A DNA stretch of 55,265 nucleotides from the NCBI GenBank assembly GCA_046753845.1, contig JBHHUP010000004.1, positions 1 to 55,265 on the forward strand. The letters run 5' to 3'. This document shows, one piece after another, positions 1-55,265 of the stretch. The translations under genes and the position numbers were made by a program. The notes beneath the pieces were generated by a model. The model searched no databases. It was not told where the DNA came from and worked only from the letters and a program-made list of their open reading frames with translations. The stretch is from Thermodesulfobacteriota bacterium. GTDB taxonomy: Bacteria > Desulfobacterota > GWC2-55-46 > JADFVP01. The first letter of the stretch is position 1. Each line of letters begins with the position of its first letter.

Positions 1-1151
1 TGCTTGAGAGGCAGAAGGTAGTTAGCCACAGAGGCGCGGACCAGGATGTCTTTGCGCTGGCGCGAGGTGGTGAGACCGTGCTTCTCCAGGCCCTCTTTGT
101 CCGCGGCGGAAGGCTTGTTAACAGCCTTGATTACACCTTTACGGATTGCGGGCTCTCGGACAAAGAGATTATTTCGTCATTTCTTACTCAGTTTTACAGC
201 GGGGGCAGGGTCATACCAAGGGAGGTTCTTCTGCCCGTCCGTCCTGATGATTCCGCTCTTATTGAGGAGTGGCTCTCTGAGAAGGCGGGCAGAGCCGTAA
301 AGCTCCACGCCCCGGTGCGCGGTGAAAAACGAGAACTACTGAGTATGGCCCTTGAGAACGCCTGTGAATCTCTTCAGAAAAAAGAGCAGGCAAGCCTGGC
401 AAAGAGCAAAGACCTTGAAGAGCTGGCAAGAAGGCTCCGCATGAAAACTCCGCCTCTCTGGATAGAGGCCTTTGATATTTCAAATACCTCGGGGAGCCTT
501 GGAGTAGGGGCCATGGTTAGTTTCAGAGACGGCGAGCCGGATAAGGCGGGCTACAGGTTATTTCGCATAAAGGGCGTTTCGGGTCAGGACGACTACGCCA
601 TGATGGAAGAGGTGATGAGAAGGCGTTACCTGCATGCCGGAAGAGACAATGAGGGGGAGCTGCCCGACCTTATGCTCATTGACGGCGGAAAGGGGCAGCT
701 TGGCGTTGCGGTAAAGGTAATGGCAGAGCTTGGCCTTGATGGCGCTATCTCACTTGCCGCCCTTGCAAAGGAGAGGCCCGCCGCGCCGGGGAGTAAGTTG
801 GCGGGTGATGGTCATGAAGGGCAGGGTAAAAAATATGAAAGGGTGTTTTTGCCCGGCAGAAGAAACGCTATTATGCTGCGGCAGGGTTCACGTGCGGATC
901 TGCTTTTATGCAGGATAAGGGACGAGGTCCACAGAACTGCCATTGGTTATCAGAGGAAACTTCGTAATAAAAAAATGTTTAATAGCCCCCTTGACGAGGT
1001 GGCCGGTATCGGAGTAAAACGTAAGAAGCAGTTATTAAAAAAATTCGGCTCTTTACAAAAACTCATAGATGCTTCCGTAGAGGAGATATGTCGAGTCCCG
1101 GGTTTAACAAAATCCATGGCAGAGGCCATAAAGGGGTTGAAAATATCTTAA
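1..1151 (+). CDS. uvrC: Excinuclease ABC subunit C (UvrC), C-terminal ~380 aa. The 5' end lies upstream of the window.
   Basis: Frame 3 is open from nt 3 (LERQKVVSHRGADQDVFALARGGE precedes the track Met at 78). The translation contains the UvrC endonuclease-domain motif IEAFDISNTSG and a C-terminal (HhH)2 (GIGVKRKKQLLKKFGSLQKL...VPGLTKSMAEAI). Stop TAA at 1149-1151. Confidence 0.9.
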   Translation, partial: LERQKVVSHRGADQDVFALARGGETVLLQALFVRGGRLVNSLDYTFTDCGLSDKEIISSFLTQFYSGGRVIPREVLLPVRPDDSALIEEWLSEKAGRAVKLHAPVRGEKRELLSMALENACESLQKKEQASLAKSKDLEELARRLRMKTPPLWIEAFDISNTSGSLGVGAMVSFRDGEPDKAGYRLFRIKGVSGQDDYAMMEEVMRRRYLHAGRDNEGELPDLMLIDGGKGQLGVAVKVMAELGLDGAISLAALAKERPAAPGSKLAGDGHEGQGKKYERVFLPGRRNAIMLRQGSRADLLLCRIRDEVHRTAIGYQRKLRNKKMFNSPLDEVAGIGVKRKKQLLKKFGSLQKLIDASVEEICRVPGLTKSMAEAIKGLKIS

Positions 1152-1200
1152 GTGCAGGTCTGGTTTGTTTTTTTTGGTGGGCGGTGCCCACTCTACTACT

Positions 1201-1293
1201 AAACTCATTGAGGCCCCCATTGAGGAGATATCTCAGGTGCCAGGTATAACAGAACCCATGGCCCGAGCCATAAAGGGGTTAAAGAAAGGGTAG
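1201..1293 (+). pseudogene. Relic duplicate of the last 30 codons of uvrC (second HhH)
   Basis: 1201-1293 translates to KLIEAPIEEISQVPGITEPMARAIKGLKKG*. This is colinear with uvrC 1059-1151, KLIDASVEEICRVPGLTKSMAEAIKGLKIS* (19/30 identical). It has no start codon or RBS of its own and is in a different frame from uvrC. Confidence 0.6.
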
Positions 1294-1301
1294 ACAGGTA
1301 G

Positions 1302-1335
1302 GTTGGGTTAAGGTAGGTCACCCAACATCTTTTTT
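1302..1335 (+). terminator. Stem-loop plus T-run downstream of the relic uvrC 3' copy
   Basis: GTTGGGT (1302-1308) - 11-nt loop - ACCCAAC (1320-1326), followed by ATCTTTTTT. Confidence 0.45.
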
Positions 1336-1445
1336 AGACTCACTAATTTTGCCGGGTTTCGCTTTGCTCTACCTAATCTACAAGGGCACAAGGTAACGTG
1401 GGGCATGAGGCGAATGTTCAATGGCATTAAGCCTCATCCCCAGTT

Positions 1446-1483
1446 GGTTTTCTTTGCCCTGCTTTCTTTTTTCCAAAAGAAAG
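1446..1483 (+). repeat. Copy A of a dispersed ~43-nt hairpin repeat (GGTTTTCTTTGC..CTTTCTTTTTTCCAAAAGAAAG)
   Basis: GGTTTTCTTTGCCCTGCTTTCTTTTTTCCAAAAGAAAG, followed here by TTTTTTA. It matches the copies at 6273-6352 and 19345-19387 and lies in the convergent uvrC/PMM intergenic region. Confidence 0.75.
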
Positions 1484-1565
1484 TTTTTTATTGAATGCGC
1501 GCAACCAAGTGACTTTTATGGGCCGCAGTGGCGCGTTAAGAACGTAGCGCTATTATATTGCCCCT

Positions 1566-3020
1566 TTAAAAAGGCACGTCCAGTCCCGGGTCCACCTCGT
1601 TTAGTCTTGCCTTTACAAAGGCCTTGGCCTTTTTAAGGAGTTCTTCGTCTGTGGCCTCGAACCTCATAACCAGCACCGGCTGAGTATTGCTCGCTCTTAC
1701 CAGCGCCCATCCGCCCTCAAAGTTCATCCTCAGGCCGTCTATGGTGATAACGTTGGTGAGTTTCAGCTCAGCCTCTTTCGGGGTGCTATTCTCAAGGACC
1801 TGTGCGAGCCTGTCGATGACCTTGAACTTTTTTTCATCACCGCACTCAATACGCATCTCCGGTGTTACGAGCGTATCGGGCACCCCTGCAAGGAGGCCCG
1901 AGAAGGTGGCGGTGGGGTCTGTTGTCCTCTTTTTTGCCAGAATTTCAACGAGCCTGCATGAGGCGTAGATAGCATCGTCAAAACCAAAATACCTGTCGGC
2001 AAAGAATATATGACCGCTCATCTCTCCGGCCATGGCCGCGCCTAATTCCTTCATGCGGGCCTTTATGAGGGAGTGCCCTGTCTTCCACATTACGGCCTTG
2101 CCTCCGGCTTTTTCTATCTCGTCATAGAGGACCTGCGAGCACTTTACCTCGCCTACTACGGTGGCCCCGGGCGTTGTTTCAAGTATGGCCCTCGCAAAAA
2201 TTACCATGAGCTTATCGCCCCAGATGATGTTGCCAAGCTCGTCTACAACTCCGATACGGTCGGCGTCGCCATCGTAGGCAATACCAAAGTCCGCCTTATT
2301 GGCCTTTACGGTATGAATAAGGTCGTAGAGGTTTGCCGGAACCGTGGGGTCGGGGTGGTGGTTTGGAAACCGGCCGTCAGGCTGGGAGTGGATGTCGTTA
2401 ACGTCACAGCCGAGTCCGTCGCGGACAAGGGGTACGGCCACGGGGCCTGCGGTGCCGTTGCCGCTGTCAAGGACGAGTTTTATCTCGCGGTCAAGGGCGG
2501 GTATCTTAAAGAGGCCGCTAATGTGCTCTACATAAGAGGGGATAACCTCGGCGGTGCTAAGAGAGCCCATCTTTGCTGCTTTTTCCGGAGGATGTTTTAT
2601 TATTTGTTTTAAGATGGCGCCGAGTTTTTGAATCTCCACCCCGTGTATGGTCTCTTTACCGATGCTAATCTTAAAGCCGTTATACTCAGGTGGGTTGTGG
2701 CTCCCTGTAATCATGAATCCGCCATTTACGTCAAGGGTCTGCATGGAGAAGTACTGCAGCGGCGTGGGGCATATCCCTACGTCCACGCAGTTGATGCCGC
2801 TCTCTCTAAGTCCCCGGATAAGGGCGTCGCGTAGCGGGTCGGAGCTCAGCCGAACGTCGCGGGCGATGCTTACCGTAATAGGGTCTTTAAGGAGCCCGGC
2901 CTCGCGCACATAAACGGCATAGGCCCGTCCGATATACTCGGCCACCTTGTCCGTAAGGTCTACGCCGTAGAGCCCCCGTATGTCGTACTCTCTGAATATG
3001 TGCTCCGCCACCTTTGTCAT
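1566..3020 (-). CDS. Phosphomannomutase/phosphoglucomutase (alpha-D-phosphohexomutase family)
   Basis: 484-aa ORF. It carries the active-site phosphoserine loop TGSHNPPEYNGFK and the metal loop YDGDADRIGVVDE, both typical of the AlgC/ManB type rather than GlmM. Confidence 0.9.
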   Translation of the reverse strand: MTKVAEHIFREYDIRGLYGVDLTDKVAEYIGRAYAVYVREAGLLKDPITVSIARDVRLSSDPLRDALIRGLRESGINCVDVGICPTPLQYFSMQTLDVNGGFMITGSHNPPEYNGFKISIGKETIHGVEIQKLGAILKQIIKHPPEKAAKMGSLSTAEVIPSYVEHISGLFKIPALDREIKLVLDSGNGTAGPVAVPLVRDGLGCDVNDIHSQPDGRFPNHHPDPTVPANLYDLIHTVKANKADFGIAYDGDADRIGVVDELGNIIWGDKLMVIFARAILETTPGATVVGEVKCSQVLYDEIEKAGGKAVMWKTGHSLIKARMKELGAAMAGEMSGHIFFADRYFGFDDAIYASCRLVEILAKKRTTDPTATFSGLLAGVPDTLVTPEMRIECGDEKKFKVIDRLAQVLENSTPKEAELKLTNVITIDGLRMNFEGGWALVRASNTQPVLVMRFEATDEELLKKAKAFVKARLNEVDPGLDVPF

Positions 3021-3088
3021 CTTGACCTCCTCTTATTAAACCATTAAAGGCTTTCCGTAGAGCCTGAATTCAGGGCACTACGTCATGA

Positions 3089-3562
3089 TTATTTATTCCT
3101 GAGTTGCTTGAAGAACCCTTGCAGCATATCCCTTGATTCTGTCTCGCATACCCCTCTGCGTACATTTATACTGTGGTTTAGCCTCTTGTCATTGGATAGG
3201 TCGAATAAGGAGCCGCAGGCCCCTGCCTTGGGGTCGGCGGCCCCGAATACGAGCCTCGGAACACGGGCTTGAAGAAGTGCGCCCATGCACATAAGGCAGG
3301 GTTCGAGCGTTACGTACAGCGTGGTCCCCGTAAGGCGCCAGGCATCAAGTAGACGCGCGGCCTCTGTTACGGCCACAATCTCACCGTGGAGCGTGGGGTC
3401 GGCGGAGGTTTCCTTCTTGTTATATCCACGCGAGATTATCTTGCCGCCGCGTGTGATGACGGCCCCTACGGGTACCTCTCCCATGCTTGCGGCCTTGGAT
3501 GCCTCGGCCAGGGCCTCTGCCATGAAAATCACGTCCTTTTCCTTCTCTACGGGGTTACTCAT
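3089..3562 (-). CDS. tadA: tRNA-specific adenosine deaminase
   Basis: 157 aa. CDA-fold zinc motifs HGEIVAV and PCLMCMGAL, with a size typical of TadA. Confidence 0.9.
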   Translation of the reverse strand: MSNPVEKEKDVIFMAEALAEASKAASMGEVPVGAVITRGGKIISRGYNKKETSADPTLHGEIVAVTEAARLLDAWRLTGTTLYVTLEPCLMCMGALLQARVPRLVFGAADPKAGACGSLFDLSNDKRLNHSINVRRGVCETESRDMLQGFFKQLRNK

Positions 3563-3569
3563 TATTTTT

Positions 3570-4163
3570 TTATAAGGCTCTCATAACAGCGAAGAGGGCC
3601 TTTGGCAGGGGGTTAAGGGTTCCCTGATAAAGTGTCTCCACAATGGAGATAATATTGAATTCAGAAGAGAAATACTCTCTCACGCCCTCGGGGGTGAAGC
3701 GGTATGGCCCTCCCTCCATAGTCTCTTTTATGCTGAAGCATTTTAAAAATAATACTCCCTTCGGTGCTAAGAGCGAGTGCACGTGACGGACGTATAAGGG
3801 CCTGCTTTCCGGGGCAAGGGAGTGGAAGCAGCCTCTGTCAAATATTATATCAAAGCCCGGCTTTAGCCTGCTCTTCAGGATATCGTCGCGTATAAAGTCT
3901 ACGGAGAGCCCCTCCTTTAGCGCCGCTGCCTTACAGAGCTCAATGGCCGCCTCTGAGATATCCGTAGCCGTAACGGTAAATCCGCGCTCTGCAAGGGCTA
4001 GGGCCTGAGTGCCGGGACCCGTGCCGATATCAAGGGCTCGTCCGTCCTTTATATTAAGCCTGGTAAGTGCCCCTTCAAGGTCGGGGTCAAGGGCGGGGTA
4101 ATACCAGGGCATATCACCGGCATCGGTCTCGCGGTATAATTTTTCCCACTCAAGGGGCTTCAT
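3570..4163 (-). CDS. Class I SAM-dependent methyltransferase (TPMT/TehB-like)
   Basis: 197 aa with SAM-binding motif I, ALDIGTGPGTQALALA. The substrate is not inferable. Confidence 0.7.
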   Translation of the reverse strand: MKPLEWEKLYRETDAGDMPWYYPALDPDLEGALTRLNIKDGRALDIGTGPGTQALALAERGFTVTATDISEAAIELCKAAALKEGLSVDFIRDDILKSRLKPGFDIIFDRGCFHSLAPESRPLYVRHVHSLLAPKGVLFLKCFSIKETMEGGPYRFTPEGVREYFSSEFNIISIVETLYQGTLNPLPKALFAVMRAL

Positions 4164-4232
4164 TTTCTCTGCCTCCCTTAAAGGGCTCTCTCTTTACAGG
4201 GACAAGGCCCGGCAAAGGCCGGTGAGGGGGCA

Positions 4233-4261
4233 TTGACAGAAAAGGGAACATGCAGTAAAGT
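4233..4261 (+). promoter_or_regulatory. Sigma70-type promoter for the YjbQ-family gene
   Basis: TTGACA (4233-4238) - 17 nt - TAAAGT (4256-4261), about 35 nt upstream of ATG 4296. The track ORF start at 4233 is the TTG of this -35 box. Confidence 0.5.
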
Positions 4262-4295
4262 TACCATATTAAAATCCTATTTTAAAGGGTCTGGC

Positions 4296-4694
4296 ATGAC
4301 TAATTTTACCGTAAGGACAGAAAAGAGGAACGAGTTTGTCAAAATAACCTCCCTTGTAGGCGAGTGTCTCAGTAAAAGCGGTGTGCAAGATGGCATCGCC
4401 GTAGTCTTCTGCCCGCATACTACGGCGGGGATTACCATTAACGAGAACGCCGACCCCGATGTGCTGGAGGACATGGTGATGAAGACATCTGAGCTCATAG
4501 AGCACGGTGACGAGCGGTACCGCCACGGCGAGGGCAACTCCGACAGCCACCTGAAATCTACACTTACAGGGGCCTCGGAGACGGTGATTATAAAGGATGG
4601 ACGATTGCAGCTTGGTACGTGGCAGGGGATATACCTCGCCGAGTTTGACGGCCCGAGAACCAGAGGCGTGTATATAAAGATAATGGAGGGATGA
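4296..4694 (+). CDS. YjbQ/UPF0047 family protein (secondary thiamine-phosphate synthase-like)
   Basis: MTNFTVRTEKRNEFVKIT...VFCPHTTAGITINENADPDV...NSDSHLKSTLTG is the characteristic UPF0047 pattern. The internal ATG at 4296 is preferred because of the promoter upstream. Confidence 0.8.
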   Translation: MTNFTVRTEKRNEFVKITSLVGECLSKSGVQDGIAVVFCPHTTAGITINENADPDVLEDMVMKTSELIEHGDERYRHGEGNSDSHLKSTLTGASETVIIKDGRLQLGTWQGIYLAEFDGPRTRGVYIKIMEG

Positions 4695-4835
4695 TTTTTC
4701 CGCCCTTTCATGCGCTCGGGGCCTTGTTTGCCGGCGCGGCTTGTGGTGAAGATTGTAATAAACTGATTTTTTTTGAGATATTTTGCATGAAATTGCTCGG
4801 TTAAGGTCTTATTTTTTGGATAAAAGGGGGATTTA

Positions 4836-6158
4836 ATGGCAGGCAGCTTTACCGCGGTTGAGGGACTATTAAAGAACAAGAAGGCCGTAATCGGCGTTAT
4901 CGGGCTGGGGTACGTTGGTCTGCCACTCTGCCTCAGGTTCAGCGAGGAAGGCTTTAATGTGCTGGGTTTTGATACTGATGCGGAAAAAGTGAAATCCATC
5001 AGGCAGGGTATTTCTTACATAAAACATATACCTTCGGAGGTAATCGCCGCATACTCGAAGGGGCGCGGGCGCACCTTTACCCCTACGACGGATATGAGCC
5101 GTCTTGCCGAGGCCGATGCCGTGATAATCTGCGTTCCAACGCCTCTATCGGCGCGCCGTGAGCCTGATATTAGCTATGTCGAGGGTACAGCCGCTTTTAT
5201 AGCCTCTACTCTTAGAAAAGGGCAGATAATCTCACTGGAGTCCACGACTTATCCGGGCACTACGAGGGAGCTGCTGCTGCCCACCTTCGAGGCCCGAGGG
5301 CTTAAGGCGGGAGAGGACTTTTTTCTTGTATTCTCCCCTGAGCGTGAGGACCCCGGCAGAGAGGACTATACTACGCGCACCACGCCCAAGATTGTAGGGG
5401 GCATTACGAGCAGATGTGCGCGCCTCGGGGAGATGCTTTATTCTCAGGTAGTGGATAAGGTCGTAAGGCTCTCATCTGCGGATGCGGCGGAGATGACAAA
5501 GCTCCTTGAGAATATCTACAGGAGCGTTAATATCGCCCTTGTAAATGAGCTTAAGCTGCTCTCTGACCGTATGGGCATAGATATATGGGAGGTCATAAAG
5601 GCGGCGGAGACAAAACCCTTTGGTTTTAAGGCCTTTTATCCCGGCCCCGGTCTCGGCGGTCACTGCATACCCATAGACCCTTTTTATCTTACGTGGAAGG
5701 CGCGGGAATTTGATTTTTCCACGCGTTTTATCGAGCTTGCAGGCGAGATTAATACAAATATGCCCTATTTTGTGGCGGGTAAGGTAGTAGAGGCCCTTAA
5801 CAGCAAGAAAAAGTCCATCAAGGGGGCCTCTGTCATGGTTCTTGGCCTTGCTTACAAAAAGGACGTTGATGATACGCGTGAATCTCCTTCTCTGGAGCTT
5901 ATAAGGATCCTGAGATCAAAGGGCGCCTCTGTCTCTTATAACGACCCTTATGTGCCCCTTGCCGTGAGCCGCAAAAAGGGTTTCACGATGCGCTCTAAAA
6001 AGCTTACCGCCGCGGTCCTTAATAAGAGTGACCTTGTGCTTATAGCTACTAACCACTCCTGTTATGATTACAGATGGGTCGTCAAGAATAGCGATATCGT
6101 CGTTGATACGCGTAACGCCACGGCCGGCATAAGGAGCGCCAAGATAGTAAAGGCATAA
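4836..6158 (+). CDS. Nucleotide-sugar dehydrogenase (UDP-glucose/GDP-mannose dehydrogenase family; UDP-N-acetyl-hexosamine dehydrogenase-like)
   Basis: 440 aa. N-terminal Rossmann motif GVIGLGYVGLP and catalytic-Cys region GLGGHCIPIDP. Confidence 0.85.
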   Translation: MAGSFTAVEGLLKNKKAVIGVIGLGYVGLPLCLRFSEEGFNVLGFDTDAEKVKSIRQGISYIKHIPSEVIAAYSKGRGRTFTPTTDMSRLAEADAVIICVPTPLSARREPDISYVEGTAAFIASTLRKGQIISLESTTYPGTTRELLLPTFEARGLKAGEDFFLVFSPEREDPGREDYTTRTTPKIVGGITSRCARLGEMLYSQVVDKVVRLSSADAAEMTKLLENIYRSVNIALVNELKLLSDRMGIDIWEVIKAAETKPFGFKAFYPGPGLGGHCIPIDPFYLTWKAREFDFSTRFIELAGEINTNMPYFVAGKVVEALNSKKKSIKGASVMVLGLAYKKDVDDTRESPSLELIRILRSKGASVSYNDPYVPLAVSRKKGFTMRSKKLTAAVLNKSDLVLIATNHSCYDYRWVVKNSDIVVDTRNATAGIRSAKIVKA

Positions 6159-6272
6159 AAAGGCAGAGGCGCCGTGAGAGGCGTGAGGTATTTTATCTGT
6201 CTTACGTTACGCAGATAGAGATCTGCGAGGCACTGAACTTCTTAACGGGAAGATGCCGCATCACGGGCCATT

Positions 6273-6352
6273 GGTTTTCTTTGCGAACTTTCTTTTTTCT
6301 AAAAGAAAGTGGAGGTTTTCTTTACGAACTTTCTTTTTTATTAAAAGAAAGT
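6273..6352 (+). repeat. Two tandem copies (B1, B2) of the dispersed ~43-nt hairpin repeat
   Basis: B1 is GGTTTTCTTTGCGAACTTTCTTTTTTCTAAAAGAAAGTGGAGG. It is immediately followed, with overlap, by B2, GGTTTTCTTTACGAACTTTCTTTTTTATTAAAAGAAAGT. Each has a 10-bp A/T stem, ACTTTCTTTT/AAAAGAAAGT. Confidence 0.8.
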
Positions 6353-6398
6353 AAGAAAGTTGTTGTTGCCATTTAATTTTTTAAGGAGAAATTGAAGG

Positions 6399-7592
6399 AT
6401 GTTGAAATCAAAGAGGATAATGGAAGGAGTCTTCTGGGTAGGGGCTGTTGATTTTTCAAGGCGTCTCTTTGACGCCCTTGTGCCGCTGCCTAACGGGACG
6501 AGTTATAACGCCTACCTTGTAAAGGGAAGCGATAAGACGGCCCTTATAGATACGGTAGACCCTGCCATGGCGTCTTCACTTATGCATCATCTTGATGACG
6601 TGCGTCTTGAGAGCCTTGACTATATTGTGGCCAACCATGCGGAGCAGGACCACTCCGGGGCCATACCCGAGGTTCTTGAAAAGTATAAAAATGCGAAAGT
6701 GGTGGTAAATGAGAAGTGTAAGACGCTGCTTATGAGTCACCTCTCAATAGAGGCCGATAGGTTTATAGTGGTGAAAGACGGCGATACACTGCCCCTTGGA
6801 GGCAAGACCCTGGAGTTTATCTCTACGCCCTGGGTGCATTGGCCCGAGACCATGTGCACCTATCTGCAAGAGGGCAAGGTGCTCTTCAGCTGTGATTTAT
6901 TCGGCTCTCACCTTGCTACCGCCGAGCTTTATTCAAGCCGTGAAGAGAGGGTCTATGAAGCCATAAAACGCTACTACGCCGAGGTCATGATGCCCTTTCG
7001 GAAGATTATCAGAAAGCATCTTGATATGCTTGCGGGCTTTGATATAGATTTTATCGCACCGAGTCACGGCCCTGTGCATAAAGACGTCTCCTTTGTCATG
7101 GAGACGCACCGCCGATGGGTAAGTGATGAGGCCGCCAATAGCGTGGTGCTGCCTTTTGTATCCATGCATGGGAGCACAGAGAGGATGGTAGACCGTCTTA
7201 CCGAGGCGCTCGCCGAAGAGGGGGTCAAGGTAGAGAGGTTCGACCTTACGGTCTACGATACAGGAAGATATGCCGCCTCTCTTGTGGACGCGGCTACCAT
7301 TGTCATCGCCTCGCCATGTTTTCTGACAGGCGCTCATCCTCTTGTGGTAAGCGCGGCTTTTCTGGCCAACGCCCTTAAACCCAAGTTGAAGTTTGCCTCT
7401 ATTATAGGTTCTTACGGCTGGGGCTCAAGGATGGTCCCTCAGATAAAGGGTTTTCTCTCTGGCCTTAAGCTTGATTACATCGAGCCCATGGAGATAAAGG
7501 GAGAGCCCGGACAGGGCGATCTGGCGGCTATTGACGGTATAGCCGGTGAGATTAGAAAGAGGCACATAGAGGCGGGCGTCTTGAAGGTGTAG
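6399..7592 (+). CDS. Flavodiiron protein (FprA-type A-type flavoprotein; O2/NO reductase family)
   Basis: 397 aa. The metallo-beta-lactamase-like domain has the di-iron motif HAEQDHSG (HxExDH), and the C-terminal domain is flavodoxin-like (SMHGSTERM). Confidence 0.85.
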   Translation: MLKSKRIMEGVFWVGAVDFSRRLFDALVPLPNGTSYNAYLVKGSDKTALIDTVDPAMASSLMHHLDDVRLESLDYIVANHAEQDHSGAIPEVLEKYKNAKVVVNEKCKTLLMSHLSIEADRFIVVKDGDTLPLGGKTLEFISTPWVHWPETMCTYLQEGKVLFSCDLFGSHLATAELYSSREERVYEAIKRYYAEVMMPFRKIIRKHLDMLAGFDIDFIAPSHGPVHKDVSFVMETHRRWVSDEAANSVVLPFVSMHGSTERMVDRLTEALAEEGVKVERFDLTVYDTGRYAASLVDAATIVIASPCFLTGAHPLVVSAAFLANALKPKLKFASIIGSYGWGSRMVPQIKGFLSGLKLDYIEPMEIKGEPGQGDLAAIDGIAGEIRKRHIEAGVLKV

Positions 7593-8004
7593 CCCATGTC
7601 CTCAGTCCCGCAGATCAATTGAGGCGGTGCTATCGTGACGCCCGCCCTCAGAAGGGAAAAAAGGGCCTTTATTTTTCCTGCCCGACTCTTATTCTCCTCT
7701 CTATTAATTCACCTGCCGCCGCCGCGCTATCTTGCGCAGCATTTCGACCTCTTTATAAATAGGATGAAATGTGACATATATGCTTTACAAAAAGTTTAAA
7801 GCATAGTAGTTTTAATAGGTTTTATGCCTGATTGTGGTTCGAGACGAGAGGGTTTTGTCATCTCCATAGAGGGGAGAACAGGTTTAATACTCTTCTAATA
7901 AACCCGGTGGTATTATTTAAAATTTACTTCATGAGGGCTTTTTTCATCGAAAAAAAGAGATAACAGGTTAATAGAGGTTAACAGAGCTAAGGGAGAGAAA
8001 AGAG

Positions 8005-9246
8005 ATGAAAAGTTTTAAAAAGCCGTGGTTTAATCTTTTTATTGCCGTTGTAAGCATTATAGGATTTATGGGGCTGCAGCAGGGCGCGGCCTATGGCGCT
8101 TCAGCCGACGGCTGGAAGTGGAAGGGTGATGCCGGAGTGGGATTTGCCTATGATACAAATGTTTACAAGTTCTCAACTACGCAGTCTAACCGCTTTGACG
8201 CCAATAGCACCTCAGACCAGACAAGCGGACGTTATGCGGACATGGACTCTGATAGTGATTTTATCTTTACGCCGCGCTTGCGGGCAGCTTTCAGGCATAC
8301 CAGTCCCAACGGCGGTGCATTTTCTCTTAAACCATCCATCGCATACAAGATCTACTCTCAGAACACGGAAAAAAACTACTTCAAGTTCGGCCTCGGGCTA
8401 ACGCAGGAAGTGGGGGCCCACGGCGTGGCGGGGCTGGACCTTGCCTACTCGCCAAGTATATTTAAGAAAAACTATCTCTCGGGAACCGCGGATATTGTCA
8501 ACGGGTTCAGTCCCGGTACAAGTGTTACTGCTATTCAGAGCGCGGAGGAGATATTTACCGCGGCCAATTACGATAAGGCAAGAGCAACTGTAAGTTACGG
8601 TATGCGGCTCTGGAAGAATGGCAATAAAGACAAGAACACCTATGAGGTTGAGAGGGTCAGCGGCCATGTGCTTGCCGGTTATGAGTCCAAGAGCTATGAC
8701 GACCCCTTTAGCGTACGTGATGAGGATAGCTACTTTGCCGGTTTTGATGCGGAGCTTGCTCTTTACAAGTCCATGAACCTTACCTTCAATTATCTATTTA
8801 AGAGTACCAATACAGACGTGGGCACGGAGCTGCTTCTACGTGATGAGCCTGACTTCGGTGTAGATTTAAACGCCGACGGCGATGCGCTGGACCTGAGTGT
8901 AGCTACTCTTAAGAACGTGGACCGGTCGCGTAATATGCATACCCTGGGCCTTAAGACCTCTGCGAGGATAGCCGATGGATGGAAGGGTTACGCTAAATAC
9001 GAGGTGCGTTTCGCCGCCTATAAATCAGATGAAACCTTTGACGTAACCCGCATTGACCGCAACGATACGCGTCAGAAGGTGGGAGTTGGTATTAAGGGCA
9101 AGCTTGCCCCGAGGTGGAATATTGACTTTGGCTGGACCTTTACTCATAACGAGGCCGCCCGTGACGGCCTTGCCGTAACGGATAAGGCGGAAGCCAAGTC
9201 ATATAACAAACACGTCATCTCGGCTCTTCTCTCTTACAGGTTCTGA
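8005..9246 (+). CDS. Outer-membrane beta-barrel protein, function unknown (possibly polysaccharide-export associated)
   Basis: 413 aa. It has an N-terminal signal peptide (..LQQGAAYGA/SADG), an alternating amphipathic beta-strand pattern rich in Y/G/D/N, and a terminal aromatic ..LLSYRF. Confidence 0.65.
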   Translation: MKSFKKPWFNLFIAVVSIIGFMGLQQGAAYGASADGWKWKGDAGVGFAYDTNVYKFSTTQSNRFDANSTSDQTSGRYADMDSDSDFIFTPRLRAAFRHTSPNGGAFSLKPSIAYKIYSQNTEKNYFKFGLGLTQEVGAHGVAGLDLAYSPSIFKKNYLSGTADIVNGFSPGTSVTAIQSAEEIFTAANYDKARATVSYGMRLWKNGNKDKNTYEVERVSGHVLAGYESKSYDDPFSVRDEDSYFAGFDAELALYKSMNLTFNYLFKSTNTDVGTELLLRDEPDFGVDLNADGDALDLSVATLKNVDRSRNMHTLGLKTSARIADGWKGYAKYEVRFAAYKSDETFDVTRIDRNDTRQKVGVGIKGKLAPRWNIDFGWTFTHNEAARDGLAVTDKAEAKSYNKHVISALLSYRF

Positions 9247-9316
9247 GCCTTGCGGGGCTTACCCCGTTGAGGGCTTTGGAGGAGACATTAAATATGGATA
9301 ATAAGGTACGGTATTG

Positions 9317-10432
9317 ATGAGCACACAGAAGAAAAGGGTTCTCTTTACAGGTTACGCGCAGGTTCATTTTGTATGTTTTCTTCCCGTGTACAAGCTGCTT
9401 GCGGCAGACCCCGATGTGGAGGTATTTCTATCCGGGGGTTTTAAACGCAAGGTGGCCGATGGGGTGGAGTACGACCTTGCCGGTTTTTACGACCCTTATC
9501 CCGTGGATAAGGATCATGTAATATCCCTTGAGAGGGTACGGTCCGAGTCTTTTGATGTCCTTGTCTCCGCCCATCTCTCTGATACGCTCTTTCCAAAATC
9601 CGTTGGCAAGAAGGTGCAGATATTTCACGGCGTATCGGTGAAGAATCTGGCCATACGCGAGAAGGCCCTGCGGTATGATATGCTCTGTCTGCCGGGACGA
9701 TATCACGCCGAGCAGTATAGAGACAACGGCCTGGTAAGAGATGGCGTGGCGTTGTGCCTTGTCACGGGTTTTCCAAAGGTTGACTCCCTTGTGGGAGGCG
9801 CTCTTAATAAAGAGGCGCTGCTTCGCGGCATGGGCCTTGACCCGGCGCTGCCTACTATTCTCTTTGCCCCCACGGGGGAGAAACATAACGCACTTGATAC
9901 AATGGGCAAGGAGGTGGTGGAGGCCCTGGGCAAGGCCGGGCAGTGGAACCTCCTTGTGAAACCTCACGACCACCCGAAGAAGGATATAGACTGGTTTACC
10001 GAGCTTGCCTCCTATGAGGGCAAGACCATGCGTCTTGTAAAGGAGCGGGACATTATCCCTTACCTTTATGCCGCCGACCTGCTTCTTACGGATATGTCTT
10101 CAGTGGCCGTGGAGTACACGCTCCTGGACAGGCCCATTGTCTTTTTACATATACCAAAACTCATGAAAAGGATTAAGAAACGCTCTCCCGCCCTTGACCT
10201 TGATACTTACGGCACGAAGATAGGGAGCGTGGTCTCTGATATTGCTGCCCTTATCCCGGTTATCTCCGAGAGCCTTTCCAGCCCCGCCAAAGAGGGTGAA
10301 CTTCGTCGGGCCATGGCCGCCCATCTCTTTCACGACCCCGGGCATGCCGCTATTAACGTGGCAGGCGTTGTGCGCTATGCGGCCGGTCTCACGGCAACCC
10401 TGCCATCAGGCGTAGAGGTCTTGAACGCTTGA
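9317..10432 (+). CDS. CDP-glycerol glycerophosphotransferase family protein (TagB/TagF-like)
   Basis: The C-terminal region LLTDMSSVAVEYTLLDRPIVF, together with the HDHP segment, resembles the Glyphos_transf family. There is no TM segment. ATG 9317 is preferred over the adjacent TTG 9314. Confidence 0.65.
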   Translation: MSTQKKRVLFTGYAQVHFVCFLPVYKLLAADPDVEVFLSGGFKRKVADGVEYDLAGFYDPYPVDKDHVISLERVRSESFDVLVSAHLSDTLFPKSVGKKVQIFHGVSVKNLAIREKALRYDMLCLPGRYHAEQYRDNGLVRDGVALCLVTGFPKVDSLVGGALNKEALLRGMGLDPALPTILFAPTGEKHNALDTMGKEVVEALGKAGQWNLLVKPHDHPKKDIDWFTELASYEGKTMRLVKERDIIPYLYAADLLLTDMSSVAVEYTLLDRPIVFLHIPKLMKRIKKRSPALDLDTYGTKIGSVVSDIAALIPVISESLSSPAKEGELRRAMAAHLFHDPGHAAINVAGVVRYAAGLTATLPSGVEVLNA

Positions 10433-10515
10433 TCCTCTATGATTTATGATGGCGTAATCATTACAGTAAAGCAGAGTGGCCCGGAAGCGCATGTGTCTCT
10501 CTGCCATGGTTTATA

Positions 10516-12264
10516 ATGTGGACCAGCAAGAAAAAAAACCGCGCCTTTAATACGCTCTTTACTTACGGGGGCCATCACAGCACGTGGCTTTACAGGGGCA
10601 CGGCTGCAACTATTGGTGTGGTATTTTTTCGTCTCCTCATGCCCTGGCCGCTGCGCGGCGTTATTGAGGTAGTCTTTCCGCAGGGCTCCCATAAGGGCTG
10701 GCTCCTGATGAGCTATTTTCCGGAGTGGGGAAACCCTGTGGTTATGCTGGGGGGCATCTATGTCCTATTGGCCCTGGGGCTTGGTCTGGCGGAGATGAGC
10801 CAGCGCGTAAACCTCAAGAGGTTTGCCTCGCAGACCGCCCATGATATGCGCGCCGCTGCCGTGGAAGGCGCACGTATCATGCCTCTGCACAAGCGTACTG
10901 CTACAGGCGATATTGTCTCGCGTATCATCGGGGACAGCGCACGCATCAAGGCCGGGCTCTCGGGGGTCATGGTCCACGGCCTGCAGAACGGGATGCTCTT
11001 TCTCGCTGCCTGCGCGGTAATGGCCTATGTCTCATTCTGGTTTGCCCTTATATTTCTGCTCTCAGGCCTTATCGCCCTCTATATTGGAGTTTATACCTCG
11101 GCACCTGTAGCAGATACGGCCAGTAAATTAAGGCGCAAGGAGGGCAATTACGCCGCGGCTATAGCCGATGGTCTGGACGCAGGGGTCATGAACCTTAATA
11201 TGGACGATATTAACTGGTCCAGCGCGCGAAAGACCGTTCGCATAACGGCCATGATAGCTCGTTCATCGGTATACGTACATGTAATACTGGCCGCCTCCGT
11301 TGCCCTTGCCCTATGGATAGGGGCCATGGGGGTGAAGTCGGGAAGCCTTGCCCCTGGGGATCTGTTTATATTTATCGCCTACGCAATGACGGTACACCGC
11401 CGTATGGTGCAGGTGGGCAGGCAGATAGCCCGCTCCGGCAAGGTGCTGGCATGCGCCGATAGAATTGGTGTTTACTCGGATTATATGAGAGGCGCCGCCG
11501 AGGAAATTGGTGCGGCGGGCGATAAAGGGGCTGTGCCTCTTACATCAGGGCTCCGTCTTGAACGGGCAGGGCTTGACGCCGGACAGGGCCGCGAGGGCAG
11601 GCCGCGATTGCGCCGTCTGGATCTGCTTCTTGAACCCCGGACTCGTGTGGCGGTGGTGGGCCCCGAGGGATGCGGTAAATCAAGCCTTCTGAAGATTCTC
11701 TCAGGCGTAGAGGTCCCGGACAGGGGGCGGGTTTACTGGGACGGGGAGAAGATATTTAAAAAAGAGGGCGGCCTTGCCTCGCGCGTGGCCTATATGCCTC
11801 AGGACCCCATATTGCCGCCCGTAAGGGTATGGAAACATCTCGGCCTTCAGGCAGAGGAGAAACTCAGCGCTGAAGATGAGAAGATTCTGGAAAATATCGG
11901 GGTCTCGAAGATAATCGAGACCTTTACCAAGGGCCTTGAGCAGAAGATAGCCTCTAACGCAATGACGAGAAATGAGGCGCGCCTCTTGCGCCTTGCCGGC
12001 ATACTGCTTCGTGATACATCCTCGGTCTGGCTTCTCGATAATCCTCTTGCCGACCTTGGCGGCAAGAAGGCCCGTTTATGTATTGATGAGATTCTTGCCC
12101 GTTCAGGCGAGCGTCTTCTTGTCATAGCGCTGCCGGGCTCGCGCCATGTTAAGTATTTTGACAGGGTTATTTCCATGCGTAAGGGCAGAGTTCACTTTGA
12201 CGGCACGCCTGCGGAGTTTGAGCAGTGGAAGCTTTCCGAAGCCGAAGTGGATAAAAAGGACTGA
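10516..12264 (+). CDS. Fused TMD-NBD ABC exporter with degenerate ATPase motifs
   Basis: 582 aa with an N-terminal multi-TM domain. Walker A (GPEGCGKS) and the Q-loop (YMPQDP) are present. The Walker B region reads VWLLDNP, so Asn replaces the catalytic Glu, and no LSGGQ signature is recognisable where one is expected (..ASNAMTRNEARLL..). Confidence 0.8.
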   Translation: MWTSKKKNRAFNTLFTYGGHHSTWLYRGTAATIGVVFFRLLMPWPLRGVIEVVFPQGSHKGWLLMSYFPEWGNPVVMLGGIYVLLALGLGLAEMSQRVNLKRFASQTAHDMRAAAVEGARIMPLHKRTATGDIVSRIIGDSARIKAGLSGVMVHGLQNGMLFLAACAVMAYVSFWFALIFLLSGLIALYIGVYTSAPVADTASKLRRKEGNYAAAIADGLDAGVMNLNMDDINWSSARKTVRITAMIARSSVYVHVILAASVALALWIGAMGVKSGSLAPGDLFIFIAYAMTVHRRMVQVGRQIARSGKVLACADRIGVYSDYMRGAAEEIGAAGDKGAVPLTSGLRLERAGLDAGQGREGRPRLRRLDLLLEPRTRVAVVGPEGCGKSSLLKILSGVEVPDRGRVYWDGEKIFKKEGGLASRVAYMPQDPILPPVRVWKHLGLQAEEKLSAEDEKILENIGVSKIIETFTKGLEQKIASNAMTRNEARLLRLAGILLRDTSSVWLLDNPLADLGGKKARLCIDEILARSGERLLVIALPGSRHVKYFDRVISMRKGRVHFDGTPAEFEQWKLSEAEVDKKD

Positions 12265-12297
12265 CCTTTGTTTCATCTTTAAGAGGAAGGAATATAT

Positions 12298-13545
12298 ATG
12301 CAGGCAGTAATCTTAGCGGCAGGATACGGTAGCCGTCTTGAGCGGGTCTCAAATGGTAAGCCAAAGTGCCTTTTAAATGTCGGCGGAACCACGCTTCTGG
12401 AGCACCAGCTTGAGGCCCTGAACGACGCGGGTATCGGCAAGGTCCTTGTTATCGTAGGGTACAAGGCCGATGAGGTGCGCGCCGCCATTGGAGAGCGCGT
12501 TGAGTATATTGAGAACACCCGTTATGACGAGACTAACAGCCTCTACTCCCTGTGGCTCGCCCGTGACTGGATAGAGGGCCCCTTTGTCCTTATGAACTGC
12601 GACCTGCTCTTTCATCCGCAGATACTGGACCGTCTACTTGCACAGGGCGGTAACGGCCTTGCCTTTGATTCATCAAGCACGGGAGGGCGTGAGCAGACCA
12701 AGGTGGCTGTGCAGGAAGGCAGGGTAGTGGACCTTGGAAAAGATCTGCCTCCCGAGGCATCGCGCGGCGAGAGTATCGGGCTTACCTGTTACGACGAGAG
12801 AGGGTCCCATAACCTCATGGCAAGGGCCGACGCCCTTATTGATAACGGCGCCGAGAACTGCTGGAGCATAGAGGCCATACGGGCTATCAGCTCAACGGTT
12901 GATATGAAGGCATATAATGTCGCTGGCATGCCCTGGGTAGAGGTTGACTTTCCAAATGACCTTGTACGCGCCGAAAAAGAGGTCTGGCCCGCTATCATGA
13001 AGAGCAGGTGGAAGAGGACCATACACTGGAAGACCACCAAGTATTTTGTCATGGCCTTTATATCCGTAGTACTTTTAATGATAGGTATCAAGGTTGGTAA
13101 TTATTCCGGCGCAGAAAAGGTGAACTGGACCTCCGAGGCCCCCATAAACGGGAAAAAGGTCTTATTGAAGGTTCCAAAAGGCTATCAGAAGTGGTGGGCC
13201 TCCACTACGGGCAGTCCTCTTAAGGTGAAGTTCGAGGGGCCTCTTCGTATAAGGGCCTATGCGCGCCTGCTTATGCCCCCCGATAGGGTTGAGCCCGGAA
13301 AGTACGTTGTTCAGATATCCCTTGACGGTAAACCCTATGCCTGGAGCGTATTTAAGGCCACCCCTGATAAGAGTGTCTCTTTTGAGGGCGCTGTAGTAGG
13401 AGACCGCGACAGGGTCGATGTAGATGTGCCCGAGGGCTCTCACACGGTGGAGTTCGGGCTTGTGGCGGGTGTATCCGATAGGTTTCTCGGCAGGATCCGG
13501 TACCCTGAGCCTGTCTCCGGTGATGTAAGTAAGAAAGGGGATTGA
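12298..13545 (+). CDS. Nucleotidyltransferase (cytidylyltransferase-like, MobA/LicC-type fold) fused to one TM helix and a C-terminal beta-rich domain
   Basis: 415 aa. The N-terminal G-rich loop is AVILAAGYGSRL..GKPKCLL. One hydrophobic helix (YFVMAFISVVLLMIGIKV) is followed by about 150 aa rich in beta-strand-forming residues (KVKFEGPLRIRAYARLL..YVVQISLDGKPY..HTVEFGLV). Confidence 0.7.
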   Translation: MQAVILAAGYGSRLERVSNGKPKCLLNVGGTTLLEHQLEALNDAGIGKVLVIVGYKADEVRAAIGERVEYIENTRYDETNSLYSLWLARDWIEGPFVLMNCDLLFHPQILDRLLAQGGNGLAFDSSSTGGREQTKVAVQEGRVVDLGKDLPPEASRGESIGLTCYDERGSHNLMARADALIDNGAENCWSIEAIRAISSTVDMKAYNVAGMPWVEVDFPNDLVRAEKEVWPAIMKSRWKRTIHWKTTKYFVMAFISVVLLMIGIKVGNYSGAEKVNWTSEAPINGKKVLLKVPKGYQKWWASTTGSPLKVKFEGPLRIRAYARLLMPPDRVEPGKYVVQISLDGKPYAWSVFKATPDKSVSFEGAVVGDRDRVDVDVPEGSHTVEFGLVAGVSDRFLGRIRYPEPVSGDVSKKGD

Positions 13546-13570
13546 GGCCGGTCTTTATCCCGGCCTCAAT
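13541..13570 (+). terminator. Perfect 11-bp inverted repeat overlapping the stop codon of the preceding gene
   Basis: ATTGAGGCCGG - TCTTTATC - CCGGCCTCAAT. No T-run follows, so a terminator function is uncertain. Confidence 0.3.
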
Positions 13571-13654
13571 CCGAGCAGCTGTCTTTGAGCCCTGTCCTGC
13601 CTCATTGTCTCTTGCCGTGCCGTGTTTGAGTATCCATGCCCCTGCCGCCCTTTC

Positions 13655-13682
13655 TTGCAAAATCCCGCTTCTGGTGTATAAT
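13655..13682 (+). promoter_or_regulatory. Sigma70-type promoter for the Rieske-Grx-FTRc-Rieske operon
   Basis: TTGCAA (13655-13660) - 16 nt - TATAAT (13677-13682), about 50 nt upstream of ATG 13734. Confidence 0.45.
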
Positions 13683-13733
13683 ATAAAATCAAAGTCAGAT
13701 TTCATATAACAGGGCCTTGAGGAGCGAGGTGAT

Positions 13734-14051
13734 ATGCCTTCAGATCCATGGGTTTATGTCGTTGATGAGTCAGATCTCTCCGACTCAATCCCTCTTGTGG
13801 TGAGGCCGAGGGGCGTACCGGTATTACTTATAAAAAAAGAGGGGCAGATCTACGCCCTTACAAATAAGTGCTCCCATATGGGCTGCCCTCTTGACGGCGG
13901 TTCTCTTTCAGATTACATCATAGAGTGCCCCTGTCATGACTGGAGATACGATATAAGGACGGGCCGTTTTCTTGGGGCGCCCGAGATATCCCTGAAAATG
14001 TACGAGTGGTCTCTTGACGATGGCAGGGTATTTATCAATATAGAGGTGTGA
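13734..14051 (+). CDS. Small Rieske [2Fe-2S] domain protein
   Basis: 105 aa with the Rieske ligand motif CSH-x16-CPCH (CSHMGCPLDGGSLSDYIIECPCH). Confidence 0.85.
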   Translation: MPSDPWVYVVDESDLSDSIPLVVRPRGVPVLLIKKEGQIYALTNKCSHMGCPLDGGSLSDYIIECPCHDWRYDIRTGRFLGAPEISLKMYEWSLDDGRVFINIEV

Positions 14052-14054
14052 GGT

Positions 14055-14327
14055 ATGGAAAAGGTTCTCTTTTACGCTCTTACCACCTGCCCGGGGTGTC
14101 GTAAGACCAGAAAATTCTTTCTTGATAACAACGTTGAGTTCGAGTATCTGGAGTACGATTCCGCCGGCCCCGAGGAGCAGGCCGAGATTCGAAAAAACAT
14201 GGATGCCTCGGGAACACCGTCCTTTCCCTGGGTGCGCATAGGCGAGACCGTGGTGGTGGGTTATAACCCCGTGCTGTACGCCGAGCTCCTCGGGTTAAAG
14301 CTGGAAAAGAAACCATGGGAGAGATAA
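14055..14327 (+). CDS. Glutaredoxin-like / thioredoxin-fold protein (CPGC active site)
   Basis: 90 aa. The N-terminal beta-alpha element carries CPGC (VLFYALTTCPGCRK), and ..TPSFPWVRIG..VVGYN follows the glutaredoxin cis-Pro/GG-type pattern. Confidence 0.75.
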   Translation: MEKVLFYALTTCPGCRKTRKFFLDNNVEFEYLEYDSAGPEEQAEIRKNMDASGTPSFPWVRIGETVVVGYNPVLYAELLGLKLEKKPWER

Positions 14328-14668
14328 AGGCCCCCTCGAAGAGTATCGTGGAGGCGAGGAAGAAGGCCTTAAAATTTCTCTTCGAGTATGTAGTGGACCT
14401 GCTGGGGTATAAGTTCAGCCCCGATGAGGAGGATGTGGATTTTCTACTTGAGCAGGAGGTCCTTATAGAGGCCGCTAAAGGCGCGCCTTATTGTCCCTGT
14501 CAGGGGCTTACAGGGGTGCGTGAGTTGGATATGAAGATAGTCTGCCCCTGCATACCCTTTCACAGGGCTCATTTTGACCGTATGAGACGGTGCTGGTGCG
14601 GGCTCTTTGTCCATAAGGACGTTACCGAGCCCGGGAGACTGGAGATTATCCCCCCTGATGAGGCCTGA
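14315..14668 (+). CDS. Ferredoxin:thioredoxin reductase catalytic-subunit-like protein (FTRc-like)
   Basis: 117 aa. The Cys pattern CPC-x14-CPC-x13-CWC..LF matches the FTR catalytic-chain CPC..CPC..CHC..LF architecture. It overlaps the upstream Grx-like gene by 13 nt. Confidence 0.7.
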   Translation: MGEIKAPSKSIVEARKKALKFLFEYVVDLLGYKFSPDEEDVDFLLEQEVLIEAAKGAPYCPCQGLTGVRELDMKIVCPCIPFHRAHFDRMRRCWCGLFVHKDVTEPGRLEIIPPDEA

Positions 14669-14679
14669 GGACCTATGGC

Positions 14680-15072
14680 ATGTTTGTAGAGGTGGCGAAA
14701 AAAGGCGATATAGCCCCCGGCGGGATGAAGGGATATACTGTTAAGGGCAGCTCCATAGTACTCTGTAATGAGGGCGGGAAGTTTTATGCTGTCTCAGGAA
14801 GATGCGGGCACATGAGGGCCCGCCTTGAAAAAGGCACCCTTGTCGGGTATATACTCACCTGCCCCTGGCATTACTCCCAGTTTGATATTCACGATGGAAG
14901 GGCCCTTAGCGGTCCCGTGCCCTGTGGTCCCGGGGTAGGAGCAAATAGCGCCTCCTGCCCCTCGGACTTTTTCCGGCGTATGGGGCAGAGGTTTATTGGG
15001 CATATAAGAACGAGTGATCTAAAGACATTCAAGGTAATGCTCGAAGGTGAGAGTATAAAGGTCGATCTTTAA
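14680..15072 (+). CDS. Rieske [2Fe-2S] domain protein with C-terminal extension
   Basis: 130 aa with the motif CGH-x16-CPWH (CGHMRARLEKGTLVGYILTCPWH). Confidence 0.85.
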   Translation: MFVEVAKKGDIAPGGMKGYTVKGSSIVLCNEGGKFYAVSGRCGHMRARLEKGTLVGYILTCPWHYSQFDIHDGRALSGPVPCGPGVGANSASCPSDFFRRMGQRFIGHIRTSDLKTFKVMLEGESIKVDL

Positions 15073-15154
15073 TTTTGTATCCCTTAATCTCCGGCTGGGA
15101 CGAGAGGGGCGGCGGGCCTTATTATACAATTCTCTTAAGGAGACCTGATTAGGC

Positions 15155-16306
15155 ATGAAAATAGATTATAACGGCACAGAAGACCTTACGCTTGGTGTGG
15201 AGCTTGAGCTGCAGCTTCTCGACTCTGAGAGCCTTGAGCTTGCCTCGCGCTCCTCTCATATTATCGAGGCCCTTGACGGCTTTGGGGGCTCTGTAAAACA
15301 CGAGCTCATGAGAAGCAACCTTGAGGTGATTTCAAAAAAGTGCTATAGCGTGGCCGAGGCCGAAGATGACCTCTCCGCAACCCTGGTCCCTGTTATAAGG
15401 GAGGCAAAAAAGCAGGGCGTGCTTATCGCGGCGGCAAGCACGCACCCCTTTTCGCGCTGGAAGGCGCAGAGCGTTACTCTTGATAAACGGTACGGCGAGC
15501 TTCTTGATAACCTGCAGATGGTGGCCAGAAGGTTTAATATCTTCGGGCTTCACGTGCATGTGGGTATCCGCAGCGCCGAGAAGTGTATATATGTAATGAA
15601 CAGGCTGCTCTATTACCTGCCTCATCTTCTTGCGCTTTCTTCCAACTCCCCTTACTGGGAGGGTGAGGACACAGGGCTGAAATCCTACAGGATAAAGGTC
15701 TTTGAGAACCTCCCCATAGGAGGTCTGCCCTTTTATTTTCATAATTTTGCCGATTACTCAAAGCTGGTAAATACCTATATAGCAACAGGCACCATTAAGA
15801 CCATACGCGAGCTCTGGTGGGACGTGCGGCCTCACCCCAACTTCGGCACTATTGAGGTGCGGATATGCGATATACCCTCTACCCTCGGAGAGGTCATGGC
15901 TGTAGCCTCCTTTATTCAGGCCCTCGTTAAAAAATTCGGCGAGGACTTTGACCGCAGCGTCTGCTTTAAGAGGCCCCATTCTGCGATTATCAGGGAGAAT
16001 AAATGGCGCGCCTGCAGGTACGGCCTCGGCGGCGAGTTCATTACCGAGGACGGCACGGCTACGATAGGGGCGAGAAAGGCCATAGTGGAGCTCCTTCGGT
16101 GGTGCGCCGAGGGGGCCTCTTCGCTTGGCACGGAGTCTTATCTGGCAGACCTTGAAGATATGCTTACACGCGGCGACTCCGGCGCTACGAGGCAGCTTGA
16201 GGTATGTGAAGATAAGGGCGGTTTTAAGGGGCTCTGCCGCGAGCTTGCCCGTATTTTCGAGGCCGGGGTCCTCAAGGCCCGGGGGCCGGGGGGCGGGGAG
16301 AGTTGA
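15155..16306 (+). CDS. ybdK: Carboxylate-amine ligase, YbdK / glutamate-cysteine ligase family 2 (GCS2)
   Basis: 383 aa. LGVELELQLLD, GLHVHVG and SSNSPYWEGEDTG follow the GCS2 family pattern. Confidence 0.85.
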   Translation: MKIDYNGTEDLTLGVELELQLLDSESLELASRSSHIIEALDGFGGSVKHELMRSNLEVISKKCYSVAEAEDDLSATLVPVIREAKKQGVLIAAASTHPFSRWKAQSVTLDKRYGELLDNLQMVARRFNIFGLHVHVGIRSAEKCIYVMNRLLYYLPHLLALSSNSPYWEGEDTGLKSYRIKVFENLPIGGLPFYFHNFADYSKLVNTYIATGTIKTIRELWWDVRPHPNFGTIEVRICDIPSTLGEVMAVASFIQALVKKFGEDFDRSVCFKRPHSAIIRENKWRACRYGLGGEFITEDGTATIGARKAIVELLRWCAEGASSLGTESYLADLEDMLTRGDSGATRQLEVCEDKGGFKGLCRELARIFEAGVLKARGPGGGES

Positions 16307-17874
16307 AGGGCATAATAGCAGGGGGGCACGAGCTGACGGTAAGCGCCGGGGCGGCCATGTTTGCTGAGGGCGGTAATGCCTTTGACGCGGCCGTGGCCGC
16401 GGCCTTTGCCTCTTTTGTGGCAGAGAGCGCCCTGACAAGCGCCGGAGGCGGCGGTTTTATGACGCTCCATAGCTCCTGCGGCGAAAATATGACCTATGAT
16501 TTTTTTACCACCATGCCCGGACTCGGGGCCGGAGAGAGGGGCGAGCTTGATTTTTTCCCCCTTCATATAGACTTTGCCGACGCGCTGCAGACAGTATACA
16601 TAGGCCGCGCCGCCGCCGCCGTGCCAGGGGTTGTCGCCGGTCTTGCCGAGGTGCAAAAAGACCACTGTACTCTGCCAGTAGAGGTACTTCTTCAGCCCGC
16701 CATAAAGATGGCCCGCAGCGGGGTGCCCGTAAACGCGGCGCAGTCTTACTTTAATACCCTTCTTGAGCCAATGCTTCGCTCATCCCCTGAGCCTACGGGT
16801 ATATACATGCCCGAGGGGCGCGCCCTTATGGAGGGCGAGGTTATTAAGCACGAGTCCATGGCCCGCACCTTTGAGTCCCTTGTTAAAGAGGGCCTCGGGA
16901 GCTTTTACACCGGTGAGGTGGCAGAGGGTATCCTGAAGGGTTTTGGAGTACAAATTGGGGGGCTTATTACAGAAGAGGACCTGGCAACATACCGCCCCGT
17001 AATACGAAAACCCATTGAGCTCGGTTATCGGGGCAGGACCATATACACAAACCCGCCACCATCTTCAGGCGGACCCCTTATCGCCTTTGCCTTAAGGCTT
17101 CTTGAGGATATGGACATAGGGGCCATGGGACATAACAGTGCCTACTATATGCGAGGCCTCGCTCATGTCATGAGGATTACCGATGAGGCCCGCCGCGCTT
17201 CTTTTGACCACAGTCTCTTTGAGGACGGACTTCTGGAGCGTTTTTTATCAGATGAGCATATGAAGGAGTTCAAGAGCAGGCTCGCTGAAGAGGTGGGCGG
17301 CAGCGGCCTTCATGGGGCCCGCCCCCTTGGCGATACCACTCATATAAGCGTTGCCGATGAGGCAGGTAACCTTGTATCCATGACAACCTCGGTGGGCATG
17401 GGCTGCGGGTTCATGATACCCGGTACCGGCGTAATGATGAACAATATGCTCGGCGAGCACGACCTTAACCCTCAGGGCTTTCACGCGATTCCCGCGGGGC
17501 TCCGCCTCAGTTCCATGATGGCCCCCACTATTGTTATGCGTGACGGAGCCGGCGAGATGGTCCTTGGCAGCGGAGGCTCCAAGCGTATAAGGAGCGCCGT
17601 ACTGCAGACCATGCTTAATGTCATAGACTTCGGCCTGCCCGTGGGCAAGGCCGTGAACGAGGCGCGTATTCATTTTGAGGACGGCCTTATTGATATTGAG
17701 GATGGCGTGGCAGGTCCTGAGATAGAGAAGCTTATTGCCATGGGCGCCGGGGTTAAGAGATGGAGCAAGAAAGACATGTACTTCGGCGGGGTCCACACCA
17801 TTATATCTGAAGAGGGGGTCTTTACGGGCTCGGGAGACCGCAGGCGCGGCGGGGCTGTTAAGGAGTTTCCTTGA
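16303..17874 (+). CDS. ggt: Gamma-glutamyltransferase family protein, cytoplasmic (no signal peptide)
   Basis: 523 aa. The sequence starts directly in the conserved domain (..AGAAMFAEGGNAFDAAVAAAF) and has the Ntn autoprocessing site GDTTHISVAD. The TTG start overlaps the ybdK stop (TTGA). Confidence 0.85.
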   Translation: MKGIIAGGHELTVSAGAAMFAEGGNAFDAAVAAAFASFVAESALTSAGGGGFMTLHSSCGENMTYDFFTTMPGLGAGERGELDFFPLHIDFADALQTVYIGRAAAAVPGVVAGLAEVQKDHCTLPVEVLLQPAIKMARSGVPVNAAQSYFNTLLEPMLRSSPEPTGIYMPEGRALMEGEVIKHESMARTFESLVKEGLGSFYTGEVAEGILKGFGVQIGGLITEEDLATYRPVIRKPIELGYRGRTIYTNPPPSSGGPLIAFALRLLEDMDIGAMGHNSAYYMRGLAHVMRITDEARRASFDHSLFEDGLLERFLSDEHMKEFKSRLAEEVGGSGLHGARPLGDTTHISVADEAGNLVSMTTSVGMGCGFMIPGTGVMMNNMLGEHDLNPQGFHAIPAGLRLSSMMAPTIVMRDGAGEMVLGSGGSKRIRSAVLQTMLNVIDFGLPVGKAVNEARIHFEDGLIDIEDGVAGPEIEKLIAMGAGVKRWSKKDMYFGGVHTIISEEGVFTGSGDRRRGGAVKEFP

Positions 17875-17973
17875 TTCAGGGGAAGATATATAGAAGAAAT
17901 ATAAAAGATTAAGTAAACCCACGGCAGTGAGCCGTGGCCTTATGTTTATACCTTGTAGAGGAGTTTTGCCGGT

Positions 17974-19215
17974 ATGGAGAAGAACGAGCAGGAGGAAGAG
18001 GTATTCTCGGCCGTAATGAAGGGGGCCGATGAGGTAAGGGAAAAGGTGCAGGGGCTGCGCAGAGAACTGCACAGCTGCCCCGAGCTCTCAGGAGAGGAAG
18101 AAAAGACCTCTGCCCTTGTAGCAGGCGTACTTGGGGAGCTGGGTATAGAGATGAGAAGGAACGTGGGCGGCCACGGCATAGTAGCCGTCGTAAGAGGCGG
18201 AGCCGGAGAGGGGCGCACCATCGCGCTTCGGGCGGATATGGACGCCCTGCCCATTCAGGACTCAAAGGAGGTGGATTACGCATCTGACGTGCCGGGCGTC
18301 ATGCATGCCTGCGGCCACGATGTGCATACTTCCGTGCTCCTCGGAACGGCCATGGTACTTGCCTCTATAAAGGACAGGCTGAGAGGAAATGTAAAACTTG
18401 TTTTTCAGCCCTCTGAGGAAAGAAGCATTACAGGGGCCTCCATGATGATAGAGGACGGTGCTTTAAAGGACCCCGAGCCCGGGGCGATAGTGGCGCTGCA
18501 CTGCTTTCCCGAGATGGAGGCAGGGACCATAGCCCATAAGGCGGGCATTATGACGGCCTCGGCCGATAAGTTCAAGGTGGTGGTCTTTGGAAAGAGCGGT
18601 CACGCCTCACGGCCCCATCAGTGCGTTGACGCCATACTCCTGGCCTCTCTTGTGGTAAACGCAATACAGCATATCGTAAGCCGCCGCACCGACCCCCTTC
18701 ATCATGCCGTTATCTCCATCGGGACCATAGAGGGCGGCACGGCCCTTAATGTAATAGCCGACCGTGTGGAGATGGAGGGTACGGTGCGCACCCTCAGCAA
18801 AGACGCGAGGATGAAGATAAGGGCCCTTGTGGAGGATACGATACGCGGTGTTACCGAGGGCATGGGCGGCGGTTATGAGCTTGATTACCAGTTCGGCACC
18901 CCTGCGGTGGTAAATGACACGGCCGTGGACTGGCTTATAAGCAGGTGCGCCACCCATGTCATAGGCGAGGACAACGTTGTAACCATGCCTGACCCCAAGA
19001 TGGGGGCCGAGGATTTTGCCTATTTCACAGAGGAGATTCCCGGGGCGCTTTTCAGGCTTGGCACATCCAATAAGACAAAGGGGCTTACGGCAAAGCTCCA
19101 CAGCCCGGACTTTGACATTGATGAGAAGGCCCTTCTGGTAGGCGTAAAGACACTCTCGTGGTTATCCGTATGTTATCTCATCCGCGGTCTTCCCACTGTA
19201 ATACCATGCCCCTGA
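17974..19215 (+). CDS. M20D-family amidohydrolase (N-acyl-amino-acid amidohydrolase / hippurate hydrolase-like)
   Basis: 413 aa. ELHSCPELSGEE and MHACGHDVH are metal-binding motifs typical of the M20D aminoacylase family. Confidence 0.85.
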   Translation: MEKNEQEEEVFSAVMKGADEVREKVQGLRRELHSCPELSGEEEKTSALVAGVLGELGIEMRRNVGGHGIVAVVRGGAGEGRTIALRADMDALPIQDSKEVDYASDVPGVMHACGHDVHTSVLLGTAMVLASIKDRLRGNVKLVFQPSEERSITGASMMIEDGALKDPEPGAIVALHCFPEMEAGTIAHKAGIMTASADKFKVVVFGKSGHASRPHQCVDAILLASLVVNAIQHIVSRRTDPLHHAVISIGTIEGGTALNVIADRVEMEGTVRTLSKDARMKIRALVEDTIRGVTEGMGGGYELDYQFGTPAVVNDTAVDWLISRCATHVIGEDNVVTMPDPKMGAEDFAYFTEEIPGALFRLGTSNKTKGLTAKLHSPDFDIDEKALLVGVKTLSWLSVCYLIRGLPTVIPCP

Positions 19216-19258
19216 CCCCACAGTATCTGTAAGTGGAATTAATTGGAAATAAAAAAAA

Positions 19259-19287
19259 GGACCCTCTTTTTCAGAGGGCCTTTTTTT
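19259..19287 (+). terminator. Rho-independent terminator, probably bidirectional
   Basis: GGACCCTCT - TTTTC - AGAGGGCC, followed by T7 and preceded by A8. It can therefore terminate both the M20 gene (+) and tRNA-Cys (-). Confidence 0.75.
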
Positions 19288-19344
19288 ATGCTTAATTTCG
19301 AGGGAGGTAATATTTATGTGCAATGAACTTATACTTGCCCCCCT

Positions 19345-19387
19345 GGTTTTCTTTGCGAACTTTCTTTTTTCCAAAAGAAAGTGGAGG
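19345..19387 (+). repeat. Copy C of the dispersed ~43-nt hairpin repeat, abutting the 3' end of tRNA-Cys
   Basis: GGTTTTCTTTGCGAACTTTCTTTTTTCCAAAAGAAAGTGGAGG differs from copy B1 at one loop position. Confidence 0.8.
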
Positions 19388-19390
19388 TAG

Positions 19391-19466
19391 TGGAGGCGGC
19401 GAGCGGATTCGAACCGCTGGATGGCAGTGTTGCAGACTGCTCCCTTAGCCACTTGGGTACGCCGCC
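19391..19466 (-). tRNA. tRNA-Cys (GCA)
   Basis: The reverse complement, GGCGGCGTACCCAAGTGGCTAAGGGAGCAGTCTGCAACACTGCCATCCAGCGGTTCGAATCCGCTCGCCGCCTCCA, folds by hand into a 76-nt cloverleaf. It has a 7-bp acceptor stem, anticodon loop CTGCAAC, T-loop TTCGAAT, discriminator U73, the A13:A22 mismatch typical of tRNA-Cys, and an encoded CCA. Confidence 0.95.
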
Positions 19467-19531
19467 GAAAGATTTGTAATGAAAAAACTCATGAAGGTGT
19501 TCTGCGCTATGACTCCATGAGGAAACTGAGG

Positions 19532-19557
19532 GACCTGTTTTTACAGGTCTTTTTTTT
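19532..19557 (+). terminator. Orphan Rho-independent terminator-like hairpin
   Basis: GACCTGT - TTTT - ACAGGTC followed by T8. There is no + strand gene directly upstream, because the M20 gene has its own terminator at 19259. Confidence 0.55.
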
Positions 19558-19854
19558 GTGTAATCCGGCCGCCCTTAAAGGCGGTCTTCTTTAACCGGGC
19601 GAGGCTCTGTGTCTTTAGCCGCCTCCCGGCCTCTTGTATACAGAGGCAGAAGAGGTCTTTCTCCTAAACTTTCAGCCACTGCCGCCGATGAAGATAACAT
19701 AGACACTATAGTAATCGCGCGGTGTGGTGTCAAGGTAAATCAAGGGCGCGGGCCTGATGGATAGCAGGGATTACGTTGTTTTTAAGCTGTTTTTTATTAA
19801 GCGGGTGAGCAAAAGAGTTTTTTAAGGGATAGTCATAATTAAGGGGGCTCTATA

Positions 19855-20469
19855 ATGAAGAGCGCAAGATTACTGGGGGGCGGTTTTCAGCTTAAATTCT
19901 GGTTGAAGTACTGCGTGCTTACGGCAGCGGGGTTTACGGCCCTTGCATTATGTCTTTATCTTGTCACGGGCCGCGATCTGGGGCGCTCCTACGGTGAGGC
20001 CATTTACGCCATCGAGGCCCTGAGGATAAATATCTTCTCTATCATAGCGGCCTCTGTATATTCCATAGCCATCATGGTTCTTACAGTGGTCTTTATCGCC
20101 CTTGCATCCATATTTTTCTCTCACAAGATGGCCGGGCCTATTTTCAGGCTTACCCGTGACCTTGAGCTTCTCGCCTCAGGGGACCTTACGGTAGAGACCT
20201 CTTTCAGGAAAAGTGACCAGTTTTCTATTATGGCTACGGAAAAGAACTTGATGACAGAGAGGCTGAAGGTGTTTGTTACGGACTCAAGGGAGGTTTTAAC
20301 GGCGGTGCAGGCAAGGTGTGAAGATATCCGCGGTCTTATATTAGAGGCAGAGCAGAAGGGTGGCGGCGGGGCCGGTGTGGATGGGGAGATTGCCGGGGGC
20401 CTGCAGGAGCTGGCCCTCCTTGTAGAGCAGATGCATGCAAAGGCCTCAAGGATGAAGACGGTTATATAA
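19855..20469 (+). CDS. Membrane protein with two TM helices and a HAMP domain, no output domain
   Basis: 204 aa. It has an N-terminal basic motif (FQLKFWLKY) and two hydrophobic helices, then a HAMP-like AGPIFRLTRDLELLASGDLTVE...SDQFSIMATEKNLMTERLK, then a short helical tail. Confidence 0.65.
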   Translation: MKSARLLGGGFQLKFWLKYCVLTAAGFTALALCLYLVTGRDLGRSYGEAIYAIEALRINIFSIIAASVYSIAIMVLTVVFIALASIFFSHKMAGPIFRLTRDLELLASGDLTVETSFRKSDQFSIMATEKNLMTERLKVFVTDSREVLTAVQARCEDIRGLILEAEQKGGGGAGVDGEIAGGLQELALLVEQMHAKASRMKTVI

Positions 20470-20496
20470 ATAACGTAGTCTGCTAAGACCGGGGTA

Positions 20497-21315
20497 GTGG
20501 TGAAAAAGTTACTCTTTGTTCTCTTTATAATGACGGCGGCCACTGTTTTTTCAGGCGGTCTGCCTTCCTGGATGGGCGCATATCATGATTTTACAGGCAG
20601 CTGCCTTGATTGTCATATTACAAGGCCTCTTGCCGGAGACCGGAGGCTGACGCTGCGTAAAGACATAACCCAACTCTGCAATGAATGCCATAAGCAGGAT
20701 GACGGCCTTACTCACCCTGTTGACATAAAACCTACTATGGATGTTCCCGCTTATCTCCCCCTTGACTGGAGAGGCATGGTTACCTGTGTTACCTGCCATG
20801 AGGTGCATGATAGTGGTTTTGGCCCGAATCATCTGAGGACAAACGCCGGAGGACAGATATTCTGCATGTTATGCCACGACGGCCTTGGGAGCAAGAAGAT
20901 GCATGGTCTCTCCGGAGTGAGCGCCCATATGAAGGGCAAGGGCAGGCTTGTCAATGCCTCCTCCTATACTCTTTTTGGTGAGGGAATGGTCCATCTTGAT
21001 GAGATGAGCATAAAGTGCATGAGCTGTCATGACGCCATCGTTGGAGCCTCGGCTACCTCGGAAAACCTTGATATTTTAAGGAGCCGTCACAGTAACATAA
21101 CGGGTCTTACTCATCCCGTGGGGGTCTCTTACGCCGAGGCCAAGCGAAAATACAGGGGCGCTTACAGGGATATTTCCGAGCTGCCTCCGCAGATAAAGTT
21201 CTATGGCGGCATGGTGGGCTGCGGGACCTGTCACAGCCCTTATGCCGGCACACACGCGCAGCTGGTAATGGATAATTACGGGAGTAACCTCTGCCTTGCC
21301 TGTCATGTGAAGTAG
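20497..21315 (+). CDS. Secreted heptahaem c-type cytochrome
   Basis: 272 aa with a signal peptide and 7 CxxCH motifs (CLDCH, CNECH, CVTCH, CMLCH, CMSCH, CGTCH, CLACH). THPV/HPVG distal-His-like motifs are also present. The start is GTG. Confidence 0.9.
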   Translation: MVKKLLFVLFIMTAATVFSGGLPSWMGAYHDFTGSCLDCHITRPLAGDRRLTLRKDITQLCNECHKQDDGLTHPVDIKPTMDVPAYLPLDWRGMVTCVTCHEVHDSGFGPNHLRTNAGGQIFCMLCHDGLGSKKMHGLSGVSAHMKGKGRLVNASSYTLFGEGMVHLDEMSIKCMSCHDAIVGASATSENLDILRSRHSNITGLTHPVGVSYAEAKRKYRGAYRDISELPPQIKFYGGMVGCGTCHSPYAGTHAQLVMDNYGSNLCLACHVK

Positions 21316-21369
21316 GCGGCTCTGTAGTTGAATATCAGGTAATTTCATGTTAGTATATTGAGGTGCGAG

Positions 21370-21981
21370 ATGGGTAAATACCCGTGGCTCCGGAGAAGGA
21401 AGTTTTTTATCAAGAGATCCCTGCAGGGCCGCTTTGTGGCGGGGCTCGTTATACTTGTCACCTGCGGTCTCTTTATCGATCTTGTTGCCGCGTATTTTCT
21501 CATTGAGGGCAGGCTTACAGAGCGGCTTTATAAAATTCACTTGCAGGTCAGCTCCACCTCGGATATAATCGGGCCTGTAATATGGAAGCTCGCTACAGTG
21601 AGCGTTCCATTCATAGTCCTCGCAGGTGTTGCCCTCGGGTATATGCTGACCAGATCTCTTGAGGCAGGGCTGACGCGCCAGATAGAGGCCATGAAGATGG
21701 CCGGGCAGGACGGGGACCTTACGGTGAGGCTTGCCGCTGCCTCGAGTAATAACCTGGAGACAGCGCGGGGGGCCTTTAATGACGCCATGGAGCTCCTTGA
21801 CGAGAGGTGCGCCGCGGTACAGGTCTCGGCCGCTGAGATAGAGGCCGCCATGAAAGAGCTGGGCCCCGCTGAAGATATCCGCGCAAGCGAGTTAAGCAGA
21901 GCGGAAGTTATCAAAAAACTGGATCATATGAGTACTAAAACCGAGTTTGCCCTAAACAAGCTCTCAATATTCAAGGTTTGA
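21370..21981 (+). CDS. Membrane protein with two TM helices and a HAMP domain, no output domain (paralogous architecture to 19855-20469)
   Basis: RRRKFFIKRSLQGRF N-terminal motif, two TM helices, a HAMP-like LTRSLEAGLTRQIEAMKMAGQDGDLTVRL...ARGAFNDAMELL, and a helical tail. ATG 21370, preceded by GAGG, is preferred over TTG 21358. Confidence 0.65.
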   Translation: MGKYPWLRRRKFFIKRSLQGRFVAGLVILVTCGLFIDLVAAYFLIEGRLTERLYKIHLQVSSTSDIIGPVIWKLATVSVPFIVLAGVALGYMLTRSLEAGLTRQIEAMKMAGQDGDLTVRLAAASSNNLETARGAFNDAMELLDERCAAVQVSAAEIEAAMKELGPAEDIRASELSRAEVIKKLDHMSTKTEFALNKLSIFKV

Positions 21982-21987
21982 TACTAT

Positions 21988-23139
21988 ATGAAACAACATC
22001 ATCATAGAAAAAACGTCTCTATCTTTCTTAAGCTCTTTACTGCCCTAATCCTATTCTCAAGTTCTTTGTTTCTGATTCCGGGCCATGCTCATGCAGATTG
22101 GCCCATGTTTATGAAGGACAAGAATCACTCCTCCTTTGCCTCCATGGCTCCAAGGCCTCCTATGAAGGTGCTCTGGAAGTTTGCCACGGGCGGGCCCGTA
22201 TATTCATCGCCTGTTGTCTCGGGCGGCAAGGTCTTTGTGGGGTCTTATGATAAGAAGCTCTACGCACTTAAAGCAGCCACGGGAGCAAGGCTCTGGAGTT
22301 TTGCTACGGGCGGAGCTATACTCTCAACACCGGCCGTTAAGGAAGGCCGTGTGTATTTTGGCTCAAAGGACGGTAAGTTCTATTGTCTTGATGCCTCTTC
22401 AGGAAAGCTTATCTGGAGCTTCACCACAGAGGGCCCTGTGCTTACATCTCCCGTTGTAGAGGACGGCAAGGTCTTTTTCGGCTCATCGGATCTGCGTTTT
22501 TACGCCCTTGACGCTGCCACGGGAAAGCGTCTCTGGCGGATGAGGCTCCTGGATTACCAGAAATACAGCGGTATCTACGCATCTCCTGTTTACTACGATG
22601 GCGCGGTTATCTTCGCCGGTAAAAACGGTGCCCTCTACTCGCAGGACGGCAAGAGCGGAGGCAGAAACTGGGGGTTGGCAAGTCATTCGGCCATATACTC
22701 AAGCCCCGTTATAAAGAACGGCAAGATTTATCTCGCCACCGGTGAGCGTAAGTTATTAGGCATTAACGCCAAGGACGGCAAGATCTTCTTCAGAAAATCT
22801 ATCGGCAGCGCCCTTGCATACGCCTCTCCCGTAGTGGCGGGCGGTAAGATATATCTGGCCTATAAAGACGGACATATAAGGGCCTACGGCCTACGGCGAG
22901 GCCGTGAGCTTGCCGATTATAAGCTCCCGGCCCCTCTTAACTCCACGCCTGTTGTTACCTCCAATGGTTTTATATACGTCGGCAGCGAGGACGGCCGGAT
23001 TTACGCCATTGACATTATACTTGGCGAGGTAAGCTGGAGTTATTTGACGGGCGGCGGCATACACAGCTCGCCGGCTATATCAGGCAAGAAGCTCTTTATC
23101 GCCTCTAAAGACGGTTCTGTATATGCCTTCGGGCGGTAG
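21988..23139 (+). CDS. Secreted PQQ-like (BamB-type) beta-propeller repeat protein
   Basis: 383 aa with a signal peptide (..LIPGHAHA/DWP). The repeated unit is SSPVV.GGKVFVGS.D.KLYAL.A.TG...W, about 8 times. Confidence 0.85.
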   Translation: MKQHHHRKNVSIFLKLFTALILFSSSLFLIPGHAHADWPMFMKDKNHSSFASMAPRPPMKVLWKFATGGPVYSSPVVSGGKVFVGSYDKKLYALKAATGARLWSFATGGAILSTPAVKEGRVYFGSKDGKFYCLDASSGKLIWSFTTEGPVLTSPVVEDGKVFFGSSDLRFYALDAATGKRLWRMRLLDYQKYSGIYASPVYYDGAVIFAGKNGALYSQDGKSGGRNWGLASHSAIYSSPVIKNGKIYLATGERKLLGINAKDGKIFFRKSIGSALAYASPVVAGGKIYLAYKDGHIRAYGLRRGRELADYKLPAPLNSTPVVTSNGFIYVGSEDGRIYAIDIILGEVSWSYLTGGGIHSSPAISGKKLFIASKDGSVYAFGR

Positions 23140-23230
23140 CTTCTAATGGTTATTTAATCTTTATTATGTGAAAAAATATACTGCAGGCGGCTCTCTATTT
23201 ACGGGCCGCTATAAAAGGTCAGGGTGCCTC

Positions 23231-23845
23231 ATGCGAGACGTATTACACTTACGAATTCTTAGAACACTTATTCTGCTTGGTCTTTTTGTCTTGGCCGGTT
23301 CCGGCACTCTTCTGGCGAAGGAGAAAAAGGATAACAAAGTCGCCGAGGCTCCGCCGCTCTCTTACAGCCTGAAGGAGGCCAGGAGCACGATTCTTAACCC
23401 CCATGAACAGATAAATGATGAGGGTGAGATTCTCTGGTCAAGGTGTCTTGTATGCCACAAGGTTATGCCTGATACCGTTAACCTGAAATCACCTGAGAAC
23501 ATGAAGTTTAGATTCGCCGATGATATTAATAAGAATTGTTATGTCTGTCATATCGTAAGAAAACACCCCGCCTCGGAGGGTATCGGCCCGCAGATGAGCG
23601 GTTTTATCGCCCCAAGCCACCTGGCGGAGCCTTCAAGGACAGTATACCTGAATATGAGGCTTATGAAGAAGGACCTACCGGTACTGCTGCCTCTGGACCC
23701 CGCAACGGGAAAGATATTCTGCGGAACATGCCACAATCCCCATGAGAGGGGGCTGCTTTACGGCAGGCCTGACTGGGGCGCTGATCAGGGGGCCCGCCTC
23801 AGAAGCGAGGGGGGGGACATCTGTCAGTATTGTCACAGAAAATAG
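23231..23845 (+). CDS. Secreted tetrahaem c-type cytochrome
   Basis: 4 CxxCH motifs (CLVCH, CYVCH, CGTCH, CQYCH). ATG 23231 gives a normal signal peptide (MRDVLHLRILRTLILLGLFVLAGSGTLLA/KE). The track start, GTG 23168, would add 21 aa in front of it. Confidence 0.85.
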   Translation: MRDVLHLRILRTLILLGLFVLAGSGTLLAKEKKDNKVAEAPPLSYSLKEARSTILNPHEQINDEGEILWSRCLVCHKVMPDTVNLKSPENMKFRFADDINKNCYVCHIVRKHPASEGIGPQMSGFIAPSHLAEPSRTVYLNMRLMKKDLPVLLPLDPATGKIFCGTCHNPHERGLLYGRPDWGADQGARLRSEGGDICQYCHRK

Positions 23846-23866
23846 ACGCGGGCATCTGGTGATATT

Positions 23867-25000
23867 ATGAGAAGATATTCCTTTTTTTACAATGTTTCTG
23901 GTAAAGGGCCGGGCCTTCGCTTTCGGCCGCTTCGCTCTGCAGCGGTTCTCTCACGCCTCACTCTCCTGCTCCTCATACTCTTTGTTGCCGCCTCTGGCTG
24001 CGGCAGCCCTGATATTTCCTCACAGCAGTCAAAAGACTTTAAGCATAAACCCCTTATCTGGCCCGCGCCTCCGGCCCCGGCCCGCATAGCCTTTGATATT
24101 TCACTGGCAAAGCCCGAGGACGTAGGGATTAAGAAAGGCCTTTTTGCAAAAGTTGTAGATGTCCTGATAGGGGCCAACCAGAGGACTATGGTGAAGCCCT
24201 ATGGTATTGCCGTAGATACGGAGGGAAGGGTCATCGTCGCAGATACCGCCTTTAAGAGAGTTCATATATATGACAAAAAGAAAAAAAAGTATCTTTATAT
24301 AGATAGAGCCAGGAAGACGCCGCTGGTCTCGCCCATAGGTGTGGCAACAGACAGCGAGGATAATATATATGTAAGCGATTCTATTGCGCGAAAGGTCTAT
24401 GTCTTTAACCGCAAAGGCTCTCTCCTACGCAGTATAGACGGCGGAACCCGTCCTACGGGTATAGCCGTAGACGCAGCGAGAAAGCGTCTTTATGTAGTCG
24501 ATACGGGCGAGCATAAGGTGCGGGTATTATCCCTTCAGGGTAAACTCATTACGGCCTTCGGCGGCCTCGGCAATAAAAACGGTAAATTTAATTATCCCAT
24601 GGATATCTTTGTTGACGGCAGGGGTGACCTTTATATAACAGACTCGATGAATTACAGGGTGCAGATATTCGATATGAACGGCCGATATCTCACGGGTTTT
24701 GGAGAGCACGGCGACGGCACCGGAGATTTTGGCAGGCCCAAGGGTATAGCCGTTGACTCAGAGGGCAATATATACGTTGCTGACGCTATATTCGATACAG
24801 TGCAGATATTTTCCAGAAAAGGGGCCTTTCTACTTAACTTCGGAAAACTCGGTGCCGGCCCCGGGATGTTCTGGATGCCCGGAGGGGTCTTCATAGACGG
24901 CTCTGATAATATCTTCGTGGCAGACCCGTACAACAGAAGAGTTGAGGTCTTCGAGTATCTTGGCGGCGGAAGCGGTACCTCTTCTGCGCGCGGCGGATGA
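23867..25000 (+). CDS. NHL-repeat six-bladed beta-propeller protein, probable lipoprotein
   Basis: 377 aa with a hydrophobic N-terminus ending in the lipobox-like VAASGC. Six repeats of the NHL pattern are present (P.GIAVD..G.IYV.D..N.RV.VF...G). Confidence 0.85.
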   Translation: MRRYSFFYNVSGKGPGLRFRPLRSAAVLSRLTLLLLILFVAASGCGSPDISSQQSKDFKHKPLIWPAPPAPARIAFDISLAKPEDVGIKKGLFAKVVDVLIGANQRTMVKPYGIAVDTEGRVIVADTAFKRVHIYDKKKKKYLYIDRARKTPLVSPIGVATDSEDNIYVSDSIARKVYVFNRKGSLLRSIDGGTRPTGIAVDAARKRLYVVDTGEHKVRVLSLQGKLITAFGGLGNKNGKFNYPMDIFVDGRGDLYITDSMNYRVQIFDMNGRYLTGFGEHGDGTGDFGRPKGIAVDSEGNIYVADAIFDTVQIFSRKGAFLLNFGKLGAGPGMFWMPGGVFIDGSDNIFVADPYNRRVEVFEYLGGGSGTSSARGG

Positions 25001-25233
25001 GTTCGGGCGGTAGTTTTGAGGCATATATGTATAGCGGTTTCTCGGGGCGTTGTAACAGGACCGCAAGGTTTTACGGGCAGGGATAGAGGGGTAGTATGGA
25101 GAGGCCTTCAGGGGCCGGGGAGTTAAGGAGTTAAGCGGGGCTTTGCTAAGAACACAGAGGTATCGCGTGGCAGAGGGTCTGCTCTGCTGTGATTATAAAG
25201 TGCGGGCGGTTTGTAATTTGTCTGGAGGTTTTT

Positions 25234-27471
25234 TTGAGAAACGCAGAGTACAACAAGAAAAACAGTAATGATTGCTCCGTCAAAGGACATATAGCGGCGC
25301 GCGTTCTGGTCTATGCTCTGGGTATCGTGATATTCGCGGGACTCTCTCTTACCCTTAAACCCGCTTTTGCCACAGTAGCCGCCACAAAACACAACTTCGG
25401 CATCTTTTCGGGAGCCGCGATAAAAACGGGCTCTACTACAAGGGTATGCGTCTTCTGCCATGCCCCTCATAATACCAGCCCCTCGGGGCCCATGTGGAAC
25501 AGAGAGGACTCAGGCGCTACTTATAATATCTATCAGAGCGAGACCATAGTGGCTACCATGGGCCAGCCTACGGGTTCATCAAAGCTCTGCCTCTCCTGTC
25601 ACGACGGCACTATAGCCATTGGCTCACTTAAGAACGTTACCGGTGTTGTAGGCCCTTATACCCTGCCTGTTACAGGCCCGGGGGTAGCGGGCGCAGGCCC
25701 CGATGCCGGTAAACTTACATCTGTCTCTACGGCTTTTATAGGCACAGACCTTCGAGACGACCACCCGCTCTCTTTTGATTATGCACTCTCCTATCCTGCC
25801 AACCTGGAGATTAAGGCCGATACGGCCCTACCGGCGGCGGTAAAGCTGGATAAGAACAACATGGTGCAGTGCACAAGCTGCCATGATCCCCACGGCACCA
25901 TATATCCGGCCTTTATGGTAACGAGCCTTGAGAACGGCGTACTCTGTGAAGCCTGTCATACGAAGAGATACTGGGGGGCGGGTTCGGCACACAGGGACTC
26001 GCTGGCGGTATGGAACCAGACGGGTGAGAATCCCTACCATCTGGATATGGGAGCGGCGGGTTTTGCCGATGATACACCGCAGATGCAGAGCTGTCTTGCC
26101 TGCCATCGCTCCCATGGCGGCGTGGCGGCCAAAAGCCTTCTGAAGGGTACGGACCCTGTGAGCTCAACCATGGTGGCTGAGGAGTGGACATGCCTAAACT
26201 GCCATAACGGCAATGTGGCGGGCAAGGATATAAATGCTCTTTTCGCAAAGATCTCAAAACACGATGTAAAGGGCGTAAGCGGAGCTCATATACCTTCAAG
26301 GGACCCTGTGGCTCCCGGCGACCCGGCGCGGGAAACGGCGGCTAATATTAATTTTACCCGCCACGCTGAGTGCTCGGATTGTCACAACCCCCACGGAGTC
26401 CAGGCAGGCAACCACGCCGTAGGCGGTATCAACGGCAATGTTATCGGCCCCAACCTTCTGGGGTCATGGGGCGTTATGCCCACTATCTGGCCTCTTTCGG
26501 GCCCTGCTTTTTCCTATCAGGTTGTTGACTTTACCTCAACCCTTCCCGGCGGGGATAACCTCGAGGGCTACCTCTGCATTAAGTGCCATTCTTATTACGC
26601 ATACTCGACGATTCCCCCCAACGTGCCATCGGGTGACCCCAACAGCGGCGGTATAGTGAGGCAATCGGATCCCACGGATGACTTTAATATAAATAACAAG
26701 GGTTTTCATCCCGTTTTCGGCCAGGGGAAAAACCGGCCGCCCATCGGGGCCAACCCCAACTGGCCCAAGAACCTCGACGGATCACCTAACGGACTTGGCC
26801 TTACCAATACCTTCAGTTATGTGGAGCCTACTTCATTGCCGAGGACCGGTTTTTATAATTTTAAGCATGACTCCACTATGACCTGTACGGATTGCCATGG
26901 CCCTGACCGCACTTCTCTGTTGGGCCCATTAGATCCTCAGGGGCCTCATGGATCGAATAACAAGTGGATCCTCAGAAGCAATGAGACGGGCGTAGGTACT
27001 CTTGGGAACTTCTGTTACAATTGTCACAGGCGCGATGTATACGGAGATGAAGGTTTTGTGGGGCCGCAGGCTAATTTTTCAAGGGTTCCACATCCGGTGG
27101 ACGGCCTGGGCACGGCCTCTCCCTTTTATACTCTGGGTGCTGGTACGGGTAATGACAGCAATTACTTTGGAAACCTCTGCCTCACATGTCACGGCGGCGG
27201 TTTTGATACCCTCAATACTATGATGAAGGGCATTCACGGAAGCAACGCTCCGGCCGGTGTCGTGGCGGGCTCAAGTCCTCTTGGCTACAGGCTTATGAAC
27301 GGGGCCTGCATGGAGTCTTATGTGCCGGCTACGCCATTTGCCGGCGCCCAGCTTTACTTCAGGACAGTTGACACGGCGCTGGACAAGGTCTGCAAACATA
27401 ATTTTGCTGATATTCTCACTGGAGTTACGGCTACTTACAGCTGTAATACCGTTGCTGACTGTTCCAATTAG
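25234..27471 (+). CDS. Secreted undecahaem c-type cytochrome
   Basis: 11 CxxCH motifs, several as CxxCH(D/N/A)PH(G/N), which is the doubled-CXXCH style common in Geobacter-type cytochromes. In-frame TTG 25234 lies 5 nt after GGAGG (25224-25228) and gives a plausible signal peptide ending ..KPAFA/TVA. The track start, GTG 25189, is less likely. Confidence 0.85.
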   Translation: MRNAEYNKKNSNDCSVKGHIAARVLVYALGIVIFAGLSLTLKPAFATVAATKHNFGIFSGAAIKTGSTTRVCVFCHAPHNTSPSGPMWNREDSGATYNIYQSETIVATMGQPTGSSKLCLSCHDGTIAIGSLKNVTGVVGPYTLPVTGPGVAGAGPDAGKLTSVSTAFIGTDLRDDHPLSFDYALSYPANLEIKADTALPAAVKLDKNNMVQCTSCHDPHGTIYPAFMVTSLENGVLCEACHTKRYWGAGSAHRDSLAVWNQTGENPYHLDMGAAGFADDTPQMQSCLACHRSHGGVAAKSLLKGTDPVSSTMVAEEWTCLNCHNGNVAGKDINALFAKISKHDVKGVSGAHIPSRDPVAPGDPARETAANINFTRHAECSDCHNPHGVQAGNHAVGGINGNVIGPNLLGSWGVMPTIWPLSGPAFSYQVVDFTSTLPGGDNLEGYLCIKCHSYYAYSTIPPNVPSGDPNSGGIVRQSDPTDDFNINNKGFHPVFGQGKNRPPIGANPNWPKNLDGSPNGLGLTNTFSYVEPTSLPRTGFYNFKHDSTMTCTDCHGPDRTSLLGPLDPQGPHGSNNKWILRSNETGVGTLGNFCYNCHRRDVYGDEGFVGPQANFSRVPHPVDGLGTASPFYTLGAGTGNDSNYFGNLCLTCHGGGFDTLNTMMKGIHGSNAPAGVVAGSSPLGYRLMNGACMESYVPATPFAGAQLYFRTVDTALDKVCKHNFADILTGVTATYSCNTVADCSN

Positions 27472-27621
27472 AGAGGGGGCCGCCCTGTGGGCGGCCTTCA
27501 TTATATTGATGGGCGTGAGGAGAATGTCGAGCGAGAGATTACGGATGGACGCGGGATTACCGGCGGGCACGCGGAGCAAGACAAGATTACGGGCAGGCAG
27601 TCTTCGGGAGGGTGTGAAGTT

Positions 27622-28038
27622 ATGGTCCTAAGTACGGGCAGGTCTCTAAGGGCGGGGTTTCTTGCGGCTGTATTCGCTCTTGTCTTTTTGTTTGTTTCCG
27701 GGCCGGCCGCTCCGGGTGAGGTACGGGCCGCTAATCCCCATGATTGGCATGATAAAGGACAGTGCGCGACTTGCCACGAAAGCGCCATGCCCGCGCTGAA
27801 ATTTGATAGCGTAACGGTATGCACGCACTGCCATGACGGTTATATTGAAAATCATCCCGTGACAAAACACCCCATAGGCAAGAGGCCGGGGATAAACATA
27901 AGCAGGCGTATGCCCCTTGACTCGGGCGGAAAACTTGTCTGCTACACCTGTCACGATATGCACAACAGGTCTGATTACCCTAATATGCTGAGGATAGACT
28001 ATCTGCGGCTATGCTCGGCCTGTCACAGAGGTTATTGA
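27622..28038 (+). CDS. Small tetrahaem c-type cytochrome with N-terminal hydrophobic helix
   Basis: 4 CxxCH motifs (CATCH, CTHCH, CYTCH, CSACH) in about 139 aa. ATG 27622 is preceded by GGGAGGGTG. The 45 aa upstream in the track ORF are hydrophilic and lie ahead of the signal/anchor sequence. Confidence 0.8.
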   Translation: MVLSTGRSLRAGFLAAVFALVFLFVSGPAAPGEVRAANPHDWHDKGQCATCHESAMPALKFDSVTVCTHCHDGYIENHPVTKHPIGKRPGINISRRMPLDSGGKLVCYTCHDMHNRSDYPNMLRIDYLRLCSACHRGY

Positions 28039-29006
28039 TGAAATTCTTTTATGGAGGTCTTTTTATATTGAAGCGCTCTCATGTCAATATCTTGGCGGCG
28101 GTCCTTGTTCTTATGGCCGCGGTTCTTTTAACCGATACTCTTACCGCGGCTGCGGCAGGGTCAGAGAACTCTCCCGGCAAGGGGTATTATAAGACGGCGC
28201 CTCCTTCCTGGTACGGCTCTGTTGTGATGAAGAAAAATATTAACAGAGGCGCCGAGGTGGCCCCTGTTGTCTTTAAACACTGGGTGCACAGAAGATTTTA
28301 TACCTGTAATGTCTGTCACGCGGATCTGGGGTTTGCATGGAAAGCCGGCGGTACGGATATAAGGCATAGTGATATTGACGCTGGAAAAAAATGCGGAGCC
28401 TGTCATAACGGCGATCTCGCCTTTGGTCGGGAGAAGTGTAACCGCTGTCATTCCTACGGGCGCAGGGTTGCGGAAAACTCCCGTCTTAAGTACGCACTCA
28501 AGGATTTTCCCGCCGATGATTTCGGGAATAAGATTGATTGGGTTAAGGCCCTTCATGAGGATAAGATAACTCCGCAGGTTTCTCTTGGCGGTAAGGGCAA
28601 GCTCACTTCCCTCGATAAAGACGTACTTCTTCCGGCATACAGCCGTGCGAGATACGCCCCTTCCACGCCTGATGTAATGTTCCCGCATAAGTCCCATACC
28701 GAGATACTCGACTGTGCCGCATGCCACCCGGCTCGTTTTAAGCCTAAAAAGGGCGGCAACCCCGAGATGGATATGATGAAGATTATAAACGGAGAGTACT
28801 GCGGTGCCTGTCACGGCAAAGTGGCTTTTCCTCTTGAGAATTGTTTCCGCTGTCACTCCGTAGAGCGCGCTGTCCCTGATTGGATTACCGGCGCGGACGT
28901 CGCGAAAGAGAAGGCCGAGAAGGAAAAGGCCAAGAAGAAGGCGAAAGAAGAGGCGGAAAAGAGGAAAAAGAAAAAGAAGAAAAAAAGGAGAACAACTCTC
29001 TTTTAG
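28038..29006 (+). CDS. Hexahaem cytochrome built from two c7/c3-type trihaem domains, with a poly-Lys C-terminal tail
   Basis: 6 CxxCH in two similar units (FKHWVH..CNVCH..CGACHNG.LAF...CNRCH and FPHKSH..CAACH..CGACHGKVAFP..CFRCH). The signal peptide is MKFFYGGLFILKRSHVNILAAVLVLMAAVLL. ATG 28038 overlaps the upstream TGA by 1 nt. The C-terminus ends KRKKKKKKKRRTTLF. Confidence 0.85.
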   Translation: MKFFYGGLFILKRSHVNILAAVLVLMAAVLLTDTLTAAAAGSENSPGKGYYKTAPPSWYGSVVMKKNINRGAEVAPVVFKHWVHRRFYTCNVCHADLGFAWKAGGTDIRHSDIDAGKKCGACHNGDLAFGREKCNRCHSYGRRVAENSRLKYALKDFPADDFGNKIDWVKALHEDKITPQVSLGGKGKLTSLDKDVLLPAYSRARYAPSTPDVMFPHKSHTEILDCAACHPARFKPKKGGNPEMDMMKIINGEYCGACHGKVAFPLENCFRCHSVERAVPDWITGADVAKEKAEKEKAKKKAKEEAEKRKKKKKKKRRTTLF

Positions 29007-29094
29007 CCTTACCGCATAGCCCATTTATCCAGCGGGGGGGCTCTGCCGGCAGGGCCCTCTGTCACGGGGCGGTAAAGTATGGTAATATAGGGTC

Positions 29095-31704
29095 ATGGAA
29101 GTTATCTCCGCCCATACGAACGCGGACTTTGATACCCTTGCCTCGATGGTAGCCGCCCAGAAGCTATATCCGCAAGCCAGGCTCGTCTTTCCGGGCTCCC
29201 TTGAGAAGACACTTAAGGAGGCCCTCTCCACCGCTAATCTGAACCTTCGATTTTATAAGATTAAAGAGATAGATCTCGCCCTTGTTACACGCCTCATACT
29301 CGTTGATGTTAGAAACCCCGCGAGGATAGGTAAATTCGCATCCATAACGCGCCGCGCCGGCCTTGAGATTCATATCTACGACCATCACCGCGCGGGAGAA
29401 GGAGATCTCTCGGGAGTGGTAGAGGTGGTCAAAGACTACGGTTCTACGACTACGGTGCTTATAGAGTTACTAAGAGAGCGTGGGCTCCACGTCTCATCGG
29501 CCGAGGCCACGGTAATGATGGCAGGCATCTACGAGGACACGGGCTCGCTTACCTATCCCTCTACTACCGTTAATGACCTTACAGCCGCGGCCTTTCTCCT
29601 TGAATCGGGCGCCGACCTCTCGGCCGTATCGGATATGCTCTTAAGAGAGCTTACCGCCGGCGAGGTCTCCTTTCTTAACGAACTCCTGCAGAACGAGAGC
29701 ACCGTTACATTCGGTGGCCGTGATATAGTCATTGCCGAGGGCACCTTTACGGAGCACAGCGGTGATATCTCCATGCTGGCCCATAAGATACGGGACATAG
29801 AGGGCATGGAGTCCCTCTTTATGCTCGTGGACTCGGGCGACAGGGTGCACGTGGTGGCAAGAAGCAAGGCCACAGGCGTAGACGTAGGCCTGATATTAAA
29901 GACTATCGGCGGCGGAGGCCATGCGCATGCGGCCTCGGCAACTCTAAAGGGCTGCACCCTTATAGAGGCCAGAGAGACCCTGATAGGGGCCCTTAAAAAG
30001 GGTGTTCTTCCTGCTGAGACGGCAGAGGATATTATGAGTTTTCCGCCTATTACGCTTGGCTCTGATGTGACTCTGCAGCAGGCATCCGCCGTACTTGGAA
30101 GATACAATATCAATGCCGTTCCCGTAGTGGAAGGGGGGGGGTTCAGCGGGGTGATTACGAGACAGACTATCGGCAAGGCCGTGTACCACGGTCTCGGCAA
30201 GGAGTGTATCGGTGACTTTATGAGCATTGATATTAAGTGCGTAGAGCCTCATACCTCAGTTGATGAGATAAGGGAGATGTTTATCTCTCATGGCCAGAGG
30301 CTTATACCTGTTGTAAAGGGCCATGAGGTTAGAGGTGTTATTACAAGAACGGATATCCTGCGGCTGCTGCAAAAGGACGCTGCAGAGGAGCATGGCACGG
30401 GGCCAAGGGTTAAGGTTATCTCGAAACTTATGCGCGACAGGCTGCCCCCGTGGCTTATGGAGAGACTGGCCTCTCTTGGCGCCGTTGCCGAGGCCCTTAA
30501 CTGCAGGGCCTATGTGGTCGGGGGGTTTGTAAGAGACCTCATACTTAAGAGAGATAACCTTGACGTGGATATAGTCATCGAGCACGGCGACGCCATAACC
30601 TTCGCCCGCCGCTACGCGGAGGAGAATAACCTGAAGGTGCGCTCGCATAAGAGGTTCAAGACGGCGGTGCTTATCTTTTCCGATGGTTTCAAGGTAGACG
30701 TGGCCACGGCCCGCCTTGAGTACTATGAGAGCCCCGGGGCTCTGCCAACGGTTGAGCAGTCATCCCTTAAGCTTGATATATACAGGCGGGATTTTATCAT
30801 CAATACCCTTGCCGTTGAGCTCAACCCCCCCTCTTTTGGCAGTCTTATAGATTTTTTTGGCGGGCAGAGGGATATAAAGGAGAAAAAAATAAGGGTCCTT
30901 CATAACCTGAGCTTTATCGAGGATCCCACGCGCGCCTTCAGGGCGGTGAGGTTTGCCGTGAAGTTCGGCTTTACCATTGAGCCTCATACTCGAAACCTTA
31001 TTAAAAAGGCCGTCAGGCTCGAGGTCTTTAAGCACCTCTCGGGGCCGCGTATCCTCGAGGAACTGCGAAGCATCCTTGAAGAGGAGAGTGCCTGTACGGC
31101 CATAAAGGCCCTAAGTGAGTTTGGGCTGCTCTCACTCGTAGAGGGGGAGATTACCTTTGATGCTGAAGGGGAGGCCTTTTTCGAGAGGTGTAAGGAGGTG
31201 CTGGGCTGGTACAGGCTCCTCTATACAGGAGTCGAGGTCACGGGTTGGCTTGTGCTTTTTCTGGCCTTGACGGACAAGCTGAGCGAGGAGAAGGTAAGGG
31301 ATATTATGGCAAGGCTCTCTATGGTTGATAAGAAAACAATGGATATAATCCCGGCGAGAAGGTTCTACATGAAGGCCCTGAAGTCTCTGGGCTCCCCCTG
31401 CCGCCCGAGCAATAGTGAGCTCTACTCCTTGCTTGCCCCGCTGCCTATTGAAGGTATCCTTTATATGATGGCAAAGACAGAAGAAGAGGATACCAAGAAG
31501 GCACTCTCCACTTACATTACCCGGTTAAGGGGGGTTACTACTGAGCTTACAGGCAGGGACCTTATGGCGCTCGGGGTCCCGGAGGGCCCGCAGATAGGGC
31601 GCACCCTGCTCTCTATTCTTTTGCTAAAGCTTGACGGAAAGATATCGGGTAAAGATGAGGAGATTGCCTTTGTAGAGCAGTCTCTAAAAGAGGCTGCAGG
31701 GTAG
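29095..31704 (+). CDS. cca: Multidomain DHH/DHHA1 phosphoesterase - CBS pair - tRNA nucleotidyltransferase (CCA-adding / poly(A) polymerase family) protein
   Basis: 869 aa. DHH motifs (HTNADFDTLAS, IYDHHR, GGGGHAHAAS) are followed by a tandem CBS region. The nucleotidyltransferase head GGFVRDLILKRDNLDVDIV and the RRDFIINTLA motif of the tRNA NTase family come next. Confidence 0.85.
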   Translation: MEVISAHTNADFDTLASMVAAQKLYPQARLVFPGSLEKTLKEALSTANLNLRFYKIKEIDLALVTRLILVDVRNPARIGKFASITRRAGLEIHIYDHHRAGEGDLSGVVEVVKDYGSTTTVLIELLRERGLHVSSAEATVMMAGIYEDTGSLTYPSTTVNDLTAAAFLLESGADLSAVSDMLLRELTAGEVSFLNELLQNESTVTFGGRDIVIAEGTFTEHSGDISMLAHKIRDIEGMESLFMLVDSGDRVHVVARSKATGVDVGLILKTIGGGGHAHAASATLKGCTLIEARETLIGALKKGVLPAETAEDIMSFPPITLGSDVTLQQASAVLGRYNINAVPVVEGGGFSGVITRQTIGKAVYHGLGKECIGDFMSIDIKCVEPHTSVDEIREMFISHGQRLIPVVKGHEVRGVITRTDILRLLQKDAAEEHGTGPRVKVISKLMRDRLPPWLMERLASLGAVAEALNCRAYVVGGFVRDLILKRDNLDVDIVIEHGDAITFARRYAEENNLKVRSHKRFKTAVLIFSDGFKVDVATARLEYYESPGALPTVEQSSLKLDIYRRDFIINTLAVELNPPSFGSLIDFFGGQRDIKEKKIRVLHNLSFIEDPTRAFRAVRFAVKFGFTIEPHTRNLIKKAVRLEVFKHLSGPRILEELRSILEEESACTAIKALSEFGLLSLVEGEITFDAEGEAFFERCKEVLGWYRLLYTGVEVTGWLVLFLALTDKLSEEKVRDIMARLSMVDKKTMDIIPARRFYMKALKSLGSPCRPSNSELYSLLAPLPIEGILYMMAKTEEEDTKKALSTYITRLRGVTTELTGRDLMALGVPEGPQIGRTLLSILLLKLDGKISGKDEEIAFVEQSLKEAAG

Positions 31705-31875
31705 GTTTTTTCTTTACTATACAAAAACCGGCTATCTCTCTATTCTTACCCCGGCCCACCCCTTTTTTTTACTCTCTTTTTATCGTGCCTCACCCTGCTT
31801 ATTCTCTCTTAATCTACCCTTTCTTGCTTTTCGCGCTAAATCCTTCTCTTAATGATGGAGCCGTACTTAAAGACC

Positions 31876-31905
31876 TTGACAAGAAGGAGTGTATTTGAAT
31901 AAAAT
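31876..31905 (+). promoter_or_regulatory. Sigma70-type promoter upstream of tRNA(CAT)
   Basis: TTGACA (31876-31881) - 18 nt - TAAAAT (31900-31905), about 100 nt upstream of the tRNA 5' end. Confidence 0.4.
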
Positions 31906-32006
31906 GATAACTTAATTGAACACGCTATTATATTCGGCCGTTATATCTCGTAAAGGGCTATAAACCTTTTGCGTTAAGGGCCTTTATCTGTACAGTCCTT
32001 GTAGCG

Positions 32007-32082
32007 GGGCCCATAGCTCAGTTGGAAGAGCCACCGGCTCATAACCGGTCGGTCCCAGGTTCGAGTCCTGGTGGGCCCACCA
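32007..32082 (+). tRNA. tRNA with CAT anticodon: elongator tRNA-Met or lysidine-dependent tRNA-Ile2
   Basis: GGGCCCATAGCTCAGTTGGAAGAGCCACCGGCTCATAACCGGTCGGTCCCAGGTTCGAGTCCTGGTGGGCCCACCA folds by hand into a 76-nt cloverleaf. It is not an initiator: 1:72 is G:C and the anticodon stem lacks the three G:C pairs. The acceptor pairs C4:G69 and C5:G68 resemble E. coli tRNA-Ile2, so Ile2 is slightly favoured. Confidence 0.9.
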
Positions 32083-32132
32083 ATTACTCATTGGAGAAAT
32101 TTTTGTCAAGCCCTCTACTCATACTGGCAGGC

Positions 32133-32840
32133 ATGCAGAAGATAGACCTTGTTATTAAGGCTATGGATGATGAGGCAAAGGCTTATGAGAAGAAAATAAC
32201 GGAGTTTTCCACCAAGTTGGAGGGGGTGAAAGGCCTTATCGCCGATACCGATAAGGAGCTTGCGGATATCGCCGAAGTGCTTGGAGAGGTAGATCTTCGT
32301 ATCACCCAGTCCAATGAGAGGATTAAAAAAAACGAGGAGCGGATACGCTCTGTTAGCGGAAATAAGGAACTTAAGGCCCTTAATAAAGAGACGAGTACGG
32401 CAAGTAAGATAATCCGTCAGGCCGAGAAAGACGCCGCCGAGCTGAAGGCGCGCCGTGTTGAGCAGGGACTCCTTAAGGAGGCCAGAGAGCTTACCGCCGA
32501 GGGGATAAAGACCGAGATTGAGTCTTTGCGTGCTGAACTTGCCGAGAAGGGCGGGAGATGGCAGGATGAACTTGAGGGCAAGAAGGCGGAGCGCGCGGCC
32601 CTTCGGGCCGACCTCTCAGAGGGTATATATAATATCTACGAGAGGATACGGCTAAGCAAGGGCGGCACAGCCGTTGTGCCCCTGAGAAAAGAGGCCTGTC
32701 AGGGCTGTTTTATGCATGTTCCCACGCAGCTTTATGTAAAGCTCAAGCGCGGCGATGAAGAGATTATAATGTGCCCTCACTGCGACCGCATACTTTACGT
32801 TGAGGATCTCCCGGCCTCTGCAGAGGCCCCCTCGGCATGA
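32133..32840 (+). CDS. Coiled-coil protein with C-terminal C4 zinc ribbon (COG1579-type)
   Basis: A long heptad-rich region is followed by CQGCFMHVP...MCPHCDRILY. The start is moved to ATG 32133 because the track ORF (32022) runs through the tRNA gene. Confidence 0.75.
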   Translation: MQKIDLVIKAMDDEAKAYEKKITEFSTKLEGVKGLIADTDKELADIAEVLGEVDLRITQSNERIKKNEERIRSVSGNKELKALNKETSTASKIIRQAEKDAAELKARRVEQGLLKEARELTAEGIKTEIESLRAELAEKGGRWQDELEGKKAERAALRADLSEGIYNIYERIRLSKGGTAVVPLRKEACQGCFMHVPTQLYVKLKRGDEEIIMCPHCDRILYVEDLPASAEAPSA

Positions 32841-33457
32841 GTGAAAAGAGCAGGGCCCTGCCATCTGGAGAGTCTCTCCTTAGCTCTCTGGCGAAGACCC
32901 TTGATCTGGAAAAATCCATTAAAGAATTAAATATCTCAAAGGCCGAGGCAGGGAAAATCCTTAAAGGGGTATGTATAACCTTGAGGGCACTCCCCCGAAG
33001 TGCTCCCATGCCCGGCGCTCCGCTTGTGAAAAAAGCCCCCTCGCCCTCAAAGGGCAAGTCCTATGAGCTTTATGTGGACGGCGGATCTCGCGGCAACCCC
33101 GGCCCCTCAGGCGCCGGGGCTGTTATAATAGACCCCTCGGGGGTAGCTGTAAAGAGGCTTAAAAAGCGCCTTGGCAGAGGCACCAATAACAGGGCGGAGT
33201 ACATGGCCCTTATAATGGGCCTTAAGGCCGCCAGGGCCCTTGGCGTAGAGTTTATAAATATATTCGCCGATTCTGAGCTTATGGTGCGTCAGGTAAGCGG
33301 CAGGTATAAGGTGAAGAGTCCCATCTTAAAACCTCTTTACACCGAGGTCATGGCCCTCTTATCCTTATTCGCGGCGGTGAAGATAAGTCATATCCCCCGC
33401 GCCTCCAACAAGGAAGCCGACTCTCTTGCCAACGAGGCCATGGATGCGGCGCGATAA
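32837..33457 (+). CDS. rnhA: Ribonuclease H (RNase HI family) with ~75-aa N-terminal extension
   Basis: YVDGGSRGNPGPSGAGAVI, NNRAEYMALIMGL, ADSELMVRQV and NKEADSLAN supply the DEDD catalytic pattern. The ATG overlaps the upstream stop (ATGA). Confidence 0.8.
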   Translation: MSEKSRALPSGESLLSSLAKTLDLEKSIKELNISKAEAGKILKGVCITLRALPRSAPMPGAPLVKKAPSPSKGKSYELYVDGGSRGNPGPSGAGAVIIDPSGVAVKRLKKRLGRGTNNRAEYMALIMGLKAARALGVEFINIFADSELMVRQVSGRYKVKSPILKPLYTEVMALLSLFAAVKISHIPRASNKEADSLANEAMDAAR

Positions 33458-33609
33458 GGCCCCGCGCGGTCTCTCTTTTCTTTCATCTGCCCCGGATATT
33501 ATCTTCTCTCTCTTCTACTTGATTTTTATACTCATTTCAGCGTATTATAAACCATTGATGTAAGGGGCTATGCCTGCTTTTTTTCTATGGAAGAGGCGGT
33601 TCCTTACCG

Positions 33610-34007
33610 GAAAGACGCCGGAGGGCATCAGGCGGCCGCGCCCGGCAACGTCGGGGGAGGAAAGTCCGGACACCACAGGGCAGGGAGGTCGTTAACAGCG
33701 ACCGGGGGAGACTCCAGGGACAGGGCCACAGAAAATAGACCGCCCCTTTTACAAGGGGTAAGGGTGAAAAGGCGGGGTAAGAGCCCACCAGCCTGCCGGG
33801 TGACCGGCAGGGCTTGGCAACCCCCTCCCGGTGCAAGACCGAATAGGTTCCGTTTAAAGGGCGGCCCGCCCTTGGCGCCTTTGTGGCGCCGGCGGAACGG
33901 GTAGGTTGCTCGAGGTCCGCGGCAACGCGGATCCCAGATGAATGGCCGCCGTCCCCTTCAGGGGGGATTACAGGATCCGGCTTACACGATACCCTCCGGC
34001 GTCTTTC
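33610..34007 (+). ncRNA. rnpB: RNase P RNA, bacterial type A
   Basis: Universal P4 strands GAGGAAAGTCCGGAC and ACAGGATCCGGCTTAC are present, along with conserved GGTAAGGGTGAAA, GGGGTAAGAGCCCACC and CAGATGAATGGCCGCC. P1 pairs GAAAGACGCCGGAGGG (5') with CCCTCCGGCGTCTTTC (3'). The ends are approximate, +/-5 nt. Confidence 0.92.
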
Positions 34008-34227
34008 TTGCTACATTCAGCGAACCCCGCGCCCCGGACTAAAGTCGTCTTTCGTGGGGGGCGGTATTTAGACAAGTTATTGTTTCTCCAGTACTTACCT
34101 TGCAGCCAGATGCCGCTTACCTGCCATTGTCTTCTTTGCAGGTACAGCCGGTATTATCCCACTCTCATAAAGCGGGCGAGAGAGGTCTTTTGACTTTAGT
34201 GCTAAAAACGGCCTTAAGAGAGAATAA

Positions 34228-35652
34228 ATGGGAATAAAGTTAAAATACGCTATAATCCTCTCCGTGCTTTTCTGCACCATTACCACTGTTATGGGTTTCT
34301 TCATGGTGCTTAACCAGAAACATTCCATGGAGTCGCAGATAAGGTCCATGGCCGGTGCTGTTACGGACGGTTTTTCCCGCAACAGTAAGTTCCCCCTCCT
34401 TGAGAACGACAGCCTCGTTATGAGTCAGCTCATAGAGAATATTCTTAAAAATCCTTCCATATCCACGGCCTATATACTGAACGAGAGCCTCGCCGTAAAG
34501 GCACACAAGGATATTGAGACTATAGGCAAGAAGTTTATCCTGGCGGGCCGTATAGAAGAGGCCCGCGGGCCCTATCCCTGGGTTATAGCAGAGGACGACG
34601 GCTCCATCACCTATGCCATGCCTGTTTTTTTTAAAGACACCAAGGTGGGGTACACGGTACTCTCCTTCTCAAAGGCCTTTATCAGCGAGAGGGTGAGAGC
34701 GGTGGTAATGAGCCTTGTAATAATCACCATCCTCGCGGTAATCTTTGTCTCTTTTCTCTCTATACCCCTTGCCGCGGGGTTTTTAGCACCCATATTCATG
34801 CTTCTGAAGGGCACTAAAGAGATAGTTTTGGGTAACTTTGATTACAAGATACCCGAGGTGCGTAGAGACGAGGTAGGCGAGCTTGTGCGTTCATTTAATC
34901 ATATGGCCCTGGAGCTGAAGAAAAAAGAGGTTATGAAGGGGGTCTTTAATCTCTACGTAAGCCCTGATGTGGCCGATGAGATATTAAAGGAACCCGAGTC
35001 CCTTGACCTTGGCGGAGACCGTCGGGTCCTTACGGTTTTTTTCGCCGATATACGCGGGTTCACCCGTCATGCCCGCAGCATGAGTCCTGAGCAGACAGTT
35101 GAGATACTAAACAGGTACTTCAGCCTTATTACCGAGGTAGTCTTTACCTTTGGCGGCACCGTGGATAAGTTCATAGGAGATGCCGTCATGTGTGTCTTTG
35201 GCTCTCCTATCGCCATGACCGATCATCTTGAAGAGGCCGTAAAGACCGCCGTTGCCATACGTGATGTCCTCGGGCAGGTAAACGCCCTCAGGCAGGAGCG
35301 CGGCGAGACCCCTATGCGCATGGGGCTTGGCCTTGATTCGGGCCCGGTGATTGTAGGTAATATGGGTTCGAGGCTCAGGATGGAGTATACGGCCGTGGGC
35401 GAGGCGGTGAACATGGCCTCGCGGCTCTCTGATATCGCCGGGGGAGGTGAGATTCTGATAAATGAGGGGCTTTATCCGCAGGTAAAGGAGTTCGCCCATT
35501 GTGATAAGGTTGAGTCTGCTGTGATAAAAGGTGTTGACAAGCCCGTTGGGCTTTATAGTATAGTTGAGCTTAAAGAAAGCTGGAGGGTTGAGGTTGACAA
35601 GGTTGTGGCAAAGACTATTAAAACTATGGGGGATGAGGGTTTTTTACCTTAA
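34228..35652 (+). CDS. Membrane-bound class III adenylate/guanylate cyclase with extracytoplasmic sensor region and HAMP domain
   Basis: 474 aa. The order is TM1, a ~140-aa loop, TM2, HAMP (..GNFDYKIPEVRRDEVGELVRSFNHMALEL) and the cyclase core (TVFFADIRGFT, FIGDAVMCVFG, EYTAVGEAVNMASRL). Confidence 0.88.
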   Translation: MGIKLKYAIILSVLFCTITTVMGFFMVLNQKHSMESQIRSMAGAVTDGFSRNSKFPLLENDSLVMSQLIENILKNPSISTAYILNESLAVKAHKDIETIGKKFILAGRIEEARGPYPWVIAEDDGSITYAMPVFFKDTKVGYTVLSFSKAFISERVRAVVMSLVIITILAVIFVSFLSIPLAAGFLAPIFMLLKGTKEIVLGNFDYKIPEVRRDEVGELVRSFNHMALELKKKEVMKGVFNLYVSPDVADEILKEPESLDLGGDRRVLTVFFADIRGFTRHARSMSPEQTVEILNRYFSLITEVVFTFGGTVDKFIGDAVMCVFGSPIAMTDHLEEAVKTAVAIRDVLGQVNALRQERGETPMRMGLGLDSGPVIVGNMGSRLRMEYTAVGEAVNMASRLSDIAGGGEILINEGLYPQVKEFAHCDKVESAVIKGVDKPVGLYSIVELKESWRVEVDKVVAKTIKTMGDEGFLP

Positions 35653-36502
35653 CTTCGCCGTGTTTTCCTTTGCCTTCTTCTTTGTCGGGTGTGTGGGGCC
35701 TGATTATGTGCTTGGCACTGATTACAGGCAGGCTGAAATTCTCTACGAGCGCGGCGTCATACCGCAGGCTCGCGACAAGGCCGCTGACGTTGGTAAAGAG
35801 GACCCTGATTATGCCCGTGCGCAGAAGCTTCTTAAGGACATAGACGCCCTTTCTCTTATACTCTCAAGAGAGCATATGGAGATGGCCGAGGCCTATGAGA
35901 AGGCCGGTATTCTGAAAAAGGCACTCCAAGAGTACAATCTTGCCCTCAGTATAAATCCATCAAATAAGTGGGCAAGAAAAAAACTACTCCTCCTTGGTAA
36001 AATTTCAACAGGTGAAAATCCCGGCGAGCCCTCTACGGGCCTTGAGGAGATAAGAAAAAAGATACGCAAGGCAAAAAAAAGCGAGGAGGGCCCTGAGAAA
36101 AAAGCTGCACGCCATTACGTAAAGGGCAAGCTTTATTTTGTATCGGGAAAGTACAATAAGGCCATAAAGCACTTCTCCGCCGCCCTTGCCGATGTACCTG
36201 ATTACAAAGATGCCGAGGTTTTTCTTAACCTGGTTCGTCTTAAGCGTAAGAATTATATTGATTTCCACATGAAGAAGGGGGTAACCCTTTTTCAGAAAGA
36301 GGAGCTTGAGCTTGCGATAAAAGAGTGGAATGGCGTTCTTGCCATGGACCCCGGGAATAAAGAGGCCGCCGAGTATAAGAAGAGGGCCGAGGCCATTGAG
36401 GTAAAGGTAAAGAAGATTAAGGATACACAGGATGTGAAGAAGCCCCCTGTAAAGCAGGAAAAAAAGGGTCTCGATTCCCCTCTGCCACTGCTTCTCAGAT
36501 AG
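35633..36502 (+). CDS. TPR-repeat lipoprotein
   Basis: ATG 35633 gives MRVFYLNFAVFSFAFFFVGC, a lipobox-like signal. TPR-like helices follow (AEAYEKAGILKKALQEYNLALSINPSN, YNKAIKHFSAALADVPDYKDA, LELAIKEWNGVLAMDPGNKEA). It overlaps the end of the cyclase gene by 20 nt. Confidence 0.65.
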   Translation: MRVFYLNFAVFSFAFFFVGCVGPDYVLGTDYRQAEILYERGVIPQARDKAADVGKEDPDYARAQKLLKDIDALSLILSREHMEMAEAYEKAGILKKALQEYNLALSINPSNKWARKKLLLLGKISTGENPGEPSTGLEEIRKKIRKAKKSEEGPEKKAARHYVKGKLYFVSGKYNKAIKHFSAALADVPDYKDAEVFLNLVRLKRKNYIDFHMKKGVTLFQKEELELAIKEWNGVLAMDPGNKEAAEYKKRAEAIEVKVKKIKDTQDVKKPPVKQEKKGLDSPLPLLLR

Positions 36503-37007
36503 TTTTTTTGAGCCCCCCCCTACGGGTTGACAGCTCTCTGCCGCTACTCTTACAGAGTTACTTCCTGCTAATCTATGGCCTTTAAATACCTCCCCCCTCC
36601 CGGGGCTGACAGCTTCCCGCTCCTACTCTTGCACGAGACAGCTTCTTTTATGATTTTTTATGAGGCCGAGCAATAGCATCTCTCGGGCATCTTATTTTCC
36701 ATGGGACCCGGAGAAAAAATAGGGGCTTTCATCTCTGTATCTCAACAGATATTTTCAAGGGCCTACATTTATTGAAAATAACGGCACCTTGCTTTTCATA
36801 GGAATAAGTGCATTAATTAGATATCCCTTAGTTCTATTCCCGCATTTCCCCTGATATATCATATCGCTCCACCCCCCCAAGGGCGCAGCCACATCTTTAT
36901 CCAGTGTTTTTTACCTGAAGTCCCCTCTTATTTTGCCTGATTTCGCAAAAAAAATGGCTCTTGGGCCCTAAATATGCATATAGCCCCCATAATGGGAGAA
37001 AAAGCCC

Positions 37008-37036
37008 TTGACAAAAAAAGACCTTAAGAATATAGT
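37008..37036 (+). promoter_or_regulatory. Near-consensus sigma70 promoter of the dcw cluster (Pmra equivalent)
   Basis: TTGACA (37008-37013) - 17 nt - TATAGT (37031-37036), about 108 nt upstream of the mraZ ATG. Confidence 0.65.
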
Positions 37037-37045
37037 TGAGACACT

Positions 37046-37096
37046 AAGTGGTATAAAGTGGTATAAAGTGGTATAAGAGTCGCCTTTAGTGGTATG
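37046..37096 (+). promoter_or_regulatory. Probable MraZ operator: three exact tandem 10-nt repeats AAGTGGTATA plus a fourth degenerate copy
   Basis: AAGTGGTATA occurs at 37046, 37056 and 37066, and TAGTGGTATG at 37087. The repeats start about 10 nt downstream of the -10 box. GGTATGG recurs at 37108 and 37134. Confidence 0.6.
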
Positions 37097-37143
37097 GCCC
37101 TATAGAGGGTATGGTATTTGAATAAGAGCACGGGGTATGGGCG

Positions 37144-37578
37144 ATGTTTAGAGGCAGGTTTGAGCATACCATTGATCTTAAGGGCAGGCTGAGCATCCCT
37201 TCGAGGCTGCGCGAGACCCTTAACGAGAGGTATGATTCGCGCCTTGTTGTGACTACATACGATGGCTGTCTTGTGGCCTATCCGCTCTTGGAGTGGAATA
37301 AGCTCGAGTCCAGGATTGCGGAGTTGCCCGAGTTCAAGAAGGATACGCGGGCCTTTCTCCGCTTTTTTTATTCAAGCGCCACGGATTGCTCCATAGACAG
37401 GCTTGGGCGTATCCTTATACCTCAGGCCCTTCGTGATTACGCCGGTTTTGATAAGGAGGTAGTGCTTATAGGGGCCTTCAGGCAGATTGAGATATGGGCG
37501 AAGGAGGTCTGGGATAAGGCCGAAGGCGCCGTCTCTGCCGATGATATAGGTAATACCCTTGAGCGTCTCGGTCTTTAA
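37144..37578 (+). CDS. mraZ: Transcriptional regulator MraZ
   Basis: 144 aa. MFRGRFEHTIDLKGRLSIPSRLR and the second half-site IDRLGRILIPQALRDYA form the duplicated SpoVT/AbrB-like MraZ motif. It is the first gene of the dcw cluster. Confidence 0.95.
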   Translation: MFRGRFEHTIDLKGRLSIPSRLRETLNERYDSRLVVTTYDGCLVAYPLLEWNKLESRIAELPEFKKDTRAFLRFFYSSATDCSIDRLGRILIPQALRDYAGFDKEVVLIGAFRQIEIWAKEVWDKAEGAVSADDIGNTLERLGL

Positions 37579-37580
37579 GT

Positions 37581-38516
37581 ATGGGTTACGCGCACCGGCC
37601 GGTGATGTGCCGCGAGGTTATAGAGTATCTTTGCTGCCGGGGCGGCGGAATATATCTTGACGGTACCCTTGGAGGCGGAGGTCATGGCCAAGCCATACTG
37701 GAGGCATCTGGACCAGACGGGCTCTTAATAGGCCTTGACCGTGATGAGGCGGCCATTTGCCACGCAGGCGAGGAGCTCCGGGGTTATAAAGACAGGGTTA
37801 TCCTCATAAGGGCTAATTTCAGCGAGGTAGGGGAGGAGTTAAAGGGGCGCGGCATCTCGGAGATAGACGGTATGCTCCTTGACCTTGGAGTCTCTTCATA
37901 TCACCTTGATGAGGCGGAGCGGGGTTTCAGCTTCAGACTTGATGCCCCACTTGATATGCGCATGGACAGGCGCGGCGCGGTAACGGCCAAGGACCTTCTT
38001 AATACACTTACCGCAAAAGAGCTTGCGGCCATAATCAGGGATTATGGCGAGGAGCGTTTTGCCATGAGGATAGCGCGGGCCATTGTTAGGGCGCGGGAGA
38101 TAAGACCCCTTAGCACTACGGGCGAGTTATCGGAGTTAATAGCAGAGGCCATACCGCGCCGCTTTCACGGCACGCGGATACATCCGGCTACCCGGACCTT
38201 TCAGGCCCTCAGGATAGCCGTTAATGATGAGCTTGGCGCCCTTAAGAAGGGGCTTACCGATGGGATAGGGTCTCTAAAGAGCGGCGGGCGCATGGTAGTT
38301 ATCTCATATCATTCGTTAGAGGACAGGATAGTAAAAAATTTTTTTAAAGAGGAAGCTTCGCCTTGCCGGTGTCCCGCGGGGCTGCCTCTATGCCTCTGCG
38401 GAGAGGAGCCCCGGTTAAAGCTGCTTACAGGGCGGGTGGTAACGGCCTCCGCATCGGAGATTGAGAATAACCCCCGGGCAAGGAGCGCAAAGCTGCGGGC
38501 CATTGAGAAGATTTAA
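37581..38516 (+). CDS. rsmH: 16S rRNA (cytosine1402-N4)-methyltransferase
   Basis: 311 aa with HRPVM..YLDGTLGGGGH, FSFRLDAPLDMRMD and SYHSLEDRIVK. Confidence 0.95.
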   Translation: MGYAHRPVMCREVIEYLCCRGGGIYLDGTLGGGGHGQAILEASGPDGLLIGLDRDEAAICHAGEELRGYKDRVILIRANFSEVGEELKGRGISEIDGMLLDLGVSSYHLDEAERGFSFRLDAPLDMRMDRRGAVTAKDLLNTLTAKELAAIIRDYGEERFAMRIARAIVRAREIRPLSTTGELSELIAEAIPRRFHGTRIHPATRTFQALRIAVNDELGALKKGLTDGIGSLKSGGRMVVISYHSLEDRIVKNFFKEEASPCRCPAGLPLCLCGEEPRLKLLTGRVVTASASEIENNPRARSAKLRAIEKI

Positions 38517-38573
38517 GCAGATATCAAATCCCCTCTCGTAGAGATTAGGGGCGGAGAGATAGAGGGTAAAACA

Positions 38574-38924
38574 TTGTCGCAGGCGTTTAGCAGGATACTG
38601 GGTCTTAATCATCTCCTGGCGGGACAGAAGGTAAGGTCCGGGAGAGATCCGCGGGATACAAGATTTATGTTCTCGGCCATATTAGCCTCCCTTGCCCTCG
38701 TAGGAGTTTTCTTTATCTATATATGGTGCAGACTAACGGTAGTAAGTATGGGGTATGAGATAAGCGAGGCCAACATGGAGAGAAACGCCCTTGTGGAGCA
38801 GAATAGAAGGCTGAAGATAGAGTTCATGCGCCTCTCTTCGCCCCGGCGTATAGAGCCTATTGCCATAGAGGAGCTCGGCCTTGTACACCCCGGTCCGGGG
38901 CAGATAGTAAGGGTTGGGAAGTGA
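38574..38924 (+). CDS. ftsL: Cell division protein FtsL
   Basis: A small bitopic protein with one TM (ILASLALVGVFFIYIW) followed by a coiled-coil, located between rsmH and ftsI. The start is uncertain (TTG 38574 or ATG 38667). Confidence 0.65.
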   Translation: MSQAFSRILGLNHLLAGQKVRSGRDPRDTRFMFSAILASLALVGVFFIYIWCRLTVVSMGYEISEANMERNALVEQNRRLKIEFMRLSSPRRIEPIAIEELGLVHPGPGQIVRVGK

Positions 38925-40873
38925 AGAAAAAGAAGCAGAAAAATTATTTCAGGCCCAGGGTCTTTATTGTACTCGCATTTTTTATATGCGCCTTCTCTCT
39001 TGTATTCGCTCGCGCCTTTGAGCTGCAGGTAATTGAGAGCGCCTCGCTAAAGGAGAAGGCCGCGCGTCAGCACGTGCGCTCTGTAAACCTTCGCTCAAAG
39101 CGCGGTGATATATACGACAGGAACTTTAAAGAGCTCGCCATCAGTATTGATGTTGATTCCATTTACGCAAGACCATCGGAGATAAAGTCAAGACGGGCCG
39201 TCTCGCGCTCCCTTGCTCGTATTACAGGCCTAAGGGCCTCTGATATCCGCCGCAGCCTTTCATCGGGCAGGGGTTTTGTCTGGGTAAAACGCCAGATAGA
39301 CCTCGGGGAATCAGAGCGGGAGAAGTTAAGCGCCATGAGAGGGGTGGGGATAGTCAAGGAGAGCAGGCGTTATTACCCGAATAACGGCCTTGCCTCCAAT
39401 CTACTGGGTTTTACCGGCGTGGACTCTAACGGCCTTGAGGGCATAGAGCACTTCTATAATACATATCTAAGAGGCACGGCGCGCAAGATCAGCGGCGGCC
39501 GCGACGCGCGGGGGCGCCTGATGCTCTTTGGCGATACCGGCAGCGTCGTCCCTGTCGAGGGAATGAGCGTTGAGCTTACTATAGATAAGACCATTCAGTA
39601 CGTAACGGAGAGCGCCCTGCAGAGCGCCATAGACAAGACGGGGGCCAGGGGCGGAACCGCAGTGGTGCTCTCTCCTGCCACGGGAGAGGTCCTTGCCATG
39701 GCCACGGCCCCGGGTTTTAACCTTAATAATTTTCGCCGTACCTCACCGGACCTCTGGCGTAACCGTACGGTTACTGATTCCTTTGAGCCGGGCTCTGTGG
39801 TCAAGGTCTTTGTCGTGGCAGGGGCCCTTGAGGAGGGTCTGGTAAGACCCAATGATATATTCTACTGCGAGAACGGGAAATACAGGGTGGCCGACCGCGT
39901 GCTCCATGACGCCGAGAAGAACGGCTGGCTCTCTGTATCAAATATCATAAAGTACTCCAGCAATATCGGCGCATCGAAGATAGCTGAAAAAATGGGTAAA
40001 GAGACACTTTACAGATACTTCAGCGCCTTTGGCATGGGCCGTAAAACAGGGCTTGACCTGCCCGGTGAGACGAGCGGCTCTCTGCTTGATCTGAACAAAT
40101 GGTCTGGCGTTACGCTTCATACCCTCTCCTTTGGTCAGGGTATCTCCGCATCCTCCATTCAGCTTGCCACGGCCCTCGGGGCCATAGCCAACGGAGGGTT
40201 TCTCATGAGACCCTATATTGTAAAAGAGGTAAAGAGCGGCACGGGAGATGTGGTGAAGACCAATAATCCTGTGATTACACGAAGGGTCATCTCCGCGGCA
40301 ACGGCACGGAGTGTAAGGAATATGATGGTAGGCGTTACGGGAGAGGACGGCACGGGCTTTAAGGCAGCTATAGCGGGTTTTGATGTAGCGGGCAAGACAG
40401 GGACGGCTCAAAAGCCCGACTTCGAACATGGAGGGTATAAGAGTGGCGCCTATGTATCGAGTTTCTTTGGTTTTGTCCCCGCCGATAAACCTGTCCTTAC
40501 GATAATAGTGACCCTTGATGAGCCTCAGAACGGTTACTACGGCGGCGAGGTAGCGGCGCCGGTATTTAAAGAGATAGCTGGAAAGAGCCTTGCCTACCTC
40601 GGGATAACGCCTGAAGGCGGCATGAAGGCAGGGCCCCGGAGGAAGAGCAGGGCCTCGGGTGCGGCCTCCCATGGCGCAGAGGCGAAAGCAATGAGCCCGG
40701 AGCAGGGGCTTATCCCGGACTTTACGGGCCTTACCATGAGAAGGGCCATGAGGGTATCGAGCGAAGGAGACTTTTCCATAAAGATGATAGGCGGCGGTGT
40801 GGCCGTACGTCAGAGCCCCGGGCCGGGCAGGCCCTTAAAGGGCGTTAAGTTAGTGAAAGTCTGGTTTAAATAA
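38921..40873 (+). CDS. ftsI: Peptidoglycan D,D-transpeptidase FtsI (class B PBP) with C-terminal PASTA-like domain
   Basis: 650 aa with an N-terminal TM and the transpeptidase motifs SVVK (SxxK), SSN and KTGT. The C-terminal ~55 aa (IPDFTGLTMRRAMRV...VAVRQSPGPGRPLKGVKLVKVWF) fit the PASTA pattern. Confidence 0.92.
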   Translation: MKKKKQKNYFRPRVFIVLAFFICAFSLVFARAFELQVIESASLKEKAARQHVRSVNLRSKRGDIYDRNFKELAISIDVDSIYARPSEIKSRRAVSRSLARITGLRASDIRRSLSSGRGFVWVKRQIDLGESEREKLSAMRGVGIVKESRRYYPNNGLASNLLGFTGVDSNGLEGIEHFYNTYLRGTARKISGGRDARGRLMLFGDTGSVVPVEGMSVELTIDKTIQYVTESALQSAIDKTGARGGTAVVLSPATGEVLAMATAPGFNLNNFRRTSPDLWRNRTVTDSFEPGSVVKVFVVAGALEEGLVRPNDIFYCENGKYRVADRVLHDAEKNGWLSVSNIIKYSSNIGASKIAEKMGKETLYRYFSAFGMGRKTGLDLPGETSGSLLDLNKWSGVTLHTLSFGQGISASSIQLATALGAIANGGFLMRPYIVKEVKSGTGDVVKTNNPVITRRVISAATARSVRNMMVGVTGEDGTGFKAAIAGFDVAGKTGTAQKPDFEHGGYKSGAYVSSFFGFVPADKPVLTIIVTLDEPQNGYYGGEVAAPVFKEIAGKSLAYLGITPEGGMKAGPRRKSRASGAASHGAEAKAMSPEQGLIPDFTGLTMRRAMRVSSEGDFSIKMIGGGVAVRQSPGPGRPLKGVKLVKVWFK

Positions 40874-40894
40874 GAGGGGTTGAGGCAAATAGGG

Positions 40895-42418
40895 ATGTTG
40901 ATGAAGGTTAGAGACTTAAGGGATATGCTCGGTGAGTGCAGGATTACGGGGCCTGATGAGATAGAGATTAACGATATCTCATGTGATTCGAGGTCCGCCA
41001 TTCATGGCGGCTCGGTCTTTGCCGCCGTGCAGGGCGAGAGCGCCGATGGATATTCCTTTATAAACGAGGCCCTTGATAAGGGCGCGCGGTGCCTCCTTGC
41101 AGAGAGGCCATGGGGCATGGGTAATAGAGGCGCGGAGATAACGGAGATTATAGTCCCTGATGTAAGAGAGGCCATAGGAAGGGTCTCGGCGGGGCTCTAT
41201 GGCGAGCCATCAATGGGGCTTACGCTCGTAGGCGTTACGGGTACAAACGGTAAGACAACGGTTACGTATATCCTTGAGTCAATCTTCAAGGCCTGCGGCT
41301 TTGAGACAGGTGTTATCGGCACGGTGAATTACAGGTTCAAGGGTGATGAGATACCGGCTCCCAATACCACCCCCGGTGCGCCTTCGCTGCAGAGGCTTTT
41401 GCGGGATATGCGCGAGGCAGGTGTTACGCACTGCGCCATGGAGGTATCCTCTCATGGTCTGGCGCAAAAACGCGTCTCAGGCTGCGGCTTTGATGCCGCG
41501 GTATTTACAAACCTTACTCATGACCATCTGGATTATCACTCTACGGTGGAGGATTATTACAGGGCAAAATCCCTGCTCTTCACCTTATTAAAGGCAGGCG
41601 GCGTATCGGTAGTGAATATAGACGACCCCTGGGGCGGAAGGCTCGCAGGCTCCCTGCCGGGCCTTATTACCACGGGCATGGAGAAAGAGGCCGATATACA
41701 TCCGCGCGGGCTTTGCGTAACCCCTGACGGCATAGACGCCCTTGTGCAGACTCCGGCGGGCCCTGTCTCCGTCACAACGGCCATGACAGGCAGGTTCAAC
41801 GTATATAATATACTCTCAGCCATAGGCGTATGTATAGGTCTTGGCATAGAGCGCACCATGATAGAGCAGGGTATAAGCGCGCTCGGCGGCGTGCCCGGCA
41901 GGATTGAGAGGATTAAACCCGCAGGCAAAGCCGAGCTTCCCTACAGGGCTTATGTGGACTACGCCCATACGCCGGACGCCCTTGAACGCCTCCTTCAGAC
42001 CGTACGAGAGATGAGCGGGGGGTCTATTGTGCTGGTCTTCGGCTGCGGCGGCAACAGAGACAGGACAAAGCGCGCCGAGATGGGAGAGGCCGCGGCACGG
42101 TACGCGGATATGATTATACTTACCTCTGATAACCCCCGTGACGAGAACCCCGAGTTAATACTTAAGGATATAGAGGCGGGGTTACGGGAGGTTCGGAAGG
42201 TAGAGGCCGGGGGCACGGAGCCGCTGCCCGGCGAGAAGGCCTATATGGTCTGCCCTGATAGAAGAGAGGCCATTAGAGAGGCAGTAGCTCTGGCGCGCCC
42301 CGGCGATATCCTTATCGTAGCCGGCAAAGGCCATGAGGATTATCAGATAACCGGCGCGGTGAGGTCTCACTTTGAGGACGCACTTGAGCTTCGCCGCGCC
42401 ATGGAGGCCGCTTCATGA
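40895..42418 (+). CDS. murE: UDP-N-acetylmuramoyl-L-alanyl-D-glutamate--2,6-diaminopimelate ligase
   Basis: Mur ligase P-loop GVTGTNGKTT and the DNPR motif (TSDNPRDENP). The start is uncertain among TTG 40880, ATG 40895 and ATG 40901. Confidence 0.92.
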   Translation: MLMKVRDLRDMLGECRITGPDEIEINDISCDSRSAIHGGSVFAAVQGESADGYSFINEALDKGARCLLAERPWGMGNRGAEITEIIVPDVREAIGRVSAGLYGEPSMGLTLVGVTGTNGKTTVTYILESIFKACGFETGVIGTVNYRFKGDEIPAPNTTPGAPSLQRLLRDMREAGVTHCAMEVSSHGLAQKRVSGCGFDAAVFTNLTHDHLDYHSTVEDYYRAKSLLFTLLKAGGVSVVNIDDPWGGRLAGSLPGLITTGMEKEADIHPRGLCVTPDGIDALVQTPAGPVSVTTAMTGRFNVYNILSAIGVCIGLGIERTMIEQGISALGGVPGRIERIKPAGKAELPYRAYVDYAHTPDALERLLQTVREMSGGSIVLVFGCGGNRDRTKRAEMGEAAARYADMIILTSDNPRDENPELILKDIEAGLREVRKVEAGGTEPLPGEKAYMVCPDRREAIREAVALARPGDILIVAGKGHEDYQITGAVRSHFEDALELRRAMEAAS

Positions 42419-43830
42419 TTACTTTTGCCGAGATAATCGAGGCAACAGGCGCTATATGCTCGCAGAGTCAGAGCGGGCAGATAAAAGGCGTCTCCATAGA
42501 TACTCGAACCCTGAAAGAAGGGGAGCTTTACATCGCCATAAAGGGGCCTAATTATAATGGCGCCAGGTTCTGTGAGGAGGCATTTACCAAAGGGGCAGCT
42601 GCCGTCATGGTGCAGAGGGGCGGCATGGCCATTAGTCACGGTCTGGGCATAGTCTTCATGGTAAATGATACGGTAAGGGCCCTCGGCGACCTTGGGGCTT
42701 TTATAAGGCGTAAATTCAATACGCCCCTTATAGCTGTTGCCGGCAGCTCCGGCAAGACTACGACAAAGGAGATGATAGCCTCCATACTCTCGCGGGACCG
42801 CTCTATCCTTAAGACAGAGGGTAATAAAAATAACCTTATAGGGCTGCCCCTTACCCTCGCGGGGCTCGGCGGCGGGCAGAGCGCCGTGGTAGTGGAGCTT
42901 GGCATAAGCGAGCCCGGGGAGATGGAGAGGCTTGCCTCTATAGCCGCCCCTGATGTAGCCCTTATTACCAATATCGGAAGGGCCCATCTTGAGAACTTCG
43001 GCACCCTTGGGAGCATCGGGCAGGAGAAGGGCAAATTATACGAGCTGGCAGGGGATGCCTGTGTGAAGGTCGTTAATATCGATGACCCTCTTGCGGTAAA
43101 GGCCGCGGACCTTCCGCTCTTACGCAGCCTGGGCCGTGAGTTTGTTACCTTCAGCACAGGACGCGTGGCTGATGTGCGGCTTATAGAGGAGAAACAGCTC
43201 GGGGGACTCGAAGGCGTGCTTGTTACCTTTGATGTACGCGGACAGGTCTTTGATGTAAGGCTAAGCGTTCCCGGGGCATTTAATGTGACAAACGCCCTTG
43301 CCGCCATAGCCGCCGTACTGCCTCTTGGTGTGTATCTTGATGATATTCGCGCCGGACTTCGGTCTTATAAGGGCCTTGGCGGCAGGATGGAGGTTAAGGC
43401 CACGGGGGTTATTACCCTTATTGATGATACCTATAACGCCAACCCCGATTCCCTCTCTGCGGCCCTGGAGACCCTTGGGGGAACAGAGGGAAGAAAGGTC
43501 GCAGTAATAGGAGAGATGTGTGAGCTCGGCGAGGCATCAGAGCGCGCTCACCTTGATGCGGGCATATTGGCCGCCCGCCTCGGCATAGACATTCTTGTAA
43601 CTCTTGGAAGGCGCGCGGAGGAGCTTGCCCGCGGGGCCATGGACGGCGGTATGCCCGTGAAGAGCATATTTGTCTTTGAAGATAAAAAGGCCGCTCTCAC
43701 GGGGCTTCGTGATGAGATACTGAGAGAGGGAGATGTGGTGCTTGTAAAGGGCTCGAGAGCGGCGGGGCTGGAGTTTATAGCCGAAGGTCTTAAATCTGAG
43801 GGAGATGCCTCGCAGGAGGCATGCGGTTAA
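42415..43830 (+). CDS. murF: UDP-N-acetylmuramoyl-tripeptide--D-alanyl-D-alanine ligase
   Basis: 471 aa with the P-loop AVAGSSGKTTTKEM and DDTYNANPDS. A 4-nt overlap with murE is present. Confidence 0.93.
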   Translation: MITFAEIIEATGAICSQSQSGQIKGVSIDTRTLKEGELYIAIKGPNYNGARFCEEAFTKGAAAVMVQRGGMAISHGLGIVFMVNDTVRALGDLGAFIRRKFNTPLIAVAGSSGKTTTKEMIASILSRDRSILKTEGNKNNLIGLPLTLAGLGGGQSAVVVELGISEPGEMERLASIAAPDVALITNIGRAHLENFGTLGSIGQEKGKLYELAGDACVKVVNIDDPLAVKAADLPLLRSLGREFVTFSTGRVADVRLIEEKQLGGLEGVLVTFDVRGQVFDVRLSVPGAFNVTNALAAIAAVLPLGVYLDDIRAGLRSYKGLGGRMEVKATGVITLIDDTYNANPDSLSAALETLGGTEGRKVAVIGEMCELGEASERAHLDAGILAARLGIDILVTLGRRAEELARGAMDGGMPVKSIFVFEDKKAALTGLRDEILREGDVVLVKGSRAAGLEFIAEGLKSEGDASQEACG

Positions 43831-43836
43831 TAGAGC

Positions 43837-44910
43837 ATGTTATATCATTTTTTATTTCCTCTTGCTGAGTACCATACGATATTTAATGTATTTCAGTACA
43901 TTACGTTTCGTACAATATACGCAGCCGTAACTTCCCTGGTGCTGAGTTTTGTTCTCGGGCCCTATCTTATAAGGAAGCTGAAGAGACTTAAGGTGGAGGA
44001 CGTTGTGCGCAGTGACGGGCCGCCGACGCATGCCGGCAAGGAGGGGACCCCGACTATGGGAGGGGCGATAATCCTCCTTGTGATATTTATAAGCATCGTG
44101 CTCTGGGGCAACTTCTCGAATTTTTTTGTATGGCTCCTGCTTTTTGTGATTCTCGCGATGGGGGTTATAGGTTTTGTTGATGATCTTAAGAAGGTCAGGC
44201 AGCGTGACAAGAAGGGGCTTTCAGCAAGGAGCAAGATCGGCGCGCAGGCCGGTGTGGCCCTCTTAGTGGCTATCTTACTCTATGCTACAGGATTTGATAC
44301 GGCTGTGACCATACCTTTTTTTAAGGACGCGGGTTTTGATATGGGGGTTTTGTACATACCATTTGCCATGCTCGTAATAGTAGGCGCCTCAAACGCCGTT
44401 AACCTCACCGACGGCCTTGACGGGCTTGCCATAGGCCCCATGATTATATCCATGGCCACGTATATGCTCCTTGCCTATATAACGGGCCATGTGAAGATAG
44501 CCTCATATCTTCAGATTATGCATGTCTCCAACGCGGCTGAGATAACCGTATTTGCAGGGGCCATCGTTGGGGCGAGCCTTGGTTTTTTGTGGTTCAACTC
44601 ATATCCCGCCCAGGTATTCATGGGAGACGTGGGCTCGTTATCTCTTGGCGGGGCCCTCGGCACCATAGCGGTTATGACAAAACAGGAGGCCCTGCTTCTT
44701 ATCGTCGGAGGCATATTTGTCGTAGAGGCCCTCTCGGTAATGTGTCAGGTAGGTTCTTTTAAACTTACGGGCAAGAGGGTCTTCGCCATGGCCCCCATAC
44801 ACCATCATTACGAGTTAAAGGGCTGGGCAGAGCCCAAGATAATAGTAAGGTTCTGGATAATCTCCATAATACTGGCCCTTATAGCCGTAAGTACACTGAA
44901 GATAAGGTAG
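43837..44910 (+). CDS. mraY: Phospho-N-acetylmuramoyl-pentapeptide transferase
   Basis: 357 aa, polytopic, with [20 protein letters not shown] and APIHHHYE. Confidence 0.95.
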
Positions 44911-44948
44911 GATGAAAATCCGTGATTGAGAGCTGCGGGGAGATAGCG

Positions 44949-46370
44949 ATGAGCAAGAGTGAGTCCGGCGGAGGGGGCAAAATTATCACCAATGGCCCGG
45001 GCCCTTCCGAGGTCCTTGCGGGGCGAAAAGTCCTTGTCGTCGGCCTTGGAGTTACGGGCTTTTCCGTAGCAAGGTTTCTCGTTAAACACGGTGCCGTGGT
45101 GAGGGGCACTGATATTAGAGACGAAGAGAGACTTACGGGCGCCGAAGACCTTAAAGAGATGGGGCTTGCCATAAGCGCCGGAGGTTTTAAACGTTGTGAT
45201 TTCCTAAGCGCCGAGCTTATTGTAATAAGCCCCGGTATAGCGGCCTCCAATCCTCTGCTTAGCGAGGCGCGCGAGAAGGGCATAGAGGTTATAGGCGATC
45301 TTGAGCTCGCGAGCCGCTTTATGGATGTACCCATAATCGCCATAGCCGGAACAAACGGCAAATCAACGGTGACATCCCTTATAGGGGAGATACTTGAGGC
45401 CTCGGGACGAAGCGTCTTTGTAGGCGGCAATATCGGCACACCTGTCTGTGATTATTTTTTAAAGGAGGTCCGGGCCGAGATATGCGTGCTCGAGGTAAGC
45501 AGTTTTCAGCTTGAGTCAATCGTTACCTTCAGCCCCCATATAGCCCTGCTCTTGAATATTACAGAGGACCACCTCGAGAGGTACAGCGGTTTCGCCGAGT
45601 ACGCGGCAGTGAAGTTCAGGGTCTTTGATAATCAGAAAAGCGGTGATTTTGCGGTAGTTAACGCCGCTGACGCCGTCATTGATAAGGAGACACTTGGTGA
45701 AGCGGCGCAGAGGCACGGCGAGGCCCTCTATCTGCCCTTTAACCGCTCTAATGGCGCGGGGATTTATTATGAGGGTAAAAATATAGTATTCGCCTTTGAG
45801 GGCCGCCGTGAGACCTATTGCGTAGAGGCCCCGGGCCTTAAAGGGGCCCATAACATGGAGAACGCCATGGCTGCCGTGGCTGCCCTGCGTTTATCAGGCG
45901 TAAGCCGTGAGGATGTATCAGAGGGGCTGCGGAGCTTTAAGGGGCTACGGCACAGGATGGAGCTTATTGGGGAGCGCGGCGGTGTGTCATTTGTAGATGA
46001 TTCCAAGGGCACTAATACAGGGGCACTCTTGATGGCCCTTAAGAGCACCCCTGCTCCTGTTATCTTAATCGCGGGGGGCAGAGACAAGCACGGAGATTAC
46101 GGAGTGCTAAACGCTCTTATGGCCGATAAGGTACGGCTCCTTCTCGCCCTCGGCGAGGCAGGGGGCAGGCTCTCTGAGGCCTTTACCGGCATCGTGGAGG
46201 TAAGGAAGGTCTCTTCCATGGAAGAGGCCGTAGAGACGGCCGCGGCAGAGGCCCGTCCGGGCGAGACAGTGCTGCTCTCGCCGGCATGTTCGAGCTTTGA
46301 TATGTTCAGGGATTTTAAGGAGCGGGGCGACCGGTTTGCCGCTCTTGTACGTGCGCTGCCCGAGCGCTGA
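44949..46370 (+). CDS. murD: UDP-N-acetylmuramoylalanine--D-glutamate ligase
   Basis: VLVVGLGVTGFS Rossmann motif and the P-loop IAIAGTNGKSTV. ATG 44949, preceded by GGGGAG, is preferred over GTG 44922. Confidence 0.92.
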   Translation: MSKSESGGGGKIITNGPGPSEVLAGRKVLVVGLGVTGFSVARFLVKHGAVVRGTDIRDEERLTGAEDLKEMGLAISAGGFKRCDFLSAELIVISPGIAASNPLLSEAREKGIEVIGDLELASRFMDVPIIAIAGTNGKSTVTSLIGEILEASGRSVFVGGNIGTPVCDYFLKEVRAEICVLEVSSFQLESIVTFSPHIALLLNITEDHLERYSGFAEYAAVKFRVFDNQKSGDFAVVNAADAVIDKETLGEAAQRHGEALYLPFNRSNGAGIYYEGKNIVFAFEGRRETYCVEAPGLKGAHNMENAMAAVAALRLSGVSREDVSEGLRSFKGLRHRMELIGERGGVSFVDDSKGTNTGALLMALKSTPAPVILIAGGRDKHGDYGVLNALMADKVRLLLALGEAGGRLSEAFTGIVEVRKVSSMEEAVETAAAEARPGETVLLSPACSSFDMFRDFKERGDRFAALVRALPER

Positions 46371-46381
46371 GGAAGGTTCTT

Positions 46382-47491
46382 ATGACGGTACTGAAGATAG
46401 GTGATACGGACAGGTTCCTTGTCCTCTCGGCCCTGGCCCTGCTGGTAATGGGTGTGGTAATGGTCTATTCCACCAGTTATATCGTGGCCATGAACCGCTT
46501 CGGCGATGAGTTCTTCTTTATGAAAAAACACCTTACCTACGCCTTTATAGGGCTCGTGATGTTTGTGGCGGCCTCGAGGATCCCCTATACCCTTTACGGC
46601 AGGCTTGTCTACCCCATACTGATACTCGCCGCTATTCTGCTCTTTCTCATATATGTTCCCGGTATTGGTTTTACGGCAGGGGGCTCGCGGCGGTGGGTCC
46701 ATCTCGGGCCGCTGGCCTTTCAGCCATCTGAGCCGGCAAAGCTTGCCATTGTTATATTTCTTGCCTACTCACTCTCTGACAAGGCGGAGAAGATCAAGGA
46801 TTTCTGGTTTGGATTTTTACCAAATATTATTATTCCGGGCCTTTTTGTCGTACTTATTCTCATGGAGCCCGACCTCGGCACGGCCCTTACCCTCTCGGCC
46901 CTCGTGCTTATCATGAGCTTTGCCGGAGGCGTAAGGCTGCGGTATTTGCTGGGGCTCTTTGTGCCTGTTGTGCCCCTCTTGATTTTTGTAGTTCAGAGGC
47001 ACCCTTATATGCTTAAACGGCTCTTGATATTCATGGACCCCTGGAAGGATTCTCTTGGGGCGGGTTTTCAGATGGTGCAATCCTTCCTCGCCTTCGGCTC
47101 CGGAGGGGTGACGGGCGTGGGGCTTGGCGAGGGCATGCAGAAGCTCTTTTATCTGCCAGAGGCCCATACGGACTTTATTCTCTCCGTAATCGGCGAGGAG
47201 CTGGGGCTTGTGGGCGTAGGGCTTGTCATAGCCTTTTATGTTGTATTTCTTGTCTCGGGGATAAAGATAACCCTTAAGGCAAAGGACCTCTTCGGGGCCT
47301 ACCTTGCTCTCGGGCTTACGGTAATGGTCTCCATGCAGGCGGCGGTAAATATGGCCGTTGTCATGGGGTTGCTGCCGCCAAAGGGACTTACGCTTCCATT
47401 TATCAGTTACGGCGGCAGCTCTCTTGTAATAAATATGATAGCCGTAGGAATACTGCTGAACATATATATAAAGAACGCCGAGGAGGCCTAA
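46382..47491 (+). CDS. ftsW: SEDS peptidoglycan glycosyltransferase FtsW
   Basis: 369 aa, about 10 TM segments, with FQPSEPAKLA and PFISYGGSS motifs. The position between murD and murG fits ftsW. Confidence 0.93.
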   Translation: MTVLKIGDTDRFLVLSALALLVMGVVMVYSTSYIVAMNRFGDEFFFMKKHLTYAFIGLVMFVAASRIPYTLYGRLVYPILILAAILLFLIYVPGIGFTAGGSRRWVHLGPLAFQPSEPAKLAIVIFLAYSLSDKAEKIKDFWFGFLPNIIIPGLFVVLILMEPDLGTALTLSALVLIMSFAGGVRLRYLLGLFVPVVPLLIFVVQRHPYMLKRLLIFMDPWKDSLGAGFQMVQSFLAFGSGGVTGVGLGEGMQKLFYLPEAHTDFILSVIGEELGLVGVGLVIAFYVVFLVSGIKITLKAKDLFGAYLALGLTVMVSMQAAVNMAVVMGLLPPKGLTLPFISYGGSSLVINMIAVGILLNIYIKNAEEA

Positions 47492-47519
47492 TGCTTCTTT
47501 GTATTAAAAAGGTGAGACT

Positions 47520-48650
47520 TTGAAGTTTGTCCTGACAGGCGGAGGCACAGGGGGGCATCTATTCCCCGCTATAGCCCTTGCCGAGGAACTTAAAAAACGG
47601 GATAGCTCCGTTGAGGTGGAGTTTATCGGCGCAAGGGGCGGACTTGAGGAGAAGATTATCCCGGGTTATGGTTATCCGCTTACGCTCTTAAGCGTAGAGG
47701 GGTTGAAGGGCGGGCGCGGCCTTAAGCGTGGTGTGGCCATAATTAAGGCCCTGGCGGCCACGATGCGCGCCATAGGCATACTTAGAAGGCTTCGCCCCAA
47801 CGGCGTCATAGGGAGCGGGGCATACTCATCGGCCCCTGTTGTTACGGCGGCACGGATACTCGGGATAAAGACGGCCATAATGGAACAGAACGCCATGGCG
47901 GGCCTTACCAACAGGATGCTCGCCCGCGTAGTTGATAGAGTTTATACGGCCTTTCCCGAGGCGGGTGAGTTCTTTCCGCAAAAAAAGGTTGTACTTGCCG
48001 GTAACCCCATGAGAGGGGAGATACTTGAGAAGGCTGCTCTTTCGCGCAGCCCCGGGGAGAAGGTGAGAGGGAAGGATAAAAAATTTACCCTGCTTATCTT
48101 CGGCGGCAGTCAGGGCGCTACGGCCATAAACGCGGCCTTCCTTGATGCCACGGAGTACCTTACCGATATATGGGATAACCTTGAGGTTATTCATCAGACA
48201 GGAGACAAGGGGTACGCATTTGTAGAAGAGGCATATGAGAGAAAAAAACTTAATGTGCGCCTCTATAAATTTATAGACTCCATGGGCGAGGCCTATGCCT
48301 CGGCGGACCTTGTGGTCTGCCGTGCAGGGGCCACTTCCATAGCAGAGATAGCGGCCTTCGGCCTTGCCTCAATACTTGTGCCTTATCCCTTTGCCTCTGA
48401 TAACCATCAGGAGGTAAACGCCCGCTGTCTTGTGCGTGCCGGCGGGGCGGTGATGATACCGCAGGAGAGGCTTACAGGCCGCTCCCTTGCCGAGAGCATC
48501 AGGTCTTTTTACGAGAACCCCGGTGAGCTCGAGGAGGCAAGAAAAAAGGCCCTGGGCTTTGGCAGGGTTAACGCGGCCTCGGTTATCGTAGATGATTTTT
48601 TGAATCTCCTCAGGGTAAAGGACGCTTTTAGTCTATCACGGGCAACGTAA
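47520..48650 (+). CDS. murG: Undecaprenyldiphospho-muramoylpentapeptide beta-N-acetylglucosaminyltransferase
   Basis: 376 aa with TGGGTGGHLFPAIALAEEL and a C-terminal GATSIAEI. The start is TTG. Confidence 0.93.
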   Translation: MKFVLTGGGTGGHLFPAIALAEELKKRDSSVEVEFIGARGGLEEKIIPGYGYPLTLLSVEGLKGGRGLKRGVAIIKALAATMRAIGILRRLRPNGVIGSGAYSSAPVVTAARILGIKTAIMEQNAMAGLTNRMLARVVDRVYTAFPEAGEFFPQKKVVLAGNPMRGEILEKAALSRSPGEKVRGKDKKFTLLIFGGSQGATAINAAFLDATEYLTDIWDNLEVIHQTGDKGYAFVEEAYERKKLNVRLYKFIDSMGEAYASADLVVCRAGATSIAEIAAFGLASILVPYPFASDNHQEVNARCLVRAGGAVMIPQERLTGRSLAESIRSFYENPGELEEARKKALGFGRVNAASVIVDDFLNLLRVKDAFSLSRAT

Positions 48651-48676
48651 TTTTAATCTGAATTAAGGCGGCTTAG

Positions 48677-50080
48677 ATGTACAGAGGAAGGATTAAGAGA
48701 ATTCATTTTGTGGGCATAGGCGGGTCCGGCATGAACGGCATAGCCGAGGTCCTGCTGAATATGGGTTATGAGGTCACGGGCTCGGATATCGCGGCTTCCG
48801 CCCCGGTGAAGAGGCTTACACAGCTTGGCGCCTCAGTTCATATAGGGCACAGAAAAGAGAACGTAAGCAAGGCACAGTGCGTAGTTTATTCCTCGGCCAT
48901 TGGCGAGAGCAACCCCGAGCTTATGGCCGCTTCGGAGCTGAATATTCCCATAATTCCAAGGGCGGAGATGCTTGCCGAGCTCATGCGCATGAAGTACGGC
49001 ATCGCCATTGCCGGCACCCACGGCAAGACAACGACTACTTCCTTAATAGCATCAATATTCGCCCTTGCCGATGTAGACCCCACGGTGGTAACGGGCGGTA
49101 AGCTTAACAGCATCGGGGCAAACGCCCGTCTCGGTAAAGGCGATATCCTTGTGGCCGAGGCAGATGAGAGCGACGGGAGTTTTCTTAAACTTACCCCCAC
49201 CATGACTGTTGTTACGAGCATTGACCGCGAGCACATGAACCATTACCAAAGCCTGGACGACCTTCATGAGGCCTTTATCGGATTTATGAATAAGGTGCCT
49301 TTTTACGGCGTTAATATACTCTGCCTTGACCATCCTGTGATTCAGGGGCTTCTGCCCCGAGTCTCGAGAAGGGTCACTACGTACGGGCTTGCGGCTCAGG
49401 CCGATGTACGGGGCACAAACCTCGCCTATGACGGGATGAGTACCTCCTTTGATCTCTTTTTACGGGGCAGGGAGCTGGGGTCTATAACCCTGCGGCTTCC
49501 CGGGGCGCATAACGTGCAGAACGCCCTTGCCGCCGCCGGTGTGGCCCTGGAGCTTGATATAGGTTTTGAGATTATCAAAAAGGGGCTTGAGTCTTTTTCA
49601 GGTGTGGAGCGCAGGTTTCATGTGCGCGGCATTATGGGCGGCGTTACCGTAGTTGATGACTACGGGCATCACCCCGAGGAGATAAAGGCCGTGCTCAAGG
49701 GGGCAAAGGAGAGTTTTAATAAGAGGATAGTCGCCGTGTTTCAGCCCCACAGGTACTCAAGGACCGCTGATCTCTTCAATGATTTTTTATCGGCCTTTAA
49801 TGATGTGGATAAACTCGTTGTCACCGATATCTACGCCGCCGGAGAAGAGCCTATAGAAGGTATTAACGGTCATGCCCTCTACGAGGCCATCAGGGAGCAC
49901 GGCCACAAGGATATTACCTATATAAAAGTCGTTGCCCATGTGCCGGAGTACCTTAAGGGGATTGTCCGCGGCGGCGACCTTGTCCTGACACTTGGCGCAG
50001 GTGATGTCTGGAAGGCGGGCACGGGGCTCTTGGAGTGTCTTAAGAGTGAAGATAAAAAACAAGACCGCAGGGTGCTCTGA
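48677..50080 (+). CDS. murC: UDP-N-acetylmuramate--L-alanine ligase
   Basis: 467 aa with HFVGIGGSGMNGIAEVL and the P-loop IAIAGTHGKTTTTS. Confidence 0.95.
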   Translation: MYRGRIKRIHFVGIGGSGMNGIAEVLLNMGYEVTGSDIAASAPVKRLTQLGASVHIGHRKENVSKAQCVVYSSAIGESNPELMAASELNIPIIPRAEMLAELMRMKYGIAIAGTHGKTTTTSLIASIFALADVDPTVVTGGKLNSIGANARLGKGDILVAEADESDGSFLKLTPTMTVVTSIDREHMNHYQSLDDLHEAFIGFMNKVPFYGVNILCLDHPVIQGLLPRVSRRVTTYGLAAQADVRGTNLAYDGMSTSFDLFLRGRELGSITLRLPGAHNVQNALAAAGVALELDIGFEIIKKGLESFSGVERRFHVRGIMGGVTVVDDYGHHPEEIKAVLKGAKESFNKRIVAVFQPHRYSRTADLFNDFLSAFNDVDKLVVTDIYAAGEEPIEGINGHALYEAIREHGHKDITYIKVVAHVPEYLKGIVRGGDLVLTLGAGDVWKAGTGLLECLKSEDKKQDRRVL

Positions 50081-51013
50081 ATGAAGGATAAGAATGTTTC
50101 ACGCCAATATCCGCTTATCTTTGTGGAGCGATTTAAGGGCAGGGTTATCTTTAATGCCCCTATGGCGGAGTATACCTCTTTTGGCATAGGCGGGCCCGCT
50201 GAGGTCATGGCCTTTCCCGTGGATGAGAATGACCTTAAGGAGATACTCGGTTTTGCGGTATCGAAAAAGTTTCCCTTTATCATAATCGGCATGGGCACGA
50301 ATCTGCTCGTAAGGGACGGCGGTTATCGCGGGATAGTTATTAATATGAGAGAGGGGTTAAAGGATATTATTTGGAACGAGGGCAACGCCACGGCCATTGT
50401 GGGCGCAGGGGTGAGGACCCCCGCCTTTGTGGCCTCATCAGCCGAGAAGGGGTTTACGGGCATGGAGTTTGCCGCTTCCATCCCCGGGACCATGGGCGGC
50501 GCGGCGGTGATGAACGCCGGGGCCTACGGGGCGGATATGAGTTATGTCATGGACGGCGTAGAGGTAATGAGCCGTAAGGGCGTCGTGAGGTTTCTGCCCG
50601 CCGCGGAGATGGAGCTTGCCTACAGGTCATCAAACATAAGCGTAGATACTGTTGTTACAAAGGTTCACCTCAGGCTCGGTAGAGACGAGCCCTCTAAGAT
50701 TAAGGACCGCATAAAGGAATTTGTAGAGAGGAGAAAAAAGACAACGGCCTCCATACCCCCCGCTAACGCAGGTTCCATATTCAGAAACCCCGAGGGGGTG
50801 CCCGCGGGCAGGCTTATCGAGGAGGCGGGGCTAAAGGGGCGGAGTGAGGGCGCGGCAGAGGTATCCAGGATACACGCAAATTATATCGTTAATAAGGGCG
50901 GGGCAAAGGCCTCTCATGTATTATCCCTTATGGCCCTTGTGCGTGACAATGTGTACAGCAGGTCGGGAGTGCTTCTTGAGCCCGAGATAAAGGTAGTTGG
51001 AGAGGATGGATAA
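50081..51013 (+). CDS. murB: UDP-N-acetylenolpyruvoylglucosamine reductase
   Basis: 310 aa with an FAD-binding domain (FGIGGPAEV, GMGTNLLV) and the catalytic region AGSIFRNP. It directly abuts the murC stop. Confidence 0.93.
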   Translation: MKDKNVSRQYPLIFVERFKGRVIFNAPMAEYTSFGIGGPAEVMAFPVDENDLKEILGFAVSKKFPFIIIGMGTNLLVRDGGYRGIVINMREGLKDIIWNEGNATAIVGAGVRTPAFVASSAEKGFTGMEFAASIPGTMGGAAVMNAGAYGADMSYVMDGVEVMSRKGVVRFLPAAEMELAYRSSNISVDTVVTKVHLRLGRDEPSKIKDRIKEFVERRKKTTASIPPANAGSIFRNPEGVPAGRLIEEAGLKGRSEGAAEVSRIHANYIVNKGGAKASHVLSLMALVRDNVYSRSGVLLEPEIKVVGEDG

Positions 51014-51038
51014 TGGAGCGGACCCCTATGGTGCGAAG

Positions 51039-51971
51039 ATGAGCCCTTTACTCGGTAAGAGGATAGCTGTCCTTATGGGCGGCGAGTCGGCTGAACGGGA
51101 GATATCGCTTCGCAGCGGGGAGGCCGTATTAAAGGCCCTTATTGAGGCCGGTTATGACGCCCTTGCCATAGACGCGGGAAGGGATGTCTTTACGAGGTTA
51201 GAGGCCGAGGGCGCGGAGGCCGTATTTATCGTCCTTCACGGCGGGGCCGGCGAGGACGGCTCCATTCAGGGCGGACTTGAGGTTATGGGGCTGCCCTATA
51301 CGGGCTCGGGAGTAATGGCAAGCGCGCTATGCATGGACAAGATTGCCGCTAAAAAACTCATGCTCCTTAACAAAATCCCAACGCCTGCCTTTAGCGAGGT
51401 TGTAACGGCAGAAGGAGTAAAGGGGCTGAAATATCCGATTATTGTAAAACCCTCTGCCGGGGGCTCTACGCTCGGTCTAAGCCTTGTTACAGATGAGGCC
51501 GGGCTTGAAGGGGCCCGATGTAAGGCCGCGAGGTTCGGCTCCGCTGTTTTAGCTGAAGAGCGCGTTACAGGCAGAGAGGTAAGTATCTCCATACTTGACG
51601 GCCGGGTTTTTCCCATTGTTGAGATCTTGACGGGCGGAGGACTTTATGATTATGAGGCCAAGTATACGGCGGGCGGGGCGAGTTTTACGGTCCCGGCAAA
51701 GCTGCCGGAGAAGCTCTGTGAGCGTTTATCCTCTATAGCGCTTTGCAGCTATCGTGCCCTTGGCTGCAGCGGCGCTGCGCGCGTGGATATATTAATAGAT
51801 GAAGAGAGCAACCCCTTTGTGCTTGAGATTAATACCTCCCCCGGGCTTACTTCGAGGAGCCTGCTGCCCATGGCGGCCGGTGAAGCGGGACTAAGTTACA
51901 CTGACCTTATAGTGGAGATATTAGAGGGTGCATCTCTGGAGAGTGCGGTAGATGAGAAGCAAGGCTGTTAA
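51039..51971 (+). CDS. ddl: D-alanine--D-alanine ligase
   Basis: KRIAVLMGGESAEREISLRSG, the ATP-grasp segment IVKPSAGGSTLGLSLV, and LEINTSPGLT. The start is uncertain among TTG 50997, ATG 51006 and ATG 51039. Confidence 0.9.
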   Translation: MSPLLGKRIAVLMGGESAEREISLRSGEAVLKALIEAGYDALAIDAGRDVFTRLEAEGAEAVFIVLHGGAGEDGSIQGGLEVMGLPYTGSGVMASALCMDKIAAKKLMLLNKIPTPAFSEVVTAEGVKGLKYPIIVKPSAGGSTLGLSLVTDEAGLEGARCKAARFGSAVLAEERVTGREVSISILDGRVFPIVEILTGGGLYDYEAKYTAGGASFTVPAKLPEKLCERLSSIALCSYRALGCSGAARVDILIDEESNPFVLEINTSPGLTSRSLLPMAAGEAGLSYTDLIVEILEGASLESAVDEKQGC

Positions 51972-52782
51972 GAAAAAGAAGAGAAGCAATAAGAGGCGGC
52001 GAGAGCCCTTTTTCAAGCGGGTCGCCCATCGTCTGGCCGCAGCAATAAAGGCAGGCGTGGTCATGGGGCTTGTGGTCTTTATAGGATACGGCTCATGGTG
52101 GCTCTACGGTAAGGCCATAACCTCGCCGGAGCTGGCCGTAAGGCACCTCTCCGTAAAGGGGGCGCTCCGCACTCAGCCCCGCGAAATTATAAGGCTCGCA
52201 GGTATCAGAGAGGGGCAGAATATCTATTCCTTTTCTGCAGGAGAGGTGGAGCGCTCGATAAAGAAAAACCCCTGGGTCCTCGGCGCGGCCGTGAAGAGAA
52301 GGCTGCCGGGCACGGTAAAGATTGTAATCACGGAGAGGCGGCCCGTGGCCATTGTGCAGATGAAAGACCTCTTTGTAATGGACAGTCAGGGTACGGTTTT
52401 TAAGAAACTCGCCTCAGGTGAGAGGCTTGACCTGCCCCTTGTAACGGGCCTTAGCGAGGAGATGGTACAGAACGAGGGCCTCCTTATGAGCTCCTTTATG
52501 AGGCTTTTTTCCCTTCTGGAGGGCAGAGATGGCTTTAACCTTGATAACGTATCGGAGATACACTGCGACGCCCTCTATGGTTTTACCCTCCATACCCTTG
52601 ACCACGGTCTTAAGGTAGAGCTCGGGGATTCTCACTTTGAGGCGGGTCTCAGACTTTTTGAGAGATTAAGGGGTGTGAAGAAGGGGGCCTTAAGGGGCGC
52701 CCTGGCAGTGGATGTGCGTAAAGCCGGAGAGGTCCTTGTAAGATATGACCATGATGTGGCAAATGGGGGGAGAAGAACTTAG
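51952..52782 (+). CDS. ftsQ: Cell division protein FtsQ
   Basis: 276 aa with a basic N-terminus, one TM (VVMGLVVFIGYGSWWLY) and a POTRA-like region. The position between ddl and ftsA fits ftsQ. Confidence 0.85.
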   Translation: MRSKAVKKKKRSNKRRREPFFKRVAHRLAAAIKAGVVMGLVVFIGYGSWWLYGKAITSPELAVRHLSVKGALRTQPREIIRLAGIREGQNIYSFSAGEVERSIKKNPWVLGAAVKRRLPGTVKIVITERRPVAIVQMKDLFVMDSQGTVFKKLASGERLDLPLVTGLSEEMVQNEGLLMSSFMRLFSLLEGRDGFNLDNVSEIHCDALYGFTLHTLDHGLKVELGDSHFEAGLRLFERLRGVKKGALRGALAVDVRKAGEVLVRYDHDVANGGRRT

Positions 52783-54009
52783 ATGGCTAAGAATGAGAAT
52801 ATAATCGTAGGCCTTGATATAGGCACTACAAAGATATGCGCCATAGCCGGAGAGAAGACAGCCGAAGGCCTTGAGATAATCGGCATCGGCACCCAGCCCT
52901 CAAAGGGGCTTAGAAAAGGTGTGGTCGTCAATATCGAGAGTACCGTGCAGTCTATCAAGGAGACCATTAAGGAGACGGAGCTAATGGCCGGCTGCGAGAT
53001 AAACAAGGTCTTCTGCGGCATAGCCGGTGGCCATATCCGCGCATTTAACAGCCACGGCGTAATCGCCGTTAAGAGCCGCGAGATTTCGCGCTCCGATATA
53101 GACCGTGTTATAGAGGCGGCCCAGGCCGTGGTTATCCCCCCCGACAGAGAGGTCATACACGTCATACCGCAGGAGTATGTAGTTGACGACCAGTCCGGTA
53201 TCGAGGACCCTCTGGGCATGATAGGCACAAGGCTGGAGGTAAAGGTCCATATCGTTACCGCCGCCGTAACCAGCGCTCAGAATATTATCAAGTGCGCCAA
53301 TAAGGCGGGCCTGGATGTTGATGACATTGTCCTGCAGCAGCTTGCGAGCAGCGAGGCCGTGCTCCTGCCCGATGAGAAGGAGATAGGCGTTGTCCTTGTA
53401 GACATTGGCGGCGGCACGACTGATATCGCCCTCTACCATAACGGGACCATTAAATACACCACGGTAATCTCACTTGGCGGTAATCAGGCTACGGGGGATA
53501 TCTCCGTGGGGCTGCGAACCCCGGTGAGCGTGGCCGAGAGTATAAAAAAAGAGTACGGCTGCGCCATGACGGCCATGGTAGGAAAGGACGAGACCATAGA
53601 TGTCCCTACCGTTGGCGGCGGTAAGGCGAAACGCGTCTCAAGGTTCATGCTCTGTGAAATACTCGAACCCCGTATGGAGGAGTTATTCGAGCTTGTAAAT
53701 AGAGAGATAGTAAAGTCCGGTTACGATGCCCTTATATCATCGGGCATTGTCATTACAGGCGGCACTTCTGCCATGGATGGCGCCGTGGAGCTGGCCGAGC
53801 AGGTCTTTAATCTGCCCGTAAGAAGGGGTATCCCAAGGGGCGTGCAGGGTCTTGTGGATATAGTTAAGAACCCCATGTTCTCAACAGGAGTGGGCCTTGT
53901 GCAGTTTGGCACGAGAAAGGTAAGCAGCCCGCATTTTCCTCAGAAAGGCGACAATGTCTTCAACAAGCTCACCTCCAGGATGAGGGGCTGGGTAAAGGAG
54001 TTTTTTTAG
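52783..54009 (+). CDS. ftsA: Cell division protein FtsA
   Basis: 408 aa with the actin-fold phosphate loops IVGLDIGTTKICAI and VLVDIGGGTTDIALY. Confidence 0.95.
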   Translation: MAKNENIIVGLDIGTTKICAIAGEKTAEGLEIIGIGTQPSKGLRKGVVVNIESTVQSIKETIKETELMAGCEINKVFCGIAGGHIRAFNSHGVIAVKSREISRSDIDRVIEAAQAVVIPPDREVIHVIPQEYVVDDQSGIEDPLGMIGTRLEVKVHIVTAAVTSAQNIIKCANKAGLDVDDIVLQQLASSEAVLLPDEKEIGVVLVDIGGGTTDIALYHNGTIKYTTVISLGGNQATGDISVGLRTPVSVAESIKKEYGCAMTAMVGKDETIDVPTVGGGKAKRVSRFMLCEILEPRMEELFELVNREIVKSGYDALISSGIVITGGTSAMDGAVELAEQVFNLPVRRGIPRGVQGLVDIVKNPMFSTGVGLVQFGTRKVSSPHFPQKGDNVFNKLTSRMRGWVKEFF

Positions 54010-54106
54010 GACTGATTTTTTTAAATAGGGGTTTTGAGACTCCGTGAAGGTTTGCGGACAGGTTTATTAGATAGAGGGTTTTATCTTAGTTAACGAGGAG
54101 GAGGAG

Positions 54107-55265
54107 ATGGATTTTACAAAGGACGGGCAGATGGATATCAGCTTTGAGGAGGGTTTTAACGCCGGGGCAAGACTGAAGGTCGTAGGTGTGGGGGGCTGCG
54201 GCGGTAACGCCGTAAATACCATGATTGACTTTGGTCTGCAGGGAGTCGAGTTTCTCGCTGCCAATACAGACGCTCAGGCCCTTGGTAAATCCAGGGCCGG
54301 GGTAAAGCTTCAGATAGGCACTACGCTTACAAAGGGGCTTGGGGCCGGGGCGAGCCCGAGTGTGGGAAAAAACGCCGCCGTAGAGAGTCGTGATACCTTG
54401 CTTGAGAACTTATCGGGCGCGGATATGGTATTTATTACCGCGGGCATGGGCGGCGGCACAGGCACAGGGGCCAGCCCTGTTATAGCCGAGGTGGCAAGGG
54501 AGACGGGGGCCCTGACCGTGGCCGTAGTGACCAAACCCTTTGCCTTTGAGGGATCAAAAAAGATGCGCCAGGCCGAGGAGGGGCTTGCCAAACTCACGGA
54601 GATGGTGGATACGGTAATAACCATCCCCAACCAGAGGCTGCTCTCCGTATCGTGCAAGAACACAACCCTTTCCGATGCCTTTGCCAAGGCCGATGAGGTT
54701 TTATTGCAGGCCGTTAAGGGTATCTCCGATGTCATTACCGTGCCGGGGCTTGTAAACGTGGACTTTGCCGATGTGCGCACCATTATGTGCGATATGGGCC
54801 AGGCCCTTATGGGCAGCGGCACGGGCAGCGGCGAGCAGCGGGCGCTGGAAGCGGCGAGAAAGGCAATTTCATCGCCGCTCCTTGAGGATATCTCTATCAG
54901 CGGCGCCAAGGGTGTGCTTCTTAATATAACGGGTTCGTCGGACCTTAGCATCCATGACGTAAACGAGGCATCGAGCCTTATCCACGAAGAGGCCCACGAT
55001 GACGCCCATATCATCTTCGGCGCTGTTATAGACGATACCATGGGCGATGAGGTGCGCGTTACTGTAATAGCCACGGGTTTTGGCGAGGCGGCCGAGGAGG
55101 CCCTCCCTACTCCCGTTGACCACATCCCCGCGGCCCGTGTTATAGCCGAGAACCTTGATGTGCCGACGGTAATACGCCAGGATAAGGTAAAGTCCATTAG
55201 CTTCAACTCTGGCGAGATAAAGAGGCTTGGCCAGTACGCCGGGCATAAGACCGATGATGAGGATA
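54107..55265 (+). CDS. ftsZ: Cell division GTPase FtsZ, 3' end beyond the window
   Basis: This gene is not in the ORF track because no stop is reached. ATG 54107 is preceded by GAGGAGGAGGAG. The translation MDFTKDGQMDISFEEGFNAGARLKVVGVGGCGGNAVNTMI... contains the tubulin signature GGGTGTGASPVIAEVA. Confidence 0.95.
   Translation, partial: MDFTKDGQMDISFEEGFNAGARLKVVGVGGCGGNAVNTMIDFGLQGVEFLAANTDAQALGKSRAGVKLQIGTTLTKGLGAGASPSVGKNAAVESRDTLLENLSGADMVFITAGMGGGTGTGASPVIAEVARETGALTVAVVTKPFAFEGSKKMRQAEEGLAKLTEMVDTVITIPNQRLLSVSCKNTTLSDAFAKADEVLLQAVKGISDVITVPGLVNVDFADVRTIMCDMGQALMGSGTGSGEQRALEAARKAISSPLLEDISISGAKGVLLNITGSSDLSIHDVNEASSLIHEEAHDDAHIIFGAVIDDTMGDEVRVTVIATGFGEAAEEALPTPVDHIPAARVIAENLDVPTVIRQDKVKSISFNSGEIKRLGQYAGHKTDDED

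Follow-up and report, generated by a model that had tools for sequence, protein, structure and literature searches.

We favour, with some reserve, the reading that the nine genes between positions 19855 and 29006 of the window (the whole 55-kb stretch of DNA analysed, 55,265 nucleotides) are a lineage-specific, porin-less derivative of the extracellular electron-transfer clusters of OmcE-nanowire and Uet type, and that their products would relay electrons through haems between inner membrane and envelope surface. A first-pass annotation of the same DNA had proposed a self-contained electron-transfer or cytochrome-assembly system with propellers as scaffolds, chaperones or substrate-binding modules; its electron-transfer part is supported, its placing of the locus outside known systems is not. 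All nine co-directional + strand open reading frames were recovered at the coordinates first annotated (Table 1), as was the total of 32 CxxCH motifs in five cytochromes (7 in g2, 4 in g5, 11 in g7, 4 in g8 and 6 in g9). The remaining ~14,100 residues of the called window proteins contain no CxxCH, and residue shuffles of the nine locus proteins gave a mean of 0.09 (maximum 2). Gene starts were chosen by ribosome-binding site (g3, ATG 21370; g5, ATG 23231 or GTG 23168; g7, TTG 25234 with GGAGG upstream; g8, ATG 27622 with GGGAGGG; g9, ATG 28038 with AGAGG), and these starts reproduce the gaps of 27, 54, 6, 91 (28 from GTG 23168), 21, 233, 150 and -1 nt. Histidine counts in all five cytochromes permit bis-His ligation, and motif counts and domain-model searches found neither CxxCK nor a catalytic domain in them; these are electron-transfer cytochromes only, as the earlier remark on a missing catalytic subunit had it.

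Table 1. Features of the locus, in window coordinates
Feature	Position	Strand	Description
g1 (H1)	19855..20469	+	Inner-membrane protein: 2 TM, HAMP, C-terminal helical hairpin; without output domain
g2 (C7)	20497..21315	+	Heptahaem c-type cytochrome; N-terminal membrane helix, then directly haem 1
g3 (H3)	21358..21981	+	Paralogue of g1: 2 TM and HAMP, no output; ATG 21370 likely start
g4	21988..23139	+	8-bladed BamB/PQQ-like beta-propeller, secreted; not a lipoprotein
g5 (C4a)	23231..23845	+	Secreted tetrahaem cytochrome; alternative start GTG 23168
g6	23867..25000	+	NHL-repeat six-bladed beta-propeller lipoprotein; partner of the undecahaem
g7 (C11)	25234..27471	+	Secreted undecahaem: N-terminal OmcE-like tetrahaem domain and 7-haem extension
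OmcE-like domain of g7	25318..25965	+	Residues about 29-244 of the 745-aa protein
GC-rich hairpin	27475..27499	+	Directly after the g7 stop codon
g8 (C4b)	27622..28038	+	Small secreted tetrahaem cytochrome, 138 aa
g9 (2c7)	28038..29006	+	Hexahaem: two c7-type trihaem domains, Lys-rich C-terminal tail

The tie to OmcE lies in g7, whose N-terminal domain (~215 residues) is homologous to the OmcE nanowire subunits of G. sulfurreducens (7TFS_A, profile E=4e-41) and D. soudanensis (9YUQ_N, profile E=2.8e-35). The alignments run end to end and match the TKH motif (located just behind the predicted point of signal-peptide cleavage) along with four CxxCH and four distal His. A weaker repeat of the same domain occupies the middle region, residues 246-500 (hhalign probability 96%, E=2e-9). 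Across 67 aligned sequences the 11 CxxCH motifs and 12 further His are invariant, the 11 haem sites all fall at equivalent positions in 17 members spanning about 10 phyla, and relatives are encoded in at least 515 species-representative genomes from more than 15 phyla. The AF2 model of g7 has a pTM of 0.71, and Foldseek was uninformative for its fold class. Its partner g6 has an NHL domain (E=8e-29), matches the TRIM71 NHL propeller (E=9e-59) and carries the lipobox LFVAASG-C; these searches, with those for g4 below, bear out the two propellers first annotated. Of 78 loci, drawn from many phyla, 61 have an NHL gene directly 5' of the one for the undecahaem. This pair is a hallmark of OmcE-nanowire and Uet-type clusters, and together with the full OmcE-like domain of g7 it argues against placing the locus outside known systems.

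The nine genes recur in identical order in two relatives (L002 and L006, at 34-58% identity) and keep that order in L101 too. Within the extent of their contigs, L095, L096, L090 and L102 also keep it, except that two TPR genes are inserted after C7 and before H3 (in L090, three additional ORFs); the TPR proteins found there in the sister clade have N-terminal helices. Gene order is retained even in metagenomic relatives at about 33% identity, so that the locus is a conserved, co-inherited unit and no mosaic. From the 78 loci we reconstructed a canonical cluster of an OmcE-like C4, an NHL protein, a C5, a ~670-aa barrel-like protein, a second NHL protein and C11. We call the ~670-aa family barrel-like from its composition, the literature and an aromatic last residue, present in 40 of 47 full-length members; it has no Pfam match. 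The barrel-like gene accompanies C11 in 52 of 78 loci, many of the remainder being incomplete, and a separate OmcE-like tetrahaem lies beside C11 in 39. Free OmcE, pentahaem and barrel-like genes are all absent from the window and from L002, L005, L006 and L007, while the clade has added the BamB-like propeller with its tetrahaem, the small tetrahaem, the di-c7 hexahaem and the HAMP/heptahaem/HAMP triplet. A six-frame search with the family profile found no barrel-like member anywhere in the 55 kb, extending the earlier observation of a missing porin to the whole window; because free OmcE-like and haem-lyase genes are missing there too, outer-membrane crossing is unsupported within it. The sister clade, however, keeps a barrel-like gene directly upstream of the H1 orthologue. 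The porin-less version therefore seems derivative, the gene having been lost or relocated, and it is doubtful that the system is self-contained.

Two published gene sets resemble these clusters. In the minimal OmcE cluster (Petersen et al., bioRxiv 10.1101/2025.10.22.684050), OmcE is accompanied by a pair of multihaem cytochromes, a pair of beta-propeller lipoproteins and a large beta-barrel; this six-gene set of the Desulfuromonadia matches our reconstructed canonical relatives. Our locus likewise pairs a beta-propeller lipoprotein gene with a multihaem cytochrome gene, but it has a single NHL lipoprotein, lacks the free tetrahaem OmcE, large beta-barrel and pentahaem, and fuses the OmcE-like module to seven more haems in g7; it adds the triplet, the BamB-like propeller, two small tetrahaems and the di-c7 protein. 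The canonical cluster also fits uetABCDEFGHIJ of 'Ca. Tenderia electrophaga' and Gallionella, a bioinformatic proposal with NHL proteins UetH/I, undecahaem UetJ and c7 proteins UetD/E/G, put forward for electron uptake by aerobic autotrophs (bioRxiv 10.1101/2022.05.06.490989; PMC10734462). Shared features are an NHL gene directly before an 11-CxxCH cytochrome in which no further domain is annotated, a tetrahaem, and proteins with c7-type trihaem domains; g7 is of the UetJ type, the Tenderia UetJ being known here by description rather than sequence. Two gammaproteobacterial loci with g7 relatives (L003, L009) have the NHL, C11, ResB/CcsA arrangement described for Uet, whereas the window is without the UetC barrel, UetB prolyl isomerase, UetF cupredoxin and ccsAB, and its host belongs to an uncultured Thermodesulfobacteriota lineage. 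The first-pass annotation had allowed that membership in a known system might explain the whole set; a match to OmcE and Uet is there, but it does not explain the whole set. The OmcE/Uet model accounts neither for the HAMP/heptahaem/HAMP triplet and the BamB-like propeller nor for the absence of barrel and OmcE genes.

The additional propeller, g4, matches Pfam PQQ_2 (E=4e-52) and, over residues 110-381, E. coli BamB (E=2.5e-24), and scores 171 bits against TIGR03300 BamB, under the 285-bit cut-off; its signal peptide ends AHA-D and its sole Cys is internal. A g5 orthologue follows directly in every relative having g4. With 4 CxxCH, 9 His and a signal peptide, g5 has orthologues at 51% identity in L002 and L004 and no significant PDB relative. 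That a cytochrome gene lies directly 3' of each propeller gene fits propellers acting as partners or, as suggested earlier, scaffolds. The small tetrahaem g8 (4 CxxCH, 10 His) resembles known structures in its paired-CXXCH motif only, and has orthologues 3' of C11 in L002, L004, L005, L007, L095 and L096. For g9, the di-c7 assignment with a poly-Lys tail proved sound: TIGR04257 nanowire_3heme matches in two stretches (E=7e-36), 3OV0 (deposited as 'Cytochrome c family protein', and which we take to be dodecahaem GSU1996) matches at E=1e-35, and the tail is Lys-rich. Orthologous tails are Lys/Glu-rich too, the run of seven Lys being specific to the window's copy. In its c7 trihaem domains g9 is like the periplasmic c7 cytochromes of Geobacter (PpcA family), but it has two of them, not one or four, and a highly basic tail.

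The HAMP/heptahaem/HAMP trio at the inner membrane is previously undescribed. Its members come from at least five phyla: the trio is embedded in a canonical cluster in L166, adjoins one in L165, L003, L030, L057 and L059, and stands by itself in L167. The N-terminal helix of g2 is apparently uncleaved; 18 orthologues keep the hydrophobic N-terminus leading into YH(D/N)F..G.CxxCH, and their C7 gene is mostly translationally coupled to H1. The family (162 clusters, about 255-290 aa) has seven conserved distal His candidates. Like NapC, NirT, NrfH and CymA, g2 has a single N-terminal membrane helix with a conserved His and the first CxxCH within about 8 residues, so the NrfH-like topology once ascribed to g8 belongs here instead. 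Unlike them it has seven haems rather than four, no CxxCHxM site and scores far under family thresholds (residues 24-69 match the NrfH model at 19.7 bits against a cut-off of 134), and the flanking HAMP-only proteins have no counterpart in that family. By hydropathy, g1 has TM helices at 19-39 and about 60-94; its orthologues share an invariant FFSHKxAGP junction and an AS1/GDLTV connector/AS2 pattern, and its AF2 model is all helices (pLDDT 72.5), with no significant match in a fold search. The g1 family profile aligns with Tsr residues 192-322 (E=7e-4) and also with Aer 214-336. Its paralogue g3 (25% identity, E=3e-4) has a GDLT connector and a periplasmic-loop His (His61 in 207-aa numbering) that is invariant across deltaproteobacterial, gammaproteobacterial and Nitrospirota members. 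The Pfam HAMP model does not match g1 or g3 directly, but PF00672 matches their L167 orthologues, and with the Tsr alignment and AS1/connector/AS2 pattern this upholds their description as output-less HAMP proteins. HAMP-containing receptors without output are known, for example Af1503 of Archaeoglobus. Compared with Tsr and Aer, which share the passage of TM2 into a HAMP, g1 and g3 lack a sensor domain (the periplasmic loop is about 20 residues) and any kinase-control, kinase or cyclase output, and the two paralogues bracket a cytochrome gene.

How might these parts work together? On our reading, g2 would sit in the inner membrane on its own helix and in company with g1 and g3, which would probably form a hetero-oligomer and add four TM helices. 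Its electron exchange would be with the quinone pool or with donors in the inner membrane, and the cytoplasmic HAMP bundles may report or regulate its state. The di-c7 g9, with g5 and g8, could be the soluble carriers that take electrons over the periplasm, g4 serving as a docking or folding partner of g5. The g6 propeller, as an outer-membrane lipoprotein, would hold or mature g7, a putative wire, estimated from its 11 stacked haems at roughly 10 nm, that is built from the OmcE nanowire-type tetrahaem module and further haem modules. Where the proteins sit, and in which sequence and direction electrons would pass between them, is inferred; a barrel encoded elsewhere may let g7 reach the outside.

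A serious competitor to electron entry through g2, though one we lean against, is that the triplet senses redox state or occupancy and electrons enter via another quinol dehydrogenase. The TM helices would then relay the redox state of the cytochrome to the HAMP bundles, with the invariant His of the g3 loop as a possible intermediary, and the signal would go on to a kinase, cyclase or chemotaxis partner encoded apart from the triplet. In favour of such a role, conservation in g1 is found in the membrane-spanning helices, where TM2 meets the HAMP domain, and in the helices of that domain, and not in the periplasmic loop. The wider HAMP-only family (2,817 representative clusters at E<=1e-10, the best 150 of these all about 180-220 aa) is uniformly output-less, occurs mainly in non-cytochrome contexts and often adjoins bitopic proteins or histidine kinases, and its role may be signalling rather than electron entry. 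A soluble histidine kinase follows the triplet in L030, a kinase/regulator pair ends the cluster in L166, and the triplet can stand alone; in Geobacter, moreover, the chemoreceptors GSU0582 and GSU0935 link periplasmic c-haem sensor domains to HAMP. But no output partner accompanies the nine-gene locus; the closest gene for a HAMP-cyclase is 5 kb away and unlinked in relatives. The conserved His of g2 suffice for seven bis-His haems, and there is therefore no obvious ligand-binding site; seven haems are many for a sensor, and H1-C7 coupling is as in structural complexes. Electron transfer and sensing are not, in any case, mutually exclusive.

It is unlikely, but conceivable, that the locus is a purely periplasmic network for electron storage or distribution: in this clade the system would have ceased to reach outside, and the barrel and filament subunit would have been lost for that reason. 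Tethered through the lipoprotein g6, g7 would then serve with g5, g8 and g9 as a buffer or router of electrons, linking inner-membrane complexes to reductases or oxidases of the periplasm whose genes lie elsewhere. The genes missing from the window and four relatives would fit, as would the clade's gain of periplasmic-type carriers (C4a, C4b, di-c7) and a soluble propeller; the c7-type proteins nearest g9 are called periplasmic carriers in the Tenderiales preprint (bioRxiv 10.1101/2022.05.06.490989). Yet in other loci the pair of NHL lipoprotein and C11 goes with clusters that contain a barrel, the barrel-like gene adjoins the same nine genes in the sister clade, and the gene for a barrel may simply lie at another place in the genome. 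In g7 every OmcE-type ligand is invariant, which argues that the ancestral function was kept.

We give least credence to the locus being mainly a cytochrome maturation or secretion machine, its propellers and HAMP proteins acting as chaperones or gates for cytochromes here or elsewhere. In 2025 Shen et al. reportedly described, in Cell Chem Biol, the G. sulfurreducens osc operon, in which a nanowire cytochrome is encoded with beta-propeller-like and accessory proteins. PMC13194489, citing Shen et al. 2025, reports the proposal that this OmcS companion operon encodes a folding factor and components for secretion, besides OscD, which affects the morphology of nanowires. The concept is alike (nanowire-type cytochrome, beta-propeller-like protein, accessories for folding, export and shaping), and the placing of cytochrome genes after propeller genes and the TPR proteins inserted in the sister clade would suit such a machine. 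But the osc parallel is by description only, not by sequence, and no ATPase, prolyl isomerase, haem lyase or channel was found in the 55-kb window; the HAMP proteins lack transporter features, and five of the nine genes, with their 32 haems, encode cytochromes.

Slightly less improbable, to our minds, is that g7 is itself a nanowire subunit, polymerizing head to tail through its OmcE-like domain with inter-subunit His-haem coordination and so replacing tetrahaem OmcE. Its OmcE-like domain is complete, TKH sits right after the predicted cleavage site, no free OmcE gene is present in the locus, and polymer formation was also considered by the Uet authors (bioRxiv 10.1101/2022.05.06.490989; PMC10734462). 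Against this, C11 coexists with a separate OmcE-like tetrahaem in most phyla, suggesting a different, non-redundant role for C11; a homopolymer requires 22 ligating His where 23 are invariant, and the window offers no barrel for export. A strong hairpin 3' of the gene would be expected for a highly expressed major subunit, and the one after g7 has an 11-bp stem with 9 GC and a folding energy of -26.6 kcal/mol, but it is not conserved in L002 or L004-L007. It has no T-rich tail, and is possibly an attenuator or mRNA stabiliser.

Judged by its sequence and synteny, the nine-gene plus-strand locus g1-g9 (19855-29006) is a variant of the OmcE/Uet type of cytochrome cluster. The first-pass annotation had described a nine-gene extracytoplasmic cytochrome locus and placed it outside known systems; the description stands, and the placement gives way to the OmcE/Uet assignment. 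All nine ORFs are present with their haem motifs: 32 CxxCH (7, 4, 11, 4 and 6 in the five cytochromes) fall within the 2,942 residues of the nine proteins, compared with zero among the ~14,100 residues of the remaining called proteins of the window, and shuffling the residues of the nine proteins yields a mean of 0.09 such motifs and a maximum of 2. The gene spacing reported earlier is likewise reproduced with RBS-supported starts (g7 TTG 25234, g8 ATG 27622, g9 ATG 28038). For g8 the ATG is favoured because a GC-rich hairpin 3' of g7, which has no T-rich tail, overlaps the alternative GTG start at 27487. We rejected this hairpin as a conserved regulatory element, as it is absent from five related loci. 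Promoter-like matches in the locus number 12, compared with 9.4 expected by chance.

The tie to OmcE lies in g7, a member of the undecahaem family that we call C11. Over its first ~210 positions the C11 profile matches the OmcE nanowire proteins of G. sulfurreducens (7TFS_A, E=4e-41) and D. soudanensis (9YUQ_N, E=2.8e-35), in alignments that start at the signal peptide, reach the C-terminal residue of OmcE and include the TKH motif, four CxxCH and four distal His. In g7 itself, it is residues 29-244 that align over their whole length with 7TFS and 9YUQ, and the aligned H53, H79, H177 and H220, like the four CxxCH, are invariant in 67 relatives. Four CxxCH plus four conserved distal His in OmcE order define an OmcE homologue, and g7 has them all. 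At 745 aa and 11 haems it is not a single-domain tetrahaem of ~200-230 aa like OmcE. A weaker repeat of the OmcE-like module occupies g7 246-500 (hhalign probability 96%, E=2e-9), and no stand-alone OmcE-like ORF was found in the locus. The AF2 model of g7 (single chain, without haems) has a pTM of 0.71 and a confident C-terminal half; Foldseek returned no matches for it, an uninformative null since published work reports the same outcome for OmcE and OmcS themselves, in this coil-rich class.

The C11 family is large, counting over 5,000 members in the protein collection and occurring in at least 515 species-representative genomes, and its phyla include Thermodesulfobacteriota, Pseudomonadota, Verrucomicrobiota, Planctomycetota, Calditrichota, Bacteroidota/Ignavibacteria, Nitrospirota, Acidobacteriota, Zixibacteria, Elusimicrobia and Myxococcota. 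The 11 CxxCH are positionally equivalent in 17 members from ~10 phyla, and all of them, together with 12 other His, are invariant in 67 sequences, giving 23 invariant His for 11 haems (2n+1). A 2n+1 complement was predicted for a filament 'stopper', none of which was found in OmcE operons (Petersen et al., bioRxiv 10.1101/2025.10.22.684050). One of the 23 His may instead be structural. Within the literature searched, the fusion of an OmcE module into UetJ-type undecahaems appears not to have been described so far.

Gene neighbourhoods point the same way. Of 78 loci carrying a C11 gene, 61 have an NHL propeller gene directly upstream of C11, 39 encode a stand-alone OmcE-like tetra- or pentahaem, and 52 encode a member of a ~670-aa haem-free, barrel-like family to which Pfam assigns no family; the last residue is Phe or Trp in 40 of the 47 full-length members. 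The recurrent order, hereafter the canonical cluster, is OmcE-like tetrahaem, NHL, pentahaem (C5), ~670-aa protein, NHL, C11. It corresponds to the minimal OmcE cluster (Petersen et al., bioRxiv 10.1101/2025.10.22.684050) and overlaps with the Uet cluster as well. Homology and conserved linkage tie NHL and C11 to OmcE-type clusters. Compared with the minimal OmcE cluster, the window locus departs in two respects. The large beta-barrel gene is missing: jackhmmer with the ~670-aa family retrieved 64 loci and nothing in the six-frame translation of the whole window, which confirms for this family the earlier statement that no porin is present. In place of two beta-propeller lipoproteins there is one, g6, the propeller g4 being without a lipobox. 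As to the two further multihaem cytochromes beside OmcE, C11 is there, the pentahaem that comes before the barrel in canonical clusters has no orthologue, and other cytochromes stand in for it. In L003 (3617-4318) and many other C11 loci, the stand-alone OmcE-like protein has five CxxCH instead of four; such proteins match the '5-haem OmcE-like' group suggested as a possible new nanowire family (Petersen et al., bioRxiv 10.1101/2025.10.22.684050).

The Uet cluster comprises the tetrahaem UetA, the barrel UetC, the c7 cytochromes UetD/E/G, the NHL proteins UetH/I and the undecahaem UetJ, followed by ccsAB (bioRxiv 10.1101/2022.05.06.490989). Its undecahaem following NHL gene(s) is paralleled by g6-g7, and its c7-type trihaem periplasmic cytochromes by g9, with two TIGR04257 domains. 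The UetC barrel, UetB prolyl isomerase, UetF cupredoxin and ccsAB were not found by Pfam/NCBIfam in the locus and its scanned flanks; the scan of flanking ORFs took in most of the window's first 41 kb. UetJ of Tenderia is annotated as a pseudogene without a protein accession (bioRxiv 10.1101/2022.05.06.490989), and we infer its homology to g7 from gammaproteobacterial C11 relatives with Uet-like neighbourhoods (L003 and L009, in the order NHL, C11, ResB/CcsA). In the literature searched, UetJ is annotated only as a doubled-CXXCH protein and no link to OmcE is drawn. C11 ties Uet electron uptake to OmcE nanowires, two subjects left unconnected there.

The other members of the window clade, L002 and L004-L007, come from MAGs of uncultured Thermodesulfobacteriota/'Deltaproteobacteria' (g7 identity 51-81%). 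Up to the limits of each contig they share, in this order, the PQQ/BamB-like propeller, the tetrahaem C4a, NHL, C11 (730-760 aa), the tetrahaem C4b, the di-c7 cytochrome and the same DHH-CBS-PolyA-polymerase gene, and in L002 and L006 these are preceded by H1, C7 and H3 (the counterparts of g1-g3). None of the five has a barrel-like or pentahaem gene within 10 kb, and L004 has a partial OmcE-like ORF on the opposite strand at its contig edge. Searching with the g1 profile brought up a sister clade (L090-L102, ~33% identity), which keeps the same order as far as its contigs extend; the synteny that the first-pass annotation asked about is thus conserved down to this level of identity. There, a barrel-family gene (716-883 aa, ending in FISIF or FVRFF) lies directly upstream of H1, which argues that the barrel-less state of the window clade is probably derived. 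The tRNA-Cys gene of the window occupies the position of that barrel-like gene and may mark the point of a rearrangement or deletion. Sister-clade loci often carry two TPR proteins between C7 and H3; in L095 and L096 these are paralogues of ~240-280 aa with N-terminal hydrophobic helices, and we take them to resemble apocytochrome chaperones of the NrfG/CcmI type. Haem biosynthesis genes stand divergently beside the cluster in L002 (1221-4728: URO-D, ferrochelatase and a protoporphyrinogen-oxidase-like gene), upstream ORFs of L006 match these by size alone, and a glutamyl-tRNA reductase gene adjoins the cluster in L165 (7970-9064). At this position the window has the tRNA-Cys and an M20 peptidase gene.

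The first three genes of the locus form a triplet, a heptahaem cytochrome (C7) between two HAMP-only membrane proteins, which is an independent, conserved module. It adjoins NHL-C11 in Polarisedimenticolaceae (L003), a CG_2015 deltaproteobacterium (L030), Nitrospiraceae (L057) and a proteobacterial MAG (L059), stands beside the canonical cluster in Omnitrophota (L165), and lies within it in Hydrogenedentota (L166, in the order OmcE-like, NHL, C5, barrel-like, H, C7, H, NHL, C11, ResB, CcsA, kinase, regulator); in L167 it stands alone. The H1 and C7 genes usually overlap or are 9 nt apart. Within the literature searched, the triplet too appears to be undescribed so far. In the heptahaem g2, with its seven CxxCH, a conserved and apparently uncleaved N-terminal helix runs into YH(D/N)F..G.CxxCH, so that a membrane anchor followed by haem 1, as in NapC/NirT/NrfH, is present in g2 and 17 orthologues; conserved His suffice for seven bis-His haems. 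NapC/NirT/NrfH proteins have a tetrahaem core, whereas g2 has seven haems and scores below the family threshold (19.7 bits on the NrfH model TIGR03153, cut-off 134.2, with no PF03264 match). It had been the small tetrahaem g8 that was likened to NrfH, but its signal peptide looks cleavable and it scores 16 bits on the NrfH model; we rejected g8 as an NrfH-like quinol dehydrogenase, the anchor/haem-1 topology being that of g2. In L030 the gene next after the triplet encodes a soluble HisKA/HATPase kinase (8634-9536), and a HAMP-HisKA_3 kinase and a GerE-type regulator end the cluster in L166 (18072-19701). These are possible signalling partners and have no counterparts in the window locus. A conserved secreted protein of ~250-260 aa lies between C11 and the triplet in two distant lineages (L030 5739-6491, L057 9292-10077); Pfam found no family for this ORF, nor for a 601-aa ORF of L003.

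The two HAMP-only proteins, g1 and g3, are distantly related paralogues (25% identity, E=3e-4), each with two TM helices, a ~20-residue periplasmic loop and a ~110-residue cytoplasmic helical tail. Pfam gives no match to either at E<=0.01, PF00672 included, and PF00672 is recorded for both proteins flanking C7 in L167. In the alignment of the g1 family, AS1, a GDLTV connector and AS2 come after an invariant FFSHKxAGP junction, and P95, G109, E129 and N131 are invariant (the AS2 Glu and Asn among them); this is the HAMP layout, in which AS1, connector and AS2 come immediately behind TM2 and Pro, Gly and Glu are conserved. Tsr, PcaY and Aer align with the family profile over their TM2-HAMP regions, and the all-helical AF2 model of g1 fits the TM2-HAMP layout. 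Foldseek with this model found nothing significant in the PDB, the best hits being chemoreceptor models at E=0.4. Paralogues of the H3 type carry an invariant His in the periplasmic loop (YKIH, YRSH or WKAH; orthologues in L002, L003, L006, L030, L057 and L090-L102); in g3 (21358-21981) this is His61, in a loop of ~24 residues, and it could contact a haem of the adjoining heptahaem. At E<=1e-10 the HAMP-only family comprises 2,817 representative clusters, and the best 150 of these are all ~180-220 aa and match end to end; members listed lack both precomputed Pfam domains and an informative source name. We rejected the idea that all g1 relatives are cytochrome-linked, since P0136 and most metagenomic matches lie in other contexts. 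Many members (family members P0259-P0406; loci L103-L163) share another conserved cluster, which, read from the sequences, runs P-type ATPase-like protein with N-terminal metal-binding-type repeats, HtrA-like protease, 130-aa protein, HAMP-only protein, pseudopilin-like protein, hybrid histidine kinase, response regulator with a C-terminal HD-type domain, NikR-like protein and TonB-receptor-like protein. One member adjoins a lytic transglycosylase gene.

Among the remaining proteins, g4 is a BamB-like eight-bladed propeller with an ordinary signal peptide and no lipobox. Its likeness to BamB is real at the level of fold, and it is not a BamB lipoprotein or equivalog (171 bits on TIGR03300, equivalog cut-off 285). 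The six-bladed NHL propeller g6 has a lipobox, as do 27 of 55 NHL partners with crude gene starts; in treating these partners as lipoproteins we rely on g6's own lipobox and on a statement in the literature. Neither of the small tetrahaems g5 and g8 has significant relatives in the PDB, and their OmcE likeness is limited to the paired-CXXCH motif. The hexahaem g9 joins its two c7 trihaem domains to a Lys-rich tail that might attach to anionic surfaces (membrane, LPS or mineral, for example); its relatives have shorter Lys/Glu/Asp-rich tails.

We picture a chain in which g2, with g1 and g3, would form the inner-membrane end in a CymA/NrfH-like topology, the HAMP bundles sensing or regulating; g9, g5 and g8 would be periplasmic carriers, with g4 as a putative partner of g5; and the lipoprotein g6 would partner g7, the candidate distal 11-haem wire. 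The direction of flow differs between the models, Uet having been proposed for electron uptake (bioRxiv 10.1101/2022.05.06.490989) and OmcE for export. The main rival is a network confined to the periplasm. With no barrel in the window, outer-membrane crossing by this locus is hypothetical, and the locus also has no stand-alone OmcE-like gene; on the other side stand the OmcE-like module of g7 and the linkage of NHL-C11 to OmcE-type clusters.

How cytochrome nanowires are anchored, started, terminated and wired is a question posed explicitly in the literature. C11, found with OmcE-like genes and in those many species, combines an OmcE module with one His beyond the needs of its own haems, making it a testable connecting or capping candidate. 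We speculate, and consider it rather unlikely, that UetJ-type undecahaems are base or cap subunits of OmcE-type nanowires and, independently, that the triplet is a new kind of inner-membrane cytochrome-transducer complex. The OmcE-like N-domain of g7 would then dock on the filament end, the 23rd invariant His would fill the open haem of the terminal subunit, and the fused 7-haem tail would join filament to cell; in the window clade, the anchor would work on its own after loss of filament and pore. The triplet, for its part, would couple respiratory electron flux to cytoplasmic signalling and, if so, would represent more than 2,800 clusters of output-less HAMP proteins without assigned function. 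Compact and phylogenetically widespread, the module gives this large family a first functional context. The porin-less, OmcE-less variant seen here allows study of what the NHL propeller and the long cytochrome do when no filament is there, and the locus, its function inferred from sequence and gene order, bears on the field of extracellular electron transfer.

Features in and around the cytochrome locus, with positions in the window
Feature	Position	Strand	Sequence	Remark
tRNA-Cys	19391-19466	minus		upstream border of locus
GC-rich hairpin	27475-27499	+		4 nt past g7 stop; 11 bp, 9 GC, about -26.6 kcal/mol
g9 C-terminal tail	28900-29006		AKEKAEKEKAKKKAKEEAEKRKKKKKKKRRTTLF	most basic among orthologues
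DHH-CBS-PolyA-polymerase gene	29095-31704			downstream border of locus
HAMP + adenylate/guanylate cyclase gene	34228-35652	+		~5 kb downstream of locus
TPR gene	35564-36502	+		~5 kb downstream of locus

The scanned remainder of the window is mostly housekeeping (UvrC, sugar-nucleotide enzymes, GCS2, GGT, M20 peptidase, RNase P RNA, MraW and a penicillin-binding protein), and beyond 40.9 kb it looks, from ORF sizes alone, like a cell-division and wall-synthesis operon. The HAMP-cyclase and TPR genes lie beyond tRNA-Met and RNase P RNA and are unlinked to the locus in relatives. For a 413-aa ORF (8005-9246, plus strand) amid sugar-nucleotide and glycerophosphotransferase genes, Pfam gives no family at E<=1e-5. 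For a zinc-ribbon/coiled-coil ORF (32022-32840), the listed TTG start at 32022 overlaps the tRNA-Met gene (32007-32082), and the real start is probably further downstream.
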